Assembly: GCA_964617735.1 (NCBI GenBank)
Contig: CAZTXT010000001.1
Span: forward strand, 12,260 to 76,259
Direction of reading: 5' to 3'
Source of the DNA: an uncultured Candidatus Saccharibacteria bacterium
GTDB taxonomy: Bacteria > Patescibacteriota > Minisyncoccia > Phycocordibacterales > DSPV01
DNA: 64,000 nt
Shown: positions 1 through 64,000 of the stretch, piece after piece
Layout of the letters: the number at the start of each line of letters is the position of its first letter
Position numbering within the stretch: position 1 is the stretch's first letter
Notes under the pieces: model-generated
The model's database searches: none
Seen by the model: only the letters and a program-made list of their open reading frames with translations
What the model was told of the DNA's origin: nothing
Program-made: the position numbers and the translations under genes

Positions 1-2091
1 GCCGGGGTGGTAGGGCGTGCGACCTACAACAGCTTGACCGTTGCGCTTGGCATTGGCTATTTCATGTTCCCGTTGATCCTTTTCCTCTACGGCATCGCAT
101 CACTCAAAGACTTGCACCGGAAGCTATCGACGCTCAAGATTGTGGCAGCGATCATTTTCTTCCTCTCGGGACTCGCTTCGATCGAGGTCATATTCACGGG
201 GCAAGGTGGCTTGGTGGGAAAGCTCTTGGCACTACCCTTCCTCAAATTATTCGGCGTCATTGCGACACCACTCCTCCTTATTACGGTTTTGATAATTTGC
301 GTACTGATCATTTTAGACACCGGTATCAATATCACTCCCCTTATCCAACTACTGAAACTCCCGCTCTTCTCAAAAAAAGATCGGGTGAAGGTTAAGAACG
401 CGATGCAATCAAGCGAAGAGCCAGAAGAGGAAAGCGTAGAGGAAACTAACGAAGAGGATACGGGTGATAGGGCACTCGACGAGCCTGACGAGGGCGAGCG
501 AGAAGTGAAGGTCAATGCACCGATCGCCGCGAAGAAAGCTCCGGGGGGAGAATTTGCAGTCAGCCAGCAGAAGTTCAGACACACCAAACATGTGTTCGAA
601 CCCGTACCGTTGAGCCTCCTTGAAAAAGACCGCGGAACACCCGGGGTCGGAGACATCAAAGGTAACGTTAACATCATAAAACGAACGCTCCAAAATTTCG
701 GCATCGACGTGGAAATGGATGAGGTGACTATCGGACCGACCGTAACGCGCTATGCGCTCAAGCCCGCTGAAGGAGTCAAACTCTCGCGCATCGTCGGACT
801 GCAAAACGACCTCTCGCTGGCGCTCGCCGCCCACCCCTTGCGCATCGAAGCTCCGATCCCCGGCAAGTCGCTGGTCGGCATCGAGGTCCCCAACAGCACC
901 AAGTCGACCGTAGGCCTCGCATCAATGCTCTCCGACGAAGAATTCAAGAAGCCTGAAAAGCCGCTCTTGGTCGCGCTCGGCAAATCGATCGCGGGAAGCG
1001 GTATCTTCGGCAACCTCGCTAAAATGCCTCATCTCCTTATCGCGGGAGCCACCGGATCCGGAAAATCCGTTACGATACATGGCATCACCACTTCCCTGCT
1101 CTATCGCAACTCGCCTGAACAGCTTAAATTCATCATGATCGACCCCAAACGTGTCGAGCTCACGCTCTACAACAAAATTCCCCATCTGCTCACGCCGGTC
1201 ATCACTGAAGCCAAAAAAGCCATCCTCTCGCTCAAGTGGGCCGCGAAAGAAATGGACCGCCGCTATGACATTCTCGAGGCGGAATCGGTCCGAGACATCG
1301 ACTCGTATCATAAAAACGTCCTGATGCCCGCACTCAAGAAAATGGAAGGCAAGGAAAATCGAGTGGATGGCGATTCTCCCAAAATACCCGAGACGATGCC
1401 CTATATCGTCATTGTCATCGATGAATTGGCAGATATCATGTCCACCTATCCGCGCGAGCTAGAAGCGGCCGTGGTGCGCATCGCGCAAATGAGCCGCGCG
1501 GTCGGCATCCATCTGATCCTCTCCACTCAAAGACCGAGCGTCAACATCATCACGGGTCTTATCAAGGCCAACATCCCAGCCCGCATCGCCTTGCAGGTCT
1601 CCTCGCAGATCGATTCGCGTACCATACTCGACACCGGCGGCGCGGAGAAGTTGCTCGGCGCAGGAGATCTTCTCTATCTTTCGGGCGATATGTCCAAACC
1701 ATCGCGTCTGCAGGCGCCCTTCATCTCCGAAACCGAAGTTAAAAAAGTCGTCAAATTTCTCGTGGATTCTTATTCGGATATGCTCTCCGATGAGATCAAT
1801 TTCGCCGAAGGCGATGCCGATCAGAACATACTTTCGATGAACCTCGACGACACCTCCCTTGATGATGAGGACGATCTCTATGAGCAGGCGCGCGATGAGG
1901 TCATCCGCGCCGGGAAAGCTTCGACCTCATACCTCCAGCGAAAGCTCTCGGTCGGCTATTCGCGCGCCGCGCGCCTCATCGACCTCTTGGAAAAACGGGG
2001 CGTCATCGGTGCGGGACACGGAGCCAAACCCCGTGAGGTCATCGGTGCCCCGACTCCTCAAGAAGACGCCGAGCATGCGGTAGAACCCTGA
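1..2091 (+). CDS. ftsK: DNA translocase FtsK/SpoIIIE (5' end probably truncated by window start)
   Basis: N-terminal TM helices, Walker A AGATGSGKS, Walker B VIVIDELAD, C-terminal winged-helix gamma domain (YLQRKLSVGYSRAARLIDLLE). Frame is open from nt 1; first in-frame start is GTG at 7. Confidence 0.9.
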   Translation, partial: AGVVGRATYNSLTVALGIGYFMFPLILFLYGIASLKDLHRKLSTLKIVAAIIFFLSGLASIEVIFTGQGGLVGKLLALPFLKLFGVIATPLLLITVLIICVLIILDTGINITPLIQLLKLPLFSKKDRVKVKNAMQSSEEPEEESVEETNEEDTGDRALDEPDEGEREVKVNAPIAAKKAPGGEFAVSQQKFRHTKHVFEPVPLSLLEKDRGTPGVGDIKGNVNIIKRTLQNFGIDVEMDEVTIGPTVTRYALKPAEGVKLSRIVGLQNDLSLALAAHPLRIEAPIPGKSLVGIEVPNSTKSTVGLASMLSDEEFKKPEKPLLVALGKSIAGSGIFGNLAKMPHLLIAGATGSGKSVTIHGITTSLLYRNSPEQLKFIMIDPKRVELTLYNKIPHLLTPVITEAKKAILSLKWAAKEMDRRYDILEAESVRDIDSYHKNVLMPALKKMEGKENRVDGDSPKIPETMPYIVIVIDELADIMSTYPRELEAAVVRIAQMSRAVGIHLILSTQRPSVNIITGLIKANIPARIALQVSSQIDSRTILDTGGAEKLLGAGDLLYLSGDMSKPSRLQAPFISETEVKKVVKFLVDSYSDMLSDEINFAEGDADQNILSMNLDDTSLDDEDDLYEQARDEVIRAGKASTSYLQRKLSVGYSRAARLIDLLEKRGVIGAGHGAKPREVIGAPTPQEDAEHAVEP

Positions 2092-2092
2092 C

Positions 2093-2449
2093 ATGTCGGC
2101 TCTAACCTCCCGCTCCATCATCAAGTGGGTCGTCGCACTTGTCTCGCTCTCGATCCTGTCTTTCTATGCATACTTCCAAGCGCAGAGCCTCCTGCAGGGG
2201 CCTAAACTGGAAATAACATCGCCCCAAAACGGAGCAACCATCGCATCAAGTAGCCCCGAGATCGTCGTCAAAGGCAGCGCCCACAACATCTCCTTCATCA
2301 CGATAAACGGGCTCCAGATCTTTACCGATGAAGGAGGAGATTTCGCCCGCACATTGTTGCTCTCCCCCGGCTATAATATAATCACCATTGAGGTACAGGA
2401 TAAGTTTAAGAGATCTATCAGCAAGCAATTACAATTAGTCGTTAAATAG
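2093..2449 (+). CDS. hypothetical membrane-anchored protein (N-terminal TM, beta-rich C-terminal part)
   Basis: ORF starts 1 nt after the ftsK stop; one N-terminal hydrophobic helix; no recognisable motif. Confidence 0.5.
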
Positions 2450-2450
2450 C

Positions 2451-3494
2451 ATGGCACTAGCAAAAAAAGAGAAGGTAGCACGTCCCCCGATACCGGAAAA
2501 ATCACTCGCAAATATCGAAGATACGTTAAAACAGATCAAAACGAAGTTCGGTGAAGAGGCGATCATGAAGCTCGGCGAGAAGCCGCGCGTGGACATCGAC
2601 GTCGTTCCGACCGGCTCCATTGGTCTCGACTCGGCACTGGGTGTCGGCGGAGTCCCTCGCGGACGCATCATAGAGATCTTCGGGCCGGAATCGAGCGGCA
2701 AGACGACCCTCGCCCTCCATATCGTCGCTGAAGCGCAGAAAAAGGGTGGCATTTGTGCCTATATCGACGCCGAGCATGCGATGGATCCCGAGTATGCAAA
2801 GAAGATTGGTGTGAAGATCGACGACCTCCTTATCTCCCAGCCCGACACCGGCGAGCAGTCGCTTGAGATCGTAGAATCACTCGTGCGATCGGGCAAGATC
2901 GACGTCATCGTCGTTGATTCCGTCGCGGCGCTCACACCCAAAGACGAGATCGAGGGCGATATGGGGCAACAACACGTCGGCAAGCAGGCACGACTCATGT
3001 CGCAAGCGCTTCGCAAACTGACCGCTATCGTCGCCAAATCAAAGACTATCGTCATTTTTATCAACCAAATCCGTATGCAAATCGGCGTGATGTTCGGCAA
3101 TCCCGAGACAACGCCAGGCGGCAAGGCACTTAAGTTTTACACATCTATCCGCATAGACGTGCGGCGAATCGCACAGATAAAGAAGGGGGACGAAGTCATG
3201 GGTGGTCGCGTGCGCGTCAAAATCGTCAAAAACAAAGTCGCAGCGCCATTCAAACAGACCGAGTTTGACCTCATGTACAACGAAGGTATATCGCGCGAAG
3301 GTGAAATGCTCGCGCTCGGCGAGAAGTTCGGCATCGTTAAGAAATCATCGGGCGGCAGTTACAGTTACGAACCCGAAGGGAAAGAGGAAGTGAAGCTCGG
3401 CCGCGGCTACGACGCCGCTCGGCAGTACTTACGGGAGAATAAAAAAGAGGCGAATGAGATTTTGAAAGAGATCAAGGCAAAATTAAAGGAATAG
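2451..3494 (+). CDS. recA: recombinase RecA
   Basis: Walker [15 protein letters not shown]1/L2 loop regions, full-length ~347 aa, strong family-level similarity. Confidence 0.97.
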
Positions 3495-3749
3495 ATGAAA
3501 TTCTTCAGGAAATCCCTAGGTTCGTTAATACTTATCGTTGGGACTCTTGCCGTTTTGGCATATCTAGCGATGTTTGTTGTTATTTTATTTGGCATGGGAT
3601 TTCGTCTCCCCGATCCAATATCCAATCTGCTTGATACAACATATCCGATAATCTTTTGGCTACTATTTATCGGAGGTGCACTCTTTATTGCGATTGGGCT
3701 AAGACGACGGAGGAAAGAGGCAAAAGATAAATCACTTCCAAGAAATTAG
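3495..3749 (+). CDS. small hypothetical membrane protein (AT-rich, probably horizontally acquired)
   Basis: Two predicted TM helices; local GC ~40% against ~55% background; ATG immediately follows the recA stop. Confidence 0.45.
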   Translation: MKFFRKSLGSLILIVGTLAVLAYLAMFVVILFGMGFRLPDPISNLLDTTYPIIFWLLFIGGALFIAIGLRRRRKEAKDKSLPRN

Positions 3750-3776
3750 GAGAGGACTAAAAGAAAATTAGCAGGG

Positions 3777-4376
3777 ATGAAAAACACGCTTATACAAGTA
3801 ATTCGGGTCATCTGCTTCATCCTTATATCTATAGGTTTATACCCCTTTATACAACTAGTCCTGTGGCTTTTTTCAGGTGACCTTGATGCTGGGATATTTG
3901 TGTTTGCGCTCGAGTCAATCCTACTCTTCATTCTCCCGATTCTTGTAGTTATATTTGTTCATCCTGTGCCGAAGATGGCGGAAGGCATCCCTCCGGCGGA
4001 GTTGTCCGCACAAATTGCCGCGGTCCGAAAGAAACAACGCAAATTCAGTTTGGCTCTGATTGCTGGCACGACTTGGCTTGGCCTTTTGTTTTTCTCTCTC
4101 ATGACTCTTTTCTTTACAGGACTCGCAGGATCAAACGGGCGTGATGTGTATATACTCCCCCTCGCTTTATTTCTGACAATGTTGTTTTTACCTCCCGTGG
4201 TCGGTTTTTATATACTCATCCGTAACATAATTAATAGACACAATAAAGCGGCTGAGCAAAAGACAGCGACTCAAGGTGTAGTAGCTGTTCCATGGGTATT
4301 GATATTAATTGGGGTTGCTATAACATTTTTGTTCATCTGGGTTGCTGTCTCGGCATTTTTAAATCCTCATCCATAA
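3777..4376 (+). CDS. hypothetical multi-pass membrane protein (AT-rich, probably horizontally acquired)
   Basis: 4-5 hydrophobic segments, low GC, preceded by RBS-like GGAGAGGA. Confidence 0.5.
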   Translation: MKNTLIQVIRVICFILISIGLYPFIQLVLWLFSGDLDAGIFVFALESILLFILPILVVIFVHPVPKMAEGIPPAELSAQIAAVRKKQRKFSLALIAGTTWLGLLFFSLMTLFFTGLAGSNGRDVYILPLALFLTMLFLPPVVGFYILIRNIINRHNKAAEQKTATQGVVAVPWVLILIGVAITFLFIWVAVSAFLNPHP

Positions 4377-4383
4377 GAGACCT

Positions 4384-4483
4384 GTTACGCGGCTACGACG
4401 CCGCACGGCAATATCTTCGAGAGAATAAAAAAGAGGCGAATGAGATTTTGAAAGAGATCAAAACGAAGTTGAAGGAAGCATAA
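4384..4483 (+). pseudogene. displaced duplicate of the recA 3' terminus (last ~33 codons), in frame to its own stop
   Basis: Nucleotide alignment to 3398..3494: 41 consecutive identical nt plus flanks differing mostly at synonymous positions; encodes [31 protein letters not shown] against RecA ...[30 protein letters not shown]. Confidence 0.7.
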
Positions 4484-4492
4484 AAGAAAAAC

Positions 4493-4525
4493 GGTGCAGC
4501 ATATGCTGCACCGTTTCGTTTTTCG
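4493..4525 (+). terminator. rho-independent terminator
   Basis: GGTGCAGCA-ta-TGCTGCACC hairpin followed by GTTTCGTTTTTCG. Confidence 0.7.
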
Positions 4526-4749
4526 CGTCACTCTGACGCAAGTTTTGCCGCCTGCGGCACTATCTCTTTGACTCCCCTGAGAAGACATTCCGAACAGATA
4601 GGCTTGGCGCCCAGATAAACGATCTTCTCCGGGGCCTCATGTTCGATCGGATGTCCCCATTGGGCACAAATAGGTATTTCATCCATATATACGTCTCCCT
4701 CTTAAGATATTATTGCATTGCCGCTATATTTTGGCTACAATGGCGACTT

Positions 4750-5316
4750 ATGGCAATTCTTCAATACAACGAAGCTACGGTTGGAACGTTCATCATTTTA
4801 GATGACCAACCGTATGAGGTCCTGGAATCTCGCGTCTTTCGCATGCAGCAAAGGAAGCCGGTCAACGCGACCAAACTGCGCAATCTGATCACCGGCAACG
4901 TCGTTCAGCATTCATTTGCCGTATCCGACAAAGTGGAAGAGGCTGAACTGGATAAGAAACAGGTGAAGTATCTCTACACGAACCGCGGCGAGTATTGGTT
5001 CTGCGAAGTCAACGACGCCTCGAAGCGCTTCAAGCTCGAACCCTCGCTCTTAGGTGACGGCATCCGCTTCATCAAAGCAAATTCACTCGTTGATGCGCTC
5101 GTTTTCGACGAAAAGATCATCGGCATCAAGCTCCCCATCAAAGTAGAGCTCAAGGTGGTCGAAGCGCCGCCCGGCGTCAAAGGCGATACCGCCAAAGGCG
5201 CAAGCAAGCAGATCAAACTCGAGACCGGCGCGACCATCAATGCCCCCCTTTTCATCAACGAAGGCGAAGTCATCCGCGTGAATACCGGCAGCGGTGAATA
5301 CGTAGAACGCGCCTAG
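4750..5316 (+). CDS. efp: elongation factor P
   Basis: MAILQYNE... start, KOW-like N domain and OB folds typical of EF-P; 188 aa. The upstream part of the computed ORF (4639-) is a non-protein-like extension. Confidence 0.9.
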   Translation: MAILQYNEATVGTFIILDDQPYEVLESRVFRMQQRKPVNATKLRNLITGNVVQHSFAVSDKVEEAELDKKQVKYLYTNRGEYWFCEVNDASKRFKLEPSLLGDGIRFIKANSLVDALVFDEKIIGIKLPIKVELKVVEAPPGVKGDTAKGASKQIKLETGATINAPLFINEGEVIRVNTGSGEYVERA

Positions 5317-5330
5317 ATCAATTGTAAGAA

Positions 5331-5356
5331 AAAACCCCGCCGCAGCGGGTTTTTTC
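5331..5356. terminator. bidirectional rho-independent terminator between efp and rpsR
   Basis: AAAAA-CCCGC-cgca-GCGGG-TTTTTT. Confidence 0.75.
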
Positions 5357-5572
5357 TTATCGTGCGATATACGGAAGAAGTCCTAGGAATCGCGCACGCT
5401 TGACCGCAAGCGCTACCTCCTTCTGGACCTTTGCGGAAACGCCGGTGCGCTTGCGCGAGATGATGCGCCCATATGAGTTGAGGAATTTCTTCAGCGTTTC
5501 GACATCTTTATAATCCACATAGCGGATGTGGGAGAGATTCGGCGTTGTGTTGGTTGTTTGATGCTCTCGCAT
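5357..5572 (-). CDS. rpsR: 30S ribosomal protein S18
   Basis: 71 aa, ...[51 protein letters not shown], classic S18. Confidence 0.95.
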
Positions 5573-5599
5573 GACTTTCTCAAAAAATGGATTTAAATT

Positions 5600-6055
5600 T
5601 TAAAACGGTATGTCCTCCGCGTTTATCTCTTCCTGCGGATACTCTATCGCCTCCGGCATTTTCCCTTCTGCACCACTTGATGCCTCTTTCGTCCGGGGTG
5701 CTGCCGATCCAGTGCCCGCAGAACCACTGCCACGCGGACCGAACTGCACGCGATCTGCGACTATCTCGGTACGATACTTTTTCTGTCCATCCTGCCCGTC
5801 CCAGCTGCGGGTCTGCATCCTCCCTTCTACCAAAACCGAGCTGCCTTTTTTAAGATACTGCGCGGTGGTCTCCGCCTGACGGCCGAACACCACGACGTTA
5901 TGAAAATCAGCCTGCTCTTTTTTATTTCCGTCTTTATCTTTGTACACGCGGTTCGTCGCAACGCTGAAACTCGCCACTTGAATGCCCGAGGGAAGCGAGC
6001 GGAGCTCCGGATCGCGGGTCAAATTGCCGATGATAATAGCGCGGTTGAGATACAT
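5600..6055 (-). CDS. ssb: single-stranded DNA-binding protein
   Basis: OB fold, Gly/Ser-rich linker, acidic C-terminal tail ending DIPF; sits between rpsF and rpsR as in many bacteria. Confidence 0.95.
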   Translation of the reverse strand: MYLNRAIIIGNLTRDPELRSLPSGIQVASFSVATNRVYKDKDGNKKEQADFHNVVVFGRQAETTAQYLKKGSSVLVEGRMQTRSWDGQDGQKKYRTEIVADRVQFGPRGSGSAGTGSAAPRTKEASSGAEGKMPEAIEYPQEEINAEDIPF

Positions 6056-6061
6056 ATGAGG

Positions 6062-6544
6062 TTATTCTACCACCAATTCTTCGATGGTCTTGTCGATCTC
6101 GGCTTCGGTCATCGTGGGAGTCGTTTTCCCTTCTGGTTTCTGCGTCTCGCGCTTCGGAGCGTCTTTGCGCCAGAACGCGGGTTTGGCCGGGAACTTCGCC
6201 TCACGATCGGTTTTGACGATCAAAAATCGCACGATGCCGCCCTCATGCTCAACATCGGTCTTTATATCCGCGAGCGTATCCGAACCGGATTCAAATTTCA
6301 CCCACCCGAAGTAGGCACTTGAGTATTTCTCATTCTTGCCTCCCAGAGGCTTGGTAAGAACATACGAGAGCTGCCTGAATTTAGGAAATTCTTCGGAAAG
6401 AATGTACGCCCCTTTTTTCTCTACGATAGCGCGTATGCGGGTCGCCTGTTCAGCGACTTTCTCTTCGGAGATAGTGGGCGAAACCAAAAAAGCGAGCTCG
6501 TAGACTCGCACCGGCGCCTTGTCCTCTTCGTTCCCTTCAGTCAT
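6062..6544 (-). CDS. rpsF: 30S ribosomal protein S6 with extended C-terminal tail
   Basis: YELAFLVSP...RQLSYVL matches S6 core; conserved rpsF-ssb-rpsR synteny. Confidence 0.85.
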   Translation of the reverse strand: MTEGNEEDKAPVRVYELAFLVSPTISEEKVAEQATRIRAIVEKKGAYILSEEFPKFRQLSYVLTKPLGGKNEKYSSAYFGWVKFESGSDTLADIKTDVEHEGGIVRFLIVKTDREAKFPAKPAFWRKDAPKRETQKPEGKTTPTMTEAEIDKTIEELVVE

Positions 6545-6596
6545 AGGTTCTAAAGCCTAGCATATCAAATACTTTGAATCAAGAAGCGCTCTGGCC

Positions 6597-7412
6597 TTAA
6601 AGGCCGAAGAACTTCCCGGCATTCGCCGCCACATGTGTCCGTACATTCTCGGCTGGCATTCCCTTTACGGCAGCCAATCGTTCGACGACATAGGCCACGA
6701 AGCGCGGCTCATTGCGTTTGCCCCGGTGGGGCTCGGGCGCAACATAGGGCGCGTCGGTTTCGGACATGATCCGATCGAGTGGGAGGAACTTTATCACCTC
6801 GTCATAATTGTGCGTGAACGTGATAACTCCGGTAAAAGAAAAAGAACATCCTAACTCCAGAAATGGTTTTGCGTCCTCAAGTGTCCCTGCGAAGAAATGC
6901 AGATTGGCCGGAACGCGCGCGTTGGCTTTAAGCAGCGCGTAGGCATCCGCGTACGCATTCCGGATGTGCAACATCAGCGGCTTTTCTAGCTCATTGGCAA
7001 GCTGTATCTGCTGCAGAAATATTTCCTGCTGGCGCACCTTCGTATCAGGCTCAAGCCGGAAATAATCGAGGCCGCACTCTCCAATAGCGACCACTTTTTT
7101 ATCCGCCGCCATCGAACGATAGAGATCCATATCGAAAACTTCCTCACGGGAAGTGAATTCCGCACCGCCCTCACCCAATTCGTTGGTGTCGTGAAAAGAC
7201 TTAGCCGTATGGATCGGGTGGAGACCCACCGCGGCAAAAAGCCCGTCATAGGTGCGCGCGAGGGTGAGAGCAGTGTGAGAGGTAGCGGCTTGCGTACCGA
7301 CATTGATGGCCCAGACACCGGCTTCAAGCGTTCGGCGTATAACCCGCTCGCGGTCCGGCTCAAAAGCGGCAAAGTTGAGGTGCGTATGGACGTCTACATA
7401 GTCGGGTTTCAT
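6597..7412 (-). CDS. tatD: TatD-family metal-dependent hydrolase/DNase
   Basis: N-terminal VDVHTHL metal-binding motif, TIM-barrel hydrolase length 271 aa. Confidence 0.85.
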   Translation of the reverse strand: MKPDYVDVHTHLNFAAFEPDRERVIRRTLEAGVWAINVGTQAATSHTALTLARTYDGLFAAVGLHPIHTAKSFHDTNELGEGGAEFTSREEVFDMDLYRSMAADKKVVAIGECGLDYFRLEPDTKVRQQEIFLQQIQLANELEKPLMLHIRNAYADAYALLKANARVPANLHFFAGTLEDAKPFLELGCSFSFTGVITFTHNYDEVIKFLPLDRIMSETDAPYVAPEPHRGKRNEPRFVAYVVERLAAVKGMPAENVRTHVAANAGKFFGL

Positions 7413-7436
7413 ACAGGAATGATAGCACGAGGAAAG

Positions 7437-8195
7437 CTACTTCTTCCCTCTGCCTCCCTTCTTCCACGGAGCATTGGCAAGGAACGGACCATAGAGATCC
7501 TCCTCAAGGGGAATATCGAGTGTCTTCGTCTTGTCGCGAGGGCGAAAGGGTTTATTCGTGAATCTCAAAAAAGAAACGTCTGTGATAAGCGCGAGCGGCG
7601 TGCATTCGCTCCCCTCGCCCATCACTACCACAGCAGCCGCAGCGAGCGAGTCTACATAATTCGCCTGAGAGAATTTGAACGTCCGTCCAAAGAGGTCCGG
7701 TTCATGACGATAATCATGCAAAGGCTCGAATCCAAAGCTCCCGAGCGAGATACCGACGACGCCGCGCCGCAGCGGTATCGTGTGCGAGTCGGTGATGAGC
7801 ACGCCACATTCTTTCACTTTGTAGGTCTTCCGCAGCCAGCGCTGGATATCGGCAGCGACACCATTCGAATCTTTTGGCCATAATATATAGTACCCGTTCG
7901 CGTTGGACTCATCTATTCCTGATGACGGAATGAAAATGTTTTCCTTAAGGGTATGCATGACATATCCTCCCGGCACAAAATCGCGGGAAAGATACGCATC
8001 GGCCTCTTCGATGATGAGCTCGTCTTTTTTGCGCGATATGATCGGTAAGCATCGCCCTTGCGCAATAGCGACGACTTTCGAAGTTACAACAAAAATGCTC
8101 TTTTCGGGAAGACGTTTCAGTGACGCGCGGATAACTGCCCGCAAGTCATCTTTCGGCGGCAAAAGGCGCCTGGTCTTTATAGGCTTTATCACCAT
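7437..8195 (-). CDS. CofE-like (F420-0:gamma-glutamyl ligase family) protein, possibly a folate/cofactor gamma-glutamyl ligase
   Basis: Family resemblance (VVTSKVVAIAQGR..., SSGIDESNANG...); no F420 pathway visible, so function is uncertain. Confidence 0.45.
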   Translation of the reverse strand: MVIKPIKTRRLLPPKDDLRAVIRASLKRLPEKSIFVVTSKVVAIAQGRCLPIISRKKDELIIEEADAYLSRDFVPGGYVMHTLKENIFIPSSGIDESNANGYYILWPKDSNGVAADIQRWLRKTYKVKECGVLITDSHTIPLRRGVVGISLGSFGFEPLHDYRHEPDLFGRTFKFSQANYVDSLAAAAVVVMGEGSECTPLALITDVSFLRFTNKPFRPRDKTKTLDIPLEEDLYGPFLANAPWKKGGRGKK

Positions 8196-8213
8196 TACCG
8201 CGATACTGTAACA

Positions 8214-9686
8214 CTACTCTTTGCGTGGGAAAAGCGGAGTGTCCGGAGATTTATGATTGGATAATAAATCCTTTATTTTCTTTGCTGTCACTGGCATAAA
8301 AGGTAAGAGAAGGTCAGAAATCAATTTTAGATCGTAGAGAAGAAATTGAATTTCAGTCTTTGCTTGGGAATAATTAATTTTAATCTTTTTGAAGGGTTGA
8401 TTTGATTGTATTGAACGGTCAGCCCAAGAAATAACATCCCAAATCGAACTTATTGCCTCTGAGAGATTGCATATTTCCATTGCTTTCCTATATTTCTTAA
8501 CGAAAACATCATTCTCGTTTCTCGTAAGATTCTGATCAGAAAGAATATTATAATTACTTGCCATCTTCATGACGCGACTGACGAGATTCCCGATACCATT
8601 CGCTAAGTTCGCGTTGTACCATTCCTTCAATTTCTCTTTTGAAACTGCGGTGTCTTCGAAGGGATGGAACTCGCGAAGCACGAAGTAGCGCAACGCTTCA
8701 GTTCCATATTCTTTCACGATATCGAGCGGATCTACGACATTCCCCAGCGCTTTGGACATTTTCATCCCGCCGTCGCCGAGAACAAAACCGTCGACGATGA
8801 TCTGGTAGGTAGGAGACAAATCTGCAGCCATAAGCATCGCCTGCCACATCAGTCCCTGGAATCTCGTATTATCCTTGCCACAGTACTGCGTCGGCGTACC
8901 CTCCACCCAAAATCTCTTGAAATCCCCTTTTTCGTCCGGCCAGCCAAGCGTCGAGACATAGTTGACCAGCGCATCGAACCAGACATACATCACCTGCTCG
9001 GAATCGTCGGGGACTGGAATACCCCACGGCAATTTCGATTTAAGGCGTGAGATGCTGAAATCCTTGAGCCCGCGCTTGATGAACTCGCGCAATTCGTTGA
9101 GACGATAGGAAGGGACGACAAAATCAGGATGAGCGTCATAAAACGCGAGGAGTTTGTCCCCGAAGACGCTCAATTTGAAGAAATAATTCTCTTCGTTGAT
9201 GATTTCGGGGACGCGGTCATGGATCGGACATTTCCCATTGACGAGCTCGCTGTCGGTCTTCTCTTCCTCGCAACCGATGCAGTATTTCGCTTGGTAATTC
9301 TTTTTGTAAACATATCCGTTCTGGTCGCACCGCCGCCAAAATTCCTGTGCGGCTTTTATATGATGGGCATCGGTCGTGCGAATGTAGTGAGCGTCTTCTG
9401 ACACACCGAGTTTCTGAAGCGTCTTTCGGTAGAGCGTGGCATATTCATCGACGAATTGCTGCACCTCCTTTCCTGCTTTTTGCGCCGCCTCGAATATCTT
9501 CATGCCATGCTCGTCGGTTCCGGTGTTGAAAAAAACTTCAAAACCAAGCGACTTCCGGTAGCGCGCAACGGCATCCGCGCGAATGATCTCCGTCGCATGC
9601 CCCAAATGCAGCGGTGCATTCACATATGGAAGCGTGGTCGTGATATAGAACGAGCGCGAAGCGCCTGTCTCACCTTTTTTCTTCAT
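8214..9686 (-). CDS. metG: methionine--tRNA ligase
   Basis: HLGH (HIGH) motif, KMSKALGNVVDP (KMSKS), zinc knuckle CIGCEE...CPIHD, anticodon-binding C-terminal domain. Confidence 0.95.
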   Translation of the reverse strand: MKKKGETGASRSFYITTTLPYVNAPLHLGHATEIIRADAVARYRKSLGFEVFFNTGTDEHGMKIFEAAQKAGKEVQQFVDEYATLYRKTLQKLGVSEDAHYIRTTDAHHIKAAQEFWRRCDQNGYVYKKNYQAKYCIGCEEEKTDSELVNGKCPIHDRVPEIINEENYFFKLSVFGDKLLAFYDAHPDFVVPSYRLNELREFIKRGLKDFSISRLKSKLPWGIPVPDDSEQVMYVWFDALVNYVSTLGWPDEKGDFKRFWVEGTPTQYCGKDNTRFQGLMWQAMLMAADLSPTYQIIVDGFVLGDGGMKMSKALGNVVDPLDIVKEYGTEALRYFVLREFHPFEDTAVSKEKLKEWYNANLANGIGNLVSRVMKMASNYNILSDQNLTRNENDVFVKKYRKAMEICNLSEAISSIWDVISWADRSIQSNQPFKKIKINYSQAKTEIQFLLYDLKLISDLLLPFMPVTAKKIKDLLSNHKSPDTPLFPRKE

Positions 9687-9691
9687 ATACG

Positions 9692-10771
9692 TTACCCGGC
9701 CGCCTTATTGGTCCGCGCGATCTTCGATCGCTGCACGTCATTGAGCAATTCAACCAAAACCGCCGCGATCGGCACAGAGATGAGCACGCCCAACACGCCC
9801 GCGAGCTCGAACCCAGCGATAAGCGCCAAGATGACCAGGATCGGCGGGATGCCAACGATCTTCTTCACGACGAGTGGATAGATAAGATGATTCTCAAATT
9901 GATGGATGAGCAGATAGAATCCGACGACCAGAAGCCCTTTCGCAAGCCCTCCGTCCGCCAAAGCGATCAGGGTGCTCGGTATCGCCGAAAGGATAGGCCC
10001 GAAAACGGGGATGATCTCAAACATCGCGGCAAGTATCGCCAAGAGGAGCGCGTTGCGGATACCTAATACCGACAAGCCCAGAAAGACCAGGATGCCGATC
10101 AAAAGTCCGAGCAGAAGCTGTCCCTGCAGCCAGCGCCCGATCTTTACATGTGAGCGATGCCAGAGGTCGAGGATATATTCTTCCGAACGCGCCGGCAGAA
10201 CGATGCGTAAAAACTGACCGATACCGTCTTCTTGCACCGCCAGATAGAAGGAGAGCACCAAAATGAGGACAAAGCTCAAAACACCGCCAAAGAGGTTCGA
10301 GATAGTCTGCACAAATCCTTGGGACGTGCTGATGAATGCGCTGTTGAATTCCCCGATGAGATCGCTGAACGAGAATCCTTGGGTCAATCCGAAGTTCTCA
10401 ACCACCGGCGAGGCGGTAGACATTTCCCCCTTGAACGGATTCCAAATGCTCACCGAATCAAGATAGGCTGGCAGTTTTCCCAAAAGATCGGAGAGGTCGG
10501 AGATCAAAGACGGCAAGAAGAAATAAAAGAGTCCTGCAAGGATCAAGAGCAGTAAAAGATAGATAACGATGACGGCAAGGATCCGCGGGAAACGGCGCTT
10601 ACAAAGCCATATGATAAGGGGCTCGATGGCAGAAGCGATGACGAGCGCAGTGAGGATGACAACGACTAGATCGCGCATGAAGTACAAGAACCAGACCACC
10701 AAGAGGATGACGACTGTCTTGATGATGGTCGATGACGAGATCGTGATGTTGAATTCCCTTCCGGATTCCAT
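9692..10771 (-). CDS. AI-2E family transporter (PerM/UPF0118)
   Basis: Eight predicted TM helices, length and conserved C-terminal half typical of PF01594. Confidence 0.75.
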   Translation of the reverse strand: MESGREFNITISSSTIIKTVVILLVVWFLYFMRDLVVVILTALVIASAIEPLIIWLCKRRFPRILAVIVIYLLLLLILAGLFYFFLPSLISDLSDLLGKLPAYLDSVSIWNPFKGEMSTASPVVENFGLTQGFSFSDLIGEFNSAFISTSQGFVQTISNLFGGVLSFVLILVLSFYLAVQEDGIGQFLRIVLPARSEEYILDLWHRSHVKIGRWLQGQLLLGLLIGILVFLGLSVLGIRNALLLAILAAMFEIIPVFGPILSAIPSTLIALADGGLAKGLLVVGFYLLIHQFENHLIYPLVVKKIVGIPPILVILALIAGFELAGVLGVLISVPIAAVLVELLNDVQRSKIARTNKAAG

Positions 10772-10809
10772 AAGTCCTATGGTAATACGTTATCTCTATA
10801 ATGCAAAGG

Positions 10810-12096
10810 TTAGACTGCCAAGAGAGGCAGAAATTCGCCGGCGTCTTTGAAACGCCCGACGAGCGTAAAATTGAGATGCGGGCTCACGAACACTTCGTTC
10901 GCGAGCTCCCGCAGATCATTGGCTTTCACTTTCGAAATAAGATCGCGGGTTTCATCGGGAGTCCGGATCGGTTTGCGTAGGATTTCCTGATAGCCGTAGA
11001 TATCGGCGAGAGCGTCCGACGTCTCGAGCGAAAGATACATCGTACCGATGAGGTGTTCTTTCGCTTTTTTAAGTTCCTCAGCAGAGACTTCCTCGTTTTT
11101 AAGCCGCTGCATCTCGCCTAAAACCGCGGCGAGCACATCTTTGACCCGACGCTGATCCACGCCTGCGGCGACCTGAAAATATCCGTGATCCGTGAAGGAA
11201 TCGTTCGATGCCCCGACATAGTACGCGGCACCCATCTCATCGCGCACTTTCTGGAACAACCGCGAGCTCATCCCGCCGCCGAGCACCGCAGAGAGCACGC
11301 GCAGGATCGGATTGCGGGGATCATAGACATCGAACGTCCGAACGCCCACCACGAAGTGCGCTTGATCGGTCTCTTTGTGGAAGATGCGCGCAGCTGGCGA
11401 CGCTTGCTGCTCAACGACCTTTTCTTTCTGGCCTTTAGCGCCCTGCCGCGCTACTGAAAAGGTGTCGGTCACTTTCTCAAGCGCCTGCGCTGCATCGATA
11501 TTCCCCGCGATCACGACGACAGTCGAATCGGCGACATAATGTTGACTGCGATAGTCGATGAGCTGCTGCCGCGTGAATGAACTCACGATCTCTTTAGTGC
11601 CGGCGATATCCCAGCCAGCGGGCGTATCACCATACAAGAGCGATGAGAACAGCTCCTGCACTTTTCGCTGGGGGAGATCCTCGTACATATTGATCTCTTC
11701 GATGACGACACCTTTCTCTTTCTGCACGTCGGCTTCGGGAAGTTTCGAGTGCAGGTAGATGTCGGAGACAACATCGAGCGCGGTATCGAAATGCTTAAAG
11801 GCGCATTTGGCGAAATAGCCGGTGAACTCATGTGAGGTGAACGCATTATACTGCGCGCCCAAAGTATCAAGCTCCCGCGTGATGTCGAGCGCACTCTTGC
11901 GCTTCTCGGTTCCCTTGAAGCACATGTGCTCGAGGAAATGTGAAATACCGTTTATCTCTTTACGCTCATATTTCGAGCCTGCTTCGACGAGAACCATCAC
12001 AGTTACGGTCGGATGGTCTTTGATAGGCGCGATGACGACCCTCAAGCCGCTCGGCAAAACTGTTTTAGAGAATGTCATGCATGCACAGTGTATCAT
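10810..12096 (-). CDS. M16-family zinc metallopeptidase (pitrilysin-like)
   Basis: Inverted zinc motif HFLEHMCFKGT (HxxEH) plus downstream E; ~428 aa, two M16 lobes. Confidence 0.85.
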   Translation of the reverse strand: MIHCACMTFSKTVLPSGLRVVIAPIKDHPTVTVMVLVEAGSKYERKEINGISHFLEHMCFKGTEKRKSALDITRELDTLGAQYNAFTSHEFTGYFAKCAFKHFDTALDVVSDIYLHSKLPEADVQKEKGVVIEEINMYEDLPQRKVQELFSSLLYGDTPAGWDIAGTKEIVSSFTRQQLIDYRSQHYVADSTVVVIAGNIDAAQALEKVTDTFSVARQGAKGQKEKVVEQQASPAARIFHKETDQAHFVVGVRTFDVYDPRNPILRVLSAVLGGGMSSRLFQKVRDEMGAAYYVGASNDSFTDHGYFQVAAGVDQRRVKDVLAAVLGEMQRLKNEEVSAEELKKAKEHLIGTMYLSLETSDALADIYGYQEILRKPIRTPDETRDLISKVKANDLRELANEVFVSPHLNFTLVGRFKDAGEFLPLLAV

Positions 12097-12127
12097 AAAA
12101 AGCGTGCTCCCGCTTCATAATACTAAA

Positions 12128-12152
12128 GTCCCGCTCTCATACGAGAGCGGGG
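12128..12152 (-). terminator. hairpin downstream of the 12168..12758 gene
   Basis: CCCGCTCTC-atac-GAGAGCGGG, 9-bp stem. Confidence 0.4.
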
Positions 12153-12167
12153 TGGACCAACTAAAAT

Positions 12168-12758
12168 TTACAGCGAACGCCAGAAACTCGGTATGCTGCG
12201 GCGGCGCCTGAATGTAAGCGGCACTGGATTGGTCGAGACATCATTCCATGAATCTCTCAAGGCTCTGAAAAAGAACCTTCCCTTCTCAAACTCCACACGA
12301 TCAAATATTTTGAAGTGACTCGGCGGATCGAAGGTTAGATGCCAGACCTCCCCCTTAAAGGATGCAAGCGGAGAGCGGCAATGCGAAACCGATTTCCTAC
12401 GCATCGGCGAGAGTGCACGGAGATTCTCTTGGTTCGACCCTCGTGCAGGGGAGATCCCGATGACGACGCATGGTCCGCAAAAAGACTCTCCCCTGTGTAG
12501 GGAGCCGTCCATGCTCACCTTACCAAACTGATTGAAGACATTACAGAATATCTTCTCGAGCTGTGGCTCCTCCTGCGGTTTTGGAATATACTCTCCGACC
12601 TTCCATGTAAAGATGATGCCGCAGATAATGCGATCTGCTCTCACTGGAGACGTTTTGTGATCGTACTGCGCTTCCTCTGGCAACAAGCGCTGACGGGCAG
12701 TCAATTTCTTCTTCATTCGTTCCTTTCTAGCCCTAAGGCAAGGTTTATCTGTCGGCAT
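12168..12758 (-). CDS. hypothetical protein (Cys/Arg-rich, no recognisable family)
   Basis: Long ORF with a downstream hairpin, but the sequence is not clearly protein-like; weak call. Confidence 0.3.
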   Translation of the reverse strand: MPTDKPCLRARKERMKKKLTARQRLLPEEAQYDHKTSPVRADRIICGIIFTWKVGEYIPKPQEEPQLEKIFCNVFNQFGKVSMDGSLHRGESFCGPCVVIGISPARGSNQENLRALSPMRRKSVSHCRSPLASFKGEVWHLTFDPPSHFKIFDRVEFEKGRFFFRALRDSWNDVSTNPVPLTFRRRRSIPSFWRSL

Positions 12759-12811
12759 TTAATCACAGCGATACACCTCCGGTCAATCCATATGCTATAG
12801 TATGGTCTACC

Positions 12812-13846
12812 ATGCGCTTGAAGAAGTTGCTGTTCAACCTTCCCGTCGTGACCGCCTGCATCGTGGGGCTTATACTCGGCTGGTTCGCGCATCACCTCAT
12901 CGAAGATTCTATACAGCCAACGCCGCGCGGCTCGATCTTGCGCCTGAAGAATACGGGTTACCGTTTTATAGACCCGATGATCACCTGCGACATCGGTCCC
13001 GAATCGTCGTTTCCCGAGCTCGTGCCGACTAAAAAAGCCCTCAATGATATCGTCTCGCAAGCGATCCGGTCGGGAAGGGCCAACCACGTATCAGTCTATC
13101 TGCGTTCATCCAAAGTCGGCCGATGGTTCGAGATCAATGGAGACACGACATATGCACCCGCAAGCTTGCTCAAGGTGCTCATCATGATGGCCTATTTCAA
13201 AGAAGCATCGGATGCACCCGCCATCCTCGAGAAAATGATACCGTTCGAGGGCGAATCCGGCGCCGGAGTGGAAAAAGCTCAAGCGGAAACTCCGCAACTC
13301 CAAATTGGTAAGCAATACTCGATCGAAAAGATCATCGAACAGATGATCATCTACTCCGACAACGGCGCGTTGAACACGCTCGTCGATAACTTCGACGAAA
13401 AAACGCTGGACGATCTTAAACAGATCTTCTCCGATCTCAACATCCCCTCCGTCTTAACCCAAGATGAATCCAAGCTCAACGTCATGTCGGTGTCGAGCTA
13501 CAGCATGATCTTCCGCGTGCTCTTCAATGCCAGCTACCTCGACCGCGAATACTCCGAGCGCGCCCTCGAGTTGCTCTCCCGCACCAACTACACCGATGGC
13601 ATCGTCAAAGGAGTACCTCCGAACCTGCCGGTCGCACACAAGTTCGGCGTCAAAAATCTACCGGCCGATGCAACAGGCAATCCGGTCTCCGAATTGCATG
13701 ACTGCGGCATCGTCTACTATCCCAATCGTCCCTATCTTCTGTGCGTGATGACTGAAGGAAACGACCTCGACGCCCTCCAGAGCCTCATTCAAGACATATC
13801 GAAAGCGGCGTATCAAAATCTCGATATCTTCTTCTCTCATTCCTAA
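12812..13846 (+). CDS. class A beta-lactamase-like serine hydrolase, membrane-anchored
   Basis: SxxK (ASLLK), SDN (YSDNGALN) and KTG-like (HKFG) motifs in canonical order; N-terminal TM/signal. Confidence 0.7.
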   Translation: MRLKKLLFNLPVVTACIVGLILGWFAHHLIEDSIQPTPRGSILRLKNTGYRFIDPMITCDIGPESSFPELVPTKKALNDIVSQAIRSGRANHVSVYLRSSKVGRWFEINGDTTYAPASLLKVLIMMAYFKEASDAPAILEKMIPFEGESGAGVEKAQAETPQLQIGKQYSIEKIIEQMIIYSDNGALNTLVDNFDEKTLDDLKQIFSDLNIPSVLTQDESKLNVMSVSSYSMIFRVLFNASYLDREYSERALELLSRTNYTDGIVKGVPPNLPVAHKFGVKNLPADATGNPVSELHDCGIVYYPNRPYLLCVMTEGNDLDALQSLIQDISKAAYQNLDIFFSHS

Positions 13847-15162
13847 AGATCCTTGAGCGCGTGGAAATGGGCAGGAAGCTCCTCGAGTGCAACACGCTGC
13901 TGTTCTCCCGAATCGCGATCGCGGACGGTCACCGTGTCATCTTTTTCTATCGTATCGAAATCAACGGTGACACAGTAGGGCGTGCCGATCTCATCCTGCC
14001 TTCGATAGCGCTTGCCGATGTTGCCGTTGTCATCGAACTCAACGCGGCCGAGTTCTTTCTTGAGCATCGCATAAATCCCCTTTGCTTTCTCCACGAGCTT
14101 CGGTTTGTTGCGCAAAAGCGGAAACACCGCGACCTTCACCGGCGCGATCGTGGGCGAGAGTTTAAGTACCGTGCGTTTCTCTCCGCTAAGCTCATCTTCA
14201 GTGTAGGCGCTATCGAGCACCGCAAGAACGCTCCGGTCGAGGCCGAACGACGGCTCTATGCAATGCGGAATGAAACGCTCTTTCGTCGGCTCATCAGTGA
14301 ATGATAAATCAACGCCGCTTGCGGCTGAATGGGCCATGAGATCGAAGTCAGTGCGGTACGCCAGACCATACAATTCTTTCTTGCCGAACGGGAATTCGTA
14401 CTCGAAATCGATGGTTCTCTTTGAATAGTGCGCCCGTTCATTCTCGGGAACTTCGAGTTCGGAAACATTCGCGACGGCAATGCCGATATCTCTGATGAAC
14501 GCATGCATCTCCAGTCTAAATTCCTCGAAAGTCTTCTCCCAAAGCTTGGGGTGCACGAAATACTCGATCTCCATCTGCTCGAACTCGCGTGCGCGGAACG
14601 TGAAGTCGCGCGGGGCGATCTCATTGCGGAAAGCCTTGCCGATCTGCGCAAGCCCGAATGGCAATGCTGGGTGGAAAGAGTCTACGATATTCTTGAAATT
14701 AACGAACATTCCTTGCGCGGTCTCGGGACGCAGGTAAGAAACGGCGTTCTCCCCTTCTTCAGCCCCGACGTGGGTCTTGAACATCATATTGAAGGTGCGT
14801 TCAGAAGAAAGTTTGCCGCCACAGTCCGGACATTTAGTTTTATGCTCAAGTTGATCGGCACGGAATCGGTGGCCACACTTCTGGCACTCCACCAGAGGAT
14901 CGGTAAAACCCGATACATGACCCGACGCTTTCCACACCTCCTGTCGCATCAAAATAGCGGCGTCCACACCGTACATATCCTCACGGGAGTCAACAAAACG
15001 TTTCCACCACAGGCGTTTAATATTGTTCTTGAGCGCAACACCCAAAGGCCCATAATCCCACATGCCGGCGAGCCCGCCATAGATTTCAGAGCCCGGATAG
15101 ATGAATCCTCTCCGTTTGGCCAGCGAAACTATTTTATCTAAAGAATTGCTCATGTGATGCAC
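13843..15162 (-). CDS. glyQS: glycine--tRNA ligase (dimeric class II GlyQS type)
   Basis: N-terminal FIYPGSEIYGGLAGMWDYGPLG..., class II motifs, Cys-rich insertion; ~439 aa. Confidence 0.9.
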   Translation of the reverse strand: MHHMSNSLDKIVSLAKRRGFIYPGSEIYGGLAGMWDYGPLGVALKNNIKRLWWKRFVDSREDMYGVDAAILMRQEVWKASGHVSGFTDPLVECQKCGHRFRADQLEHKTKCPDCGGKLSSERTFNMMFKTHVGAEEGENAVSYLRPETAQGMFVNFKNIVDSFHPALPFGLAQIGKAFRNEIAPRDFTFRAREFEQMEIEYFVHPKLWEKTFEEFRLEMHAFIRDIGIAVANVSELEVPENERAHYSKRTIDFEYEFPFGKKELYGLAYRTDFDLMAHSAASGVDLSFTDEPTKERFIPHCIEPSFGLDRSVLAVLDSAYTEDELSGEKRTVLKLSPTIAPVKVAVFPLLRNKPKLVEKAKGIYAMLKKELGRVEFDDNGNIGKRYRRQDEIGTPYCVTVDFDTIEKDDTVTVRDRDSGEQQRVALEELPAHFHALKDL

Positions 15163-15190
15163 ACTCTACCTCTATGACATTTTTTCGCAA

Positions 15191-17149
15191 TCACTGCTGG
15201 ACTTCACCGACGCTACCACCCTGATTTCCTCCATCTTCGATACGGGTCGTAACCGGCCGTGCACTCGCTTTTATCTGGGCACCGCTAAAGCGATCGGTAG
15301 CAATGATCGTCGAATCACCCAATAGATTCGGCGTTTGTCCGTGTTGGCTTAGGCTCGGCACGAACGAGACCTGGAACGAGACTTCGCGCGGCGGGGTCGA
15401 GAAGCCGCTTCCTGCGCGGATATCGCCCGCATCCCACGTTACCTGACGCGACGAGGGATCAAAGGTCACTTCGCCGGAAGGGCTTACGTTTCCCAGCCAC
15501 GTGATATAGCCGGGCAATTCGGCCTGAACCTCGGCGCCAGACACATCGTTGAGCGTATTGGTGACTGACCAGACAATCGTGTAGGTCGTATTCTGGTCCG
15601 CCTTCGGAGGGATCGGCCCCTGATTGGAGAAGGGTCCAGTGTAATAGAGGCTCCGGCCGGTGAGCGCAAGGTTGGATGAGAGACGAATCTTGCGCGATGC
15701 GCCCGAAACGATCTCTTCGGGCACATTGGCATCGGAGAGTCGGCGCGCGCGTACGCTAACGTCGACAGAAAGCTCATTACCGCGAGTCCCTGAATAGATG
15801 AGCGAGCTGACCGGCAGCGAGGCGAACGTGAAGGACACCACGCCGCTCTCTCCCGGCTCGATGACTGCAAATTGATCCGATACACTCTTATCCCAGAGCA
15901 CCACATTGTCTACGGAGCGATAGAAGCCATCGGAGGTATCCACTGCTTGGCGATTGAGCGTATCACCGGAGAGCTTCGCTTGGATCTCGAGGTCGGCGAT
16001 GCGGCTGGGGAGGTTGTTGGCCCATGCGATCTGCGCGCGCGTCGCCTGTCCTGCGGGCATCGCAAACGGGTCGGCGCTCGAACCGTCGAGAGTAAGGGCG
16101 ACGCTCACAAATGGTTTTTTGAGCGCGATGACCTGACTGTTCGTAAGAAAAACCGTCCCGATGACTTTGGCGTCCTGCTTGCTCGGCAGACCGAGGTTGA
16201 ATCTGAAATTCCTGTCTTCCCCTTCCTGGCCTTCGAGCGTGCCGCGGATGTGGATGACGCGCCGATCGGCAGGGCGCAGATCGCCGAGGAGAAAGATATT
16301 ATTCGAATAGGTCGGAGCGGGCGATGCAGCAGAGAATGTGAACCCGAACGGATAATCGGCCTTCAGCATAAGGCCGCTCACAACACTCGCCGAGTTTGAA
16401 ACGACCTCGATCGAAAAATCTATCTCATGTCCGCTGACCGCCTCTTTGACAGCATCCACCTTCATACTGACCGGCGAACTTGAAATGACCACATCGTAAC
16501 TCTCTTCTTTGAAATAGGTCGCGCTCGAATCTTTAACACGATATTCGACGGATATTTGAATGTGTTCAACCGTATTGGCTTCGCCGAAAAGCAACGCTCG
16601 CTTGCTGCGGGTGACGACGGTCCCCGCCGCGATATTCCCCAGCGACTCCGACTCCCGCGGAAAATCTTTCTCTTCGGCATCCGCCGTATGCGTCCCCGGA
16701 GGGTATTCGATAAGCAGGGTTGCATCTTCAAGATCGACATTGTTTTGATTGGCGATGGAGAGCTCGAATGAAAGCGGCTCGCCAGCGCCGATTGACGAAG
16801 GACCGGAAACCGAGATGGAGACGTTGTTGGTCGAGATATTATTGATGCCGCCGAAAAAGATGAACACGCCGATAGAAAGCGACAGAACAAAAAATGCCAC
16901 CGCTCCCCAGATTATCTTTTTCATGACCGACTTTTGTATCGTGAACACTTTGCTCATCCGTGAAGGAATCTCTGGCTCGTTACGCCAATCCGTTGATGCT
17001 CCAATCGAGTCTTGGCTTTGAATCCCTCCCGGCAAATCCTGTTTTTCTGAAAAAGCAGCGCTGGGTGTTTCGCGTTTATAGAGGCTCTTTCGGAGCTTAT
17101 CGAGTTTATCGAACGACAACCGTGATTTTTTGGGCTCTTGCTCCGGCAT
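15191..17149 (-). CDS. large membrane-anchored surface protein (hypothetical)
   Basis: Start taken at MPEQEPKK (17149) rather than 17332 to avoid overlapping recO; one TM helix then ~550 aa of Ser/Val-rich extracellular beta-type sequence. Confidence 0.55.
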   Translation of the reverse strand: MPEQEPKKSRLSFDKLDKLRKSLYKRETPSAAFSEKQDLPGGIQSQDSIGASTDWRNEPEIPSRMSKVFTIQKSVMKKIIWGAVAFFVLSLSIGVFIFFGGINNISTNNVSISVSGPSSIGAGEPLSFELSIANQNNVDLEDATLLIEYPPGTHTADAEEKDFPRESESLGNIAAGTVVTRSKRALLFGEANTVEHIQISVEYRVKDSSATYFKEESYDVVISSSPVSMKVDAVKEAVSGHEIDFSIEVVSNSASVVSGLMLKADYPFGFTFSAASPAPTYSNNIFLLGDLRPADRRVIHIRGTLEGQEGEDRNFRFNLGLPSKQDAKVIGTVFLTNSQVIALKKPFVSVALTLDGSSADPFAMPAGQATRAQIAWANNLPSRIADLEIQAKLSGDTLNRQAVDTSDGFYRSVDNVVLWDKSVSDQFAVIEPGESGVVSFTFASLPVSSLIYSGTRGNELSVDVSVRARRLSDANVPEEIVSGASRKIRLSSNLALTGRSLYYTGPFSNQGPIPPKADQNTTYTIVWSVTNTLNDVSGAEVQAELPGYITWLGNVSPSGEVTFDPSSRQVTWDAGDIRAGSGFSTPPREVSFQVSFVPSLSQHGQTPNLLGDSTIIATDRFSGAQIKASARPVTTRIEDGGNQGGSVGEVQQ

Positions 17150-17195
17150 TCTCAAAATAATACCACATTTCTGCCGCCAATCTCGAGACAGCCCC

Positions 17196-17780
17196 CTACA
17201 GCTGGCTTGCTTTGAGCGACTCGTTGACCGAGCGCACCAAGTCACGCCGATTATGCAGCGCGGTATCCAACAGATGCTCACCCCACGCTTCGGTAGCGAG
17301 CGCTTTGGTATAGGAGGGTGAACTCCCGACATAGCCGAGGCAATAGAGGATGCGCAGAACGAAAATCAGCTCGACTTCGGCCACCGAAGCAAGCGGCGCG
17401 CGGGCAAGGAATCCGAACCCTTCAGAGAGCACCGCGAAAAGATCAGGGTTCTTCTCTTCTCCGTGAAGCATCCGGCGCAGCAGAGAAAAAATGCGCGCGA
17501 GGATGATAAGCCGCGGGCGCTCTGACTGGAAATCCTTGAAAAGGTTCTCATGGAGAGCAGCGTTGACGATGCGCCAGCCGGCGCGGCCGCGCACGAGATT
17601 GACGGTCGACAACGAGTACGGCTGCAAGCTGTAGCGCAATTTCGATTTTATCTCGCGCAAACCCTGCGCGACTGCGCGCAGCAAACCAAACTCCTGCGTG
17701 TAGAGCAGAACCTGCCGGTCTGCCTCACCCAAAGGCAGTCCTCCCAACACAAAACTTTTTGTCTCGTAGATATGATGCAT
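17196..17780 (-). CDS. recO: DNA repair protein RecO
   Basis: N-terminal OB fold (VLGGLPLGEADRQVLLYTQEFGLLRAVAQG...) typical of RecO; ~194 aa. Confidence 0.75.
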   Translation of the reverse strand: MHHIYETKSFVLGGLPLGEADRQVLLYTQEFGLLRAVAQGLREIKSKLRYSLQPYSLSTVNLVRGRAGWRIVNAALHENLFKDFQSERPRLIILARIFSLLRRMLHGEEKNPDLFAVLSEGFGFLARAPLASVAEVELIFVLRILYCLGYVGSSPSYTKALATEAWGEHLLDTALHNRRDLVRSVNESLKASQL

Positions 17781-18379
17781 TACATCTCCTCGCGTACCGT
17801 TGCCGCCGCAATCTTTTCTCCGGAGAGTTCGAGCACTGCATCCAAAACGCTGGGAAGTTCGAGGACTCCGTCGCGTGCAGTAAAATGACCTTTCTTGTGC
17901 TCGACGATAAGACTGCCGCCGAGCTGTTCGTGGAATGAGCGGCCCAGGGCGAGCGGAACGCTCGTATCATTATCGGAGAGAATTGAGACAAATGAATGGC
18001 AGTGGCGCTTAGCGCCGGTAACGTCGAAGGGTAATGTCGAGAATTCCGCTATCTCGGGTTCTTTACTATCTCCTGAAAAACCGCCGACGAACACACACCC
18101 TCCCACGCGCGTGCCGTCAAAAAGAGTGCTTAGGTACCGTGCAACCGCGATGCAGCCGAGGCTGTGCGCGACAAAATAAGTATCACGATCGGGAAGCACG
18201 ACTGCCTTCTGCAGTGCCTCGATCCATTCGTCTACTTTCGGATGAGCCGCGTTGGGCATCGCAAGGGCGAAGACGGTAAAACCATACCGCCCAAGCTCAC
18301 GCTTAAGCCACGGGAACCAATGATTCTCGGGATTGCCATCCCAGCCGTGGACGAGGAATACGCGCTTCGTATGCTCCAT
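17780..18379 (-). CDS. alpha/beta hydrolase, YdeN/RBBP9-like serine hydrolase
   Basis: VFLVHGW... start, nucleophile elbow HSLGC, ~199 aa, matches the DUF1234/YdeN family pattern. Confidence 0.7.
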   Translation of the reverse strand: MEHTKRVFLVHGWDGNPENHWFPWLKRELGRYGFTVFALAMPNAAHPKVDEWIEALQKAVVLPDRDTYFVAHSLGCIAVARYLSTLFDGTRVGGCVFVGGFSGDSKEPEIAEFSTLPFDVTGAKRHCHSFVSILSDNDTSVPLALGRSFHEQLGGSLIVEHKKGHFTARDGVLELPSVLDAVLELSGEKIAAATVREEM

Positions 18380-18440
18380 AGGAATAATGGTAGCAGAAAG
18401 AAAACATCAACGCACCCAAGCTCGAGCTTTAAAATTATGA

Positions 18441-18478
18441 ACAACCAGCGCCTGGGCTTGGGGCCCAGGCGCTGGTTG
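18441..18478 (-). terminator. strong terminator downstream of the major pilin gene
   Basis: Perfect 15-bp inverted repeat AACCAGCGCCTGGGC-ttgg-GCCCAGGCGCTGGTT followed (minus strand) by a T-rich tract. Confidence 0.7.
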
Positions 18479-18533
18479 ATTTATCCGCGCTAAGAGATTT
18501 ACCCGTTAAATCGCAACGCGATTTGGTCGGGAT

Positions 18534-19016
18534 TTAGCGAGTGACAGAAATATCTGCGGAAGCTGGAGGCTTCTGCGTACTAGGTGCAAAGATAGTGACA
18601 CGACCCGCTGAATCTACTCCGGCAGTGTATCCCGTAGTATATGTTGCGTTGCATGTAGCAACAGAGCCACCTGTAACAGTTGGGTCTACAGGGAGAGCAG
18701 GGAGATAAGTAGTGACGAGCGCTGGGCAGAGGTCAACCTTTGCGGTACCACTGAGACCTGTTATCGTACATGGGGTTGCCACAGGACATGCGGCAACTGT
18801 GAGGCCAGCTGGCAAATCTCCTTTGTGGTCAGAAGAATACTGTCCAATTGCATTAAGAATTGCGTTTACGTTTGCCTCGCGCTGACTGTTATTCGCCTGC
18901 GCAAACTGACGAGCGGGATTGATCGCAACCAATACCACTGCCGCCAGGATGGCAATGATTCCGATGACAACGAGAATTTCAATGAGTGTAAAACCTTTAT
19001 TTTTATTTTTCTTCAT
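18534..19016 (-). CDS. type IV major pilin (prepilin-type N-terminal cleavage/methylation domain)
   Basis: KGFTLIEILVVIGIIAILAAVV class III signal (G-1, E+5), small Cys-containing C-terminal globular domain; own promoter and terminator. Confidence 0.85.
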   Translation of the reverse strand: MKKNKNKGFTLIEILVVIGIIAILAAVVLVAINPARQFAQANNSQREANVNAILNAIGQYSSDHKGDLPAGLTVAACPVATPCTITGLSGTAKVDLCPALVTTYLPALPVDPTVTGGSVATCNATYTTGYTAGVDSAGRVTIFAPSTQKPPASADISVTR

Positions 19017-19127
19017 AATTTCATTATTAAACCTTTAAAACAACGATATTCGACCTCGTTTATGTGCCTATTTAAGACAAGTGCTGTTTTACCATGAAGC
19101 GCGACAAATGGCAATTGACAAAGATAT

Positions 19128-19544
19128 CTAGGGTGTTGGAGTTTCCTTCCAGCTTATGATGTTTCCGTTAGTGGTACCGACAACCACTTCAAGATTGGTA
19201 GTCGCTGCGCTCGTGCTTGCCGTAGTTTTTATCAAACTATTCCCTGCCGAAGGAGTATTCGGAGTGATGGAATAAATCCCGCACGTCGCTGATCCTATGT
19301 GAACGATCTTCCAGTTAGTAGACGAGATCGTAAGAGTCGGATCATTTACCACTGCCACAATAGCAGACTGCAGACATCCTTGGGCAAGCGCATCGCTTGC
19401 ATCCTTTCTCTCTAAATCCAAGAACATGAATCGCTGGGCTAAACCGCGATTAGCCAAGGAAAGAACTGCGGCCATGAGCACGATGCCCAAGATGATCACC
19501 GAGATAAGCGCGACAAACCCGCCTTGTTCATTTTTAGTAGGCAT
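19128..19544 (-). CDS. pilus-associated membrane-anchored protein (pseudopilin-like, non-canonical signal)
   Basis: N-terminal GGFVALISVIILGIVLMAAV hydrophobic helix without Glu+5; positioned within the pilin gene run. Confidence 0.5.
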   Translation of the reverse strand: MPTKNEQGGFVALISVIILGIVLMAAVLSLANRGLAQRFMFLDLERKDASDALAQGCLQSAIVAVVNDPTLTISSTNWKIVHIGSATCGIYSITPNTPSAGNSLIKTTASTSAATTNLEVVVGTTNGNIISWKETPTP

Positions 19545-20034
19545 AGATATAGCGTGTGTTGGGGCCGAAGTGTACTCCGTTCGCATCGAACTCAACGGAG
19601 AGTGAGCGCGGAACTCCTCCAGCAGGTGAAGTATGACGAACACTAAAATTCGAAAACGTGACTCGGGAAGCTGTTAGCGGGAGCCATGTTATACCGCCAT
19701 CTTTTGAGACTTCAATACTATTTTGAGTTAAAACACCCTGACGTAATGAGATTTTGGGGCCGGTAGTGCAATCTGGCCCTGCAGTACGAACGATAAGAGT
19801 GTTTCCAGAAAAACCTGCGCTAGGTGTACAAATTTCCACAAGGGAAGAAAGCGCCCATGCGACCTTGCGCGAGACAAAAGCCGATTCCCCATCTGTCGTT
19901 GTGCGCAGTGATAATTTATCGGCACCAGTTATCAGCGGATACGAAGTAACGATCACACCGGTGAGGATGATACCGAACAAAGCGATATAGACTAATGTTT
20001 CGATCAGGGTAAAACCCTTAATAGAAGACCTCAT
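19534..20034 (-). CDS. minor type IV pilin
   Basis: KGFTLIETLVYIALFGIIL prepilin motif. Confidence 0.8.
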   Translation of the reverse strand: MRSSIKGFTLIETLVYIALFGIILTGVIVTSYPLITGADKLSLRTTTDGESAFVSRKVAWALSSLVEICTPSAGFSGNTLIVRTAGPDCTTGPKISLRQGVLTQNSIEVSKDGGITWLPLTASRVTFSNFSVRHTSPAGGVPRSLSVEFDANGVHFGPNTRYIYAY

Positions 20035-20039
20035 TTTAT

Positions 20040-22586
20040 TTAGTTCTCGATAATCTTGAAGATGTTGCTTGGAGGAGGAACTGGTACGGTTGTTCCACTA
20101 ATTGTATTACTATTCCAAGATTTATGACCTACCCTTGTCGTTGTATACCTGAAGATTACAACGCATGCGTATGGAGCAACTGCGTTTGGCGTACAGGAAC
20201 TTGAAACTGGAATTGCTGTAACTGAAATAGTTGACGGTGATGGATTTGGGGTTGGCATGAGAGTAACAGGCTGAGGTGATGCTCCTGCAGCCATAGTTAC
20301 TGTTACACTTAGATCAAATGGTGCCCCACCATTACTTATGGCGACATCAGGTAAATTATTAGGAAGTGTATAAGAGAATGGTACCGGATCAGCAACAGTC
20401 ATACTAAAGGTAGTAGTCTTTGCCGGGGATGCACCATTTACTGTTATCGTTCGTGTGCCGAGAGTAGCTCCCGCCGACGCAGTATACGTAAAGGTGACTG
20501 TACATGTGTATGGGGCAACAGTAGTTGGCGTGCACGACTCAGAAGCTGGGACCGAAGTGAATGCAACTCCTGGTGCTAGATTTGACGGAGTCAATGTAAC
20601 TAACTGCGGAGAACCTAACGCCGCCGTCTGTGTAACAGTTACAATGTTTGTGAACGATCCTACACCTCGGTAAACAGTACCAGAACTCGGAGCGGGTGAA
20701 TTAAGTGAATAATCAAACGGAGCCGGATTTACGACTAAATTAAACTGGGTCGTCTGTGCTCCTCCAGAAACCGTGATCGTATAATTTCCCACCGGCGTAG
20801 TCGGATAGGTGGTCGCGATAGTCAGCTGACTTGAGCAGGTCGGCGTGCATGGATTATTGGTAAACGTTGCTGATGCGCCCGCAGGAAGTCCGGATGCGTT
20901 GAGCACAACGTCGGATGGGGCGCCGAAGGTAAGCGTGCGCGTGATTGTATTACTACCAGACGAGCCTTGTGTTACGGCGATATTTCCGCCATTTGAGAGC
21001 GTGTAGCCAAATCCGGCAGAATACAGAACATAGAATGCAACGTTTCCTTGATTGGCATGGGTTGCATAAACGAGATCCTTAGATGAATCGATCCCGACGG
21101 TTGTAAAAGGTTCTGTATATACTCCATAGGGAGCGGTAGAAGGTCTGACGATAGAGCTCGGGTCAGAGACGTTCAGAACACGGAGCGCGTTGCTCGTCGC
21201 CAAGAACGCAAATCCTCCGGCAACCGCAACATCATTGATATCTTCGTTATAGGGCACAATCGTGCTGTTGGCGTGGCAGGTACCGCAGACGGTAGGAGAG
21301 CGCGGATCTGATATATCAACAACATAAAAGTTCGGGCTCGCACCGCTCCCCAAACCTACATACGCATAATTACCCAACACTGAAAGTGCTAGTCCGTACT
21401 GATTCCCTGCAGGATTGAACGTACCGACCGTTGGCACAGGAGCTGCTACAACGGCAGGCGAAGTTACGTCGATAATCTCAACTTCAGGAGAACCAGAACT
21501 ACTCGAGATCGCAAGATACGCGAGCGTCCGAGTGCCGAGCCCAGGAACGATTTGCTCCCGCACAACGATCTTATAGATATTGTGATTGATATCGTAGGTA
21601 CCGAGCAATGTAGGACCCAACGGAGAACCGGAACCGGATGCATTGTGTACATCGTAAACGAGGAGTTCGGGATTGCTGACATTGTAGCCGATTCCGACGT
21701 ATAATCTTCCATTGTAGAAATAAAGAGTTCCTCCGCCATTACCCGGAGTAGAAGGGGGGAAACTGATCACCGTAGGAGACGGATGCGGAATGACCGTCAT
21801 CGCATTCGTCATGTCGATTATCTGAAGTTGATTTGAGGCTGCATCATTGCCTACATAGTTGTAGGCGTAGGTAATACCACTCGCGGCATTTCGAGCAACC
21901 TCGATCGCACTGTATTGCATCTCTCCTTCATTCTCTCGATCGCCGTCCACGATATCATTGGCGGGTGTAATCGGGGGATAGGAAGGCAAATTTCTTCCAT
22001 CTTCCGCGATAATGTCAGGCTTTCCAACCGCGTTGCCGCCGCTCGCTATATAGAGAATGCTGTTCTGCAGATCAAAATCATTGGTATCCACGTTACCGAG
22101 ATGACTGCGACTGACTTGGGTCAACAGTTCCGGATCATGCCAATCATTCCCTGGCGTCGGAGGAAAGGGGTTGCAACCGCCACCCATGGCCTTTGCAACA
22201 GCGATGTTCGCCACGAGCGTAGAGAAATTGAAGTACTGCGCGCGATTTTTTTCTGATGTCCAATTCGAATTATCGCCAACCAATTTCATGCACGGCGAAA
22301 CATCACCGATAGTGGTGTTCATGCTATAGATATCAGAAGTTGTGGCTTGCACAGTACCCGCCTGATTCCACAGAACCGCGGTCGCGACCGTTGAGGAACC
22401 GAGATCGCTCTCTATCCGGTACATACCGTGATTGGTGAGGTTCGAATCCAAGCTTGAGCTCTGGCCACCGAACGAGACCAGCGTAGCTCCGGTGATAAAG
22501 AAAATAGCTAGAGCAAATGCGATGAGCAACTCCAATGTGGCAATTCCCCGCTGTTTGTGATGTTTCTGAACCATAAATATCACCAT
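20040..22586 (-). CDS. giant pilin-like protein (prepilin-type N-terminus plus beta-propeller/LVIVD-like repeats and C-terminal Ig-like Thr-rich domains); candidate pilus tip adhesin
   Basis: N-terminal RGIATLELLIAFALAIF; repeated motifs YVVDISDP / LRVLNVSDP / VEIIDVTSP resembling LVIVD beta-propeller blades; 848 aa. Confidence 0.7.
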   Translation of the reverse strand: MVIFMVQKHHKQRGIATLELLIAFALAIFFITGATLVSFGGQSSSLDSNLTNHGMYRIESDLGSSTVATAVLWNQAGTVQATTSDIYSMNTTIGDVSPCMKLVGDNSNWTSEKNRAQYFNFSTLVANIAVAKAMGGGCNPFPPTPGNDWHDPELLTQVSRSHLGNVDTNDFDLQNSILYIASGGNAVGKPDIIAEDGRNLPSYPPITPANDIVDGDRENEGEMQYSAIEVARNAASGITYAYNYVGNDAASNQLQIIDMTNAMTVIPHPSPTVISFPPSTPGNGGGTLYFYNGRLYVGIGYNVSNPELLVYDVHNASGSGSPLGPTLLGTYDINHNIYKIVVREQIVPGLGTRTLAYLAISSSSGSPEVEIIDVTSPAVVAAPVPTVGTFNPAGNQYGLALSVLGNYAYVGLGSGASPNFYVVDISDPRSPTVCGTCHANSTIVPYNEDINDVAVAGGFAFLATSNALRVLNVSDPSSIVRPSTAPYGVYTEPFTTVGIDSSKDLVYATHANQGNVAFYVLYSAGFGYTLSNGGNIAVTQGSSGSNTITRTLTFGAPSDVVLNASGLPAGASATFTNNPCTPTCSSQLTIATTYPTTPVGNYTITVSGGAQTTQFNLVVNPAPFDYSLNSPAPSSGTVYRGVGSFTNIVTVTQTAALGSPQLVTLTPSNLAPGVAFTSVPASESCTPTTVAPYTCTVTFTYTASAGATLGTRTITVNGASPAKTTTFSMTVADPVPFSYTLPNNLPDVAISNGGAPFDLSVTVTMAAGASPQPVTLMPTPNPSPSTISVTAIPVSSSCTPNAVAPYACVVIFRYTTTRVGHKSWNSNTISGTTVPVPPPSNIFKIIEN

Positions 22587-23050
22587 TCAATACGCCCCTC
22601 GCTATTAATGTCAATAGTGTAGGATTGCCCGCTTTGTGTGAGTGTTACGGTGCCCGCACCAGAATAGGCACTCCCGGACAATCGATCAAATACAAGTGTT
22701 GTCGGGCTTGGAGATACCGTGATAGCCGAATTCCGCGGAGTACTCCTTTGATTGACACCCGGGTAAGTGTCCCCTTCGAACGCGATAATGTTGGATGAGT
22801 CGATGTAGACACCCTGCCTCATCTGATCGACGTTGGCGAGTGCGCGAGCACGAGCACCGAGCAGCATTTGCACGATTAAGTCACGCTCACTAGAAACCGT
22901 TGAGCGATTTATAGAATTTAAACTAAGAATAGCAGTGGCACCTGCAAGTAAGATAAAGACTCCTAGTACTACCAATACTTCAATGAGCGTGAAGCCTTTA
23001 TTAAGCCAAAGGGTGTGGCTTTTAGCGTGAAAGGTGTTGGGTAATTTCAT
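22580..23050 (-). CDS. minor type IV pilin (GspH/FimT-like)
   Basis: KGFTLIEVLVVLGVFILLAG prepilin motif. Confidence 0.8.
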   Translation of the reverse strand: MKLPNTFHAKSHTLWLNKGFTLIEVLVVLGVFILLAGATAILSLNSINRSTVSSERDLIVQMLLGARARALANVDQMRQGVYIDSSNIIAFEGDTYPGVNQRSTPRNSAITVSPSPTTLVFDRLSGSAYSGAGTVTLTQSGQSYTIDINSEGRIEW

Positions 23051-24329
23051 AGATCGGGGTGATAACAGAAACGGCGACGAATCCGACGATAAGGCCCATG
23101 AAGATCATCAGCACCGGCTCGATGGAGCTCGAGAGATTCTTCACGGCATCATCCACTTCGGCCTCATAGTGCTCCGAGAGATACATGAGCGAGTCGGAGA
23201 GCGTGCCCGATGCCTCGCCGATCGAGATCATGTGGCAGACAATGTCGGGAAAGAGCTTAGGCTCGGTCTCAAGATACGTCGAGATGCGCTCGCCTTTGAC
23301 GATGCGCTCGCGCAGCTCGATGCACTCTTCCTTATACACCGGGTTCGCGGTCGAATCGCTCGTTACCGTCGCCGCTTCGACGACGTTGAAACCGCTGCGC
23401 AACAGCAAGCTAAGCGTGCGGGAGAAATTCGCCATGTTGTAATCCTGCACGAGCCTGCCGAGAAGTGGCACGCGCAGTATGGTCCGCGCCACAAAGTAGC
23501 GGAAGGTTTTGTTGGCCCGGAGCAAAAAGAAGAACCCTGCAGCGGCAATGATAAGGCCGATCAAGGTATAGATGCCCCAATGGCGCAAGAAATTGCTGAT
23601 GAACAAAAGCGTCACCGTGGTAAAAGGCAAGCTGACATTGAGGCTTGCGAAGATCGGCATGACCTTCGGGAATATATAGACCGTGAGCAGGGTTGAGATG
23701 CCGATGGTTGCGAGCGTTATGAACGCGGGATAGACCAACGCGCCGATGACTTTGCGCCGGAGTGCATAGCGCTTTTGCAGTTCCTCGGAGAGATACACGA
23801 GATTGTTGCTCAAACTGCCGCTCATCTCGCCGACGCGAATGACGTTTATCGCGAAATCGCCGAAGCTCTCCTTAAAGCGCGCGAGTCCCGAAGAGAGCGG
23901 GCGTCCATTCGACACATCGTCGATGACGACTTCCAAAATCTTCTTCTTCGACTTTGCCTTCGTCTGTTTTTGCAAGAGGTGAAGACTTTCGAGTATAGGA
24001 ATGCCGGAGCGGATCAAAAAGGCGAGGCGCTTGGCGAAATGGACCAGGTCTTTCGTCGAGTAGCTTCCGAACACAAAAAGGCGGGAACGGCGCTTTTTCG
24101 TTTCTTTAGTTCCATACCCGATCGCGGGTGTTTGAGGCCCCGCCGGCCTATCTTTTTTCGAGAACGGCAGCTTCATGCGCTTGGGTGCATCCTTTTTCAC
24201 GTCGGACTTCTTGAGCGCCGGCGGCGTGACCGGAGTCGCTTTCTGTATCTGCGGCAAGAGCGGCGCTTGGGTTTCCCGCTCCGGCGTCGTCTTTATCGAA
24301 ATCTTTATTCTATGCTCCGAATCACTCAT
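23022..24329 (-). CDS. pilC: type IV pilus assembly platform protein PilC (GspF family) with Lys/Pro-rich N-terminal extension
   Basis: Two T2SSF repeats and three TM segments in the typical arrangement; ~90-aa basic N-terminal extension. Confidence 0.85.
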   Translation of the reverse strand: MSDSEHRIKISIKTTPERETQAPLLPQIQKATPVTPPALKKSDVKKDAPKRMKLPFSKKDRPAGPQTPAIGYGTKETKKRRSRLFVFGSYSTKDLVHFAKRLAFLIRSGIPILESLHLLQKQTKAKSKKKILEVVIDDVSNGRPLSSGLARFKESFGDFAINVIRVGEMSGSLSNNLVYLSEELQKRYALRRKVIGALVYPAFITLATIGISTLLTVYIFPKVMPIFASLNVSLPFTTVTLLFISNFLRHWGIYTLIGLIIAAAGFFFLLRANKTFRYFVARTILRVPLLGRLVQDYNMANFSRTLSLLLRSGFNVVEAATVTSDSTANPVYKEECIELRERIVKGERISTYLETEPKLFPDIVCHMISIGEASGTLSDSLMYLSEHYEAEVDDAVKNLSSSIEPVLMIFMGLIVGFVAVSVITPIYEITQHLSR

Positions 24330-25569
24330 GGGTTACGCGCAAAATCTCTTGGAAGGTCGTGTCTCCCGCGACAGCTTTACGCACACCGTCTTCGATCATT
24401 GGCGTCATGCCATTTTTGATTGCGATCTGCTTGATCTCGCTCGCCGATGCTTTGCGCAACATCGCCTCGCGAACCTCACTGTCAACCACGAGTACTTCTC
24501 CGATCACCGTGCGGCCGCGATACCCCGTATTGCCGCAGGACTCGCACCCTCTGCCTTGATAGATCTTGTCGATACTCTCAAGAAGATGCGCCGGCAGCGA
24601 ACCCGAGAGGCTCTGCCGCTCCGCGGCGGAGAGCACGCGCTCTTCTTTGCAATGTTGGCAGATCTTGCGGACCAAGCGCTGACCGATCGCGATGTTCACC
24701 GTCGAAGCGACGAGAAACGGCTCGATGCGCATATCCAGAAGGCGCGGCAAGGTCGTCGCGGCATCATTGGTGTGTATGGTAGAGAGCAGAAGGTGGCCTG
24801 TGAGTGCGGTGTTAACTGAGATCGAAGCGGTTTCGACATCGCGGATCTCGCCAACCATTATGATGTTGGGGTCCTGGCGGAGTATCGAGCGGAGGCCGTC
24901 TGCGAAGGTGAGCCCCGTGCGCGGATTGACCTGTATCTGCTCAATGCCTTCAACGGCATACTCGATGGGGTCTTCGATGGTAACGATCGAAGTGTCGCGC
25001 GTGTTGAGCAATTTGATAAGCGTGTAGAGTGTCGTGGTCTTGCCCGAGCCAGTCGGACCCGTCGAGAGGATCATCCCATGCGGACGTTTTGCCGCGCGGA
25101 GTATTTTTTCCTGATCTTGTTTTGAAAAGCCGATCGCTTCGAGCGTGAATTGCGCTGACTTATCGGAGAGGAGACGGAGCACCGCGTTCTCGCCGTAGTA
25201 GGTTGGGATTATGGAAATGCGAATGTCCACCGGATCACCGTCATAGCTGGTACGGAAGCGGCCGTCCTGTGCCGCTTGGTGTTCATCGGTGCGCAAACCA
25301 GCAAGCACTTTGATGCGCGAGATGACCGGCGCGTGCAGTTCTTTCGGGAGCGTGTAGGAATCGAGCAATACGCCGTCCACGCGGATGCGGACATGTACCG
25401 ACTGCGCATGGGGGTCTATATGGATATCGGACGCACGGGCCTGATGGGCATGCTCGATAAGGGATTGCACGAGGTTGATAACGGATGCCTCGGCGCCCCG
25501 CGCGATTTCATGCTGGACCGTTGTTTTGCTCGGATTTGTGGTCGGATTCATAAGATATCTTGCAAACAA
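24322..25569 (-). CDS. pilB: type IV pilus assembly ATPase, GspE/PilB family (short form lacking N1 domain)
   Basis: Walker A LSTGPTGSGKTTTLYT, Asp box, His box, C-terminal tetracysteine CQHC...CESCGNTGYRGR. Confidence 0.85.
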   Translation of the reverse strand: MFARYLMNPTTNPSKTTVQHEIARGAEASVINLVQSLIEHAHQARASDIHIDPHAQSVHVRIRVDGVLLDSYTLPKELHAPVISRIKVLAGLRTDEHQAAQDGRFRTSYDGDPVDIRISIIPTYYGENAVLRLLSDKSAQFTLEAIGFSKQDQEKILRAAKRPHGMILSTGPTGSGKTTTLYTLIKLLNTRDTSIVTIEDPIEYAVEGIEQIQVNPRTGLTFADGLRSILRQDPNIIMVGEIRDVETASISVNTALTGHLLLSTIHTNDAATTLPRLLDMRIEPFLVASTVNIAIGQRLVRKICQHCKEERVLSAAERQSLSGSLPAHLLESIDKIYQGRGCESCGNTGYRGRTVIGEVLVVDSEVREAMLRKASASEIKQIAIKNGMTPMIEDGVRKAVAGDTTFQEILRVTHE

Positions 25570-25683
25570 TACTCATCTTCATCAAATAATACAAGCTTAA
25601 AGCGGCATTTCTGCCCTAATCATCAAACGGGTAAATTATAATGTAAATAATAGATTTGTCAATCTGTCTCCCGCTTCTTACGG

Positions 25684-25711
25684 TTGACGGATCAGAAGTA
25701 ATACGTACTAT
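25684..25711 (+). promoter_or_regulatory. candidate sigma70-type promoter for purB
   Basis: TTGACG - 16 nt - TACTAT, ~50 nt upstream of the RBS AAGGAAAA preceding ATG 25764; AT-rich divergent region between pilB and purB. Confidence 0.35.
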
Positions 25712-25763
25712 GTTCGCAGACCCAGTCGAATAAAATTCGACATTGAAAATAGAAAGGAAAACG

Positions 25764-27236
25764 ATGAACACGGAAAAAAATCTTGTACTTCCGGGAAATC
25801 CCCGCTATCAGCCGAGATCGCTCAAAGACATCTTTGGCTATGACAACCTAATGCGCTCTGTCGGAGAAGTGGAACTCGCTTCGCTCGAAGTCCTCCACCA
25901 ACTGGGAGTCGTGCCAAAAAAGGCCTTCGACTCGCTCACTCCAGAAGCGCGAGAAGCGATACTCAACATCAAAACGACCGACGTCGACGACATCGAGCGT
26001 AAAATAACCAAGCACGACATCCGTGCTTGGGTGAGATGTGCACAGGAAATAGTTCCTCCCCTCGCTACGTACATTCATATCATTCTCACGAGCTACGACC
26101 CCCTGGAGACCGCTCGGGCACTCCAATTCCGGCGGGCGCATGAGCTCGTCGTGAAACCGAAAGCCCTCGAGATCGCGGGGATATTTGCAGAACATATTGA
26201 GGCTTCTGCCAAGACAGTGATGTGCGGGCGGACGCACGGACAGCATGCTCTCCCGATAACGGTCGGCTTCTGGCTGGCGACTATCCTCTCGCGCATCCTC
26301 ACGAACCTCGGGATGATGGACCTCTTCGCGCGCGGCCTCGTCGGCAAGATATCAGGTGCCGTCGGCGCACATAACGCGCAGGTCGGCCTCAGCATCGCAG
26401 TGTACTGCGAGAACGCGGCGAGCGATGCAGGCGCGCCGTATGGTGATAAGGACTTCGAGCACCGAGTGCTCCGCAAGCTCGGACTCGAACCCGCGACGAT
26501 ATCGACGCAGATACTGCCGCCGGAGCCTCTGGCGTATTATCTGCACTCCGCAGTGCTCTTATCTGCATCGCTCGCACAGCTCGGGCGCGACTGTCGGCAC
26601 TTGATGAGGAGCGAAATCGCAGAAGTATCGGAACCGTTCGAGATCGGACAGGTTGGATCATCCACCATGGCCCATAAGCGCAATCCGATAAACTTCGAGA
26701 ACTTGGAGGGTATGTACATTCGCACGATGGCCGAGCATCAAAAAGTGCTCTCGACCTTGATCAGCGAACATCAGCGTGACCTCGTGGGAAGCTCGGTCGC
26801 ACGAGACTTCCCTATCATCATCATAAACGTCGTGCAACAGCTCGAGACGCTCCTCCGTAAGAACGACGCGGGAGTAGCATTCCTCGCGCGTATCCAAGTC
26901 AGCGAAGCGGCGTGCCTTGAAAACCTAGCTAAGAGCAAGAACCTCATCATGGCAGAGCCGATATATATCGCTCTCCAGATGGCCGGCTACGAAGGCGATG
27001 CGCACGAGCTGATAAACCGCAAGGCGATGCGTATCGCCCAGGAGAAGAACGTACCGCTCATCGCGGCCGTCCTCGAGCTGGCGGGCAGTGAGCCGAAACT
27101 CAACGCGGCGATCAGCGGGATTCCGTCCGAGGTCTTCGATACCTTCGGCACGCCCGAGAAATATGTCGGGGACTCGGCGGCAAAAGCCCTCGAAATAGCC
27201 CGATGGGCACGGGAACGCATAGCTGAATACAACTAG
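25764..27236 (+). CDS. purB: adenylosuccinate lyase
   Basis: Fumarate-lyase signature GSSTMAHKRNP; start placed at the ATG with RBS (25764) rather than 25743. Confidence 0.9.
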   Translation: MNTEKNLVLPGNPRYQPRSLKDIFGYDNLMRSVGEVELASLEVLHQLGVVPKKAFDSLTPEAREAILNIKTTDVDDIERKITKHDIRAWVRCAQEIVPPLATYIHIILTSYDPLETARALQFRRAHELVVKPKALEIAGIFAEHIEASAKTVMCGRTHGQHALPITVGFWLATILSRILTNLGMMDLFARGLVGKISGAVGAHNAQVGLSIAVYCENAASDAGAPYGDKDFEHRVLRKLGLEPATISTQILPPEPLAYYLHSAVLLSASLAQLGRDCRHLMRSEIAEVSEPFEIGQVGSSTMAHKRNPINFENLEGMYIRTMAEHQKVLSTLISEHQRDLVGSSVARDFPIIIINVVQQLETLLRKNDAGVAFLARIQVSEAACLENLAKSKNLIMAEPIYIALQMAGYEGDAHELINRKAMRIAQEKNVPLIAAVLELAGSEPKLNAAISGIPSEVFDTFGTPEKYVGDSAAKALEIARWARERIAEYN

Positions 27237-27245
27237 AAAAAGCGC

Positions 27246-27276
27246 GCGGCGCTCCTCCTCGGAGCGCCGCTTTTTT
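27246..27276. terminator. bidirectional rho-independent terminator between purB and ileS
   Basis: 10-bp GC stem GCGGCGCTCC-tcctc-GGAGCGCCGC followed by TTTTTT. Confidence 0.8.
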
Positions 27277-30200
27277 ATTTCAATTCGAAATCGCCGGAGG
27301 AGAGGACGCCGTGGTTTATTTTTGAAAGTGACGCAGATTTCTTGATTTCAGATTCAAACTCCTGAAGCAGCCCTGTCGCGGCGACCGATGAAGAAGTTGA
27401 GAGAATTGCGGACTGGCCGGGCTTGAGCCCTTTTTGCTTGCGCAACTCTTGAATAGTGCGGATGGCTTCGCGCAAATCCCCTTCCCGCTTGAGCGCAGGA
27501 GTTATGGCGGTATCGAGCTCAACGTCAGTAGCGAGTTTCGCATCGACGACTATTTCTTTTACATTCACCTCGTCGAGGATGAGCTCTGGTGCAGAGACTT
27601 TCGTTTTTATCGTGAGCTTGGCGAGCGGCTGGCGAACATTGATCTTGGTTTTGGCGCGAGTCTCAAGCGCACGTGAGACGATGTCGCGTACAACCTTCAT
27701 GTCCGCAATAACCGACTGGTCCACCCGCTTCGCTTCTGGCCAATCTTCAAGATGAACGCTTTCTCTCGCTCCCCCCGCATTTTTGTAGAGATATTCCGCA
27801 AAGAATGGCGTGAACGGGGCCATCAGCTTGCTCAACCCGATGAGTATTTCTCGCAAGGTCGCGAGCGCTGCCGCTTTGTCCTTTTCGTCATCGCCCTTGA
27901 TGCGCTCGCGTGAGCGGCGCAGATACCACTGCGAGAGATCCTCGATAAACTCGCGAATGGCGCGTGTCGGCTCAAGGAGCTGGAATGCATCCAGGCGCTT
28001 GGTCACTTCAAGCGTAAGCTCGGAGAGCCGTGCGAGTATCCAGCGATCGAGGACGTCGACTGGGCTAGGAATTGAAGCGGTCTTTTTGTCCTCTGGTGCA
28101 TATAAGAGATAGAACGAGAGAACGTTTGCGGCAAGATTGAAAACTTTTTTGACCACTTCATCCACCGTGCGCTCATCGAAATTCTTCGCCTCGCCGGGCT
28201 GGTTGACCGAGTACATCCAGAAGCGTAAGGGGTCCGCGCCGTACTTTTCTATAGCGAGCCACGGGTCAACGGTGTTGCCGAGGGATTTGCTCATCTTCTT
28301 TCCCTGCGCATCGAGAATATGACCGAGGCAGATGACATTTTTGTACGCTTTGCCCTTGCCCATAAGAATTCCTACCGCATGAAGGGTATAGAACCACCCA
28401 CGCGTCTGATCGATCGCTTCGGAGATGAAATCGGCTGGATACCCTTGTGCCTTGTGAAAAAAGCTGGAATCAATGCGCTCCCGATTTTCAAAGGGATAGT
28501 GTTCCTCGGCGAACGGCATCGCTCCCGAATCGAACCAGACGTCCATCACCTCTTTGACGCGCTCCATCTCGCCACCGCAGTGGTCGCAGACGAGCTTTAC
28601 CGCATCAATGTACGGCCGGTGCAAATCGAGCTCGAAATTTCGGTTGCGCGGAATCCGGCGCCATTTCAATTCTTTGATGGCTGAGTTTTGCATAAACAGC
28701 TTCCCCTTCGGCCTTACGGCAAGGGACTGGGATACGTCAAAACCTTCTGCAGCCGAGGTCATCATCCACAATGGACCGTCGTGGCTGACGATGAGAACAT
28801 TCTTGCCGGCATAGGCCGCGTCGACTTCTTGGAGAAAAGATGCGACCCTTGCCTTAATCTGCAAGCGGCCCTCGATACCCCGAGCGTTTTGATAGAAATC
28901 CTCCGAGCGATTGATAAATAAATTGGAGAGCTCGGCGCTCGGCATACCTTCAAGCTCACCAACGCCCATTTCACGGAGTCGCTCGTCGAAAACTATTTTC
29001 TCTTGGGGGATGCCGAGCCTCTCTGCGATTATCCCTGCAGTTTCTCTTGTACGCTGAAACGGCGAAGAGAAGATAACATCGATATGCTGACGGGCAAGAA
29101 CCTCGCCCGTAGCTTTCGCCTGCTCTATCCCCTGTTCGGTCAACGAGTACGCCTGGCTGCGATCCGAGTTGAGTACTCGCTCGACATTATTTTTCGCTTC
29201 GGCATGACGCACCAAATAGAAATGCGCCCCGTCGCTTTTGCCCTCTATGTCGGCAACCGAGCCAGCCACTTTCTCTCTGTGGCATTTCCCACACTTCCAA
29301 ACCGGAAGCGGTGTTCCCCAGTAGCGTTCACGAGAGATCGCCCAGTCTTTTATTTCGCGCAGCCACTCGCCGAAGCGACCGTCTTTGATGTATGACGGTT
29401 CCCAGTTGATAGTCTGATTCTCGGCGACGAGCTTGTCTTTGAGCGCGCTCATCTTGATGTACCACGAGTCGCGCGCGAAGTAGATGAGCGGTGTGTGGCA
29501 TCGCCAACAGAAGGGATAAGAGTGCTGGTATTTTTCTTTATCAAAGAGAAGCCCGCGCCCAGCGAGATCTTTGATGATGGCGACATCAGTCTCGGGATCT
29601 TTGACGAACTTTCCCGCGAGAAAGCCGGTTTCTTCTTTGAAGGTCCCATCGTCTTTGACGAGGTGTTGTTTCGGAAGTCCAACCTTCGTGCCAAGTTCAA
29701 AGTCATCCTGTCCATACATCGGCGCAATATGGACGATCCCGGTGCCGTCGGCAGTCGTCACGAAATCTGCCGCGTACACTTTGCATGCCGTTCCGTTTGT
29801 TTTCATAAAGGGATAGATCGGCTCGTACTGACCGCCGACCAGATCTTCACCGGAAGCGAATACTTTGAATACTTTGTATTTTTTATCTTTCAAAACCGAA
29901 AGACGTTTGGTCGCAAGAATAAGACGCTCTTTTGTCTCTTCGAGCTCAACTTCGGTGTATTCGATCTTTGCCCCTACCGCGAGTGCGACATTGCCCGGAA
30001 GCGTCCAGGGAGTGGTCGTCCACGCCAGAAGATACGTGTTGTCTTTCCCAACAACTTTGAATTTCACATAGACCGAGAGATCTTTGACATCTTCATACCC
30101 TTGCGCGAGCTCGTGGGATGAGAGCGCAGTACCACAGCGCGGGCACCACGGCACGACTTTGTAATCCTTGTAGAGTAAGCCTTTGCCGTGAACATGCTTG

Positions 30201-30706
30201 ACGATATTCCAGAGTGACTCGATATACTGCGGTTGGTAAGTGATGTACGGATTTTTAAGATCAACCCAGTAGCCGATACGATTGGTGAAATCAGTCCACT
30301 CATTCACATGTTTCCAAACACTCACACGGCAATGCTCGTTGAACTCGGCGATACCGTATTTCTCGATTTCTTTTTTTGATTTGAGCCCGAGCTCTTTTTC
30401 AACCTGGAGCTCCACCGGAAGCCCATGCGTATCCCACCCGCCCTTGCGAGGGACTCGGTAGCCGCGCATCGTCTTGTAGCGAGGAATCGCATCTTTGAAT
30501 GCCCGCGCCTCGAGGTGATGGATGCCAGGCTTTGCATTTGCCGTCGGCGGCCCTTCGTAGAAAACGAATTCTTTACCACCGTTGTTTTTCTCCAGTGACT
30601 TCTCAAAAATCCCCTCTTTCTGCCAGAAGGCTAGTATTTCCTCTTCCTGCTGAACAAGTTTATTTTTTGGCTTTTCATCCATAAAAAAATGCCAGAATGG
30701 AGCCAT
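27275..30706 (-). CDS. ileS: isoleucine--tRNA ligase carrying an inserted histidine-phosphatase (PGAM-family) domain
   Basis: IleRS hallmarks: HIGH-like PGIHH, editing-domain WTTTPWTLPGN and GTGIVHIAPMYGQDDFELG, YPFCWRCHTPLIY, DLHRPYID...WFDSGAMPF, KMSKSLGN. Between the CGKC zinc-knuckle and DLHRPYID, where family members have ~30 aa, lies a ~200-aa block with LVRHAE, SSPFQRTRETA, ERLREMGVGELEG and SHDG. Start taken at MAPFWHFFMDEKPKNK (30706) or MDEK (30682); the upstream 85 codons of the computed ORF are not protein-like. Confidence 0.85.
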   Translation of the reverse strand: MAPFWHFFMDEKPKNKLVQQEEEILAFWQKEGIFEKSLEKNNGGKEFVFYEGPPTANAKPGIHHLEARAFKDAIPRYKTMRGYRVPRKGGWDTHGLPVELQVEKELGLKSKKEIEKYGIAEFNEHCRVSVWKHVNEWTDFTNRIGYWVDLKNPYITYQPQYIESLWNIVKHVHGKGLLYKDYKVVPWCPRCGTALSSHELAQGYEDVKDLSVYVKFKVVGKDNTYLLAWTTTPWTLPGNVALAVGAKIEYTEVELEETKERLILATKRLSVLKDKKYKVFKVFASGEDLVGGQYEPIYPFMKTNGTACKVYAADFVTTADGTGIVHIAPMYGQDDFELGTKVGLPKQHLVKDDGTFKEETGFLAGKFVKDPETDVAIIKDLAGRGLLFDKEKYQHSYPFCWRCHTPLIYFARDSWYIKMSALKDKLVAENQTINWEPSYIKDGRFGEWLREIKDWAISRERYWGTPLPVWKCGKCHREKVAGSVADIEGKSDGAHFYLVRHAEAKNNVERVLNSDRSQAYSLTEQGIEQAKATGEVLARQHIDVIFSSPFQRTRETAGIIAERLGIPQEKIVFDERLREMGVGELEGMPSAELSNLFINRSEDFYQNARGIEGRLQIKARVASFLQEVDAAYAGKNVLIVSHDGPLWMMTSAAEGFDVSQSLAVRPKGKLFMQNSAIKELKWRRIPRNRNFELDLHRPYIDAVKLVCDHCGGEMERVKEVMDVWFDSGAMPFAEEHYPFENRERIDSSFFHKAQGYPADFISEAIDQTRGWFYTLHAVGILMGKGKAYKNVICLGHILDAQGKKMSKSLGNTVDPWLAIEKYGADPLRFWMYSVNQPGEAKNFDERTVDEVVKKVFNLAANVLSFYLLYAPEDKKTASIPSPVDVLDRWILARLSELTLEVTKRLDAFQLLEPTRAIREFIEDLSQWYLRRSRERIKGDDEKDKAAALATLREILIGLSKLMAPFTPFFAEYLYKNAGGARESVHLEDWPEAKRVDQSVIADMKVVRDIVSRALETRAKTKINVRQPLAKLTIKTKVSAPELILDEVNVKEIVVDAKLATDVELDTAITPALKREGDLREAIRTIQELRKQKGLKPGQSAILSTSSSVAATGLLQEFESEIKKSASLSKINHGVLSSGDFELK

Positions 30707-30734
30707 TCTAGCATTTTGAACATGTTTTTGAAAT

Positions 30735-31067
30735 TTACCCGTTGAGGTGGCGGAAAGTCGAGACAACGTGTTGCCACGCAATGAGGTTAGCGACAAACGG
30801 TATCGCGACCTGATGTGTGAGCAAGCCTTCGAGGTCTCTGACCTGATCGAGGGCAGACTTGAAGGTGCTGATGAGTATCGAATACTCATCCAACTGTTCG
30901 CTGTTGAGCTTTGCGCACAGCTCGCTATCGTCCTCCTTGGCAAATCTAACCGCATTATCATAAGCGACGCTAAGTTGCTGCTCTCGCTCGGTTTCGGAGA
31001 GTCTCAAGAATTTTCTTGAGAAAACCTCGGTGATTATCTGTGGATTCGTAATATCAAGAGTATTCAT
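30735..31067 (-). CDS. hypothetical protein (~110 aa)
   Basis: Start taken at MNTLDITNPQ; the upstream part of the computed ORF overlaps a strongly structured non-coding element. Confidence 0.4.
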   Translation of the reverse strand: MNTLDITNPQIITEVFSRKFLRLSETEREQQLSVAYDNAVRFAKEDDSELCAKLNSEQLDEYSILISTFKSALDQVRDLEGLLTHQVAIPFVANLIAWQHVVSTFRHLNG

Positions 31068-31123
31068 TATGGAGACCTTTCTGATGACAAGGTTACTCTG
31101 CGGAATTAATTTGTCAAAACACG

Positions 31124-31242
31124 AATCCGCTGAAAATCGATGAGGTGCGAGGCGCGGGCGAGAAGAGAAGTGAGCCATAGGAAACCTATGGTGAACGAGC
31201 ATCTCAGCCCGCAACAAAGCAGGTCGCGATTTTCAGCGGATT
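31124..31242. ncRNA. candidate structured RNA (~120 nt; closing 16-bp perfect helix, internal GC helices and apical hairpin). Class undetermined: small SRP-like RNA, sRNA or cis-regulatory leader.
   Basis: AATCCGCTGAAAATCG ... CGATTTTCAGCGGATT pairs perfectly across ~85 nt; internal GCGGGCGAGA/TCTCAGCCCGC helix and CCATAGG-aaa-CCTATGG hairpin. Sits 3 nt after the argS stop and upstream of ileS on the minus strand. Confidence 0.4.
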
Positions 31243-31245
31243 TTG

Positions 31246-32967
31246 CTACATCTTCTCCGGAACCTTGATACCCAGAAGCCACAACCCGTTGGTCATCACG
31301 GTTTTGAAGCTTCTGGTGAGCGCAACACGATACGGAGCGGTTTTTTCTTTCGCATCGGCGATCTGACGCTCGCCATAGTAGCGATTGAAGGCGGATGAGA
31401 GCTCGAGGAGATAGGTTGCGATGATATTCGGAGAAAGTTCACTCGCTGCGCGCGCTACGATGTCGGGGAAATGGGCGATGAGCCGCTCGACATCGGAGAT
31501 CGGCTCGAGAGCGGCGAGCGCGGCTGTCGCGCTCGCCGCGACCTTCGCCTCCTGTGCTTTTTTAAGGACCGACTGCGCCCGCGTCGCTGCGTACTGCAGA
31601 TACGGTCCCGAGTCGCCCTCAAGCGAAACTGATTTCTCAAAATCAAACACGATATCGCTGCCGATGGACTGTTTCAAGATGAAATACTTGAGCGCAGCGA
31701 TGCTCACCTGCTCGGTTATCTCCTCTTTTTCTGTATCGCTATATCCTCGGTCCACAATCTTTTCGCGCACTAAGTCAGAGATGCGCGCGATGAGCGCATC
31801 GGCAGTGATAATGTCGCCGCTGCGCGACGACATCTTTCCTGATGGCAGACGGAGCATCCCATGCGAGATGTGAACGGTCTTCTCCGCGAGCTTGGGAAGA
31901 ACCAGCTTCATGGCGGCTAAGAGAACTCGGAAATAATCGTTGACTTCATTGCCAGTCACGACGACCGAGCGGTCATATTTCCATTGCTCATATTTCATCT
32001 CTGCAAGGCCGAGTTCCTTTGCCTCGTAGGTCGGTATGCCCTGCGAGTTGATGAACACGCGGGTGTGCAGCTTAGGATCGTGTTTCTGTGCGTGAAAGAC
32101 CACGGCGCCGTCGCTCTTCTCGAAAATCTTCTTCTTGAGGCCTTCGTTGACAACCTTCATCCCCGTCGGGCCAGCCTCGCTTTCGAAGAAATAGAAATCG
32201 AACTTCGTGTCGAGGCGTTTATATTGCATCTCAAAATAGTCGAGTGAGACTTTCCGACCCCAGTCATAGAACGTATTGACCTCGCTATCGCTCCTCTCGT
32301 AGATCTTATGATTGAGCTTCTCGATATCTTCTTTATGGCCGTCTTCGTACGCCGCCGCGCCGAGCGCATACGCATGCCCGAGATAGCGCGCCTGCGCCTC
32401 AAGTCCCAGATTCTTTAAAGGGCTCTTGTCGCGATTCGGAACGCTCTGCATTCCCCAGATGGCTTTCGCAACATGAAGGCCAACATCGCCCTGATAGCAC
32501 GCTCGCTTAACATCTACTCCTTGTGCCTGAAAAAGTCTCGAGACCGATTCGCCGATTGTATTACTCATCAAATGGCCAATGTGAAATTCTTTGAAGGGGT
32601 TGGGGTCGGTGTACTCGACCATCACTTTCTCCTTTTTATCCGCTGTGCTCCAGCCAAAGTCTTTATTGTTCACTGCTTCGGCCAAGATTTCCGAGAAGTA
32701 TTCGCGCGTCAAGAATATATTGATGAATCCGGGCCCGGCGACCTCTACAGCGGCAACGCCGGCGATGTTCGCCGCGCGAATATCGCCGGCGATTTCCTCC
32801 GCAAGTTTTTTTGGGTTTGTTTTAAGAGTCTTTGCAGCAGTGAGCCCTACGTTCGTCGTTAAATCGCCGTTTACAAGATCTTCCGGCCGCTCGACGGAAA
32901 AACCAACAGAACCCGCACCCCGTGCGGACAGTATTTTCTGCAAGACCCTTTCAATAGTTTGTTTCAT
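31246..32967 (-). CDS. argS: arginine--tRNA ligase
   Basis: HIGH motif FHIGHLMSNTIG, KMSK-like MSSRSGD, C-terminal DALR anticodon-binding domain (...YLLELSSAFNRYY); 573 aa. Confidence 0.95.
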   Translation of the reverse strand: MKQTIERVLQKILSARGAGSVGFSVERPEDLVNGDLTTNVGLTAAKTLKTNPKKLAEEIAGDIRAANIAGVAAVEVAGPGFINIFLTREYFSEILAEAVNNKDFGWSTADKKEKVMVEYTDPNPFKEFHIGHLMSNTIGESVSRLFQAQGVDVKRACYQGDVGLHVAKAIWGMQSVPNRDKSPLKNLGLEAQARYLGHAYALGAAAYEDGHKEDIEKLNHKIYERSDSEVNTFYDWGRKVSLDYFEMQYKRLDTKFDFYFFESEAGPTGMKVVNEGLKKKIFEKSDGAVVFHAQKHDPKLHTRVFINSQGIPTYEAKELGLAEMKYEQWKYDRSVVVTGNEVNDYFRVLLAAMKLVLPKLAEKTVHISHGMLRLPSGKMSSRSGDIITADALIARISDLVREKIVDRGYSDTEKEEITEQVSIAALKYFILKQSIGSDIVFDFEKSVSLEGDSGPYLQYAATRAQSVLKKAQEAKVAASATAALAALEPISDVERLIAHFPDIVARAASELSPNIIATYLLELSSAFNRYYGERQIADAKEKTAPYRVALTRSFKTVMTNGLWLLGIKVPEKM

Positions 32968-33629
32968 AAGAGGATTTTCTGAACAGCCGCATACACGAGT
33001 TCGTGCACCTCGGGAATAGAGAGAAGTTTTCCGTTACGCTCACAATCAACCCGATGCCAGAAACTCTCTCTTGAGAGCATATATTTGCCGGCATCTTTCG
33101 AATTCTTGAGATACTCGAAATTCGAGTCTGCAGAATCGCGTATGCCTTCCCGTCTCGAAATAAGCTCAAGCGAGTGCTCATAGGACATATCCAGGTAGAT
33201 TATCGCATCGGGCTTTAATACGCCGAGTGTCCCGTACTCCATTGATTCGAGCCAGTTGAGGAATCGCGCGCGCTTCTTGTCATCGCGTATCTTTCCCCCT
33301 TGATGGATCTGATTGGAAGACACGTACCGATCGGCCACGACGATTTTCCCCGCATCGAGCCACTCTTTGATCCGTGGAACCGTCTCGAACCGGTCGCAGG
33401 CATATAAAACAGAGGTGATCTTCGGATCAAGCGAGATGAAATCGCCGCGTTTACCATCGAGACATTCACGGATAAGACCGCCGAAAAGATTCTTCTCATA
33501 TTGAGGAAAGCGGATGGACTCGGCAGGAATATGCTCTTTCTTGAATCGAAGAAGAAGCGCTTCAGTTTGAGTCGTTTTCCCTGATCCGTCCGTTCCCTCG
33601 ATCACGATGAACTTTCCTTTCCCCTTCAT
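32964..33629 (-). CDS. tmk: thymidylate kinase
   Basis: P-loop FIVIEGTDGSGKTTQ, DRY motif, LID region; 221 aa. Confidence 0.9.
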   Translation of the reverse strand: MKGKGKFIVIEGTDGSGKTTQTEALLLRFKKEHIPAESIRFPQYEKNLFGGLIRECLDGKRGDFISLDPKITSVLYACDRFETVPRIKEWLDAGKIVVADRYVSSNQIHQGGKIRDDKKRARFLNWLESMEYGTLGVLKPDAIIYLDMSYEHSLELISRREGIRDSADSNFEYLKNSKDAGKYMLSRESFWHRVDCERNGKLLSIPEVHELVYAAVQKILL

Positions 33630-33650
33630 GCCGACATAGTAACAAACCAG

Positions 33651-34358
33651 CTACTTTTCGGCGAGTAACTCTTTAAGAAACACCAATGTCTCGTCGGGGT
33701 TTTTCACCGGATGCGTATCGATTACTCCGAGCACCGTGTCGTCGTTGCCGCCCGGGAAAAGCCTATCCCCGACATAGACGCATGCTGCTTTGTTCCAACC
33801 CTTTTGCTCGATCAACTGCGCAACATTGTAGCCTTTATTCTTGCCTTTGGGAGAATAGTCGAAGGTCGTCGTACCCCCGATCTTTACTTCCACGGTCTTT
33901 GAATTGAACGGGTGCTCGGCGAGCATCGTCGCGCGCCTCTTAGTATCGGGATCGAACGCCTCCTTTTTCTCTACATCCTCATTGTGACCCAAGAGACTAT
34001 AGGAGATCTGACTTCCTCGATCCTGCACCAAGTCGTCCTCATTGGAGACCTCCCACGTCCTCGGGATCGAAAGTATGTGCTTCCAAATCTCTTCTTTCTC
34101 GTCGGCAGAAAGGTCGCGGCGCCACAGCTCTTCTCCGGAAACCACATCGACGGCATGATTGCCGTTTTGGCAGAGATAGAGACAGGGAAAGCCTTCGGTT
34201 TGTTTTTCGATCAACTCTTTGGTTTGGCCGGAAACGATGATGACATCCCTGCCGCTTTTCTGCAGGGCACCGAGCGTCTCGCGCATCTCTTTGGTGATAA
34301 GCGACTTCGCTCGCGTGACCGTCCCATCCATGTCAAAAAATAAGTGAGTATAGCGCAT
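33651..34358 (-). CDS. phosphomannomutase, eukaryotic PMM/Sec53 type (HAD-IIB)
   Basis: LFFDMDGTVTRAKSLITKEM closely parallels PMM LFDVDGTLT...KITKEM; C-terminal GWNKAACVYVGDRLFPGGNDD parallels GWDKRYCL...FGDKTMPGGNDHE. Confidence 0.65.
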   Translation of the reverse strand: MRYTHLFFDMDGTVTRAKSLITKEMRETLGALQKSGRDVIIVSGQTKELIEKQTEGFPCLYLCQNGNHAVDVVSGEELWRRDLSADEKEEIWKHILSIPRTWEVSNEDDLVQDRGSQISYSLLGHNEDVEKKEAFDPDTKRRATMLAEHPFNSKTVEVKIGGTTTFDYSPKGKNKGYNVAQLIEQKGWNKAACVYVGDRLFPGGNDDTVLGVIDTHPVKNPDETLVFLKELLAEK

Positions 34359-35530
34359 TAGTGGTTACGTAAGATTGTATCGATACTCCGTGCAATGGCG
34401 ATGAAGTCTTCCTCCTTTTTACCGCGGGTCGTTTCCGCCGGTGTTCCCAGGCGGATGCCCGAGGGATCAGCCGGATTACGAGTGTCGAACGGGATCGCAT
34501 TTTTATTGACAATGATACCCGCGGTTTCAAGCAATGCGCTGGCATCCTTGCCACCCATGCCGATCGTGCCGAAAACGTCCACTAAAAGCAGATGCGTATC
34601 GGTGCCGCCCGAGACCAGCCGCCACCCCAGTTTCTGAAGGTTTTCCGCAAGCACTGCCGCATTTTTGATGACTTGCAGGGCGTATTTTTTAAATGCCGAC
34701 GTGTCGGCTTCTTTGAGCGCCACCGCGACCGCAGCGATCTGATTGGCATGCGGACCTCCCTGAAGGCCGGGGAACACGGCCTTGTCTATTTTTTTGTAAA
34801 GCTCACGGGTGTCAATGCGCGAGAAGATCATCGCCGCGCGCGGGCCGCGAAGCGTTTTGTGGACCGTGGTTGTGACCACATCCGCATACTCAAACGGCGA
34901 CGGGTAGACACCGCCCGCAACGAGGCCTGCGAAATGGGACATGTCCACCATTAAAATCGCCCCGCATGCATCGGCGATCGCCCTGAACTTTTTGAAATCA
35001 ACAATGCGCGGATAGGCAGTAAATCCTGCGACGATAATCGCAGGTTTCTCGGCAAGTGCGATCTCACTTAAATTCTCATAATCAAGCAGTTCGGTCTTCT
35101 TGTTCACCCCATACGGCACTTGCGTCCAGAATTTTCCGGTTGCCGAGACTTTGTGTCCATGTGTCAGATGCCCGCCGTGGTCAAGTGACATGCCCATGAT
35201 CTTTCCGCCGAGGGGCACGAGCGCGGTGTAGACCGCGAGGTTCGCCGGAGAGCCGGAGAGTGGCTGGACATTCACATGCCACTTGCCGAGCGAGAGGTTG
35301 AAGAGTTTGAGCGCGCGATTTTTCGCGAGCGTCTCGATCTTGTCTATGATCTGGTTGCCACCGTAGTAGCGAAAGCCCGAATATCCTTCTGAATATTTAT
35401 TCGTCAGTTCCGAACCCAGTGCCTCCAGTACGTCTTTGGAGACATAATTCTCGGACGCGATGAGATTGATAACTTTCTTCTGCCGCGCTTTCTCCGCGGC
35501 AATGAGTTTTTTGATTTGAGAATCCTTCAT
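34358..35530 (-). CDS. glyA: serine hydroxymethyltransferase
   Basis: NLIASENYVS start region, PLP-lysine region TTTVHKTLRGPR; 390 aa. Confidence 0.95.
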   Translation of the reverse strand: MKDSQIKKLIAAEKARQKKVINLIASENYVSKDVLEALGSELTNKYSEGYSGFRYYGGNQIIDKIETLAKNRALKLFNLSLGKWHVNVQPLSGSPANLAVYTALVPLGGKIMGMSLDHGGHLTHGHKVSATGKFWTQVPYGVNKKTELLDYENLSEIALAEKPAIIVAGFTAYPRIVDFKKFRAIADACGAILMVDMSHFAGLVAGGVYPSPFEYADVVTTTVHKTLRGPRAAMIFSRIDTRELYKKIDKAVFPGLQGGPHANQIAAVAVALKEADTSAFKKYALQVIKNAAVLAENLQKLGWRLVSGGTDTHLLLVDVFGTIGMGGKDASALLETAGIIVNKNAIPFDTRNPADPSGIRLGTPAETTRGKKEEDFIAIARSIDTILRNH

Positions 35531-35595
35531 TGGAATAGGTTAAAAGGTAATCAGGTCAGCCGTTTTTGTGTGTACCTATACCATGAAAGTGTAAT

Positions 35596-35612
35596 AAAGG
35601 AATTATAGCAAT
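35596..35612 (-). promoter_or_regulatory. candidate extended -10 promoter for glyA
   Basis: Minus-strand TGcTATAAT ~65 nt upstream of the glyA start codon; weak -35. Confidence 0.3.
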
Positions 35613-35621
35613 TTTAAGAAT

Positions 35622-35665
35622 AAAAAAAAGGCCGGGCGTCGAGTCCCGAAGGATGCGCGCGGCCT
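35622..35665 (-). terminator. rho-independent terminator (minus strand) between the dCMP deaminase gene and the glyA promoter
   Basis: GGCCGGGCG...CGCGCGGCC GC-rich hairpin followed on the minus strand by T8. Confidence 0.55.
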
Positions 35666-35876
35666 TATAGTGAATGTAGCTCGTAGCTACTCGCTGGGTC
35701 GGCAGACCCATCTGTTTGCGGTGTTACCCGCATTGGCTCAAAGAACGTTTTTCTTTTGTACCGAAGATAATGCTACTCCTTCACTCCAGCCTCATCAAGA
35801 ATACATGTGCATAACTTTTTCATCTTTCTGAAGTTCTCGAATCACGTCTGATCTTTTCTGGCAAACTTTCAGGAGT

Positions 35877-36389
35877 TTAACGCGCGAACAAACGCTCGCT
35901 CCCCTCCAAGAGATACACGTCTCTGATGCCTGCCGCGATCATCGAATCCCAGCACGGCTTGCAGCACCACCAGTGGCCGTAGAGATAGATATCCGCACCG
36001 GAGAGATCTACGCCGGCCTTCTGCGCAGCGCGCACGAGACTGCTTTCCGCATGCTCTCGATGAGTCGAGCAGCCCGGGCAGACCCAGTAGGCCTTTCCCG
36101 TCGGGACATGGAGCATCTTTCTGATGCAGTAACGCTTATGCAATGCCAACAGTCTCGGATTTCGAAGGCGCGACTGATTTGCAGCGCGTGCGATTACCAC
36201 CGCGTCTTTGACCGCTACGCACCCCGTCGGATGGTTCGATTCTGTCGAAAGCGTATTGCGCACCCGCATAGCCTCCTGCATACAGGGGTCATCGGCAGAA
36301 ACATATTTGAAGGAACGATCATGCGGAAGATACGGATATTGAATTACCATATTGGCCAATTCTACATTATCTGAAAGATAATGGGGCAA
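35877..36389 (-). CDS. deoxycytidylate (dCMP) deaminase, ComEB-like
   Basis: Zinc ligands HAE (HREHAESSLV) and C-x-x-C (CKPC), GCVAVKDAVVIARAAN core; 170 aa. Confidence 0.8.
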   Translation of the reverse strand: MPHYLSDNVELANMVIQYPYLPHDRSFKYVSADDPCMQEAMRVRNTLSTESNHPTGCVAVKDAVVIARAANQSRLRNPRLLALHKRYCIRKMLHVPTGKAYWVCPGCSTHREHAESSLVRAAQKAGVDLSGADIYLYGHWWCCKPCWDSMIAAGIRDVYLLEGSERLFAR

Positions 36390-36460
36390 GGGGTCGGGAA
36401 AACGAGAGTTTCCCCATTGAAGGTGCTTCGCCTTCGATCAAGAGTTATACTGTCTGCAAC

Positions 36461-37297
36461 ATGACATGCTTCGACGAGCTCTATCAGGGTTTGGTGCGCG
36501 ATATCATGACAGAGGGCATTGACGAATATTCCGAGCGCACTAAGTACGGAACGAAAGCGCTGCCGGGAGCGCATTTCCAAACTGATCTTGAAACCGATGG
36601 ATTCCCAATCCTTACCTTGCGCAAAATCCCTCTGAAGATGTTCATCGCGGAGCAAGTCTGGTTCATCTCGGGACAGCGCAAGCCAGAAGTTTTTCTGCGC
36701 GACTTTACGAAGATTTGGGATAATTTCACCAATCCGCAGGATGTCGTGACGGTCGCGTATGGCTATCGCTGGCGCAAACATTTCGGCCGCGACCAGCTTA
36801 AACTTCTTATAGAGCTGTTGAAGAAAGAGCCGAGCTCGCGACAAGGAGTGGTGGTAACGTGGGACCCCGGTCAAGACGGACTCTCGCTCGCTAAAAAGAA
36901 AAATGTGCCTTGCCCCTATACGTTCACTGTTAATATCATCGGTGGACGGCTCCATCTCCACAACATCATCCGCTCGAACGATGTCATGCTCGGCGTCCCC
37001 GCCGACGTCAGCGGCTTTGCACTCCTCGCATACATTCTGGCGCAGCACCTCGGCGTGCGGCCCGGAATCTATTCTCACTCCATCTCAAACGCGCATATCT
37101 ATGAGAATCATTACGATGGCGCACGGGAGATCATGAAGCGAACGAACGACCATCCAAAAGTGACGCTCAAGCTCCCGAAGAACTCGTATGAACGCGCTGA
37201 GAAACTGGACAAAACGCTCGTGAACGAAATATTCGAGAACCTCTCTGCGCAATACAACCCGCTGGAAGCCATATCAGGACTAAAGATCGCGCTATGA
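36461..37297 (+). CDS. thyA: thymidylate synthase (ThyA) family enzyme with Asp at the Asn177 specificity position; predicted cytosine-nucleotide C5 methylase/hydroxymethylase or divergent ThyA
   Basis: Family motifs conserved: ERTKYGT, EQVWFISG, catalytic Cys in VPCPY (36911-36913), RSND, HIYENH. The segment LGVPADVSGFALL aligns gap-free with ThyA LGLPFNIASYALL, placing Asp (GAC 37004-37006) where TS has Asn177. Confidence 0.8.
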   Translation: MTCFDELYQGLVRDIMTEGIDEYSERTKYGTKALPGAHFQTDLETDGFPILTLRKIPLKMFIAEQVWFISGQRKPEVFLRDFTKIWDNFTNPQDVVTVAYGYRWRKHFGRDQLKLLIELLKKEPSSRQGVVVTWDPGQDGLSLAKKKNVPCPYTFTVNIIGGRLHLHNIIRSNDVMLGVPADVSGFALLAYILAQHLGVRPGIYSHSISNAHIYENHYDGAREIMKRTNDHPKVTLKLPKNSYERAEKLDKTLVNEIFENLSAQYNPLEAISGLKIAL

Positions 37298-37809
37298 TCC
37301 CTGCCTTTATTATCGCTGCAGTCTCGGCTGATGGATTCATCGCGCGAAACCCGGGCGAGAGTTCCATGGACTGGACTAGTGCCGCTGACAGGCAATTCTT
37401 TAGAGAAAGAACTAAGCAGGCGGGTGTGGTTGTGATGGGCTCGAAAACCTTCAAGACGATCGGTAAAGCGCTCCCCGGAAGAACCACGATCGTCTATTCA
37501 CGCCAGCCGAGAAATTATCTTGCCGGAGTCGAAGTAACCGACCAGGATCCGCAAACACTGCTCGCCGATCTAGAACGGCGGGGCTTTAAAGAAGTCGCTA
37601 TCTGCGGCGGCGCTTCTATCTATACCGCCTTCGCAAAAGCCGGATGTATAGAGAAGGCATACATCACGGTGGAACCGCATTTTTTTGGCGACGGTATCCG
37701 GCTCTTCAACGAAGCATTGGGCATCTCTCTCTCGCTCGCCGCAAGTAAACAACTCGCTCCCGATGTTTTACTATTAGAGTACAGCATCAAGCATGTCGGT
37801 ACTGACTAA
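37294..37809 (+). CDS. folA: dihydrofolate reductase
   Basis: MIPAFIIAAVSADGFIA..., VVMGSKTF, 171 aa; ATGA overlap with the thyA-like stop. Confidence 0.9.
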   Translation: MIPAFIIAAVSADGFIARNPGESSMDWTSAADRQFFRERTKQAGVVVMGSKTFKTIGKALPGRTTIVYSRQPRNYLAGVEVTDQDPQTLLADLERRGFKEVAICGGASIYTAFAKAGCIEKAYITVEPHFFGDGIRLFNEALGISLSLAASKQLAPDVLLLEYSIKHVGTD

Positions 37810-38434
37810 AAAAGAAATTCTGAAGCGCATACGAACGAACGATCTGCGCTTCAAGCCAGCGCTCGACTCGTTCCAGTTGCATGACCACGTCGTGGACTTG
37901 CGGCTGGGATTCACCTTTCTTATTCCAAAAACCTGGCGGCTGACGCCGAAGGGTCGGGAGACGGTGACCATAACCCACTTCAACAAAACAGGCCTGCAAT
38001 ATTTCGACGTCGTCGAACTGGAACAGGGGCAATACTTCGAGCTGCTCCCCCACGAGTACGTTATCGTTTCAACCCTCGAAACCATCACCGTTCCCAACGA
38101 CCTCATGGCAATCCTCTATCCCCGCTCCTCGACAAACCGCAAAGGGCTTTCACTCGACTTAACGGGCGTCATCGATTGCGGTTATGAAGGCACCTTGGCA
38201 CTTCCCGTGCGCAACAATACCGAGGCCCAAGTTGTGCGGCTCTACCCGGGTGAGCGGATCTGTCAGGTCGCATTCGAAGAATTGACCGAGGCGGTCGCAA
38301 CGCCGCACAAGCACAAATATCACCAGAAAGATATCATCGAGGGCGTAGGAAAGGAGAAAAACGCCGAAGCGACCCTCATTATGAAAGGAGACATTGACGG
38401 ACTTAAAAAACGCTACGGGATAGAGAGGATGTAA
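37793..38434 (+). CDS. dcd: dCTP deaminase/dUTPase-family protein (catalytic-Glu position not conserved; possibly a dUTPase-type enzyme)
   Basis: Dcd/Dut-fold motifs: PRSSTNRKGLS matches GRSSLARLGL, IDCGYEG matches IDPGWSG; the Glu of the dCTP-deaminase VLEF motif is absent. Confidence 0.7.
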   Translation: MSVLTKKEILKRIRTNDLRFKPALDSFQLHDHVVDLRLGFTFLIPKTWRLTPKGRETVTITHFNKTGLQYFDVVELEQGQYFELLPHEYVIVSTLETITVPNDLMAILYPRSSTNRKGLSLDLTGVIDCGYEGTLALPVRNNTEAQVVRLYPGERICQVAFEELTEAVATPHKHKYHQKDIIEGVGKEKNAEATLIMKGDIDGLKKRYGIERM

Positions 38435-38437
38435 AAA

Positions 38438-38468
38438 CGGTCTTCGCGTAGACGCGAAGACCGTTTTA
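38438..38468. terminator. bidirectional rho-independent terminator
   Basis: CGGTCTTCGCG-taga-CGCGAAGACCG followed by TTTT; flanked by A-run. Confidence 0.8.
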
Positions 38469-38885
38469 TCAATACGACGGAATGCTGCATGCCCATTCTT
38501 CCCTGATCGCTTTCGCCGGATACTCCTCCGAGGCGAAGGTGCCGTAGAAGAAAAGTGACGGGTAAGACTCTCGGCACACGCACCGATTTATCTCCCCTTC
38601 CACAAATAAAAACCTCGGCTTCTGTAAACGCTTTGAGGCTTCGAGCGCCGACATACTGAAGCCGAGCGAAGAACCGCCAGCGAGAACCGCAACCACATCA
38701 ACAAAGGCGACGAAATCCGCAATATCCGCTTCGAATGGATCAAATGGGAGATCGGGAGTTGTGAAGTTGACAACCTCAATACCGCCGGCACGCAGAGCGT
38801 CCGCAAACCTCCGGAAACGACGGCTAAATTCCTGCCGTCGAACAATGGTAGAAGAACGTTCCAAACTATCGACATAGACTTTCAT
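38469..38885 (-). CDS. hypothetical protein, possibly a divergent nucleoside 2-deoxyribosyltransferase-like paralog
   Basis: MKVYV start and GGSSLGFSMSALEAS loosely resemble the NDT fold motif; weak call. Confidence 0.3.
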   Translation of the reverse strand: MKVYVDSLERSSTIVRRQEFSRRFRRFADALRAGGIEVVNFTTPDLPFDPFEADIADFVAFVDVVAVLAGGSSLGFSMSALEASKRLQKPRFLFVEGEINRCVCRESYPSLFFYGTFASEEYPAKAIREEWACSIPSY

Positions 38886-38963
38886 ACTAAAGATCTCCTT
38901 TCTAAGGTAAGTATAGCAGAAAAACGCCGCTCTCCCTTAAGGGACAGCGGCGTTGCCGGATTT

Positions 38964-39416
38964 CTACCGTATCCGCGCAAGGCGCAAGGCTTTCGGGGAC
39001 ATATATCTCCCGAAACGAACTACCTGAACGGTTGCGACGATATCTTCGATCCTTTGATAAACGACCGGAGAGTCAAGGCCGTGGGATTTGAGCGAGTCCG
39101 GTACGATCTGCGTTAAGTGCTGTTGTTCGTGCACAAACACACGCAACTGCTTCTTCGTCGTGTATGCATGCTTGAGCTCCATCCCCAGTCCGATGGACGC
39201 GTGATCGCAGACCGCAACAAAGAGCTCCGCGCGGTCTATGCACGACATATCATGATCGTACACATTGACATCCAAAAGCGGCTTCCCACCTTTGGATGCG
39301 TACTGGAGGACTTCACAACCATCATTTTCCAGCAACACGATCAGCCTCTCCATCTCCGCCAGAAATTCGGGTGGCGCACCCGTGATCTTGTGACCAACAT
39401 ATACAGGATATTTCAT
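38964..39416 (-). CDS. nucleoside 2-deoxyribosyltransferase / DNPH1 (Rcl)-like protein
   Basis: ASIGLGMELKHAY matches the catalytic-Glu motif DVGLGMELGYA of PF05014; ~150 aa. Confidence 0.65.
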   Translation of the reverse strand: MKYPVYVGHKITGAPPEFLAEMERLIVLLENDGCEVLQYASKGGKPLLDVNVYDHDMSCIDRAELFVAVCDHASIGLGMELKHAYTTKKQLRVFVHEQQHLTQIVPDSLKSHGLDSPVVYQRIEDIVATVQVVRFGRYMSPKALRLARIR

Positions 39417-39447
39417 AGAAGGCCCTTTCTAGAAAGGAGATTAGCAT

Positions 39448-39488
39448 ACGGCATACAAAATCACCATTTAAGAATGGTGATTTTGTAT
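39448..39488 (-). terminator. perfect 17-bp hairpin immediately downstream of rplK
   Basis: CATACAAAATCACCATT-ctta-AATGGTGATTTTGTATG. Confidence 0.45.
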
Positions 39489-39506
39489 GCCCAGTATCTT
39501 ATTCTG

Positions 39507-39929
39507 TTACTTTACTTCGATTCCCATCGAGCGCGCAGAGCCTTCGACGATCTTCATCGCAGCGTCCACATCATTAGCATTGAGATCCTTGAGCTTCTTC
39601 TCCGCGATCTGCTTGAGCTGACTTTTGGTTATCGAACCCGCCTTGCTCTGGAGACTTTTGCCGGAACCTTTCTCGACTCCAGCGGCTTTGAGTAAAAGAT
39701 TGGTCGCCGGCGGCGTCTTGAAATCGAGATTGAATGTTTTATCCTCGTAAACCGTGATCTCCACGGGTACCAGATCACCTTTCATGTCCTTCGTCCCCGC
39801 ATTGAAACGGGTGACGAACTCACCGATATTGACTTTTGCCTGACCCAACGCAGGACCAATGGGCGGTGCCGGCGTCGCTTTTCCCGCTTCGATGGTCAAT
39901 TTCAACTTTCTCGCTATTTTTTTCGCCAT
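39507..39929 (-). CDS. rplK: 50S ribosomal protein L11
   Basis: [17 protein letters not shown]..., 140 aa. Confidence 0.95.
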
Positions 39930-39938
39930 GACAGATGA

Positions 39939-40484
39939 TTATATCTTTTTAACCTGAAGGTAATCGAGCTCCACGGGGGTTTCGCGGCCGAACATCGAAA
40001 CCAAGACCTTGACCTTACCGCGTTCTTCATCGACTTCCCCCACCTTCCCCTCAAAATCCTTGAACGGACCATCCGCGATGATAACCGCGTCATCAACCGC
40101 AAGATCAATCGTATGCTTGACCGTATCGGAACTCATCCGAGAGAACAATTCATCGACTTCCTTTTTATTCAAGGGCACCGGATAGATGCCCGAGCCGACG
40201 AATCCGGTCACACGCGGCGTGTTGCGCACTACATACCACGAATCATCGGTAACGACCATGTCGACAAGAATGTAGCCTGGATATACTTTCTCCTGCTCCT
40301 CGACGCGCTTGTTGCCTTTGACTTTTATCTTTTTCTCGGTCGGGACGACCACGCTGAAGATCTTATCCTCCATGCCGAGCGATTCGATGCGCTGCTTGAG
40401 GTTGCGCGCCACGGCATTTTCGTACCCCGCGTAGGTATGAATAGCATACCAATTGCGCACTTGTTCTATTTTTTGTTTGGACAT
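39939..40484 (-). CDS. nusG: transcription termination/antitermination factor NusG
   Basis: NGN domain WYAIHTYAGYEN, C-terminal KOW; 181 aa. Confidence 0.95.
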   Translation of the reverse strand: MSKQKIEQVRNWYAIHTYAGYENAVARNLKQRIESLGMEDKIFSVVVPTEKKIKVKGNKRVEEQEKVYPGYILVDMVVTDDSWYVVRNTPRVTGFVGSGIYPVPLNKKEVDELFSRMSSDTVKHTIDLAVDDAVIIADGPFKDFEGKVGEVDEERGKVKVLVSMFGRETPVELDYLQVKKI

Positions 40485-40496
40485 TGCCTTAGAGAA

Positions 40497-40676
40497 TTAA
40501 AAAAGCCGCGAGAGACCGATCCTGAAGAGATAATCGAAAAGGCCAAGGAAAGCGGCGAACGTGATGGAGATCCCGACAACCGCTGCGGTATAGGCAAGGG
40601 CTTGGCGCCGCGTCGGCCAATTGACGTGTTTCATCTCGACTTTCGTCTCTTTGAGATAATCGTTAACCTTTGCCAT
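40497..40676 (-). CDS. secE: preprotein translocase subunit SecE (59 aa; absent from the supplied ORF track, below its size cut-off)
   Basis: Manual translation: MAKVNDYLKETKVEMKHVNWPTRRQALAYTAAVVGISITFAAFLGLFDYLFRIGLSRLF; single TM, conserved position upstream of nusG. Confidence 0.7.
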   Translation of the reverse strand: MAKVNDYLKETKVEMKHVNWPTRRQALAYTAAVVGISITFAAFLGLFDYLFRIGLSRLF

Positions 40677-40827
40677 ACTGTCGTGTTCCTTAATTTCCTA
40701 TAAAAAACCGCCCACGCGGGCAAGTAGGGACAGCGTATACCTGATGGGCTCAAAAGTCAAATTGATCTTCTAAGGGGAAACCGTTCTGATGCTCACGAGC
40801 GGTTTCCCCTACCAATGAATCCACAAG

Positions 40828-41625
40828 CTAGCGAATCTCGTAGGTGATGGTGATATTCGAGATGAATTGATTCTCTCCAGCCGGCAACTGGGCTGTTTCG
40901 GATGCACCACCGCCGTCAGCCGATTTCGCCGCATACATCATCGGTACCGGATAATTCCCCGATTCAGAGAAGTTTACGATGCGCACGAGGGTAACGCCCA
41001 GATCATGCGCGAGCTCTTTCGCTTTCGTCTGCGCATCATCAATCGCTTTCTGCCGCGCCGCGCGCAAGACTGCATCCTCTTTGTCGATACTGAAGGTCAA
41101 ACCCGACACGTCCGTAACGCCGAGTCCTCCGACTCCGCCGATGATCCTGCCAGCGTCGGCGAGCGTGCGTATCTTCACCTGAACACTTTGGCTCACATCA
41201 TACCCCGCGAGCGTCTGCTTCCCTTGCGGACAGGGATACACGAGACAGCGGATCTCGGGATATTCGTAGCGCGGGTAAATGTTGTACCCTTGGGTTTTTA
41301 TATCCTTATCCTCTACCCCGTTCTTTTTAAGAAACGAGATAATGCTCGCGATCTTTTCGTCGACTACCTTTTGCGCATCGCTCACGACCATCTTTTCTTC
41401 TTGCACCGTAAAACTGAAGGTTGCAATATCCGGCGCCGCGTAGCTCTCTCCTTTGCCCGACACCGAGATGGTATTGACCGCCGCGACATCGCGACCAACA
41501 TACGGGATGCTCTTAAATTCTTTTATCGTAAGCGCGAGTAAAAAAAGCGAAAGCATTGTCGCAACAACAACTGCCATTCCCCTCGGTTTAGCCATCACAC
41601 CCATCCATTTATTGTTTTCTTCCAT
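40828..41625 (-). CDS. SIMPL-domain (DUF541/YggE-like) secreted/membrane-anchored protein
   Basis: N-terminal TM helix, SIMPL-like repeats; 265 aa. Confidence 0.7.
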   Translation of the reverse strand: MEENNKWMGVMAKPRGMAVVVATMLSLFLLALTIKEFKSIPYVGRDVAAVNTISVSGKGESYAAPDIATFSFTVQEEKMVVSDAQKVVDEKIASIISFLKKNGVEDKDIKTQGYNIYPRYEYPEIRCLVYPCPQGKQTLAGYDVSQSVQVKIRTLADAGRIIGGVGGLGVTDVSGLTFSIDKEDAVLRAARQKAIDDAQTKAKELAHDLGVTLVRIVNFSESGNYPVPMMYAAKSADGGGASETAQLPAGENQFISNITITYEIR

Positions 41626-41660
41626 ACAAATGAGTTATTACTATGAATAATTGATTGAGA

Positions 41661-42536
41661 CTACTGGGTCCACCGAACCTGACGCCCTGCCGCCTCAATG
41701 AGATTTTCAAAGAGGGAGAGCACGGTCATGGGGCCGACTCCCCCGGGCACGGGAGAGAGCGCACCCACGATGCCTTTGACTGACTCGAAATCAACGTCAC
41801 CCATAAGACGTGTGGCTTTATGCTCTTCAGAAACTAAAGCGCCGCCCTCGAGACTGATACCGACATCAACGATAGTCTGTTGCGCACTGACATGCTCGGA
41901 GCGGATGAGCGCGGGTTTCCCCACTGCCGATATGAGTATATCCGCCTGTTTGGTGATCCGCGGCAGATCTTGCGTGAACCGATGACAGATCGTCACGGTG
42001 GCGTTTCGATTGAGCAGCGCGAGCGCGGTGCTTTTGCCTGCCAAGAGCGAACGCCCAACAACCACTACCTGCTTCCCTTCGATTACTACGCTATAGTAGT
42101 CCAAAAGTAACAAAATGCCCTTGGCGGTCGCTGGCACGAAACCCTGGTGGTCGTTCTCAAGGAGGGACTTGAGGTTGAGGGCGGTGAGACCATCGACATC
42201 TTTGTTCGGTTCGATGGTCTCGATGATGACGCGCCGATCGAGCTGCTTGGGCAGTGGGAACTGCACGATGATACCGTTGACCGACGATTCGCTATTGAGA
42301 CGCTCAATCTCGTAGAGCACTTCGTCGAGGGGAACATCGGCGTTAAAGCTCACGAGCTCTACATGGACGCCGATCTCCTCCGCGAACTTCTGCTTTTGAC
42401 TGATGTAGGACTGCGAGCGTTCATTATCCCCTATCTTAACGATACCGAGCACGGGCGTAAAGCCGAGTTCTTTGATACGGCGGCGCAGATGCGGCACGGC
42501 GCTCTCCTTGATTATTTTTCCGTCGAGCAGAAGCAT
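41661..42536 (-). CDS. folD: bifunctional methylenetetrahydrofolate dehydrogenase/cyclohydrolase
   Basis: FolD family core (GIIVQFPLP, VVGRSLLAGK, PVPGGVGPMT); start taken at MLLLDGKII. Confidence 0.9.
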   Translation of the reverse strand: MLLLDGKIIKESAVPHLRRRIKELGFTPVLGIVKIGDNERSQSYISQKQKFAEEIGVHVELVSFNADVPLDEVLYEIERLNSESSVNGIIVQFPLPKQLDRRVIIETIEPNKDVDGLTALNLKSLLENDHQGFVPATAKGILLLLDYYSVVIEGKQVVVVGRSLLAGKSTALALLNRNATVTICHRFTQDLPRITKQADILISAVGKPALIRSEHVSAQQTIVDVGISLEGGALVSEEHKATRLMGDVDFESVKGIVGALSPVPGGVGPMTVLSLFENLIEAAGRQVRWTQ

Positions 42537-42611
42537 AGGTGTAAGAAATTGTAGCATTCGCATGGAGCAAAGAAAAACGCGATCCGTGATAGGCGAATCG
42601 CGTTGAGCGAA

Positions 42612-42902
42612 CTATCGCTGCGAGAATCGGGCGATCGTTTTGAGATTCGCGGGATTATCGGTCAGTCTCTCTGCCATACATCCCAATCTTTTCGCCAGAT
42701 ACGCGAGTGTTGAACGGATCGAGACCGTGACGCTCTCGATCGCTGCTTTTCTTGAACTTCCGAATCCGCTAACCATAAGTTCCGGGCAAATGGCCATATA
42801 CCAGTCACCAACCTCCGAGGTAATTACGGTGAGGAACTTGTGGCCGCGCCTACTGACTTTCAGGCTGGGCTTTTCACTGCTCAAGGGCTTTCGTACTTTC
42901 AT
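42612..42902 (-). CDS. HicB-like (UPF0150) antitoxin-fold protein, orphan
   Basis: GDWYMAICPEL...GFGSSRKAAIESV resembles HicB N-terminal domain; no HicA partner found nearby. Confidence 0.4.
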   Translation of the reverse strand: MKVRKPLSSEKPSLKVSRRGHKFLTVITSEVGDWYMAICPELMVSGFGSSRKAAIESVTVSIRSTLAYLAKRLGCMAERLTDNPANLKTIARFSQR

Positions 42903-43081
42903 AATGCTTCCTTTCGGTAGAACTGGAGGGATTCTAGAGCAATATCCCAAAAATAACAAATAAAAAAATCGGCCCACCATCATCGGTGAGCCGATCACTA
43001 TGAAAGGGGAACTCAACCACACAAATGAGTACCCTTATTATCCAGAGCATAGCACAGGGTCGAGAAAATCAAAACAAGACC

Positions 43082-44320
43082 TTACTCGTATCGCAGCGCT
43101 TCTATGGGACTTTTCTTGCTAGCTTGTCGTGCCGGGTATCCACCGAAGACAAGGCCTACGAGGGTCGAGACGATGAGTCCGAGCACCAGACCCGAAATCG
43201 GGAATACGAATTTCCAGTCGACGCCCAAACCCTTGGAAAGACCGATGGATATCAAAAATGAAAGCCCAGTACCGAGGGTAATACCCACGAGCCCTCCGAT
43301 GGCCGTCAAAAAGACGGCCTCGAGGAGAAATTGCCGGAGTATATCGCTGTCAGTAGCGCCGAGGGCCTTGCGCAGGCCGATCTCGCGCGTCCGCTCGGTG
43401 ACGGAGACGAGCATAATGTTCATGATGCCGATACCGCCGACGAAGAGCGATATCGATGCCATTGCGATCAAAAACCACGTCAGCGAAGCCGTGATCGTGC
43501 CAAGGCGATTGGCGAGGTCTGCCTGAGTAGAAACGAAAAAGTCGTCCTTCGAGGGATCATCGATATCGTGCGAGGCTCGCAAGGTCGCACGGATATCATC
43601 GGCAGTGGACTCCACATTCTCTGCGCTGTCAGCTTGAATAATGAATCGGTGATAGTACTTGATGCCAAAGACATAATCGCGCGCGGTCGTATACGGCATG
43701 ACCGCCGCCTCATCTAAATTGAAAAGAGAGCCGCCTCCGGTCGGCGGAAGTACGCCGACCACCTTGAAATTGCGGTCCTTGATGCGGATCTTTTGGCCTA
43801 AGGGATCGACTCCATCGAAGAGATGGTCCTTGACCTTCGAACCGATGACAACGACATCCGCGCGCGCTTTCACGTCGGTGTCATCGAAGAAATAGCCTTC
43901 GACCGGATGCAGATCGAATACTTGAGACATCAGCTCCGAACCTGAAAAAATGCTTAGGTGATAGGTTTCAGAACCATAAATGGCAGTCTCGGCACCGAAG
44001 AGAACCGGCATCAAGGACTTGAGATGCGGCACATTGAATTTGCTCTCTAAAGCCGTGATGTCTTTGTCTTTGAGCGAATCACTGTAGATCTGGCTGACAT
44101 CAGAGGGTCCCGACGGTTCGCGGCCCGGGATAACGGCGATGGTCTCGGCGCCGAGACCCTGGACTTGCCCCAAGATAAGCGCTTGCGCCCCAGCACCGAG
44201 CGAAACCACCAGCATGATCGCCGTGATGCCGATGACGATACCAAGGATGGTGAGCGCTGAACGCGAGCGATTCGCGCGCAAACCGGTGAACGCCGTTTCA
44301 ATGAGGTGTTTGTAGGTCAT
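43082..44320 (-). CDS. ABC transporter permease, MacB/FtsX family
   Basis: N-terminal TM helix, large periplasmic domain, C-terminal FtsX 3-TM bundle; 412 aa. Confidence 0.85.
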   Translation of the reverse strand: MTYKHLIETAFTGLRANRSRSALTILGIVIGITAIMLVVSLGAGAQALILGQVQGLGAETIAVIPGREPSGPSDVSQIYSDSLKDKDITALESKFNVPHLKSLMPVLFGAETAIYGSETYHLSIFSGSELMSQVFDLHPVEGYFFDDTDVKARADVVVIGSKVKDHLFDGVDPLGQKIRIKDRNFKVVGVLPPTGGGSLFNLDEAAVMPYTTARDYVFGIKYYHRFIIQADSAENVESTADDIRATLRASHDIDDPSKDDFFVSTQADLANRLGTITASLTWFLIAMASISLFVGGIGIMNIMLVSVTERTREIGLRKALGATDSDILRQFLLEAVFLTAIGGLVGITLGTGLSFLISIGLSKGLGVDWKFVFPISGLVLGLIVSTLVGLVFGGYPARQASKKSPIEALRYE

Positions 44321-44321
44321 G

Positions 44322-45035
44322 TTATTTCACAAAGCCTTCAGCGGTCGCGCGTTGCGTTATGACGGCGTCCGACTCGATGACGCCGTCCTTGAGTTTGATA
44401 ATGCGCTTGGCGTTCTCAGCGGTGTATGTCTCGTGCGTGATGAGGATGATCGTGTGCCCATCGTCATTGAGCCGGCGAATGATCTCCATGACGATCTTCC
44501 CTGATTTCGAATCGAGATTTCCTGTGGGCTCGTCGGCAAAGATAACGGCAGGGTTTAGGACGAGCGCTCGCGCGATCGCCGCGCGTTGCTTCTCGCCACC
44601 GGAGAGAGTCGCGGGCTGTGCATTGAGCCGATGAAAAAGGTCTACCGATTTGATGGCGGCGATCGAGCGCTCTTTCCACTGCCGCTCCGGCACTTTCGAG
44701 TAGCGCAGGGGCAATATCACATTGTCGAGCACGGATGTACGGGGGAGGAGATTGAATGCTTGGAACACGAAACCGAGCTTTTCGTTACGGATATGCGCGA
44801 TCTCATCCGGAGAATACTTCGAAACATCTTTACCATCAAATATATAAGAGCCGCTCGAGAGCGTGTCGAGAAAACCGAGTATGTGCAGGAGGGTTGATTT
44901 TCCCGAGCCCGACGGACCCATGACCGCAACGAACTCGCCCTTTTGTATGTCAAATGAAATGTCACGCAGTGCCACAGTCGCCCCTTCGTCAAAGACTTTG
45001 CTGACATCTTTTATCTGCATCAGTGGAGCGTTCAT
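44322..45035 (-). CDS. ABC transporter ATP-binding protein (MacB/LolD-type)
   Basis: Walker A GPSGSGKST, signature LSGGEKQR, Walker B VIFADEPTGNLD; start at MNAPLMQIKD. Confidence 0.9.
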   Translation of the reverse strand: MNAPLMQIKDVSKVFDEGATVALRDISFDIQKGEFVAVMGPSGSGKSTLLHILGFLDTLSSGSYIFDGKDVSKYSPDEIAHIRNEKLGFVFQAFNLLPRTSVLDNVILPLRYSKVPERQWKERSIAAIKSVDLFHRLNAQPATLSGGEKQRAAIARALVLNPAVIFADEPTGNLDSKSGKIVMEIIRRLNDDGHTIILITHETYTAENAKRIIKLKDGVIESDAVITQRATAEGFVK

Positions 45036-45099
45036 AGTGAGATTGTAGCACAGAAATACCCTTATTCTAAGGCCTATAATAATGTTTCGACGGGAGAAA

Positions 45100-46641
45100 C
45101 TATTTACTCCCCACGACCACACTCTGGCCTTCGAGAAGACCCGAGAGTATTTCGATCTGACCGTCAGAACTTTTGAGCCCGGTTTGCACCTGCCGCTCGG
45201 TCGTGGTTCCGTTCGCGGTCGGAAGGCGGACGATCTTCGTGCCATTGCGCTCTACGACCGCGCGGACGGGGACTAAAAGCACACCCTCCTTTTTTGCGGT
45301 CTGCACATCGAGATTGGCGGTCATACCTGATCTGATGCGCGGATCGCTTTTGAGGAAATTGAAGGTTACTTTGTAGGTCGCAACATTATCGATGAGGGTT
45401 TCAGCGGGATCGATCTTCGAGATCACCGCGGCGAAGACCACATCACCCCCGTATGCGTCGAGAGTAACCGACGTAGAGGCGCCGACAAAAAGCTTGGCGA
45501 TATCCGCCTCAGGCACATTCGATTCGATCTGAAATCCTCCTTCGCCGATCAGCGATACCAGCGGAACATTGGCTGCCACGACCGCGCCGATCTTTCCGTC
45601 CTGCTTCGTCACAACCCCCGTGAAGGGAGCCCGTAAGGATGCGGTGGCGATCGTGTGCCGTATCGAATCAATGTTCGCTTCATCACCCTGCACACGTGCG
45701 TCTGCTGCAGCGATGTCTTCGGGGGCCGAGCCGGCAAGGCCAACCTTGAGGTTCTTGTCAGCTATATCGAGGTCCGCCGAAGCATTCACCCAACTATCCT
45801 GCACTGCTGAGAGATTCGAGAGCGCGGTATTGACGCTGGCCCGCGCAGTCGAAATATTCGATCGGTAGGTGTTGATCGTTGTCTGACTGAGCGTCTGCGT
45901 CGGAGTGAGCGCATTAACCGCAAGCGCAAGCTCGTCAAGGAATGCGCTCACTACGGTGAGGTTCGCGCGCGCATCGGATGCAGCCGAGAGGCCGCCGGTG
46001 AAAGCTGACGAGGCAAGCGATGCCTGCCACGACGTCAGCACTGTCTCCACTTTGACGCGGTCGGCATTGATGTTATTTCTGAATTGAGTATCGGTGACCG
46101 TTATGTTTATCTGCGCCGATGACGAGCGTGGATTGTCGAAAAACTGGTCGCCATAATTGCGCACGGCATCATCTGCGCGCGTGTATCCGTCTTTGATCTT
46201 GTCGGTCAGGCTTTTTTGCGCCTCAAGATTCGTCGAGGCTGCGGCATTGTACTTTGATTGGAGCACCGCGAGATCTTCGGGGCGTGTACCTTGTTTGAGT
46301 TTGAGAAGCGTCGCTTCATCAGCGGCAAGGGTCGCCTGCGCCTGCTTGAGAGAGAGAAGATCGTTCGTTGCATCGAGGGAAAGCATGGTTTGACCTGCAA
46401 CAACCCTATCCCCCACCGTGGCGGGAACCGAGGCGATGCGACCGCCATGCTCAAAAGAGAGCTCGACGCTCTCAACGGGCTTTACGCTACCGGTGATGCT
46501 GACCTCTTGCACCAAAGTGCCACGAGTGACCTGTGCCATCTCTACTGTGGCGGGGTGCCTGCGCGAGAGGACAATACCAACTACCACGACTACCACGACC
46601 GCGGAGATGATGAACCATTTTTTCGTGAAGATCTTTTTCAT
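45100..46641 (-). CDS. periplasmic adaptor (HlyD/MacA-type membrane fusion protein) with long coiled-coil
   Basis: N-terminal TM, beta-barrel/lipoyl segments flanking a ~200-aa coiled-coil. Confidence 0.8.
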   Translation of the reverse strand: MKKIFTKKWFIISAVVVVVVVGIVLSRRHPATVEMAQVTRGTLVQEVSITGSVKPVESVELSFEHGGRIASVPATVGDRVVAGQTMLSLDATNDLLSLKQAQATLAADEATLLKLKQGTRPEDLAVLQSKYNAAASTNLEAQKSLTDKIKDGYTRADDAVRNYGDQFFDNPRSSSAQINITVTDTQFRNNINADRVKVETVLTSWQASLASSAFTGGLSAASDARANLTVVSAFLDELALAVNALTPTQTLSQTTINTYRSNISTARASVNTALSNLSAVQDSWVNASADLDIADKNLKVGLAGSAPEDIAAADARVQGDEANIDSIRHTIATASLRAPFTGVVTKQDGKIGAVVAANVPLVSLIGEGGFQIESNVPEADIAKLFVGASTSVTLDAYGGDVVFAAVISKIDPAETLIDNVATYKVTFNFLKSDPRIRSGMTANLDVQTAKKEGVLLVPVRAVVERNGTKIVRLPTANGTTTERQVQTGLKSSDGQIEILSGLLEGQSVVVGSK

Positions 46642-46650
46642 AGGTAGACC

Positions 46651-47814
46651 TTATCGTGAGAGCAAGAAATGCCGATAACTTAAATACGAGAGCGAACCGA
46701 AGGCGCAGAGGAAGAAGATACAGTATATCAAAAGTCCTAACTGCGGCACCAAAAAGATAACGCTAAGGCCGAGCATTCCCAGCACCGCATCCTGCCAGAG
46801 CACCACGGGCGGCAGCGGCTTACGCAGGAGATATTTCCGCACAACCCCGGCCAGAAGCACCCCCGCATAGACCTGTGAGATCAAAACCAGAAGCAACCAG
46901 CAGATCATCGCGATAACTGCGATGAGACTTCCGAACACCGTCAGCGCCACGATCAGGCTCGCAAACGGTACGGCAACGAAAACCGCCAACCCTAACGCTA
47001 GTCTCTTCCAGAAACCATCGAAAGCGATCTGTACGATGCTTATAGAGACGCGTCTGAAAACAAGTACGAAGAGAAGCGCCGCAGCGATGAGCACCAAGAA
47101 TTTGGTTATGAACAATACTCCAAAGAGCCCGGCGAAGAAACCATGGACATCGTGTGCGGAGAGCACGGGCGCAAGATAAGTGTATTCCGTTTTACCTTTT
47201 ACCACGGCGCCAGTATCGAGCTGCGCAGGTTCGGGGGAATGATAGATAAGATCTCCCCCGATGATCGCATGCGGTCCAAGATGCACCTTCCCCATCGAAT
47301 AGATGTGGACACTGCCGAGGATCTTTCCATCAATGAAAACTGCTCGACCGGCGACGTGCACGTCGCCGGAGATGTTGCCGAGGATATTGACGTTTCCGCC
47401 GGCAAGCAAGGCGTCACCCGAAACCGCTGAACCGGAAAGTAGCGAGAGAGACCCACCCGCGAGTGCTGCATCGCCGCCAATGGTGTTTGAGAGTGTTATC
47501 TGCCCTCCCGCCGCACGGACGTTCTCGCCTACGGCACCTAAGATCTCCACGGTACCGGCAGCCGCCAATACGTCGCGCGAAATCGGACCGGAAAGCGCGG
47601 CATGGCCACCTGCCGCCGCGACATCGCCTAAGACCGGCCCCGATATGAGCACGGTTCCCGCAGCCGCATAGAGATTATGCTCGACGCGCCCCGATGAAGG
47701 TAGCGCGTAGGTCTCTCCCCACACAAGCGTCGCTGCAGCAGCAGGCAGGGCAACCAGAAAGGACGTCACCGAGAGGGCCAAAAGAATAGAGGCTCTGGCG
47801 CGCACGATTTTCAT
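46651..47814 (-). CDS. bactofilin-repeat (DUF583-like) protein fused to a C-terminal polytopic membrane domain
   Basis: Signal/TM followed by ~8 repeats of the G(D/N)V.V.G...I.G pattern, then ~5 TM helices. Confidence 0.6.
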   Translation of the reverse strand: MKIVRARASILLALSVTSFLVALPAAAATLVWGETYALPSSGRVEHNLYAAAGTVLISGPVLGDVAAAGGHAALSGPISRDVLAAAGTVEILGAVGENVRAAGGQITLSNTIGGDAALAGGSLSLLSGSAVSGDALLAGGNVNILGNISGDVHVAGRAVFIDGKILGSVHIYSMGKVHLGPHAIIGGDLIYHSPEPAQLDTGAVVKGKTEYTYLAPVLSAHDVHGFFAGLFGVLFITKFLVLIAAALLFVLVFRRVSISIVQIAFDGFWKRLALGLAVFVAVPFASLIVALTVFGSLIAVIAMICWLLLVLISQVYAGVLLAGVVRKYLLRKPLPPVVLWQDAVLGMLGLSVIFLVPQLGLLIYCIFFLCAFGSLSYLSYRHFLLSR

Positions 47815-47861
47815 TGCCGCATTATAGCAAAAATGCCCTATTTTCACATTCGCAAAGGATG

Positions 47862-48317
47862 CTACGGCGCTGAAACAGCAGATATTTCTTGCGTTCGCAT
47901 CGCCAGCTGGGAGACGACCGCAATGACAGTGCTCGTGAGAGCGCTCCCCATGCAGTACACGCAGAGCGCATCGAGCACGAAGACCTGGAGGTAGACGAGG
48001 TAGAGCGTGAAGAGAAAAGCGGGAATGGAAATGATGCGGATGATCGTTATGAGCGATCGAGCGCGCCGGTCAAGATATGCGATCATCAGCACCAAAACCA
48101 AAAAATAGAAAGCGAAACCGAGCAGAGCGACGGGCACCGGACCGATCTTGGAATAGACGCTGGTAGTCACCGTATCGCAACCGGAGAAAAGGACGCAGGT
48201 GGGTGTCTCGCCTAAAAGCGCTTTCGCAGAGAGATAGGCGGTATCGGCGAAGCCGATGAAGCTGGCCAGTACAAGGGTCCACACGGCCCACTTAGGAACT
48301 CGTGGCGATGGCGGCAT
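47862..48317 (-). CDS. vitamin K epoxide reductase (VKOR) family protein
   Basis: Loop Cys pair CVLFSGC and active-site CVYC in TM4; 151 aa. Confidence 0.8.
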   Translation of the reverse strand: MPPSPRVPKWAVWTLVLASFIGFADTAYLSAKALLGETPTCVLFSGCDTVTTSVYSKIGPVPVALLGFAFYFLVLVLMIAYLDRRARSLITIIRIISIPAFLFTLYLVYLQVFVLDALCVYCMGSALTSTVIAVVSQLAMRTQEISAVSAP

Positions 48318-48969
48318 CGATCAGCTGTTTAAACTGTTCGTAACTCGAGGGATTCTGTAATCTCCTTCCGTTGAGGAAAAATGTCGGAGTTGAATTTATA
48401 TCAATGTTTATTCCTGCCGCATAGTCGCGGTCAACCCGATCTTTGACTTCAGTAGAAGCTGAATCGGCGCGGAATTGGATGAGATTGAGCCCCAGACGAG
48501 TTGCGTACGATTCGAATGTCTGCGGGGCGGTCGATTTTTCAGCCCAGTCACTCTGATTTTGGAAGAGGAGGCGGTACATCTCCCAGAATTTTCCCTGCTT
48601 CGCCGCCGCTTCTGCCGCGTAGGCCGCCGGTTTCGCTTGCAGATGCTGGGAGAGCGGGAAATGACGGTAGACGTAGCGCAGCGACTGCGCATGCTCGGAG
48701 ACGACTTGCTCGACCATCGGGAAATAGTACCCGCAGGCCGGACATTGAAAATCGCTGTACTCGATCAAGGTAGCAGGAGCGTTTGCTGGTCCCGATACAT
48801 GATCGTCAGCGGCGATAGGCGGGAGGTCTTTAACGATCGCGTTAGGATCCACCGTTGTGCCACTTCCAGGACTGGCGAGCTTGAAAACCCCGATGAGCAC
48901 GACCGTGATAATCAACGCCGCGCCCACCCACAATGCGATGCTTTTCCCCGAAATTTCGCTAGATTCCAT
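48292..48969 (-). CDS. DsbA-like thioredoxin-fold oxidoreductase, membrane-anchored
   Basis: CPAC active site in thioredoxin fold, N-terminal TM; translationally overlaps the VKOR gene. Confidence 0.8.
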   Translation of the reverse strand: MESSEISGKSIALWVGAALIITVVLIGVFKLASPGSGTTVDPNAIVKDLPPIAADDHVSGPANAPATLIEYSDFQCPACGYYFPMVEQVVSEHAQSLRYVYRHFPLSQHLQAKPAAYAAEAAAKQGKFWEMYRLLFQNQSDWAEKSTAPQTFESYATRLGLNLIQFRADSASTEVKDRVDRDYAAGINIDINSTPTFFLNGRRLQNPSSYEQFKQLIDAAIATSS

Positions 48970-49067
48970 CGTTATGTTGGATTAAACAATTAACGGCGGC
49001 ATTATAGCATAGATCGAATTCTTTGCTTCTTGGGCACATGTGCTCGAATGCAATGACAAAAATAAGA

Positions 49068-49099
49068 AAGCCCCTGGTGGAATTAATTCCACCAGGGGC
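49068..49099 (-). terminator. terminator hairpin (perfect 15+15 palindrome) downstream of the 146-aa gene
   Basis: GCCCCTGGTGGAATT/AATTCCACCAGGGGC, with a T-rich tract on the minus strand. Confidence 0.6.
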
Positions 49100-49125
49100 T
49101 TAGTGTAAGAGGTATTTCCTCGTTG

Positions 49126-49566
49126 CTAGAAACTCGCGGGCCCTTCCTCGAAACGCGATTGTTGATCGTAAAGGGTAATGTTGATCTTGACTCCGAAGGT
49201 TGATGACAGCTCTTCGGCCAATTGCTCGACCCGCCCCACGTTTCGGCGACCATACATTTTGAAAACCCAATTCTGCTCGGTGGCATAGAAGTTGGGCAAA
49301 CGACAGTCCCGGAAATAAATCGTGCCGAGAAAAAGCCGAGGGACCTTTCTTGGTATGAGACCGAACAGATATCTCTTCGGTCTCGCTTCAGGATCACTAG
49401 CTAAGATGTGCAGGGTGCTGCTCTCAATTAACTTCGGCACTATCGGGTTCACGTACCCAATGTTATTCGAGAGGTCATATCCTTTCGAGAGAAGGAATCT
49501 TCCGACTCTGATTGAAAGGGGTTCCTCATAGGTCACGCATTTCGCTCCGTCGCTCTTTGTCTTCAT
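49126..49566 (-). CDS. hypothetical protein (146 aa), co-oriented just downstream of tRNA-Arg
   Basis: Protein-like composition, own terminator; no family recognised. Confidence 0.45.
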   Translation of the reverse strand: MKTKSDGAKCVTYEEPLSIRVGRFLLSKGYDLSNNIGYVNPIVPKLIESSTLHILASDPEARPKRYLFGLIPRKVPRLFLGTIYFRDCRLPNFYATEQNWVFKMYGRRNVGRVEQLAEELSSTFGVKINITLYDQQSRFEEGPASF

Positions 49567-49680
49567 CGTCTGTTCCTTTCTGTGTTTACAAGGTGTTATA
49601 TCAAGTCATAGACTCGATCCTGCGCAACCGTACCATATTCAGTCGTATATATCAAGGGCTCCTTGAAATCGGGCTTCTTT

Positions 49681-49752
49681 TGCTCCCGGCAGGAATCGAA
49701 CCTGCATCTTCTCCTTCGGAGGGAGATGTCCTATCCATTGAACTACGGGAGC
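49681..49752 (-). tRNA. tRNA-Arg (anticodon CCG)
   Basis: Manual fold: acceptor GCTCCCG/CGGGAGC, D stem GTTC/GGAC, anticodon stem TCTCC/GGAGA with loop CU-CCG-AA, T arm GCAGG-TTCGATT-CCTGC, discriminator A; 72 nt, CCA not encoded. Confidence 0.85.
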
Positions 49753-49833
49753 AGTCGGTTACTAGAACTTACCACAAGCATAAAAAAATCGCACCAAGAG
49801 GCTCTTGGTGCGATTGTGTTTGGCAAAACGATA

Positions 49834-50424
49834 TTACGGTACGAGCCGCAGCCGATAGAACGCGATCGGCCGACCGGGTGTATCTGACCATTCGGGATAG
49901 AGGATCGTATTGGTCACCGTGCGATCCTTGCCCTCTCCGTAGATAGGCTGATTGGTCACCGCGAGCACATCGCCGTTCATACTCAAGAGCACGAACGATA
50001 CGCTTCCGGTCAACACTTGACCCGTCAGGTAATAGCGGCCGGACCACGGCCCATCAAGTGACTGCGCGGTTTCAAGCTCCAGAGAGAAGTTGGTCACTCC
50101 TTCCGGCAACTGTGGTATATCGCCTGCACTGGAGGCTTTTATCACAACCGGCGTATCGCAGACAAAGCTTTTCAGCTCGTTCGTCGGCGATGAAAGCAGT
50201 GTGAAGCCGCTTAGCTGCTGCCGGGAGAGCCAATCTCGAGGCAGTACTGCTTGCACCATATTGTTGGTGTTCGTTCCTCCTTCTGGAGGCGGTATCATTT
50301 TGCAGAGATTAAGAATGACCTTGATCGCCACACCGCCGATGATGATGACAAGCACCACCACCACGCAGACAAAGAACAGTGACGCTGCGAGCTGGTCCCG
50401 TTGCGGATTTCGTTTTATCTTCAT
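49834..50424 (-). CDS. hypothetical membrane-anchored protein
   Basis: N-terminal TM helix; beta-rich ectodomain; no motif. Confidence 0.5.
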   Translation of the reverse strand: MKIKRNPQRDQLAASLFFVCVVVVLVIIIGGVAIKVILNLCKMIPPPEGGTNTNNMVQAVLPRDWLSRQQLSGFTLLSSPTNELKSFVCDTPVVIKASSAGDIPQLPEGVTNFSLELETAQSLDGPWSGRYYLTGQVLTGSVSFVLLSMNGDVLAVTNQPIYGEGKDRTVTNTILYPEWSDTPGRPIAFYRLRLVP

Positions 50425-50427
50425 AGG

Positions 50428-50652
50428 TCACTCGAAGTTGAAGAGGCGGTACAGGCCGTGACTGATGCTCTGCACCAGTGGACGGTACGACTCGATGTTC
50501 ACGAGCATAATGAGAAGCCGTAGTAGAACCAAAAGCAGCGCCGCGATGATCAGAAGCTCTTGCCAAAGCTTCATGCCATTGAACGCCTTCAAGGGGTAAT
50601 GCTTAAAATCGCGCTCCCTGAAGGGCTCGCGTATCAGTTTTCGAACATTCAT
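50428..50652 (-). CDS. small hypothetical membrane protein
   Basis: Single TM helix, 74 aa, directly upstream of the 49834..50424 gene. Confidence 0.4.
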   Translation of the reverse strand: MNVRKLIREPFRERDFKHYPLKAFNGMKLWQELLIIAALLLVLLRLLIMLVNIESYRPLVQSISHGLYRLFNFE

Positions 50653-50751
50653 ACTTCCTTTCTTTAGAAGTTTTCCCCGAAAGACCTCTGACAGACGTTG
50701 TCAAAGACCCATCCCCATCTGCACAGTACTTAATATAGAGAAAATAGTCAA

Positions 50752-51168
50752 CTACTCGCGCGCCGTAAATCCCCTCCAGAGCATCTCTGAAATAAGGAAC
50801 GAGGCTGCGAAGAGGAGCGCGAGCTGGATCGTCGGTGAGAGTCCCGTGCCAAGCACAGGAATAAGCGGCATCGCCGGCGCGTAGCGCCAGCGTCCGGTAG
50901 CGAGCGCATATCGTTCGATGGCAACGGCGAGCACGAGCGCGCCAAGCATACCGATCCAAAGACGGCGGCGCAGAGAAGCGCTGATCAAAAAAGGAGCAGC
51001 GATGAGCGTAATGAAAATCGCATCGGCAAGCGTGGCGCGGGCAAGAACGCTATTCGTTATTGCGCCGCCTTTGTAGGAGAGATAGAGGACCGAATGCAGA
51101 TGCTCCCACATGAAATTGAGCGCGAAGGAAAGCGCGAAGATCGTGCTGAGTTTTTTGATGATCACCAC
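50752..51168 (-). CDS. hypothetical polytopic membrane protein
   Basis: Four hydrophobic segments; 138 aa. Confidence 0.5.
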   Translation of the reverse strand: MVIIKKLSTIFALSFALNFMWEHLHSVLYLSYKGGAITNSVLARATLADAIFITLIAAPFLISASLRRRLWIGMLGALVLAVAIERYALATGRWRYAPAMPLIPVLGTGLSPTIQLALLFAASFLISEMLWRGFTARE

Positions 51169-51854
51169 GGCAGCCTCTCCCCGTTATACCAAAAACCTCC
51201 CGTCTCGGGCCTTCCCGACGCGAATGCAAAGATATGCGCCGCAGCCTCTTCGGCCGTAACGTCTGCATCATCCCCACCCATATCGGTCTTAACCCAACCC
51301 GGGTGCACCGATGAGATGATGATGTCCTTTCCTTCATGCTGCATCCGAAGTGCAAGTGTGCACGTGTACATGTTGAGCGCAGCTTTGGATATCTTGTAGG
51401 CAGGATACCGATATGGAGCGTGCGAATGCTCGAAATGTTTCATTTCACCCAAAGATCCCGCCGTCGACGAGATATTGATGATATGTCCACCCAAAGCGAC
51501 GATGGGCAGCATCCGCTCCGTGAAATCGATGGTCCCGATCAGATTGACCTCCAGGGTCTTGCGCAACTTATCGATCGTTACGGCTGTTTCGTCGTCATCC
51601 AAAAGTACCGCTGCATTGTTGATGAGCACATCGATCGTCTTGCCATCGCGAGCAATAGTCCGCGCGCATCCGGCGATGCTCTCCGAAGAAGAAAGTTCGA
51701 GTTGATACACCGTCAAACGCTCGTGGGAAAGACCTACAGAGCCCGTCGTCGCAGTCCCGAGCACCGCAAAACCTTCATTCAAAAATTTCTCGGCAAGCGC
51801 TTGACCGATACCCTTGCCGATGCCGGTGATAAGCACTGACTTCATGCGAGACAT
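51162..51854 (-). CDS. short-chain dehydrogenase/reductase (SDR) family oxidoreductase
   Basis: TGIGKGIG Rossmann motif, NNAAV, catalytic YxxxK (YKISK). Confidence 0.85.
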   Translation of the reverse strand: MSRMKSVLITGIGKGIGQALAEKFLNEGFAVLGTATTGSVGLSHERLTVYQLELSSSESIAGCARTIARDGKTIDVLINNAAVLLDDDETAVTIDKLRKTLEVNLIGTIDFTERMLPIVALGGHIINISSTAGSLGEMKHFEHSHAPYRYPAYKISKAALNMYTCTLALRMQHEGKDIIISSVHPGWVKTDMGGDDADVTAEEAAAHIFAFASGRPETGGFWYNGERLPW

Positions 51855-51866
51855 TGTAGCACACGC

Positions 51867-52349
51867 TCAAACCGCTGATCGCGCCGCTTTCACAAGCCTG
51901 TATTCGTGATAGACGAGATAGATGACGATGATATCGAAGACGGTCAACACTACCAGGAAGAGTGAGTGCGTGTAGGTAAAACGGATGCTTTGATACACGA
52001 TGAAAACACCCAAAAAGAAAAGGGATGCAGGATATGCCCACAATTTGTCGCGCAAAAGCCCCCAGACCAGAAACGCCTTGATCAGTCCATGGCCTATCAG
52101 GTAGAGGGCCGCGAACCACTGCCCATGCAGAGAAAAATACGGAAGTACTTTGCTGATCTGCGTTGCAAAGAAATCGGTGGGATCTTCGATGAGCTCCGAT
52201 TGCACCAAAGAATATACGAGACGCGTGGCCTGCGCGGTGAACAAGAGCAGCACCCCCGAGCCGATTTGGACCAGAGCGCTCAATCCTTTAAGGACGACGC
52301 TGAAGACAAAAAACTGATGGATCCTTTTCTCCGCGATCCTGGTATTCAT
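51867..52349 (-). CDS. hypothetical membrane protein
   Basis: Four TM helices; 160 aa. Confidence 0.5.
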   Translation of the reverse strand: MNTRIAEKRIHQFFVFSVVLKGLSALVQIGSGVLLLFTAQATRLVYSLVQSELIEDPTDFFATQISKVLPYFSLHGQWFAALYLIGHGLIKAFLVWGLLRDKLWAYPASLFFLGVFIVYQSIRFTYTHSLFLVVLTVFDIIVIYLVYHEYRLVKAARSAV

Positions 52350-52360
52350 AGCATCAAAAG

Positions 52361-52855
52361 TTATAAACCCCGCATGAGCGTCTCGCGCAGGCGATTGATA
52401 TCGGTCTTGTGTTTCATGCGCGCAAGCTCTTTGTCATCGTGAGGATCGAGGCCGAGATGGTCATGTATCTCATCGAGCATATTGAGAATCCGCGTGATCT
52501 CTTCTTCGGCTTGGATGTTCACGATGAAATCAAGCTCTTGCCGCAAGCTTGCGACCTTGCTCGAACGATTCTGGCTGATCAGAACGATGACGCTTAAAAA
52601 TATCGCTTCGAGCGATACGATCATGGTGAGTAAGCCGAACGGAAAGCGATCGAAGGGTGCAACACCGGGAAGGAAACCGAGATTGACGAGAAGCCAGAGA
52701 ATGAAGAATACGGTATTGACGAGTAAGAACTCCACCGTGCCGAAAGAAGAGGTGAGAGCATCCGCGAGCTTCTCGCTCCAGCTTCTATTGCGATTGATTT
52801 TCTCTTCCAATCGCATGACCATTTTCTGGCTGGGTAGTAGATCTTTATGTTCCAT
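52361..52855 (-). CDS. hypothetical membrane protein with C-terminal coiled-coil/charged domain
   Basis: Two TM helices then a soluble charged tail; 164 aa. Confidence 0.5.
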   Translation of the reverse strand: MEHKDLLPSQKMVMRLEEKINRNRSWSEKLADALTSSFGTVEFLLVNTVFFILWLLVNLGFLPGVAPFDRFPFGLLTMIVSLEAIFLSVIVLISQNRSSKVASLRQELDFIVNIQAEEEITRILNMLDEIHDHLGLDPHDDKELARMKHKTDINRLRETLMRGL

Positions 52856-52952
52856 AGCGCAATGATAGCACGAAAAGAATGCGGATCACGATCTGGTCGC
52901 GGGCCCACTTATGCGATGATCGGTATCATCACGTGCACCGCGCTCGGAAACG

Positions 52953-53231
52953 TTACTGCAGCGGCAACTGATGATTCTGCGTCTCCAGGATTTTTTTTAC
53001 TCGCTCGGCCGCTTGGATGGCATTCTCTGCCGTACTCGTTCCCGCTCCTGCGGGAACATTCACCGGAGAAAATGAGCTCTGCAAGCTTTTCGCCAAAATG
53101 ATCGCGGCAAGCGCGGCAACGACCAGCACTGCGATGATGCCGACAAACCCGCTATCCCTCTTTCTCACGACCATACCGTTATCCATAGAATCTTTTCCCA
53201 TAATGGGGAGGCATGTGGGATTCGCACCCAC
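52953..53231 (-). CDS. small hypothetical membrane-anchored protein
   Basis: One TM helix; 92 aa. Confidence 0.35.
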   Translation of the reverse strand: MGANPTCLPIMGKDSMDNGMVVRKRDSGFVGIIAVLVVAALAAIILAKSLQSSFSPVNVPAGAGTSTAENAIQAAERVKKILETQNHQLPLQ

Positions 53232-53374
53232 GATAACAGATCCACAGTCTGTTGTGTTACTACTACACCAATGCCTCCATGCTGACCTTTGATATTATAG
53301 TCTCTGCGCCGAAAAATCTAGTTCACTTACGAATGCTCCGAATTGCAGGGGATTTTTCTGTAGCCCGCATCGCA

Positions 53375-53405
53375 AAAGAAAAACCCGACCACATACGGAT
53401 CGGGC
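53375..53405 (-). terminator. rho-independent terminator downstream of the 53423..53734 gene
   Basis: CCCGA...TCGGG hairpin followed on the minus strand by TTTTTCTTTT. Confidence 0.5.
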
Positions 53406-53422
53406 TTTTGCATCTCGGAGAG

Positions 53423-53734
53423 TTAAGAACCTTTCGGTATCTGCCGATCTCCCGTGACCTTTTGAATAAGCACAAAGGTCTGCGGGAATTTCTTGGAGAC
53501 CCTCTCGGCCAGAACAAATTCGTTCTTGTCTTGGTCGATAACCTTTCCCCCAGAGATCGCGACAAACCAATCCAGATATCTCACGAGAAGATTCGGCAGC
53601 AGTTCTTGAAATGCCTCGAACTCGCGGTCGATCCCAACTTGCATTTTCTCGTTCCATTCTTCGACCTGCTCTGCTGATACGGTGCTATTCGCATTCATAA
53701 GACTCCTTTCCTTTTTCAGCAGGCCACGCGCCAA
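53423..53734 (-). CDS. hypothetical protein
   Basis: Protein-like composition; 103 aa; own terminator. Confidence 0.4.
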   Translation of the reverse strand: MARGLLKKERSLMNANSTVSAEQVEEWNEKMQVGIDREFEAFQELLPNLLVRYLDWFVAISGGKVIDQDKNEFVLAERVSKKFPQTFVLIQKVTGDRQIPKGS

Positions 53735-54169
53735 TCGGACGCGAGATGAATGTTTGTAACCTGCTGAACTGGAACCCAGTATAATCTAGGCGAATGCAAG
53801 CTGCAAACACCGTCGCGTCAAAACAGCCCCCTCTGCTTTGAAGCAAAAAGGGGGGGGGATTTGGTTTTGAAACCACCGGCACACCCATGCCAGCGGAGTA
53901 CGAATCTTAATCCAAACTATAAATCATAGTACTATAGAGAGTTCTAAATAAATAATTCTTCTGGAAACTCCCGCCATGCTGTGCGCTTGGTTTAGTATCT
54001 AAAGTGTCGAATGTAATTACATCTTCAAAAATGACAGCTAAAGCCAAAGCACTGTGGGAGATAGAGGTTGTCGATGAAAGACCCAAGGAAAAGTTGAGAA
54101 GATCAATTGACAACAAAATTCCTCGGTATGATTCCGAGGAATTTCGGTGAGTTGATGCGGATATCTTGG

Positions 54170-54439
54170 TCAACGAGTAGCTTTGCGTGATGTGATAGCT
54201 ACCACGACCCACTCAAAGAGAAGTACTGTACTCCAGAGAGAACCGAGAAATCGAATCAGCTCATTCTTGGACGTCATTGCAAAGAACACAATTATCATGC
54301 CCGCAACGACACCGGCGAACATGAAACTTCTGGGCAAATCTTTTTTGCCCGATGCAATTGCCTTCATACTAGGAGCCTTTCGTTTTGTGACGGAATTGGG
54401 TTCCTTGTACATTTGATAGAACCCAAGAGTGGAAGACAA
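54170..54439 (-). CDS. small hypothetical membrane protein
   Basis: Two TM helices; 89 aa. Confidence 0.4.
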   Translation of the reverse strand: MSSTLGFYQMYKEPNSVTKRKAPSMKAIASGKKDLPRSFMFAGVVAGMIIVFFAMTSKNELIRFLGSLWSTVLLFEWVVVAITSRKATR

Positions 54440-54505
54440 TCCACTTCATTTCTTAATCCACTGTAAATTATACAGGAGCAAGCACTTATATCGCAACGTC
54501 CAATC

Positions 54506-54589
54506 TGGTGCGCGGGAGAGGACTTGCACCTCCACGCCTTGCGGCATACGCCCCTCAAGCGTACGTGTCTGCTGTTTCACCACCCGCGC
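54506..54589 (-). tRNA. tRNA-Leu (anticodon GAG), long variable arm, CCA encoded, atypical T-loop
   Basis: Manual fold: acceptor GCGCGGG/CCCGCGC, 3-bp D stem, anticodon stem TACGC/GCGTA with loop UU-GAG-GG, variable arm GCC-GCAA-GGC, T arm GGAGG-TGCAAGT-CCTCT, discriminator A plus CCA; 84 nt. Confidence 0.6.
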
Positions 54590-54638
54590 ATAAACCTGGC
54601 CTATTATGCCAAACTATCTCAAAGTTACAACTTAAAAA

Positions 54639-54657
54639 GAGCCCTACGGCTCTTTTT
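54639..54657 (-). terminator. rho-independent terminator at the 3' end of rplS
   Basis: GAGCC-ctac-GGCTC hairpin flanked by A5 and T5. Confidence 0.65.
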
Positions 54658-55135
54658 ATTCTTCGACTTCAGGCTCGGCGGTAGTCTCTGCGATGATTGC
54701 TTCAGGGGATACGGGAGAGAGAGTCTCGGCGTGAGCGACATGCAACTCACTTTTCATCTGCTTGCGGATCTCTTTCGCCGCTTTTTCACGGATATGATAG
54801 AGCTTGGCGCGACGGACGCGGGCGCGTCGGACAATCTCGATCGTATCGATCAAAGGCGAGTAAAGCGGGAAAATACGCTCAACGCCGACACCATCGAGTA
54901 CTGTCCGTACAGTAAACGACGCTCCAGCTTCGGTTCCGTGTTTGACGGAAAGCACCAGTCCTTCAAAGGCTTGTAGGCGCACGCGCTCTTTTTCTTCTTT
55001 CTTTTTCCCCTTCCCTTCCGCGGCAGCCTTCTCGACGACTTTAACCGTGACGCGCACGGTGTCGCCCGCGCGAATGCCGAGGTTCCTGCGCTCGTCCATA
55101 TTGACCGGAGAGATTGTGATATTCCCGTGTTTCAT
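54656..55135 (-). CDS. rplS: 50S ribosomal protein L19 with acidic C-terminal extension
   Basis: GDTVRVTVKV...FEGLVLSVKHG...TVRTVLDGVGVERIFPLYSP...RRAKLYHIRE matches L19; start at MKHGNITISP. Confidence 0.9.
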   Translation of the reverse strand: MKHGNITISPVNMDERRNLGIRAGDTVRVTVKVVEKAAAEGKGKKKEEKERVRLQAFEGLVLSVKHGTEAGASFTVRTVLDGVGVERIFPLYSPLIDTIEIVRRARVRRAKLYHIREKAAKEIRKQMKSELHVAHAETLSPVSPEAIIAETTAEPEVEE

Positions 55136-55196
55136 TGGATTTGTGTAGGCGGTAAATTTAGCATACCCCCCGATAACACGCAACCGCTAGAGAGTG

Positions 55197-55922
55197 CTAT
55201 GTCGAGGGCGGCTTAAACAGCGACGCAGCATGGGAAAAATCATCGGGATAGGGGGCGGTCGCAGCGATCTCTTTGCCATTTTGATCGAGCAATTGAATCA
55301 TATACGAGTGCAGCGCCGTGCGTTTAAAACCAAGCGCAAAACCGCGCTTGGGAGCGTAGAGCATATCAGAGACGACGGGATGATTGATAGCCTTAAAATG
55401 CACTCTGATCTGATGCGTGCGGCCGGTTTTCGGCTGGGCCTCGACGAAGCTAAAGCCGTCTTTGCGCGCAAGCACTTTAAACCAGGTTACTGCTTCTCTG
55501 AGCGTGCCTCGCGCGCCGCGCCCAGCTGACCACTGCCTGAAATCAGAGACACTGCGGCCGATAGGCTTATCGATGATGCCGCGGTCGTCTCTGACCTCGC
55601 CCCAGAGGAAAGCATGGTAGGTCTTATGAACTTCCCGATTCTGAAAAAGATGCTTGAGATGCAGAAAAGATCTCTGCGTTTTCGCAACGACTATCGCTCC
55701 CGATGTCTCGCGATCCAAGCGATGCACGATGCCGGGGCGCGGGATTTCAATGCCCCCCTCAAGCCCCAGCGGCTCGCCGACTTCCTTTATGGACGGATAG
55801 TTCTCAATCAGCCAATCGACCAAAGTCGGCTCCGTGGTTTTTCCATCTGCATGAACGATTAAGCCAGCGGGTTTATTGATGATCAGTATCTGATCATCGT
55901 CATAAAGGATAGGTATCTCCAT
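55197..55922 (-). CDS. RluA-family pseudouridine synthase
   Basis: Catalytic motif HRLDRETSG, family length; 241 aa. Confidence 0.85.
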   Translation of the reverse strand: MEIPILYDDDQILIINKPAGLIVHADGKTTEPTLVDWLIENYPSIKEVGEPLGLEGGIEIPRPGIVHRLDRETSGAIVVAKTQRSFLHLKHLFQNREVHKTYHAFLWGEVRDDRGIIDKPIGRSVSDFRQWSAGRGARGTLREAVTWFKVLARKDGFSFVEAQPKTGRTHQIRVHFKAINHPVVSDMLYAPKRGFALGFKRTALHSYMIQLLDQNGKEIAATAPYPDDFSHAASLFKPPST

Positions 55923-56975
55923 TTACGGAACGAGCGAACGCTCTGAAACCAGCACCGAGACTTCCGATACGACGAAGGCGTGGTAGACGCAATAGATGCC
56001 GGCGATGAGTATGAGCAGCATGATGACTATGATCGTGTGACGAGTTCGTTTGTCATGCCGAACCACAAGCACCGCCGCGAGCACGAACAAAAGCAGAAGG
56101 CTGATGATGATGTAGGCAATCGCGAGCAGATGTGTGGGACTCGATACGAGGTGCTCGAGACGCGAGGCGTACTGGGGTGGCGCAGATACAGGAGCAACAG
56201 AGACGTCGCCGGATGGCTCTTTATTTTCGACGGCGACGAACGTCTGACTACTCGATTCACCCAAGACTGTTGAAGAAGCGACGGGAGTGGGCCGGGGAAT
56301 TGAAGCAGTAGTGGACGCTGTCGGCTTCTTCGCTAACGATGCCGAAACCGCGCTTTGGGTCACTGCCGCGACCGATGCTGGTCGTGGAGTGCCGAACATT
56401 TGGACCACAAACAGCGTGTCGTGCCCTTCATAGACGCCGCGCGCCGTGGCGATGCCGATCTCTTTGAAATGCTCATTGAGGATATTGGCACGGTGAGACG
56501 GAGAATCCATCCATGCCGTATTGACCGCAGCGGAATCGTCGAAATAAACCGCCAAATTCTCTCCGGCATACGAGAATTGATAACCCGCCTTCTTGATCCA
56601 ATCCCATGGGCTCGTCCCGTCGGGGCCGTAGTGCGCAAAATATCCCTTGGCCGCCATATCATCCGCTTTCATCTGGGCGGCCTGTGCAAGCTCAGAGTTC
56701 ACCGAAAGCGAGCCGAGCGCAAAACCCGCGCGATCGGCGTTGGCAAGGTCAACCAGTACCGCAGGGAGAACCGTCGCAAAAAAGTCCGAGGTTCTAAGAA
56801 CGATCCGCTGTATCTGTGATGCGAAAAAAGCCCCGAGGATGAATACGAGGACGAATGCGACTCCCGCCGCGCGCAACAGATACGGCCTGAAGCTGTTGCT
56901 CTCATGCGGCACCACGTATTTCCTCGCTAGTCGTTTCATAAAAGTGATTATGCAATAAAGACCTCCGAAACGCAA
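55923..56975 (-). CDS. CAP/SCP/PR-1-like domain protein with N- and C-terminal TM anchors
   Basis: CAP signature elements (HYGPDG...GENLA...W.DSPSHRANIL); Ser/Thr/Pro linker and C-terminal TM. Confidence 0.65.
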   Translation of the reverse strand: MRFGGLYCIITFMKRLARKYVVPHESNSFRPYLLRAAGVAFVLVFILGAFFASQIQRIVLRTSDFFATVLPAVLVDLANADRAGFALGSLSVNSELAQAAQMKADDMAAKGYFAHYGPDGTSPWDWIKKAGYQFSYAGENLAVYFDDSAAVNTAWMDSPSHRANILNEHFKEIGIATARGVYEGHDTLFVVQMFGTPRPASVAAVTQSAVSASLAKKPTASTTASIPRPTPVASSTVLGESSSQTFVAVENKEPSGDVSVAPVSAPPQYASRLEHLVSSPTHLLAIAYIIISLLLLFVLAAVLVVRHDKRTRHTIIVIMLLILIAGIYCVYHAFVVSEVSVLVSERSLVP

Positions 56976-56976
56976 A

Positions 56977-57004
56977 GCCCGTCCCGACCTAGGTCGGGAC
57001 GGGC
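56977..57004 (-). terminator. terminator hairpin downstream of the 57028..60249 gene
   Basis: Perfect 13-bp stem GCCCGTCCCGACC-ta-GGTCGGGACGGGC. Confidence 0.5.
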
Positions 57005-57027
57005 TTGATTAGATCGGACGGTTGAAC

Positions 57028-60000
57028 CTAGAAAATCTTCTTGAGGAAATTACCGATGCGCTGCCAGAAACCAGTCTTGGGTTGACCCACCGAATTGATG
57101 ACGGCGGCCGAAGAAGATTGCTTCTTGATCGAACCGACATCGGGAGTAGGAGTCTCTTTAGGCGCTGAAGTACCGGCAGGCGCGGGCGTCACTGACGGAT
57201 GAACAGTCGTGTTCTGAGTGGGAAATGCCGAGTCGCCCATCGCTTTTATGCGCGCGATCTCATCGAGCTGCTGCTGCGTCAGCGGAAATTCTTTCGTGAA
57301 CTTGCAATAGGACTCGTTGATCTTCTTACGCGTCGTGTAGTAGACGTAACCGGTCGAACGCGTTGCACCCCACGGAGCGAGAATATCTTTGGCATAGCGT
57401 AGCTGGAAGGCGTGCACGGCTTTATAGGAGGCGGCATCATAGATGCCCGTGTCGGAAACATCGGTGAATCCTTCCAGGTCACGCAGGAAGCGCTGGAGAC
57501 GAGATACCTGCGTCGAATCGTTCTTCCGATCGATGTGGATGTAGCTGGTCAGGTACTGATCACAGTCTTCAGCAGAAACACCGAGTACCTGTCCGGTCGG
57601 TCCGGTCGAAGCGCCGAGCACTTGACCCACGGGTCCTCCGCTGCCTCCGCCGCCGATCGGCCCATTACCCGGAGGAGGGTTGCCGCCACCGCCTCCACCA
57701 CCCCCGCCCGGAGGCGTCGGGGTGTTAACGGTTACCGTTCGAGTAGTCGTAGCACCTAAAGCACCCGAATCAGTCACTGAATAGGTCCGGGTGTAAGAAC
57801 CTGCAGTGTTCGTATCTACTGTACCCGTCATAACGATGCTTGCGGTAAGATCGCCATCTTCAACATCCGACGCGGTCGCACCCGGATCGGTGAACGTGTC
57901 GCCGACCGTAAGGCTCATCGGGTTCGCTCCATTAAGGGTTATCGTCGGCGGATTATTCGTTGGACCCCCGCCTGAAGCAGTGTCGTCGTTGGTGATCGTG
58001 CATGACTTCACATCGCCTGCAGAAAGGGTGATGTTCCCGCTTGAATCGCAATCACCGCCGATGGTCGCCGTGTAGTTGGGATCAGCAGTCTCCGAAACGG
58101 TATGTGCCCCGACGGTGGTCGTCGTAGTCGCGCCCGAAACAACCGGGCTTCCGTCGATGAAGAGCGGAAAATCAGAGACTTGCTTGGTACCACCGTTGTC
58201 ATTGACGACAATCTTCACGACGGTAAGTGTCGGTACAAACGCGGCGCAATCGGGATCCGCAAGGTCGGTCAGATCGTCACCGTCATTGTCGATGCCGTCG
58301 GTACAGAGCGGCAAGGTATTTTCAACCGGTTGAGCGACCACATGCACCGTCCTTTTAACCTGGACCGCAGGGTTGCCGGCGGCATCACTGACATCATAGG
58401 TAACCCTGTAGGTGCCGAGCGTAGAGGTGTCGACAGGATTTGACGTTACGATGCTTGCGGTCAGATCACCATCGACGATGTCCTGTGCCGTCGCACCCGC
58501 ATCGGTATAAATCGTATTTTGAGTTACATCGAGAGTCGCCGCTCCGGTTAACGTAATGATGGGAGGCGTCGTATCCTCTACGAGAACCGTGGCCGTGTCA
58601 GAGCCAGTATTGCCGGATGAGTCGGCTACAGAACAACTGATCGTACTGGTGCTCAGCGGGAAGGTATCGCCGGTGGCGAAATTGCAAGAAACGGAGCCTG
58701 AGAGATCACCGTCAACGATGTCAGTCGCAGTTACGGTAAAGCTCGCCGGGGTGCCCGAGGGACCGGTTGCTTCAAGGGTTTGAGTATCCGGACTGATCTC
58801 CACGTCGGGTGCTGTCGTGTCCTCTACAGTCACCGAGAATGCGACGCCAGCGCCGACATTACCCGAAGAGTCCGTGGCCGTACACGCGACTTGCGTCGTG
58901 CCGAGCGGGAAGGTACTTCCCGAGACCGGTGTGCAGGAAGTAGGTATGGTGCCATCTGCGTCATCCGTTGCGGTTACCGCAGGATACGTTACGGTGGCGC
59001 CTGCAGGACCGGTCGCCTCGGTAACGATATTAGTTTGCGTATTGATAACGGGAGCATTTACATCAGAAACCGTAACCGTTCGCGTCTTCTCGACGGCAGG
59101 ATTACCGGCGGCATCGATGGCGTTGTAGGTGATCACATATACGCCCGGGACGCTGGTATTGATCGTATCGCCCCCCGTCGTCACCGAAACGGAACCATCG
59201 ACTATATCAACGGCAGTAGCACCGGCGTCGACATAGGAAGCGCCGACCGTAAGATTCACGGAGCTTGACCCGTTGAGCGTTATGACCGGAGGCGTCGTGT
59301 CGACAACGGTCACCGTTGCGCTATCAGAACCCGTATTCCCCGCCGCGTCCGTCGCTGAACAGGTGACGGTTGCGGTTCCGAGAGCGAACGTAGCGCCTGA
59401 CGCGATAGTACAAGTTGCAGATCCGGAGATATCTCCATCAACGGTATCTAGTGCGCTAACGGTGTAGTTCCCAACCGCGCCCGAGGGGCTGGTTGCTTCA
59501 AGGGTTTGAGTGCCGGGAGTTATGGTTACGACCGGAGGAGTGGTATCAGGAGTAGCAGCATCATCATTGGTGACTATACAGCTGTAATTCTCGCCAGCTA
59601 CTACAGTCACTGAGCCATTGGTAGTGGTCGCATTATTACCACTGCAGATAACACTGGTCTGGTTATACCCCGGATGGGCATCTTCCGTAACGCTATAAGT
59701 ACCAGGGTTCAGAAGAAAATCCTGACCATTTTCTGAACCGGAGAATGACTGACTTGCGAAGTGGAGTGTGAAAGCTGAAGAGGTCGCGGTTCCGCCATTA
59801 TCATTCACGACATGCTTCTTTACTGTTACTACCCCCTGCGTCGGTGCAGCAACACACTGGTTCACGCTGAACAGATGGCTGTCATTACCCGTTGGTTGAC
59901 CATGGTAGAGGTAAATGATAATGATATTTCCCCCTTGAGTCGGAGTGAACGTGCCAAGAGTAACATTATGGAAAGGAGTATCGGCTCCAGAAGCGACAGC

Positions 60001-60249
60001 GGTAGTCGATGTTGCATGTCCGTCACCTATATCGATGCTATACGGTCCCCCAGCACTACCAGTTTGACCACTTACCACGACGCTTAACGGACCGGCGATG
60101 CAGTGGCCCGTGTATGGCTGACCATTGATACTGTTAATGGTAACGGATGCCGCAGCAAGTGTTTTTAACGGATTGACGACACCAACGAGAAGCGCAACGA
60201 CGGCGAGAGCCGCAATCGCTTTCCCCACAAAACCTTTATGTATATGCAT
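57028..60249 (-). CDS. giant surface protein: signal peptide, multiple HYR/Ig-like (DUF5011-type) repeats, Gly/Pro-rich linker, C-terminal peptidoglycan-binding-like domain
   Basis: Repeats of ...DTTPPVITLNG...VDGDLS...C...TD.AGN...TVTV...; PGGGGGGGGGNPPPGNG linker; C-terminal QVSRLQRFLRDLEGFTDVSDTGIYDAASYKAVHAFQ matches the PG_binding_1 pattern. Confidence 0.75.
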   Translation of the reverse strand: MHIHKGFVGKAIAALAVVALLVGVVNPLKTLAAASVTINSINGQPYTGHCIAGPLSVVVSGQTGSAGGPYSIDIGDGHATSTTAVASGADTPFHNVTLGTFTPTQGGNIIIIYLYHGQPTGNDSHLFSVNQCVAAPTQGVVTVKKHVVNDNGGTATSSAFTLHFASQSFSGSENGQDFLLNPGTYSVTEDAHPGYNQTSVICSGNNATTTNGSVTVVAGENYSCIVTNDDAATPDTTPPVVTITPGTQTLEATSPSGAVGNYTVSALDTVDGDISGSATCTIASGATFALGTATVTCSATDAAGNTGSDSATVTVVDTTPPVITLNGSSSVNLTVGASYVDAGATAVDIVDGSVSVTTGGDTINTSVPGVYVITYNAIDAAGNPAVEKTRTVTVSDVNAPVINTQTNIVTEATGPAGATVTYPAVTATDDADGTIPTSCTPVSGSTFPLGTTQVACTATDSSGNVGAGVAFSVTVEDTTAPDVEISPDTQTLEATGPSGTPASFTVTATDIVDGDLSGSVSCNFATGDTFPLSTSTISCSVADSSGNTGSDTATVLVEDTTPPIITLTGAATLDVTQNTIYTDAGATAQDIVDGDLTASIVTSNPVDTSTLGTYRVTYDVSDAAGNPAVQVKRTVHVVAQPVENTLPLCTDGIDNDGDDLTDLADPDCAAFVPTLTVVKIVVNDNGGTKQVSDFPLFIDGSPVVSGATTTTTVGAHTVSETADPNYTATIGGDCDSSGNITLSAGDVKSCTITNDDTASGGGPTNNPPTITLNGANPMSLTVGDTFTDPGATASDVEDGDLTASIVMTGTVDTNTAGSYTRTYSVTDSGALGATTTRTVTVNTPTPPGGGGGGGGGNPPPGNGPIGGGGSGGPVGQVLGASTGPTGQVLGVSAEDCDQYLTSYIHIDRKNDSTQVSRLQRFLRDLEGFTDVSDTGIYDAASYKAVHAFQLRYAKDILAPWGATRSTGYVYYTTRKKINESYCKFTKEFPLTQQQLDEIARIKAMGDSAFPTQNTTVHPSVTPAPAGTSAPKETPTPDVGSIKKQSSSAAVINSVGQPKTGFWQRIGNFLKKIF

Positions 60250-60430
60250 AAATCTTTATATAAACTCCTTTAGTAAATCGTATGATATCTTGACGTCAAA
60301 AAAATTTTGTTTTGCGAATTGTCCATTCGCTTAGTTAGGGGTATCCTACGCAGCACTTACGAAATGTCAATGACTTTCGCATCGATGCTATACACCTCTT
60401 TTCCCCACTCTGTCCACAGTAGCAAAAACA

Positions 60431-60464
60431 CAAAACAGCCCCGCTTTCGCGGGGCTGTTTTCTT
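60431..60464 (-). terminator. rho-independent terminator downstream of the giant repeat-protein gene
   Basis: CAGCCCCGC-tttc-GCGGGGCTG flanked by A/T runs. Confidence 0.65.
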
Positions 60465-60487
60465 GACACCGAGCTGCCTCTTCTTAG

Positions 60488-63400
60488 TTAGTTAAGAGGA
60501 CAATTCTCGGGGAAGGTGAACTGTGCTGCGGCTGCTTCATACTGGCTCTTCGTGCCGGGGAAGGCATTGTTGAAGATGCTGATGACCTGCGCCGTGCTCA
60601 ACGGGTTCTGCAAGGATGCCGAATTCATCAAGGCTCCCACTGCAGCCCTACCGAGCATGTTCAGTCCTCCTCCACCTTGCGAGAGCACCTGAACAAGAGT
60701 CATTCCAGGGAATGCATTCTCAAAGACTGCGGAGAATTGCTCATCTGGAGTGAAGCCCGTACCGTTGTAGCTTGCGAAGTGCTGCGGCTGCTTCCAATAG
60801 CCTGGTGAGCAGTACTGCGCTTGCGGCTGGTTGACCGTCAGAACTTCAGTCTGACAGGCGCTCGTTGCAGCCGTGTTCTTGCTGTCACCCGAGTACACCA
60901 CCTGCCAGTTGTAGGTACCGGCAGCGGTGGGTGTGAAGTCACCCGAGTTCGGGATCAACCCGTTCGTAACCGTTTGGCCGCTGGTGAAGACCGGCGTGCC
61001 ACTGCAGGATGAGCCGGCATAGACGTTGTACGTCGCCGTTCCACCCGCATCAGCCGTAGCTCCTGAAAGAGTCGCCGAGTCGTGCACCGGTGTGTTGACA
61101 TTCACTGTTGTCGTCGCGAGTTGCGTTGCGACGGTCGGCTGATTCTTTGCTACCGTGAGCGGTTCACACTGGCCAACGCTCGAGTTGTAGAGACTGTCTC
61201 CACCGTAGCTCGCCTTGTAGGAGAGTCCGGGAACACCAGCGGTCGTCGCGCTCGTTTCGGCGCTGCCGCCGGAAAGCGCTACAACCTGGGGCGCACCATT
61301 GGTTTGTTGACAAGAAACATCAGAGTAGAGCTGGAAGCTGACCGAACCGGTCGGTGTCGCACCCGAACCAGAGACAGTCGCTTTGTCATGCACCTGATCA
61401 CCTATCGCCGCCGACGTGATAACCGCGTGGGAAGCATTGTGGATCTCGGTGACGGTATTCGAGTCGAGCTTGTTGGTCGTAACCGGTTCTGCCTCGCAAC
61501 CGCTTGAAGCTGGATTGTTGTTCACATCGCCCAAGTAGTCAGCCGTCCAGTGATACGTCCCTACGACAAGACTTGTGTAGCCCGGCGAGGTTGCGTACGG
61601 AGCTGAAGTATCAGTGTCGGTGTAGACTGCCGGACCCTGACAGGAATTGTCACCCGGAGCATAGAGCTTGAAGGTTACCGAGCCCGTCGGTGAGTTGCCA
61701 CCGGAGACCGTAGCGGTGTCGTTGAGCACCGTGCCGACCGGGCCGCCTGCTGATGGAGTGGTCGAGATCTGCGGAGAGACTTTATTGATCGTGAGCGGCT
61801 CGCATGCGCCTACGCTCGAATCATAATTTGTGTCACCTGAATATGAAGCGCGGAAACCGTAGCTACCGGCTGCGAGTGGGCCTTCCGAATTTGACGGATG
61901 GGCCACACCGCTACCGTCGAGTGCTACCGTTCCTGCTCCAACAGATTGCGCATCGCAGACGAGAGCGCCCGGACCACTGAAGAAGGTGAAGGTCACCGTT
62001 CCCGTCGGAGTCGGACCTGAACCGGTAACGGTCGCCTTATCATGGACGGTTGTACCCGCATCAGCGGATGTAATGACTGCTTCCGCAGCGTTGTGGATCT
62101 CGGTGGTGGTGTGGGAAGCGATCTTGTTGACGCCCAGCGGCTCACACAAAGCATCGCTCGGGTTGTAGGTACCATCACCATTGTAGTGTGCCTTGAACGA
62201 GTAGGAACCTGCGGAGAGTGGGCCTTCGGTGTTTGAAGGATCAGCAATGCCGCCGGAGAGCGCTACGCTTCCTGCAGCAGTTCCCTGCCCTTCACAAACA
62301 CCATTGTTGTAGAAGGTGAAATCAACCGTGCCGGTCGGAGTCGGACCTGAACCGGAAACAGTTGCGCTGTCGTGTACAGATGATCCAGCATTGACTGTAG
62401 TAGTAGCCTGGTGCTGGGCATCATGAATGGTCGTAACAATGTTCGAATCTATCTTCTGCCAGTTCTTGGTAGCATTCGCGCTATTTGAGTTTAAACCATC
62501 CGTCGTGCGGTGAAGAGTAACTCCGCCTACCACCACATCAGTGGTCGCGCTCACTACAGTCGTACCAACCACTGCAGAAGTCAGCGTCACTGAACAGGAA
62601 CCAGTGCCGCCTGAAGTCGTACACGGATTAGTCGTGGTGAAGCTGCCGGGGCCGGAAACGATAGCGAGCGTGATGGACGTTCCATCCGGAGCGCTCACAT
62701 AGCCGCCCGTGCCGGTATTCACATTTACATGTGCCGTGAGGATGTGATTGTCGCCGACCGGGTCAGTATCCTCTGCCGGAGCTACCTGGATGTTGGCATC
62801 AACCCAGGTTTTGGTCGCCGGTCCGCTGTTACCTGCTGTACCATTCGTCGTGACCGATATCGGGATCGCGTTTACCGTAACCGTTGAAGATGCGTTCACT
62901 ACTGTAACGCCCGCAGTCGGCGATGTGAGGCCGTCGGTGCAAGAGCCCGTGCCACCGGAAGTCGTGCAGGTCGGGGTGTCGAACGTTCCCGGACCACTCG
63001 CCTTCGAGAAGCCGGTAATCGTTCCATCCGGAGCGTTCGCGAATCCTGAACCGTTATCTACATCCACATGCGCTGTGAAGATGTGCTTGTGGTTGATCTC
63101 ATTCGTACCATCCGGAGTAATGCTGATCTTCGCACTCACCCAGTGCTTCGTTGCAGGACCACTGTTGCCGGCTGAACCGTTAGTCGTGCGATGCAACGAT
63201 ACGCCACCAACAGAGACATCCGTGGAAGCGCTGACAACGGTCGTACCCGTTACTGCAGAGTTGAGGGTATCGGTGCAAGAGCCTGTGCCACCGGAAGTCG
63301 TGCAGGTCGGACTGGTAAGAGAGCCGGGGCCTGAATCAATAGAGAGATTGACGAGCGTACCATCCGGAGCGCTCACATAGCCGCCCGTGCCGGTGTTCAC

Positions 63401-64000
63401 ATTCACGTGGACCGTAAGTGTGTGCGGGTCACCGACCTTGTTCGATGCTTCGGCGGGAGTTATCTGGATGTTCGCATCAACCCAGGTCTTCGTAACCGAA
63501 CCGCTATTACCATTAGAACCATTGGTCGTAACTGAAATGGTGGTTCCGCCGATCGTAACATTGCTCGATGCATTGACTGTATCAACACCCGGAGTTGCTG
63601 AATTGTCAGTAACAGTGCAGGAGCCCGTGCCACCCGCAGTCGTGCAGGGTGATCCCGTAATCGTCCCCGGACCAGTCGCCTTTACGACTGAAATCTGCGT
63701 ACCATCTGCTGCGGGAGCAAAACCTGAACCACTATCTACATCCACATGCGCGGTGAAGACGTGCTGGTGATTTATCTCATTGGTCCCCGTCGGAGTGATT
63801 GAGATCTTTGCATGAGCGATTGTTCTGCTGATGCCTGTCGATGCAGTAACGGGACTGTCAGCGCCATCGCGGGCAGAACCGGAATAATCTGTGGTAGCGC
63901 TGATCGTGTTACCCGCGCCTTCGTTTGCATGATTTACCGTATACGGAACGAGTGCCGAGTTAAGACTTGGTACACCCGCACCGCCGATTTCAGGAACACC
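60488..64000 (-). CDS. giant secreted repeat protein (tandem ~95-aa Ig-like modules with the TCTTSGGTGSCT motif); 5' end lies beyond the window
   Basis: At least 7 module repeats visible in protein and nucleotide sequence. The computed ORF begins at a GTG (63745), but the frame stays open to nt 64000 and the repeat pattern continues, so the true start is upstream of the window. Confidence 0.7.
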   Translation of the reverse strand, partial: GVPEIGGAGVPSLNSALVPYTVNHANEGAGNTISATTDYSGSARDGADSPVTASTGISRTIAHAKISITPTGTNEINHQHVFTAHVDVDSGSGFAPAADGTQISVVKATGPGTITGSPCTTAGGTGSCTVTDNSATPGVDTVNASSNVTIGGTTISVTTNGSNGNSGSVTKTWVDANIQITPAEASNKVGDPHTLTVHVNVNTGTGGYVSAPDGTLVNLSIDSGPGSLTSPTCTTSGGTGSCTDTLNSAVTGTTVVSASTDVSVGGVSLHRTTNGSAGNSGPATKHWVSAKISITPDGTNEINHKHIFTAHVDVDNGSGFANAPDGTITGFSKASGPGTFDTPTCTTSGGTGSCTDGLTSPTAGVTVVNASSTVTVNAIPISVTTNGTAGNSGPATKTWVDANIQVAPAEDTDPVGDNHILTAHVNVNTGTGGYVSAPDGTSITLAIVSGPGSFTTTNPCTTSGGTGSCSVTLTSAVVGTTVVSATTDVVVGGVTLHRTTDGLNSNSANATKNWQKIDSNIVTTIHDAQHQATTTVNAGSSVHDSATVSGSGPTPTGTVDFTFYNNGVCEGQGTAAGSVALSGGIADPSNTEGPLSAGSYSFKAHYNGDGTYNPSDALCEPLGVNKIASHTTTEIHNAAEAVITSADAGTTVHDKATVTGSGPTPTGTVTFTFFSGPGALVCDAQSVGAGTVALDGSGVAHPSNSEGPLAAGSYGFRASYSGDTNYDSSVGACEPLTINKVSPQISTTPSAGGPVGTVLNDTATVSGGNSPTGSVTFKLYAPGDNSCQGPAVYTDTDTSAPYATSPGYTSLVVGTYHWTADYLGDVNNNPASSGCEAEPVTTNKLDSNTVTEIHNASHAVITSAAIGDQVHDKATVSGSGATPTGSVSFQLYSDVSCQQTNGAPQVVALSGGSAETSATTAGVPGLSYKASYGGDSLYNSSVGQCEPLTVAKNQPTVATQLATTTVNVNTPVHDSATLSGATADAGGTATYNVYAGSSCSGTPVFTSGQTVTNGLIPNSGDFTPTAAGTYNWQVVYSGDSKNTAATSACQTEVLTVNQPQAQYCSPGYWKQPQHFASYNGTGFTPDEQFSAVFENAFPGMTLVQVLSQGGGGLNMLGRAAVGALMNSASLQNPLSTAQVISIFNNAFPGTKSQYEAAAAQFTFPENCPLN

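Follow-up and report, generated by a model that had tools for sequence, protein, structure and literature searches.

How do new genes enter the genomes of candidate phyla radiation bacteria, which are tiny and contain few recognisable mobile elements? Lineage-specific gene acquisition is poorly understood in this group, and the locus described here, from an uncultured member of the Paceibacteria, raises the question in a compact form. In a 64-kb stretch of its genome (hereafter the window, 64,000 nt in total) recA is followed by two AT-rich genes and then by a second copy of its own 3' end. A first-pass annotation, made from the sequence alone, explained this arrangement by the site-specific insertion of a decayed or minimal mobile element, which carried a replacement for the recA tail. 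Here we describe the repeat and the segment that it encloses, compare the locus with approximately 165 related loci and weigh the ways in which the two genes could have been captured.

The duplicated recA tail and the segment it encloses

The recA gene (2451–3494, + strand; 347 aa; Pfam RecA, 3.5e-137, and RecA_C) is intact, and the proteins closest to its product are the RecA proteins of Candidatus Taylorbacteria with 90% identity. Its last 31 codons form the first copy of the repeat (copy 1, 3402–3494, + strand), which is the functional recA tail and ends with TAG. Copy 2 (4388–4483, + strand) is an orphan tail ending with TAA; it is not preceded by a recA body, begins abruptly inside recA at codon R319 (junction 4387/4388) and is out of frame with the gene that precedes it. 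The duplication reported in the first-pass annotation was confirmed as a direct repeat of 90 nt (3402–3491 and 4388–4477), aligned without gaps and with 79 of the 90 positions identical (88%). No other gene end is duplicated in the 64-kb window. As had also been pointed out, the stop codon of copy 2 is located one codon later: copy 1 ends with ...KAKLKE-TAG (3492–3494) and copy 2 with ...KTKLKEA-TAA (4481–4483). Apart from one A/T exchange and the extra residue the two tail peptides are equal, and there is a single orphan only.

The 11 nucleotide differences between the copies fall into nine codons, eight of which differ synonymously (copy 1/copy 2: GCT/GCA, CAG/CAA, TAC/TAT, TTA/CTT, CGG/CGA, AAG/AAA, AAA/AAG and TTA/TTG), the sole replacement being GCA/ACG (A to T). 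All the codon pairs that the annotation had listed as signs of almost exclusively synonymous divergence are correct, and three more pairs and the replacement are added here. Not one of 200,000 simulations of 11 random substitutions produced as few as one amino acid change or none (P<5e-6). Eight synonymous changes against one replacement show that both tails evolved within working recA genes and, judging by this pattern, their divergence took place under coding constraint in separate lineages, which agrees with the earlier reading. The longest identical run between the copies is 41 nt (3435–3475, + strand, identical to 4421–4461), lies 6–19 codons before the recA stop codon and has a probability of ~0.008–0.017 when the differences are placed at random. 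In relatives the codons of this core vary synonymously, with 28–33 of the 41 nt identical, so the identity is not due to constraint at the nucleotide level; the core may mark the site of a crossover or of gene conversion. When six relatives were used to polarise the 11 variable sites, no direction of change was favoured (4–5 against 4–6 matches), and the relatives are too distant (75–85% at the nucleotide level) for a breakpoint to be placed by sliding-window recA identity. Compared with copy 1, copy 2 has the more host-like codons in both arms, the total difference being approximately 20-fold, a weak signal carried mainly by two TTA codons.

The segment between the tails is 893 nt long (3495–4387, + strand) and has a GC content of ~0.39–0.47, compared with ~0.52–0.55 in the flanks. 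It contains two genes, mp84 (3495–3749, + strand; 84 aa, ~2 transmembrane segments and a basic C-terminal tail) and mp199 (3777–4376, + strand; 199 aa, ~5 transmembrane segments), both recognised as open reading frames (ORFs) with strongly hydrophobic products. The claim of a low-GC, two-gene membrane-protein insertion at the recA 3' end is therefore upheld (GC 40–43% against 52–53% for recA and the window). The composition and codon-usage test proposed along with it gave the same answer, the GC3 values of the two genes being 0.33 and 0.42 and those of most host genes 0.56–0.73, and by these measures the insert is compositionally foreign. The ATG of mp84 directly abuts the recA stop codon (TAGATG), and the final recA codons of copy 1, AAG GAA, give a Shine-Dalgarno-like AAGGA ahead of it.

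No family could be assigned to either gene product. Pfam matches of mp84 are all sub-threshold (e.g., Phage_holin_3_6 with 21 bits against a cutoff of 28.4) and PADLOC and PHROGs yielded nothing, while mp199 has no family match in Pfam, PADLOC or PHROGs. Searches for relatives of mp199 returned only the protein itself, whether made against 5.8 billion clustered proteins or, with a full HMMER run, against 1.84 billion representative ones. No homology was seen between mp84 and the small post-recA proteins of close relatives; its weak tblastn matches, situated in the transmembrane N-terminus of FtsK, were rejected as compositional. The insert DNA showed no similarity to phage and plasmid collections and mp199 none to viral contigs, from which the exact 41-nt core is also absent. 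That the insert is without an integrase, as had been stated, was borne out: it consists of the two membrane-protein ORFs only, and neither in it nor in its flanks was a recombinase found among the ORFs or by Pfam, PADLOC and PHROGs. Near the recA locus there is no reverse transcriptase ORF, and Rfam and tRNA scans around it were empty.

The bidirectional terminator described earlier was located at 4489–4516, starting 6 nt past the stop codon of copy 2. It is of the intrinsic type with a 12–13 bp stem and T-runs on both strands, and its predicted fold has an energy of -26.3 kcal/mol (z = -5.1). Between 3494 and 4489 there is no comparable terminator, only two weak 5-pair terminator-like matches at 4337–4355. 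The terminator at 4489–4516 is presumably the original one of recA, and the earlier view of one tail as a displaced orphan followed by this terminator holds. An ORF of 52 aa with Cys/His residues (4528–4686, - strand) is convergent on the terminator and lies outside the insert; its status is uncertain, with no match in Pfam, PADLOC or PHROGs and no tblastn match in relatives. Next follows efp (4750–5316, + strand; Pfam EFP domains), which synteny in relatives identifies as the conserved right-hand neighbour of the site.

The recA-efp junction in related genomes

It had been asked whether in related genomes recA is followed directly by the terminator and efp, and the answer is divided. The gene order ftsK-Ig-recA-efp is conserved across the ~165 related loci, but the gap between recA and efp is anywhere between 2 and 3,809 bp long and is filled mostly with lineage-specific sequence. 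In one pair of genomes (L104 and L107) the flanks are 90% and 96% identical and the gap DNA is wholly unrelated. The recA-efp junction is a general hotspot, in which genomes with 90–96% identical flanks carry unrelated cargo. Recurrent families in the gaps look like sigma/anti-sigma and RAYT-like proteins, as assigned from motifs. Inspection of the recA-efp gaps in the ~165 relatives, done largely by eye (in particular for gap ORFs of at least 260 aa), brought up no recognisable integrase or recombinase, and no intact integrase-bearing element was seen at this site in the relatives.

The proposed search for other recA-tail duplications recovered one further lineage, the L004 clade (L004, L170 and L171), which is the only other one with a duplicated recA tail among the ~165 related loci. 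Weak second-tail matches in three more loci were rejected as chance, one of them (L038) being inside efp and the others in L022 and L026. In the L004 clade recA is followed by TAATG, an orphan gene of 174 aa, an exact 36-nt recA tail and efp. This architecture is shared with the window, the orphan genes being different; it is present in three independent assemblies, one of which, an ENA contig, spans the region from the recA tail to efp. The ORF of 174 aa has only sub-threshold matches in Pfam, PADLOC and PHROGs. The repeat comprises the last 11 recA codons and the stop codon and is unrelated in sequence to the core of the window. It is thus situated elsewhere in the tail than the repeat of the window, so the two have no common att core. 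Strains of the clade have the same two substitutions in both repeat copies, and in L171 the second copy decays (K to T, stop codon lost), which together imply that the copies recombine with each other (concerted evolution) and that the second copy is non-functional. L004 and L170 are 5–8% apart in the recA tails and 0.6% apart in the cargo. The clade represents a second independent case. The exactly identical repeats could instead reflect an insertion mechanism that itself generates duplications.

The cargo genes of the window and of the L004 clade were found neither in phage, plasmid or viral collections nor in other genomic contexts. No donor genome for the window insert was found in any collection searched, and no sister genome with an empty site was found for either case.

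A probable displacement of the recA tail

On balance we regard it as probable that the 3' end of recA was displaced by recombination, through homologous exchange within recA combined with either illegitimate joining or a circular intermediate of small size. In this view the incoming DNA came from a lineage close to the host and brought the end of that lineage's recA, with the two AT-rich membrane-protein genes directly behind it. Its left side would have recombined with homologous sequence of the resident recA. Its right end may have been joined illegitimately to the resident recA at R319 (4387/4388), i.e., by homology-facilitated illegitimate recombination; alternatively, the DNA may have been a small circular intermediate of ~986 bp, inserted by one crossover in the 41-nt identical core. 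As a result, the tail of one allele would close recA, with the start codon of the cargo placed against the stop codon and behind AAGGA, and the tail of the other allele would lie downstream with the original bidirectional terminator as an untranslated orphan. None of this would require a dedicated integrase. Transcription of the cargo probably continues from recA and ends at the old terminator, and the two tail copies could still recombine, leading to gene conversion or to pop-out of the cassette. The locus has the layout of such a displacement: the recA body runs into one tail and the new genes, the second tail fragment lies downstream without a body, the two tails derive from separate lineages (P<5e-6) and the GC3 of the cargo is foreign. 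Entry of the DNA by natural transformation is plausible, since type IV pilus genes are present within the 64-kb window and competence has been documented in Patescibacteria (PMC10633639). We infer both the recombination pathway and the direction of transfer; neither a donor nor an empty-site sister genome was found and the nearest RecA protein shares no more than 90% identity, so that direction and crossover point are tentative.

The site-specific insertion put forward in the first-pass annotation would make the segment a remnant or minimal integrative element, an island at the recA 3' end with a mimic of the recA tail in its attP. The repeats would be attL and attR with the 41-nt core, and the integrase would have been lost or would act in trans. 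Indeed, the direct repeats restore the target gene with the recA frame intact, the composition of the insert is foreign, and a perfect 41-nt core between homologous diverged arms, exactly as in the attL/attR of integrase elements, counts against displacement. Nevertheless, we find such an element unlikely, and less likely than recombinational displacement. No recombinase is present in the insert or its flanks (the search in the host genome covered the 64-kb window of a contig of ~675 kb), none was recognised in the gaps of the relatives and no intact element occupies the recA-efp site anywhere. In addition, the L004 repeat uses another part of the tail, and inserts of 0.5–0.9 kb are far below known islands in size. 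The mobile-element origin as such also loses ground with cargo that occurs nowhere else, concerted evolution of the L004 copies and a hotspot filled with unrelated cargo. From these comparisons homologous and illegitimate recombination are favoured over a site-specific mechanism.

Three other explanations need to be considered. An identical tail duplication may have come first, as seen in the L004 clade with its 100% identical repeats, and a later allelic replacement of the recA or downstream region from a relative would then have put the synonymous differences in one copy, the middle having stayed identical or been re-homogenised. The patchy differences in the window and the rapid turnover of recA alleles relative to cargo, suggested by the 5–8% and 0.6% distances between L004 and L170, speak for this order of events. 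It is rather improbable, since two events are required, the import patches would be very short (16 and ~10 nt), and an import without the cassette would have no homology past the stop codon, yet the differences reach and include the stop position. Far less probable still is an assembly artefact or strain chimera, in which two recA alleles of co-existing strains were stitched together via the shared core. The contig is metagenome-assembled and the 41-nt repeat is longer than short k-mer sizes, but the junction mp199-TAA-gagacctgtta-CGCGGCTAC (the truncated recA tail) has no k-mer in common with an intact recA locus, and the analogous architecture of the L004 clade does not depend on one assembly. 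The mp199/truncated-tail junction was also recovered independently in the Logan assembly of run SRR12313480, in a 1,005-bp contig (L161) reported from 2 samples. This contig runs from the core through the 3' arm of copy 1, both genes and the 5' arm of copy 2 to the core again, and so reproduces both inner junctions, which are therefore not peculiar to one assembly. The artefact check called for earlier thus succeeded for the inner junctions; for the outer linkage across the 41-nt core, the deposited contig of 674,686 bp is the sole source. The Logan unitig (k=31) is interrupted within the core and fits a 986-bp circle equally well, which counts in favour of the site-specific element. Finally, a direct repeat at a gene 3' end with the second copy downstream could arise by in-situ tandem duplication and neutral divergence, or as the template/variable repeat pair of a diversity-generating retroelement. 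Both readings are effectively refuted: neutral divergence would be ~70% non-synonymous, contrary to the synonymous excess observed, and the differences are not adenine-specific (A in 5 of 11 in copy 2 and in 4 of 11 in copy 1), nor is a reverse transcriptase gene located nearby.

Known systems and implications for gene capture

Integrative elements at gene 3' ends are flanked by direct repeats and supply a replacement 3' end, and some derivatives have no integrase. In Streptococcus thermophilus, cis-mobilisable elements related to ICESt1/ICESt3 occupy fda and exemplify insertion at the 3' end of a protein gene. The recA locus resembles these elements in its flanking direct repeats, replaced gene 3' end and integrase-less state. 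It differs from them in that no integrase was found either here or at this site in any relative, in an insert of less than 1 kb, in a repeat position that varies between the two cases and in cargo not found elsewhere. In classical homology-facilitated illegitimate recombination, recipient DNA is usually deleted and no homologous duplicate is left. The likeness to this process lies in homology to a conserved gene that anchors one side, a non-homologous end joined illegitimately and the capture of foreign genes without mobile-element enzymes in a host with type IV pilus genes. Unlike the experimental systems, the window case is deduced from a natural genome. During natural transformation the process is known from Acinetobacter, S. 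pneumoniae and P. stutzeri, according to work cited in two articles (PMC5361080, PMC3240628).

Displacement of gene 3' ends has been described for rhs genes, where C-termini are exchanged via core fragments with a proposed circular intermediate (Jackson et al. 2009, PMC2935791), and for T6SS effectors, where homology-facilitated illegitimate recombination is the proposed mechanism (Kirchberger et al. 2017, PMC5361080). As in the rhs, CDI and T6SS systems, an incoming piece of a conserved gene here brings another 3' end together with further genes behind it, and the previous 3' end comes to lie downstream of these as an orphan homologous to the gene, with no integrase. Unlike in those systems, the gene is the housekeeping recA and the two tails encode approximately the same peptide, with no alternative functional C-terminus, toxin domain or immunity gene; one orphan is present instead of an array, and the gain is the downstream cargo and not a new C-terminus.

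A more far-reaching proposal, to which we give little credence at present, is that the recA-efp junction of Paceibacteria is a dedicated, integrase-free cassette acquisition site, a homology-addressed analogue of the integron. Small promoterless circles (986 bp here and 556 bp in L004) would then consist of one or two orphan genes and a recA-tail copy of 36–97 nt, and a single crossover with the 3' end of recA itself, mediated by RecA, would insert them or release them again. The cargo would ride on the recA promoter and the Shine-Dalgarno-like last recA codons, and small membrane proteins would be coupled to recA expression. The parallel to integron cassettes lies in small promoterless one- or two-gene units behind an expressed region, read from an upstream promoter; in contrast to them, no IntI or attI is seen and the repeat is plain recA coding sequence.

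Regardless of this proposal, the locus keeps the scar of one gene acquisition in a candidate phyla radiation bacterium, and support comes from the second case and from the hypervariable space that separates these two highly conserved genes, recA and efp, throughout the class. Events of this type can be searched for genome-wide by a simple signature, namely an AT-rich insert with an orphan gene tail behind it. These observations suggest that conserved housekeeping genes can serve as homology anchors through which orphan genes are captured without an integrase, and genes captured in this way would gain immediate expression by being carried on the recA transcript.

The duplicated recA tail and its insert

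In the window, ftsK (7-2091), a gene for a small Ig-like (Glucodextran_B) protein (2093-2449) and recA (2451-3494) precede efp (4750-5316), and the final 31 codons of recA are present again downstream of the gene. The functional tail (copy 1, 3402-3494) and the orphan tail (copy 2, 4388-4483) align without gaps over 3402-3491 and 4388-4477 with 79 of 90 bases identical, this being the sole duplicated gene end within the 64-kb window. Differences occur in nine codons and are synonymous in eight. The only replacement is GCA/ACG (Ala to Thr), and the stop lies after ...KLKE in copy 1 and one codon further, after ...KLKEA, in copy 2. When 11 random substitutions were simulated in the recA tail, one amino acid change or fewer was obtained in none of 200,000 simulations, and hence selection on the coding sequence acted on both copies as they diverged.

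The differences form two patches, here called arms, on either side of a perfect block of 41 nt, the core (3435-3475 and 4421-4461). Such an identical run has a probability of approximately 0.008-0.017 if the differences are placed at random. Since the core codons vary freely at synonymous sites in six close relatives (28-33 of 41 positions identical), the identity does not come from sequence constraint but indicates recombination or gene conversion.

The insert between the copies (3495-4387, 893 bases) has a GC content of 40-43%, compared to 52-53% for recA and the window. It holds two predicted membrane-protein ORFs, mp84 (3495-3749, about two transmembrane segments and a basic tail, GC3 0.33) and mp199 (3777-4376, about five segments, GC3 0.42). 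GC3 is 0.56-0.73 in most host genes of the window, lower values being found in the pilin cluster near 18.5-23 kb, where one ORF has 0.53 and the others 0.39-0.47, and in an ORF at 40113-40703 (0.53). The recA stop and the mp84 ATG adjoin (TAGATG), with an AAGGA motif provided by the last recA codons. The only match of mp199 was itself, both among 5.8 billion clustered proteins and when 1.84 billion representatives were scanned in full with HMMER. Neither protein had a match at the curated Pfam cutoff or any in PADLOC or PHROGs, and the insert DNA had none in phage, plasmid or viral collections. The tail repeat, its synonymous changes and the AT-rich two-ORF insert had been described in the first-pass annotation, and both this observation and its structural reading were correct.

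A strong bidirectional hairpin (4489-4516) begins 6 nt past the copy 2 stop. As no comparable terminator was found upstream of it, only two weak 5-pair matches (4337-4355), recA, mp84, mp199 and the orphan tail are probably transcribed together. Between the hairpin and efp there is a minus-strand ORF of 52 aa (4528-4686) with a C-x4-H ... C-x2-C pattern and host-like GC; it had no family matches and no homologue in the relatives, and its status as a gene is uncertain.

A 1,005-bp contig from the independent Logan assembly of SRR12313480 spans from the copy 1 core to the copy 2 core. Logan assembles k=31 unitigs, and 1,005 bp (986 - 41 + 2x30) is the length expected of such a unitig breaking in a 41-nt repeat. 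The contig confirms both inner junctions, and it fits an integrated copy and a circle alike.

The recA-efp junction in related genomes

The window comes from a bacterium of the Paceibacteria (candidate phyla radiation), and the closest RecA proteins (90% identity) are those of Candidatus Taylorbacteria. The order ftsK-Ig-recA-efp is kept in approximately 165 related loci, with a recA-efp gap of 2 to 3,809 bp. In the closest relatives a different gene directly follows recA in each: unrelated small plus-strand genes (74-94 aa) in four, and in a fifth a minus-strand ORF of 148 aa, likewise unrelated. Between loci L104 and L107 the flanks agree at 90% (recA side) and 96% (efp side) identity, yet the gap DNA is wholly unrelated, and in L104 a perfect 55-nt direct repeat (7659-7713, 8747-8801) surrounds about 1 kb of the gap. 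By-eye motif assignment gave two recurrent gap families: 17 loci have an apparent ECF sigma/anti-sigma pair, and in 5 loci a RAYT-like transposase lies close to REP-like palindromes. The remaining gap ORFs are mostly singletons, and an inspection made largely by eye recognised no integrase in the gaps of the approximately 165 loci. Conserved gene order combined with variable gap length and content makes the junction a class-wide insertion hotspot.

The RAYT-like ORFs (approximately 215-228 aa; motifs by eye) are those of L083, L128 (6999-8173), L149 (6991-7780), L153 and L156. In L128 and L149 they are flanked by near-identical 30-32-nt palindromes (AAAACTTGTCGACCTGCCAGGTCGACAAGTTT), which are also present elsewhere in L149. 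Among the closest genomes, the post-recA genes of L163 (6031-6258), L166 (6056-6298) and the window (3495-3749) encode proteins of 75-84 aa with about two transmembrane segments and a charged C-terminal tail. These share no detectable sequence similarity and could be either analogous in function or related but evolving very fast. Direct repeats also flank the whole recA immediately in L002 (90 nt, 92% identical; 5860-5949 and 7065-7154) and in L034 and L109 (32 nt, 88% identical; 5853-5884 and 7070-7101). A motif containing GGTCCTCGGGTCG recurs in intergenic repeats of L002, L130 and L134, with a variant in L051. On the minus strand of L162, a 48-nt repeat (98% identical; 7968-8015 and 8621-8668) upstream of rpsR and ssb takes in the start codon and leader.

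A second duplicated tail

When the recA tail of each locus was searched against its own flanks, one additional true duplication was found, in L004 (JAOAUE010000005.1; 5756-6347). Here recA ends in ...ATGAAAGAAGTCGTAGCAGATAGCGCGAGTGAGTAA, an AT-rich 174-aa gene begins at an overlapping TAATG, and the 36-nt tail is repeated exactly, directly 3' of this gene and followed by efp. Two independent ENA contigs, L170 (1-918) and L171 (1-507), have the same architecture, and the 174-aa cargo is known from this clade only. L004 and L170 differ by 0.6% in the cargo and by 5-8% in the tail copies, and both copies have the same two substitutions (GTC GTA to GTG GTG), which makes this a case of concerted evolution. 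The second copy of L171, having lost its stop and acquired one replacement, behaves as a decaying orphan; the L171 cargo has an 81-nt in-frame deletion. The L004 repeat is the extreme end of the tail and the window core lies at another position, and thus the two cases have a common architecture and different recombination sites.

Origin of the locus

The data call for two recA alleles of related lineages and a foreign cargo; an integrase is not required. Three alternatives, namely in-situ duplication, a diversity-generating retroelement and a simple assembly chimera, were either rejected or found unlikely. Two recombinational routes both yield the observed product. In the first, homology-facilitated illegitimate recombination, homology in recA could have anchored a linear fragment at one end, with an illegitimate join at 4387/4388 connecting its other end to the resident tail. 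Alternatively, a small circle of tail and cargo could have entered when one crossover took place within the 41-nt core. In codon usage, copy 2 is the more host-like in both arms (approximately 20-fold in total, mostly because copy 1 has two rare TTA codons), which mildly favours the linear fragment, with copy 1 wholly donor-derived. That tail copies keep recombining is shown by the identity of the core and by the concerted evolution seen in the L004 clade. Site-specific insertion by a trans-acting integrase encoded outside the window is possible but less likely, with no supporting feature found among those testable. The first-pass annotation had favoured a decayed site-specific element; no integrase was recognised and no recombination site is common to the window and L004, and recombinational 3'-end displacement at a hotspot is the better description of the locus.

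Natural competence has been demonstrated in Patescibacteria (PMC10633639), and the window has a type IV pilus cluster (18534-25569) with a PilB/PilT-family T2SSE ATPase (24322-25569), a PilC-like T2SSF platform protein (23022-24329) and prepilin-like genes (18534-19016 and 22580-23050), making DNA entry by transformation plausible. GC3 is 0.39-0.47 at the pilin end of the cluster, to which an 848-aa LVIVD-repeat protein (20040-22586) belongs, and normal (0.68-0.73) in the genes for the ATPase and the platform protein. In metG (3' end at 8214-8636, minus strand) GC3 falls from about 0.6 to 0.50 and 0.28 across the last 130 or so codons; so sharp a switch within a housekeeping gene suggests an exchange of its 3' part for a foreign AT-rich allele, and no orphan tail is visible downstream. 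Two very large minus-strand ORFs (57028-63745; 1,073 and 1,085 aa) with internally repeated modules of approximately 330-680 nt (repeat families D1-D8) probably encode repetitive surface proteins.

The closest analogue is the C-terminal displacement of rhs loci, where a circular intermediate has been proposed for the insertion of tips carried on core fragments (PMC2935791). T6SS effectors offer a related case, their 3' ends being displaced through homology-facilitated illegitimate recombination (PMC5361080). Unlike in these systems, the gene affected in the window is a housekeeping gene, both tails encode the same peptide, and orphan cargo is gained downstream and not a new C-terminal domain. 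The locus also resembles integrase-less derivatives of elements inserting into gene 3' ends, but differs from them in having neither a recognised recombinase nor a common core. Its main value is that it preserves a trace of the way in which genomes of the candidate phyla radiation gain orphan genes beside conserved anchors.

Follow-up and report, generated by a model that had tools for sequence, protein, structure and literature searches.

The ileS locus examined here, in a CPR bacterium, raises the question of whether an isoleucyl-tRNA synthetase (IleRS) carries a working phosphatase within its own body and, if so, what such a domain does there. A sequence-only reading had described the gene product as an IleRS with an in-frame branch 1 histidine phosphatase between the CxxC knuckle and DLHRPYID. 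This was borne out by Pfam, TIGR00392, alignment and structure prediction. Within the window (the whole 64-kb stretch of DNA that was analyzed), ORF calling gave a single unbroken frame at 27275..30961 (-), and ileS was placed at 27275..30706 (-) from its TIGR00392 match and Pfam architecture. The Met at 30706 was taken as the start, giving 1143 aa plus the stop codon; a Met 8 codons further downstream is an alternative. The 1143-aa product is identical to NCBI protein P0121, encoded on a 674,686-bp contig. A second ileS was not seen in the ORF list of the 64-kb window.

The synthetase parts of the protein were identified as follows. The product scored 901.5 bits against NCBIfam TIGR00392 (cut-off 621.4), in two stretches on either side of the insert, and because the equivalog cut-off was exceeded it was assigned to the type-2 IleRS (IleRS2). 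Pfam tRNA-synt_1 was likewise found in two stretches, the best at aa 24-488 with 381.6 bits; His_Phos_1 (PF00300) was nested in tRNA-synt_1, as had been predicted for an HMM scan, and Anticodon_1 and DUF5915 followed, indicating a type-2 C-terminal region for anticodon recognition. The N-terminal part (aa 1-490, 29237..30706 (-)) aligned with 1ILE residues 12-479 and comprises the first Rossmann half, the CP1 editing domain, the CP core and the first half of the zinc knuckle. The C-terminal part (aa 692-1143, 27275..28633 (-)) aligned with 1ILE residues 487-819 and comprises the second Rossmann half with KMSKS, the anticodon-binding domain and the type-2 C-terminal domain (DUF5915). The editing domain was recognized by the motifs WTTTPWTLPGN (29990..30022 (-), from the translation) and GTGIVH, and it matched the isolated T. 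thermophilus editing domain 1WK8. Both class-I signatures were present: KMSKS at aa 804-808 (28283..28297 (-)), and the first motif in the swapped form GIHH (GXHH for HXGH; aa 61-64, 30515..30526 (-)), a documented functional variant in IleRS2. Among the best 120 homologues, G61, I62 and H63 were conserved in at least 90% and H64 was invariant. The GXHH motif in IleRS2 is described as conferring mupirocin hyper-resistance (PMC10485003), and the window protein shares this signature variant with the hyper-resistant IleRS2 subclades. The first CxxC of the zinc knuckle (C472-G-K-C475, 29282..29293 (-)) aligned with T. thermophilus C461/C464 and the second Cys pair (C707-D-H-C710, 28577..28588 (-)) with C502/C504, both pairs being retained in 119/120 homologues. 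In the translation, CGKC, DLHRPYID and KMSKS all lay where the earlier reading had put them.

The closest solved structures were T. thermophilus 1ILE and P. megaterium IleRS2 8C8U/8C8V (E=1.8e-250 and E=3.6e-244; TMt 0.90 and 0.80, respectively), which share the zinc knuckle, the CP1 editing motifs, KMSKS and the type-2 C-terminal domain with the window protein. The full-length predicted model had a pLDDT of 90.5 and a pTM of 0.83, with connectors to the insert at pLDDT ≥92, and Foldseek aligned it to IleRS2 structures at TMt 0.80-0.90. The model shows that all IleRS parts are present, with a predicted fold like that of the solved IleRS2 structures. In contrast, none of the solved IleRS chains that were matched has a domain in the zinc-knuckle loop, where the window protein carries about 200 additional residues.

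These residues form the insert at 28634..29236 (-) (aa 491-691), essentially the same interval as the 28630..29224 claimed previously. PF00300 matched aa 496-661 with 129.1 bits (E=2.2e-37, gathering cut-off 21.7, profile positions 1-166 of 194). The insertion point is the loop of the second zinc knuckle, between C472/C475 and C707/C710. Alignment with type-2 IleRS delimited the insert, as had been proposed, and in the alignment to 1ILE the approximately 200 aa take the place of about 7 residues of the T. thermophilus enzyme (480-486). The hairpin that carries them belongs to the connective-peptide region, directly ahead of the second Rossmann half. The insert was predicted to fold independently (pLDDT 96.7) into the alpha/beta fold of branch 1 histidine phosphatases; the prediction shows a compact separate domain, matching the independently folded excursion that the first reading had suggested looking for.

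The catalytic residues of the fold were all found in the insert. The quoted motifs were in place, with LVRHAEA at aa 498-504, SSPFQRTRETA at aa 547-557, FDERLREMGVGELEG at aa 573-587 and IVSHDGP at aa 639-645. R500-H501 (29204..29209 (-)) represent the phosphate-binding Arg and the predicted nucleophilic (phospho-acceptor) His of the RH[G/A] motif, R552 (29051..29053 (-)) in SSPFQRT is the second phosphate-binding Arg, and H642 (28781..28783 (-)) in VSHDGP is the second active-site His. E579 (28970..28972 (-)) in RLREMG is the presumed general acid/base Glu, a role taken from the established mechanism of the histidine phosphatase family. These residues, together with N507, E612 and R620, were invariant in 120/120 homologues. 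The catalytic core (RHG, second Arg, acid Glu and second His) is therefore complete apart from Gly to Ala at A502. The nucleophile motif had been called RHG-like; its catalytic His stood, but the exact RHG did not, the window having RHA where 118/120 homologues have RHG. The RHA variant recurred in 11/244 embedded domains and 8/155 free domains, and the pattern R-H-G/A-N-R-E-E-R-H was retained in 223/244 embedded and 142/155 free domains. Identity among homologues was 36.9% for the insert and 67.8% for the synthetase core. This comparison shows strict purifying selection on the catalytic set, whereas the remaining domain evolves at roughly double the rate of the synthetase core. Thus, this IleRS carries a complete and, as judged from its residues, apparently active histidine phosphatase domain in its catalytic body.

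Assignment to a characterized subfamily was less successful. The predicted structure of the insert was nearest to small-molecule phosphatases, such as PspA, GpgP and PhoE, and farther from the protein phosphatases, and dPGM structures ranked below the small phosphatases. In NCBIfam, the insert did not belong to the dPGM families (dPGM_arch, 103.4 versus a cut-off of 225; pgm_1, 25.8 versus 81.7; GpmB, 59 versus 261), nor to PspA (70.1 versus 350), CobC (88.6 versus 162.9) or SixA (33.6 versus 74.5). By these scores the domain resembles PspA, CobC and SixA, yet belongs to none of them. Because it fell below the cut-off of every characterized NCBIfam subfamily, its structural neighbors tell little about its substrate. 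The branch 1 small phosphatases compared were H. thermophilus PspA (4IJ5), mycobacterial glucosyl-3-phosphoglycerate phosphatase (6S2Q, 4PZ9), B. stearothermophilus PhoE (1H2E), the riboflavin-pathway HFP (9MMH) and CobC (6E4B). They share the catalytic Arg-His, Arg, Glu and His with the insert at an identity of only 21-31%. These enzymes are free, whereas the insert is embedded and has its own C-terminal strand and the connector motif NAExRxLxF..LPHN..YELD.

An assembly chimera, a frameshift fusing two genes or an intein-like selfish insertion could in principle produce such a gene, a reading to which we assign virtually no probability. PF00300 lay within 120/120 of the best full-length homologues. 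A genome scan, with a 7-sequence alignment of the phosphatase domain as the query, found a relative of the insert encoded by at least 564 species-representative Patescibacteria genomes. At 80/80 inspected loci, the domain sat in-frame inside ileS at the same site. The claim of one continuous gene rather than two thus held up, and the survey of CPR genomes proposed at the time did recover the same insertion. A frameshift or chimera was excluded on the grounds that hundreds of independent assemblies have the same in-frame architecture; GC was also flat across the insert and flanks (0.52-0.56). For an intein, the fold is that of a histidine phosphatase instead of HINT, the N-junction of the insert lacks a conserved Cys/Ser nucleophile, and the C-junction in the window is PRN, not HN. 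The comparative data have already refuted an artefact. Split ileS genes were also considered, and rejected, for proteins of about 500 aa with two domains on long contigs; these finish out-of-frame and represent frameshift or assembly errors in other assemblies.

The distribution shows an architecture inherited across a large Patescibacteria (Paceibacteria/Parcubacteria) clade. Some IleRS have tandem phosphatase copies (at least two) at the same site, with up to four Pfam stretches per protein, and the copies differ by single substitutions at most in the catalytic pattern. The insertion is clade-wide, not peculiar to this genome, and is already in public databases, unremarked: PGAP labels insert-bearing IleRS only as "class I tRNA ligase family protein", and a full-text literature search on IleRS and aminoacyl-tRNA synthetases found no published description of a phosphatase insertion in IleRS.

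Free-standing forms of the phosphatase were found in related lineages. In the window, argS (arginyl-tRNA synthetase; 31246..32967 (-); Pfam Arg_tRNA_synt_N, tRNA-synt_1d and DALR_1) lies directly upstream of ileS, an arrangement shared by 53/80 insertion-bearing loci. Homologues of 187-195 aa occur as separate genes in Staskawiczbacteria and other related lineages. The closest free relatives of the insert are the P0314 family (Staskawiczbacteria, Parcubacteria Licking1014_1), at about 33-44% identity and E 1e-20 to 1e-25; this family shares the catalytic pattern, the C-terminal GE[LV]RE[LI] strand and the address relative to argS and ileS, but differs in being encoded by separate genes beside an insert-less ileS. 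The free gene lay between argS and ileS in 8/8 contexts with enough sequence, and argS was upstream in 10/10 contexts; linkage to argS is thus at least as tight as that to ileS. No free gene away from argS/ileS was seen among the 10 contexts sampled. In the neighboring ileS (818-991 aa), the zinc-knuckle loop is short and has no insert, and this ileS comes in two divergent kinds, both above the TIGR00392 cut-off; the adjacency persisted even with ileS inverted. In a neighbor-joining tree of 253 domains, embedded and free forms were not cleanly separated: the P0314 family fell outside, and other "free" sequences, some of them probably fragments, were intermixed. Small ORFs in the gaps separating argS, the phosphatase gene and ileS were related neither to one another across loci nor to ORF 30735..31217 of the window. 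The median pI was 9.7 for free-standing homologues and 6.3 for embedded domains. RNA binding was considered on account of this basic pI and rejected, most neighbor genes being equally basic and some of the phosphatases neutral, which is a proteome bias.

Second catalytic domains in enzymes of translation or nucleic-acid metabolism have precedents in the class Ia CP1 editing domain, in ileS_w_GNAT (IleRS with an N-acetyltransferase domain) and in the RNase H/acid phosphatase of the Rv2228c type (NF005567). ileS_w_GNAT demonstrates that an enzyme domain of other origin can be accommodated in IleRS, although the window protein reached only 326 bits against that family's cut-off of 1999, and the phosphatase half of NF005567 scored 84 bits with the insert (cut-off 326). 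All three differ from the window protein in the fold that is inserted and in its site, and presumably also in chemistry, and none is a phosphatase inside an aminoacyl-tRNA synthetase.

Taking the locus and its relatives together, we give an even chance to the reading that the gene encodes a bifunctional type-2 IleRS with a PhoE/PspA-like, active phosphomonoesterase functionally tied to Ile-tRNA synthesis. Hydrolysis would proceed via a phospho-His501 intermediate; the phosphate would be held by R500, R552, N507 and H642, E579 would serve as acid/base, and the activity would be coupled functionally to Ile-tRNA synthesis. By analogy with the nearest structures, which are small-molecule phosphatases, the substrate would most likely be a small phosphorylated metabolite or nucleotide, not a protein. 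The sequence-only reading had proposed an adenylate-derived by-product, a 2'/3'-phosphorylated tRNA end or a ribonucleotide-like small molecule, and the present data favor none of these over the others. The phosphatase probably need not hold an exact position relative to the active sites of IleRS, since a single site accommodates two or more copies in tandem. The phosphatase and IleRS are linked genomically in two independent ways, by fusion and by neighborhood, which points to a tie between them; an operon partner of ileS would have become a domain of IleRS or, in other lineages, would have stopped being one. Every statement made here on the function of the phosphatase is one that we infer.

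The same data could reflect an active housekeeping phosphatase, acting on phosphoserine, phosphoglycerate or another metabolite and mechanistically unrelated to IleRS; we consider this unlikely, but a serious candidate. A neighboring gene would have been captured into a permissive surface loop by local duplication and deletion, and its retention would reflect only a cellular need for the phosphatase and a loop able to carry the cargo. The position of the free gene, a few bases from ileS, makes local rearrangement easy, and the domain is inserted at the tip of a hairpin; in other IleRS this tip is short and varies. The tandem copies speak against a geometry-dependent role, the nearest structures are metabolic phosphatases, and the highest-scoring NCBIfam match, although sub-threshold, is the archaeal-type dPGM. 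In the tiny and densely packed CPR genomes, moreover, two genes may adjoin in an operon for historical and not functional reasons. However, phosphatase-ileS adjacency has been kept over two very divergent ileS types and through inversion of ileS, the fusion counts as stable, with relatives in at least 564 species-level lineages, and the free gene stayed beside argS/ileS throughout the contexts sampled.

A dedicated role on a macromolecule appears improbable to us: the domain would remove a 2'- or 3'-phosphate from tRNA(Ile), or an inhibitory phosphate from the synthetase. HipA-type kinase toxins phosphorylate the KMSKS loop of GltX and TrpS, which is inhibitory, and KMS-type loops occur both in IleRS and in the adjoining ArgRS. 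The host enzyme holds the 3' end of the tRNA, with the domain tethered to it beside the CP core, and the fold of the domain includes the protein phosphatases SixA, PGAM5 and Sts and the tau55 domain of the tRNA-gene factor TFIIIC. Set against this are the greater structural distance of the protein phosphatases and the tandem arrays, which are hard to square with a precisely aimed site. PADLOC gave no match for the insert, for a free homologue or for the small ORF that separates argS from ileS, the basic charge of many free homologues follows the proteome as a whole, and we know of no nucleic-acid phosphatase in the histidine phosphatase family. The corresponding view of the phosphatase as a third active site of the synthetase, serving repair or self-protection by removing a blocking phosphate, is likewise doubtful; that phosphate would sit on the tRNA(Ile) 3' end, on the enzyme's own KMSKS loop (against kinase toxins), or on a phosphorylated compound that inhibits the Ile-AMP reaction or arises from it as a by-product. 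Recruitment of the fold for structure, tRNA binding or ligand sensing, with no hydrolysis, is very unlikely. Pseudo-enzymes do exist in this fold, such as the flea acid phosphatase pseudoenzyme 8gdl, and the window has RHA instead of RHG; yet RHA also occurs in free-standing homologues, and the catalytic residues are invariant in 120 homologues and kept in nearly all of about 400 domains, while the rest is about 37% identical.

Aminoacyl-tRNA synthetases are much studied, and their accessory domains (editing, tRNA-binding and signaling) have repeatedly given new biology. Hundreds of Patescibacteria species have the domain described here, and their relatives have a counterpart encoded by a separate gene beside ileS. 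As a consequence of the insertion, the NCBI pipeline gives these essential synthetases only a generic name, which can make CPR genomes appear to be without ileS. The zinc-knuckle hairpin of IleRS tolerates from about 200 to more than 400 residues of cargo, which may be of use in engineering. If the phosphatase does act as a third active site, it would represent a new quality control in aminoacyl-tRNA synthesis, one that would operate in trans in sister lineages through the gene between argS and ileS.

A single uninterrupted reading frame spans 27275..30961 on the minus strand, and translation of ileS from the Met at 30706 yields a 1143 aa product identical to NCBI protein P0121, which is encoded on a 674,686-bp contig. 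Pfam matched tRNA-synt_1 to this isoleucyl-tRNA synthetase (IleRS) in two stretches, the best at residues 24-488, and His_Phos_1 (PF00300) at residues 496-661 (129 bits, E=2.2e-37), with Anticodon_1 and DUF5915 C-terminal of the latter. The NCBIfam ileS equivalog TIGR00392 (cut-off, 621.4 bits) scored 901.5 bits in two pieces on either side of the insert (residues 491-691; 28634..29236, minus strand), and base composition was flat throughout the region. These results confirmed the proposal of the sequence-only reading that a histidine-phosphatase block lies in-frame within ileS, with PF00300 nested in tRNA-synt_1 as had been expected. All of the motifs quoted in that reading were found when coordinates were checked by translation; the sole correction concerns the nucleophile motif, which is present but reads RHA in the window, not RHG. 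The chance that the insertion is an assembly artefact is negligible.

The site of insertion was bounded by alignment with Thermus thermophilus IleRS (1ILE), in which residues 19-490 and 692-1020 of the window protein aligned with residues 12-479 and 487-819, respectively, so that approximately 200 residues stand in place of approximately 7. Two Cys pairs beside the insert, C472/C475 and C707/C710, were kept in 119 of 120 homologues; their T. thermophilus counterparts, counted from the 1ILE alignment, are C461/C464 and C502/C504. With a pair on either side, the phosphatase occupies the tip of the protein's second zinc-knuckle hairpin. This hairpin belongs to the connective-peptide region (named CP core, CP1, CP2, and CP3 in IleRS papers), between the WAISRERYWGTPLP motif and DVWFDSG, where the second Rossmann-fold half starts.

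A whole-protein AlphaFold2 model built from the 120-sequence alignment had a mean pLDDT of 90.5 and a pTM of 0.83, with the insert and both connectors at pLDDT 92-98. The modelled IleRS body superposed on solved IleRS2 structures, with TMt values of 0.80 for 8C8V and 0.90 for 1ILE; no matched chain of a solved IleRS carried a domain at the insertion site. Modelled alone, the insert reached a pLDDT of 96.7 and a pTM of 0.93, indicating a self-contained domain and bearing out the suggestion that it folds independently. One polypeptide thus combines an entire IleRS with an entire histidine phosphatase that folds separately; it belongs to IleRS2 and to the branch-1 histidine phosphatases alike and probably works like both. 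The nearest solved structures to the insert model were small-molecule phosphatases, below which ranked true mutases and protein phosphatases (SixA, 16.4; PGAM5, 15.3; Sts-2, 14.0). Against each characterised subfamily, the insert scored under the NCBIfam cut-off, and assignment as dPGM, PspA, CobC, or SixA was rejected for this reason; judged by these profiles, it is a superfamily member of no named subfamily.

PF00300 was present in all 120 of the best full-length database matches to the window protein (57-69% identity, 1091-1227 aa), whose named sources were Taylorbacteria, Paceibacterota, Parcubacteria, or Patescibacteria. R500, H501, N507, R552, E579, E612, R620, and H642 were invariant, and G502 occurred in 118 of 120; the catalytic residues of the phosphatase are therefore maintained. 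Mean identity to the window protein was 36.9% for the insert versus 67.8% for the synthetase core, a combination indicating that catalysis, and not simply a scaffold, is under selection. The peptide pattern [YF][FWY]VMRHGE, scanned against a single genome for each GTDB species, detected at least 564 stretches encoding a relative, a lower bound on the species count that comes from this one pattern. The insertion recurred, as a survey of CPR genomes had been expected to reveal: the domain was in-frame at the same site of ileS in all 80 loci kept from the scan. The flanks were 197-244 residues apart, except in locus L063, where a contig-end duplication garbled the gap calculation although the domain is in place. 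The duplicate (L063:5729-6321), an inverted copy of part of ileS and its phosphatase domain, is most likely a contig-end assembly artefact. When 1.84 billion cluster representatives were searched exhaustively without a profile, 1299 proteins matched at E<1e-10, and 95 of the top 150 had IleRS flanks.

The closest non-embedded relatives of the insert were proteins of 187-195 aa, including the P0314 family, annotated in Staskawiczbacteria and one Parcubacteria genome. Among the ten free-standing gene contexts sampled, argS was directly upstream of the phosphatase in all ten. Seven (L081-L086 and L088) had, in this order and in the same orientation, argS, the phosphatase, zero or one small gene, and ileS, separated by only a few bases; in L090, ileS was convergent, ending 3 bp past the phosphatase, and in the remaining two the contig stopped just past it. 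The neighbouring synthetases were bona fide ileS products, scoring 656-865 bits with TIGR00392, and fell into two very dissimilar kinds, one with a GVHH motif and approximately 37% identical to the window's IleRS core, the other with HYGH and 46-48% identical. Both retained the zinc knuckle, its loop being short precisely where the window has the insert. Since the argS-ileS synteny also holds in the window (argS, 31246..32967, minus strand) and in 53 of 80 loci with the insertion, the free gene is the positional counterpart of the embedded domain. Either the phosphatase gene shifted approximately 1.5 kb into the neighbouring ileS or it moved out of ileS, directions that a distance tree did not tell apart. 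The slot between the free phosphatase and ileS held a 238 aa gene with no assigned function in L086 and, in L085 (5570-6160, plus strand), a CYTH-domain gene (PF01928, triphosphate-tunnel enzyme family), which may be a hint of phosphate or nucleotide chemistry or a coincidence.

Some IleRS proteins of 1379-1468 aa carried more than one His_Phos_1 copy in tandem at the insertion site (P0245, P0355, P0254, P0296, P0320, P0357, P0295, P0317, and P0356). Six had two copies, whereas P0355 had three Pfam stretches with two complete domains and P0245 four stretches with three complete. The catalytic pattern was kept save for single substitutions (RHGA in copy 3 of P0245; E612Q/R620Q in copy 1 of P0295). 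Two-copy free-standing proteins, such as P0266 and P0374, were also found.

By analogy with the established superfamily mechanism, H501 would attack a phosphomonoester to form a phospho-enzyme, with the phosphate held by R500, R552, N507, and H642 and with E579 as the acid/base. The domain is linked to ileS in two independent ways, by fusion and by conserved neighbourhood, and from this linkage we infer that phosphatase activity was selected for co-expression and co-location with IleRS. Judging from the structural neighbours and the tolerance of tandem arrays, the substrate is more likely a nucleotide or small phosphate ester free to diffuse than a precisely positioned macromolecular group. 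A coupled bifunctional IleRS-phosphatase stands at roughly even chances. A phosphatase captured from next door without mechanistic relation to IleRS is less probable, a serious alternative. A repair role on a tRNA end or a protein phosphate is rather improbable. A non-catalytic module, against which the invariant residues argue, is very improbable.

At residues 61-64 (30515..30526, minus strand), where class-I synthetases have the HXGH signature, the window protein has the swapped form GIHH; G61, I62, and H63 were at least 90% conserved and H64 was invariant among the 120 homologues. The GXHH variant has been reported to confer mupirocin hyper-resistance in IleRS2 (PMC10485003), and the CPR clade bearing it is thus predicted to be intrinsically hyper-resistant. 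Between argS and ileS, a small minus-strand ORF (30735..31217) is listed at 160 aa, more plausibly approximately 110 aa from an internal Met; it had no Pfam or PADLOC match and no similarity to the equivalent small ORFs of other loci, and may not be a real gene. The surrounding genes are typical small-genome CPR content: on the minus strand, an 848 aa protein with LVIVD repeats (20040..22586), type IV pilus/T2SS components T2SSF and T2SSE (23022..25569), thymidylate kinase (32964..33629), a HAD/phosphomannomutase-like hydrolase (33651..34358), and serine hydroxymethyltransferase (34358..35530), and on the plus strand an adenylosuccinate-lyase-like gene (25743..27236). The 64-kb window contained three tRNA genes, all on the minus strand, for Arg-CCG (49680..49753), His-GTG (53204..53277), and Leu-GAG (54506..54589), and none for Ile.

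The principle has precedents: class Ia synthetases have their CP1 editing domain, one NCBIfam family consists of IleRS with a GNAT domain, RNase H/acid-phosphatase fusions exist, and TFIIIC tau55 contains a histidine-phosphatase domain. The full texts searched, largely outside the subscription journals, and recent IleRS papers gave no account of an aminoacyl-tRNA synthetase that houses a phosphatase; insertion-bearing sequences are already abundant in public databases. PGAP, the NCBI pipeline, gives these essential enzymes (P0144, P0150, P0161, P0187, and others) only the name "class I tRNA ligase family protein" and fragments the name "histidine phosphatase family protein", and P0483, a free 195 aa phosphatase, is named "isoleucyl-tRNA synthetase" by JGI. 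Across CPR genomes, the insertion causes ileS to be systematically misnamed or under-named; as a feature, it is well supported and readily testable.

Follow-up and report, generated by a model that had tools for sequence, protein, structure and literature searches.

An uncatalogued palindromic hairpin family with two known members, behind argS and behind tsf

ERIC (IRU), Correia (CREE) and RPE elements are imperfect palindromes of 100-170 bp that lie in transcribed intergenic regions, often beside stop codons, and form RNA hairpins affecting mRNA processing or stability. What defines these families is a high copy number together with conserved termini, to which Correia elements add a TA duplication; RPEs are found in reduced genomes, and one of their reading frames can stay open. 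Integron attC sites are imperfect inverted repeats of 57-141 nt in which structure and not sequence is conserved, and they are recognised as folded single strands and directly adjoin small, unrelated and often orphan ORFs. REP sequences close to stop codons reportedly cause ribosome stalling, a point that we do not use as evidence. REPINs are long hairpins in which compensatory changes have been described as common (Bertels and Rainey, 2011; PMC3116915), and it is as hairpins of single-stranded DNA that they are believed to work, though they give rise to transcripts as well (PMC3116915).

Here we report an uncatalogued palindromic hairpin family with two known members of about 119-125 nt, each made of a 105-nt core and a variable, perfectly paired outer helix. 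One member lies behind argS in the window (the whole 64-kb stretch of DNA that was analyzed), and the other behind tsf on a metagenome contig, L082. Like REPINs, the element is an extragenic hairpin of about 100 nt with conserved blocks near both ends and compensatory changes in its stems. Unlike REPINs, which occur in tens to hundreds of copies together with a RAYT transposase, it was seen just once in the 64 kb; in addition, the short REP palindromes that form the ends of REPINs are not evident, and the interior of the element is conserved too. One of its frames (s2) is open throughout, as in RPEs, but many copies, conserved termini and a TA duplication are not seen; the likeness to ERIC, Correia and RPE sequences is one of description. 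With 4.5S SRP RNA it shares the shape of a rod-like hairpin of about 115 nt with paired ends, although 4.5S SRP RNA has conserved apical loop motifs, whereas here the apex is the least conserved part and there is no Rfam match.

The element differs from attC sites in that it has no R''/R' core (RYYYAAC...GTTRRRY), its ends being AATCCGC...GCGGATT in the window and AAGAGTTTGG...CCAAACTCTT in L082, and in that each locus holds a single hairpin, not an array, with the hairpin upstream of the orphan ORF. Its perfect terminal inverted repeats (16 bp in the window, 19 bp in L082) resemble those of a MITE; however, the two copies are unrelated in their outermost 7-10 bp, and conservation starts 7 bp inside the arm. 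No direct repeat that could represent a target-site duplication is present in the flanks (GTAGCAA|...|CGTGTTT in the window and GGTTTGG|...|GGAATAA in L082), and a palindromic duplication would hide in the arms. Finally, as with MITE, REPIN, ERIC and RPE sequences, the element shows presence or absence at orthologous sites, being absent in six relatives, and is present at a non-orthologous site, behind tsf.

The hairpin and its neighborhood

In the window, argS, a small ORF and ileS are neighboring genes, all on the minus strand. The argS gene (31246..32967) encodes an arginine-tRNA ligase of 573 amino acids with all three ArgRS domains in Pfam, and ends in a UAG stop codon (31246-31248). The hairpin (119 nt, 31124..31242, on the minus strand like the flanking genes) begins 3 nt past this stop and is followed, after 56 nt, by the ATG (31067) of the small ORF, in line with the 3 nt and about 60 nt given in the original prediction. 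The space after argS amounts to 178 nt (3 + 119 + 56), or 59 nt without the element.

The two arms, 31124-31139 (AATCCGCTGAAAATCG) and 31227-31242 (CGATTTTCAGCGGATT), are complementary at 16/16 positions across an 87-nt spacer, which bears out the perfect 16-bp closing helix proposed earlier; the inner GC-rich helices (31154-31163/31202-31212) and the apical hairpin (31175-31181/31185-31191) described with it are likewise present. The hairpin exists and exceeds chance: we calculate that chance alone would give about 0.005 perfect inverted repeats of 16 bp, spaced within 300 nt, per 64 kb, and this is the sole perfect inverted repeat of at least 16 bp with a long spacer in the window, all others having loops of at most 5 nt. 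The 119 nt form a single rod-like hairpin, in which 39 pairs form when it is read in the argS sense and 42 on the other strand. As RNA, the argS-sense (minus) strand folds at -57.2 kcal/mol (z -5.5) and the opposite (plus) strand at -65.9 kcal/mol (z -7.5), and 0/200 shuffles matched the native folding energy on either strand. As single-stranded DNA, the hairpin folds equally well on both strands (z -6.3 to -7.3). The same sequence, 100% identical, was present in Logan assemblies of other runs (SRR12313480 and SRR12313479; L001 and L081), and for this reason we take the hairpin to be no assembly artefact.

The inverted repeats with short loops form a separate set in the window. Perfect palindromes or hairpins of 16-21 bp with loops of 0-5 nt were found at 49068-49101, 39450-39491, 18442-18478, 38434-38467 and 56975-57006, some of them flanked by A/T runs, and are probably bidirectional terminators. 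The first of these, a 34-bp perfect palindrome (49068-49101), has a tRNA gene (49681-49752) at a distance of about 580 nt.

The small ORF (30735..31067, minus strand) encodes an all-helical protein of 110 amino acids and has gene-like codon usage, its score being reached by just 0.4% of non-coding frames. It has no homologue except itself among 5.8 billion proteins and no family match in Pfam, NCBIfam or PHROG, and a fold search with its single-sequence AlphaFold model (pLDDT 69, helical) gave nothing at E<=0.001. The idea that it encodes a DNA-binding protein acting on the arms of the hairpin was dropped. Its codons 7-15, approximately, contain a third arm-like segment (31024..31049, minus strand) that is complementary at 20/26 positions to 31121-31146, that is, to the sense-strand 3' arm and neighboring bases. 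This is the sole match of at least 19/26 in the 64-kb window, and 0/2000 shuffles reached 20/26. The duplex between the third segment and the 3' arm has an energy of -22.4 kcal/mol, compared with -25.3 kcal/mol for the two arms, and in constrained folds with the 5' arm blocked the predicted pairing switches to the third segment. The L082 copy has no counterpart of this segment, which may act as a local switch, be left over from an element end or resemble a target. Just past it, the small ORF also contains a hairpin of 9 perfect bp (TCTCAAGAA/TTCTTGAGA, 2-nt gap; 31002-31021, minus strand).

Directly 3' of the hairpin is a TTGACA hexamer (31112..31117, minus strand), which is TTGATA in L082. 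Judging by its sequence, TTGACA could be the -35 box of a promoter for the small ORF, with a weak -10 box TAACCT (31090-31095) 16 nt onward; the consensus promoter scan did not call this pair. The ileS gene (27275..30703, minus strand; identified by Pfam) has its own promoter-like site (TTCAAA-16-TAGAAT, with TG before the second hexamer; 30703-30732, minus strand), whose first hexamer starts at 30732 and whose second ends at 30705, and of which TGCTAGAATGGC is common to the window and L008 (about 3795-3815). Since this site overlaps the first ATG of the longest ORF, ileS probably starts at a later Met (MDEKPK...) or is translated from a leaderless mRNA. IleS itself has a complete histidine-phosphatase domain (His_Phos_1, E 2e-37, residues 495-660) inserted in its class-I catalytic domain. 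The same architecture is found in five syntenic relatives (L002 7143-10526, L003 7238-10921, L009 4838-7770, L010 5137-7716 and L012 3708-6183), and the insertion is thus a lineage trait. The Pfam scan on which these assignments rest covered argS, ileS, the small ORF and three upstream genes.

A second copy behind tsf

A spurious ORF of 58 amino acids runs through the whole element (31106-31282, minus strand), and we used its translation as a query against 1.84 billion representative proteins. The search returned P0123, with 63% identity over 38 residues, and P0122, a tandem-repeat ORF of 585 amino acids that we judged spurious. P0123 is a gene call on L082, a 1,031-bp ENA metagenome contig, in which the element had been read as an N-terminal extension.

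On this contig, a hairpin with 19-bp perfect arms (167-291) begins 6 nt past the UAG stop of tsf, of which the C-terminus is present (EF-Ts, PF00889, 33.4 bits, cut-off 27); 39 nt beyond the hairpin comes an ORF that starts with ATG and has no Pfam family and no match in the window. The orientation of the hairpin relative to the flanking genes is identical in both copies. The ORFs downstream of the two hairpins have no detectable mutual similarity. Elsewhere on L082, at about 786-900 (plus strand) and upstream of tRNA-Thr (954-1028), there is a tRNA-like start (GCCGCCTTAGCTCAGCTGGTA...) into which about 60 nt of G+C-rich, internally repetitive sequence are inserted; neither ARAGORN nor Rfam called this stretch a tRNA.

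The two hairpins share a core of 105 nt (TGAAAATCG...CGATTTTCA; 31131..31235, minus strand) that aligns to L082 177-281 without gaps, at 78% identity (E 8e-21), so that it has the same length in both copies; its internal loops and bulges are conserved. Beyond this core we detected no similarity between the window and L082. In each copy, the core sits at the exact center of a perfect palindrome. It is in the basal half of the hairpin that the conserved blocks are found, and the conserved strings within the core are GAAAATCGCGAYCTGCTTYGTTGC and GCGCCTCGCANNTCATCGATTTTC. At its outer end, over 7 bp in the window and 10 bp in L082, the closing helix has unrelated sequences in the two copies and yet is perfectly paired in both; in the window, this variable helix consists of AATCCGC on the sense 5' side (31236..31242) and GCGGATT on the sense 3' side (31124..31130), both on the minus strand. 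The apical hairpin (31175..31191, minus strand; 7 bp and a 3-nt loop) keeps its stem in L082 through one compensatory change, and its loop differs in sequence and size, reading UUU in the window and AUUCA in L082 in the argS sense (AAA and UGAAU on the opposite strand).

To describe the pairing, we aligned the two sequences and folded the sense strand with RNAalifold, which gave 39 pairs. Each of these forms in the window and in L082 alike: at 10 of them both partners were replaced, a change of one partner alone never occurs, and there is no broken pair. When the 3' partner was slid by 1-3 columns as a control, 35-42% of cells were paired, against 100% in the true register. The 20 differing columns among the 78 paired ones correspond exactly to 10 complementary pairs (P ~5e-15 under independent substitution). 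Among the 41 unpaired columns 11 differ, and the bulges and small internal loops are unpaired in both copies; the retention of these mismatches argues against plain homogenisation of the two arms of a DNA palindrome. As far as two sequences with few independent substitutions can tell, the comparison shows pairing under selection.

The element starts 3-6 nt past a stop codon with no terminator in between, and its sense strand is almost certainly transcribed. In the window as in L082, folding of the opposite strand is more favorable by about 9 kcal/mol, and this strand has two conserved G.U pairs and one change from G.U to G.C, compared with one conserved U.G pair on the sense strand. In the window, the promoter scan found no consensus promoter before the element on either strand; in L082, it found one promoter-like site inside the element, which is not kept in the window copy. 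The terminator scan called nothing at the element in the window or L082, and there is no shared terminator-like tail: the window has GUUUUG (a U4 run) 4 nt after the stem, and in L082 no U-run adjoins the stem. Programmed read-through of the argS UAG was also considered and rejected, as the in-frame continuation stops after 13 codons.

Known RNA families, syntenic relatives and further copies

A search of the whole window against Rfam 15 at the gathering threshold returned two tRNAs only. When 30950-31400 was searched at E<=10, two chance matches to box C/D snoRNAs appeared (E 1.8-8.4) and none at E<=1, and on L082 Rfam gave nothing on the element. The covariance models of SRP RNA (RF00169), 6S RNA and the T-box (RF00230) did not match the element either. 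The loop and internal-loop motifs of SRP domain IV are not conserved, and the apical loop varies between the window and L082; with no Rfam match to set beside this, the suggestion of an SRP (4.5S)-like RNA is not supported. We also rejected a TIGR or box C/D guide RNA, as the CUGA and GAUGA-like strings in the window are unconserved in L082 and lie inside perfect Watson-Crick helices of a single unit; following the definition of TIGR systems in PMC12045711, no Tas or Nop gene is adjacent here, the neighbors being argS and the orphan ORF.

Named homologues of ArgS belong to Candidatus Taylorbacteria, Paceibacterota and Parcubacteria, the best match outside the same organism being just 63% identical. 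A search for ArgS among the contigs of GTDB representative genomes found no relative, which places the species outside that set. Six relatives (L002, L003, L008, L009, L010 and L012), in which ArgS is 61-64% identical, retain the neighborhood, with the gene order SHMT, thymidylate kinase or HAD hydrolase, argS, (small ORF) and ileS. In 6/6 of these, the space after argS is 33-76 nt and contains no long inverted repeat or hairpin. Given that six relatives have no hairpin and that 59 nt are left in the window on its removal, the element appears to be a lineage-specific gain of about 119 nt at the argS junction. Its absence from the six, together with a second copy behind tsf, also means that it is no ileS- or argS-specific conserved regulator, which disposes of the proposed attenuator or riboregulator for ileS. 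The relatives have no terminator after argS, and two have one only after their own small ORF.

The two checks that had been suggested for the original prediction, a cmscan search and conservation in relatives, were thus both negative: no Rfam family lies on the element, and syntenic relatives do not conserve it. The reading as a structured element survives only because a non-syntenic homologue was found. What stands of the structured RNA first proposed is a structured nucleic-acid element, with 10 compensatory pairs and none broken, and not the specific identities then attached to it.

The argS-ileS junction is in its own right a hotspot of small orphan ORFs. Those of the window (30735-31067, minus strand), L002 (6782-7051) and L012 (3235-3504) have no detectable mutual similarity; L003 has an ORF from about 6853, and L008, L009 and L010 have none at this junction.

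Further copies were sought in several collections. In the 64-kb window, arm search, blastn, nhmmer and an unfiltered covariance model all detect one copy only, and the relatives' loci (about 60 kb) hold none. A profile of the three translated frames, searched against the 5.8-billion-protein set, again returned P0123 only. A two-arm pattern gave two matches among metagenome contigs, both on foldback-palindromic contigs with unrelated interiors, which we regard as artefacts. Large foldback palindromes make up the metagenome contigs L006 (2600-3020; L006 being wholly mirrored) and L007 (1-160); these are probably assembly chimeras and give false matches for any two-arm inverted-repeat pattern. 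The arm pattern had 67 single matches in GTDB genomes, from unrelated phyla and with no partner arm or extended similarity, and we attribute all of these to chance. Four scans of viral contigs gave 0, 0, 0 and 28 matches, against about 23 expected by chance on a rough estimate, and none passed the covariance model. By blastn there was no match among PLSDB plasmids or INPHARED phages, neither of which collects ERIC, Correia or RPE families. These searches targeted the variable arms or were very indirect, and two members are thus the known minimum, not evidence that the family is small.

Origin and possible function

We tentatively favor, with a probability of about 0.42, a non-autonomous palindromic hairpin element of the REPIN, ERIC, RPE or Correia kind, or a descendant of one, that is transcribed together with the upstream gene and forms a stem-loop at the 3' end of its mRNA. 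This Parcubacteria/Paceibacteria-type lineage would have acquired the element downstream of the argS stop codon and ahead of the next gene, and its pairing may have been kept since the single-stranded hairpin would be the form that is recognised and propagated. Transcribed at the 3' end of the argS mRNA as a very stable stem-loop, it could protect the upstream mRNA or act as a processing site, and would set the argS mRNA apart from the separately promoted downstream genes. Mobility, co-transcription with argS and an effect on the mRNA are all steps that we infer.

A hairpin that is absent from the argS junction of six relatives, and yet present behind tsf, a non-orthologous site, in L082, points to mobility, as do the pairing kept by 10 double changes, the single-stranded DNA folds that are equally good on both strands and the lack of a matching Rfam family; the unrelated but paired outer helices fit insertion into, or hairpin-templated copying of, flanking DNA. 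However, the repetitiveness of such elements is not seen (one copy in 64 kb and none in about 60 kb of the relatives' loci), no target-site duplication is visible, and the family has only two members, with few independent substitutions. Its termini are moreover the least conserved part and its interior loops are conserved, a pattern contrary to that of a classical MITE and well suited to a functional RNA. In both copies, too, the stop codon of a gene for translation immediately precedes the hairpin and a small ORF follows at 39-56 nt, which could reflect function and not mobility. The main rival, which we consider possible but rather unlikely, is accordingly a dedicated, non-mobile structured RNA, either a cis-acting intercistronic element (a signal for stability or for RNase III-type processing, or a rod in a 3'-UTR or leader that binds protein) or a small RNA gene on either strand, whose interior loops would be functional sites and whose closing helix would be free to covary. 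Perfect covariation with conserved bulges and internal loops, a core of identical length, a shared orientation and context (3-6 nt past a UAG and 39-56 nt before a small ORF) and the single copy in 64 kb are all consistent with such an RNA, as are the stability of the non-argS strand (about 9 kcal/mol greater in both copies) and its G.U pattern (two conserved and one G.U to G.C, against one U.G). Against a dedicated RNA speak its absence from a junction conserved in six relatives, flanking genes that differ and downstream ORFs that are dissimilar, the lack of a consensus promoter in front in the window and of a common terminator-like tail, an apical loop that is unconserved and a structure that no Rfam family matches.

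If the upstream gene had simply evolved, in place, an intrinsic terminator or 3'-end stabiliser of unusual length, this would explain why the hairpin begins 3 nt (argS) or 6 nt (tsf) past a stop, and would agree with its very stable helix, the GUUUUG 4 nt after the stem in the window and the promoter-like sites that the downstream genes appear to have of their own. Still, we think it improbable: the elaborate argS terminator of the original prediction fits no intrinsic terminator in either copy, as the scan calls none and L082 has no adjacent U-run; the terminator-like hairpins of the window have short stems and loops of 0-5 nt, several with A/T flanks; relatives do without a terminator after argS; and a terminator needs neither 105 nt of conserved sequence nor conserved loops, nor would 78% identity be expected behind unrelated genes. 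For the window copy alone, a ribosome-sensing switch can be imagined in which a ribosome terminating at the argS UAG would cover the 5' arm and free the 3' arm to pair with 31024-31049 and alter translation of the small ORF. The unique 20/26 complementarity (0/2000 shuffles), the duplex energies (-22.4 vs -25.3 kcal/mol for the arms) and the alternative pairing adopted when the 5' arm is blocked would allow it. Yet L082 has no equivalent segment, so that a switch is not the cause of conservation in the family, and the segment, known from a single sequence and hence without covariation, could equally be an element-end remnant or target-like; we consider such a switch very improbable. Hardly credible, lastly, is a known RNA gene overlooked by eye (SRP/4.5S, 6S, T-box, TIGR or box C/D) or a protein-coding sequence. 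The rod-like shape, a size near that of 4.5S RNA, a frame open in both copies and the faint box C/D snoRNA matches (E 1.8-8.4) are set against the lack of any Rfam family at E<=1 on the element in the window or L082, the variable apical loop, the unconserved CUGA and GAUGA-like strings buried in Watson-Crick helices and the absence of an adjacent Tas or Nop; as for coding, the substitutions track base pairs and not codons, and the frame that continues into the downstream ORF differs between the copies.

Beyond the palindromic mobile element that we favor, a bolder and in our opinion unlikely proposal is a new class of hairpin element in the Candidate Phyla Radiation (CPR), either a structured RNA or a mobile element acting as a single-stranded DNA hairpin, that would land at the center of palindromes immediately past the stops of translation genes, with the unrelated small orphan ORFs beside both copies co-travelling as hairpin-marked cassettes of a non-integron type.

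The alignment of the two sequences and its covariance model can serve directly as a query when genomes and metagenomes are surveyed. The non-coding elements of Patescibacteria (Candidate Phyla Radiation), which have small genomes and few repeats, are almost unexplored. If the hairpin is mobile, it would be a first glimpse of a palindromic element family in these bacteria and would bear on how orphan genes are inserted between housekeeping genes; if it is an RNA, it would be a new structured motif at the 3' ends of mRNAs of the translation machinery.
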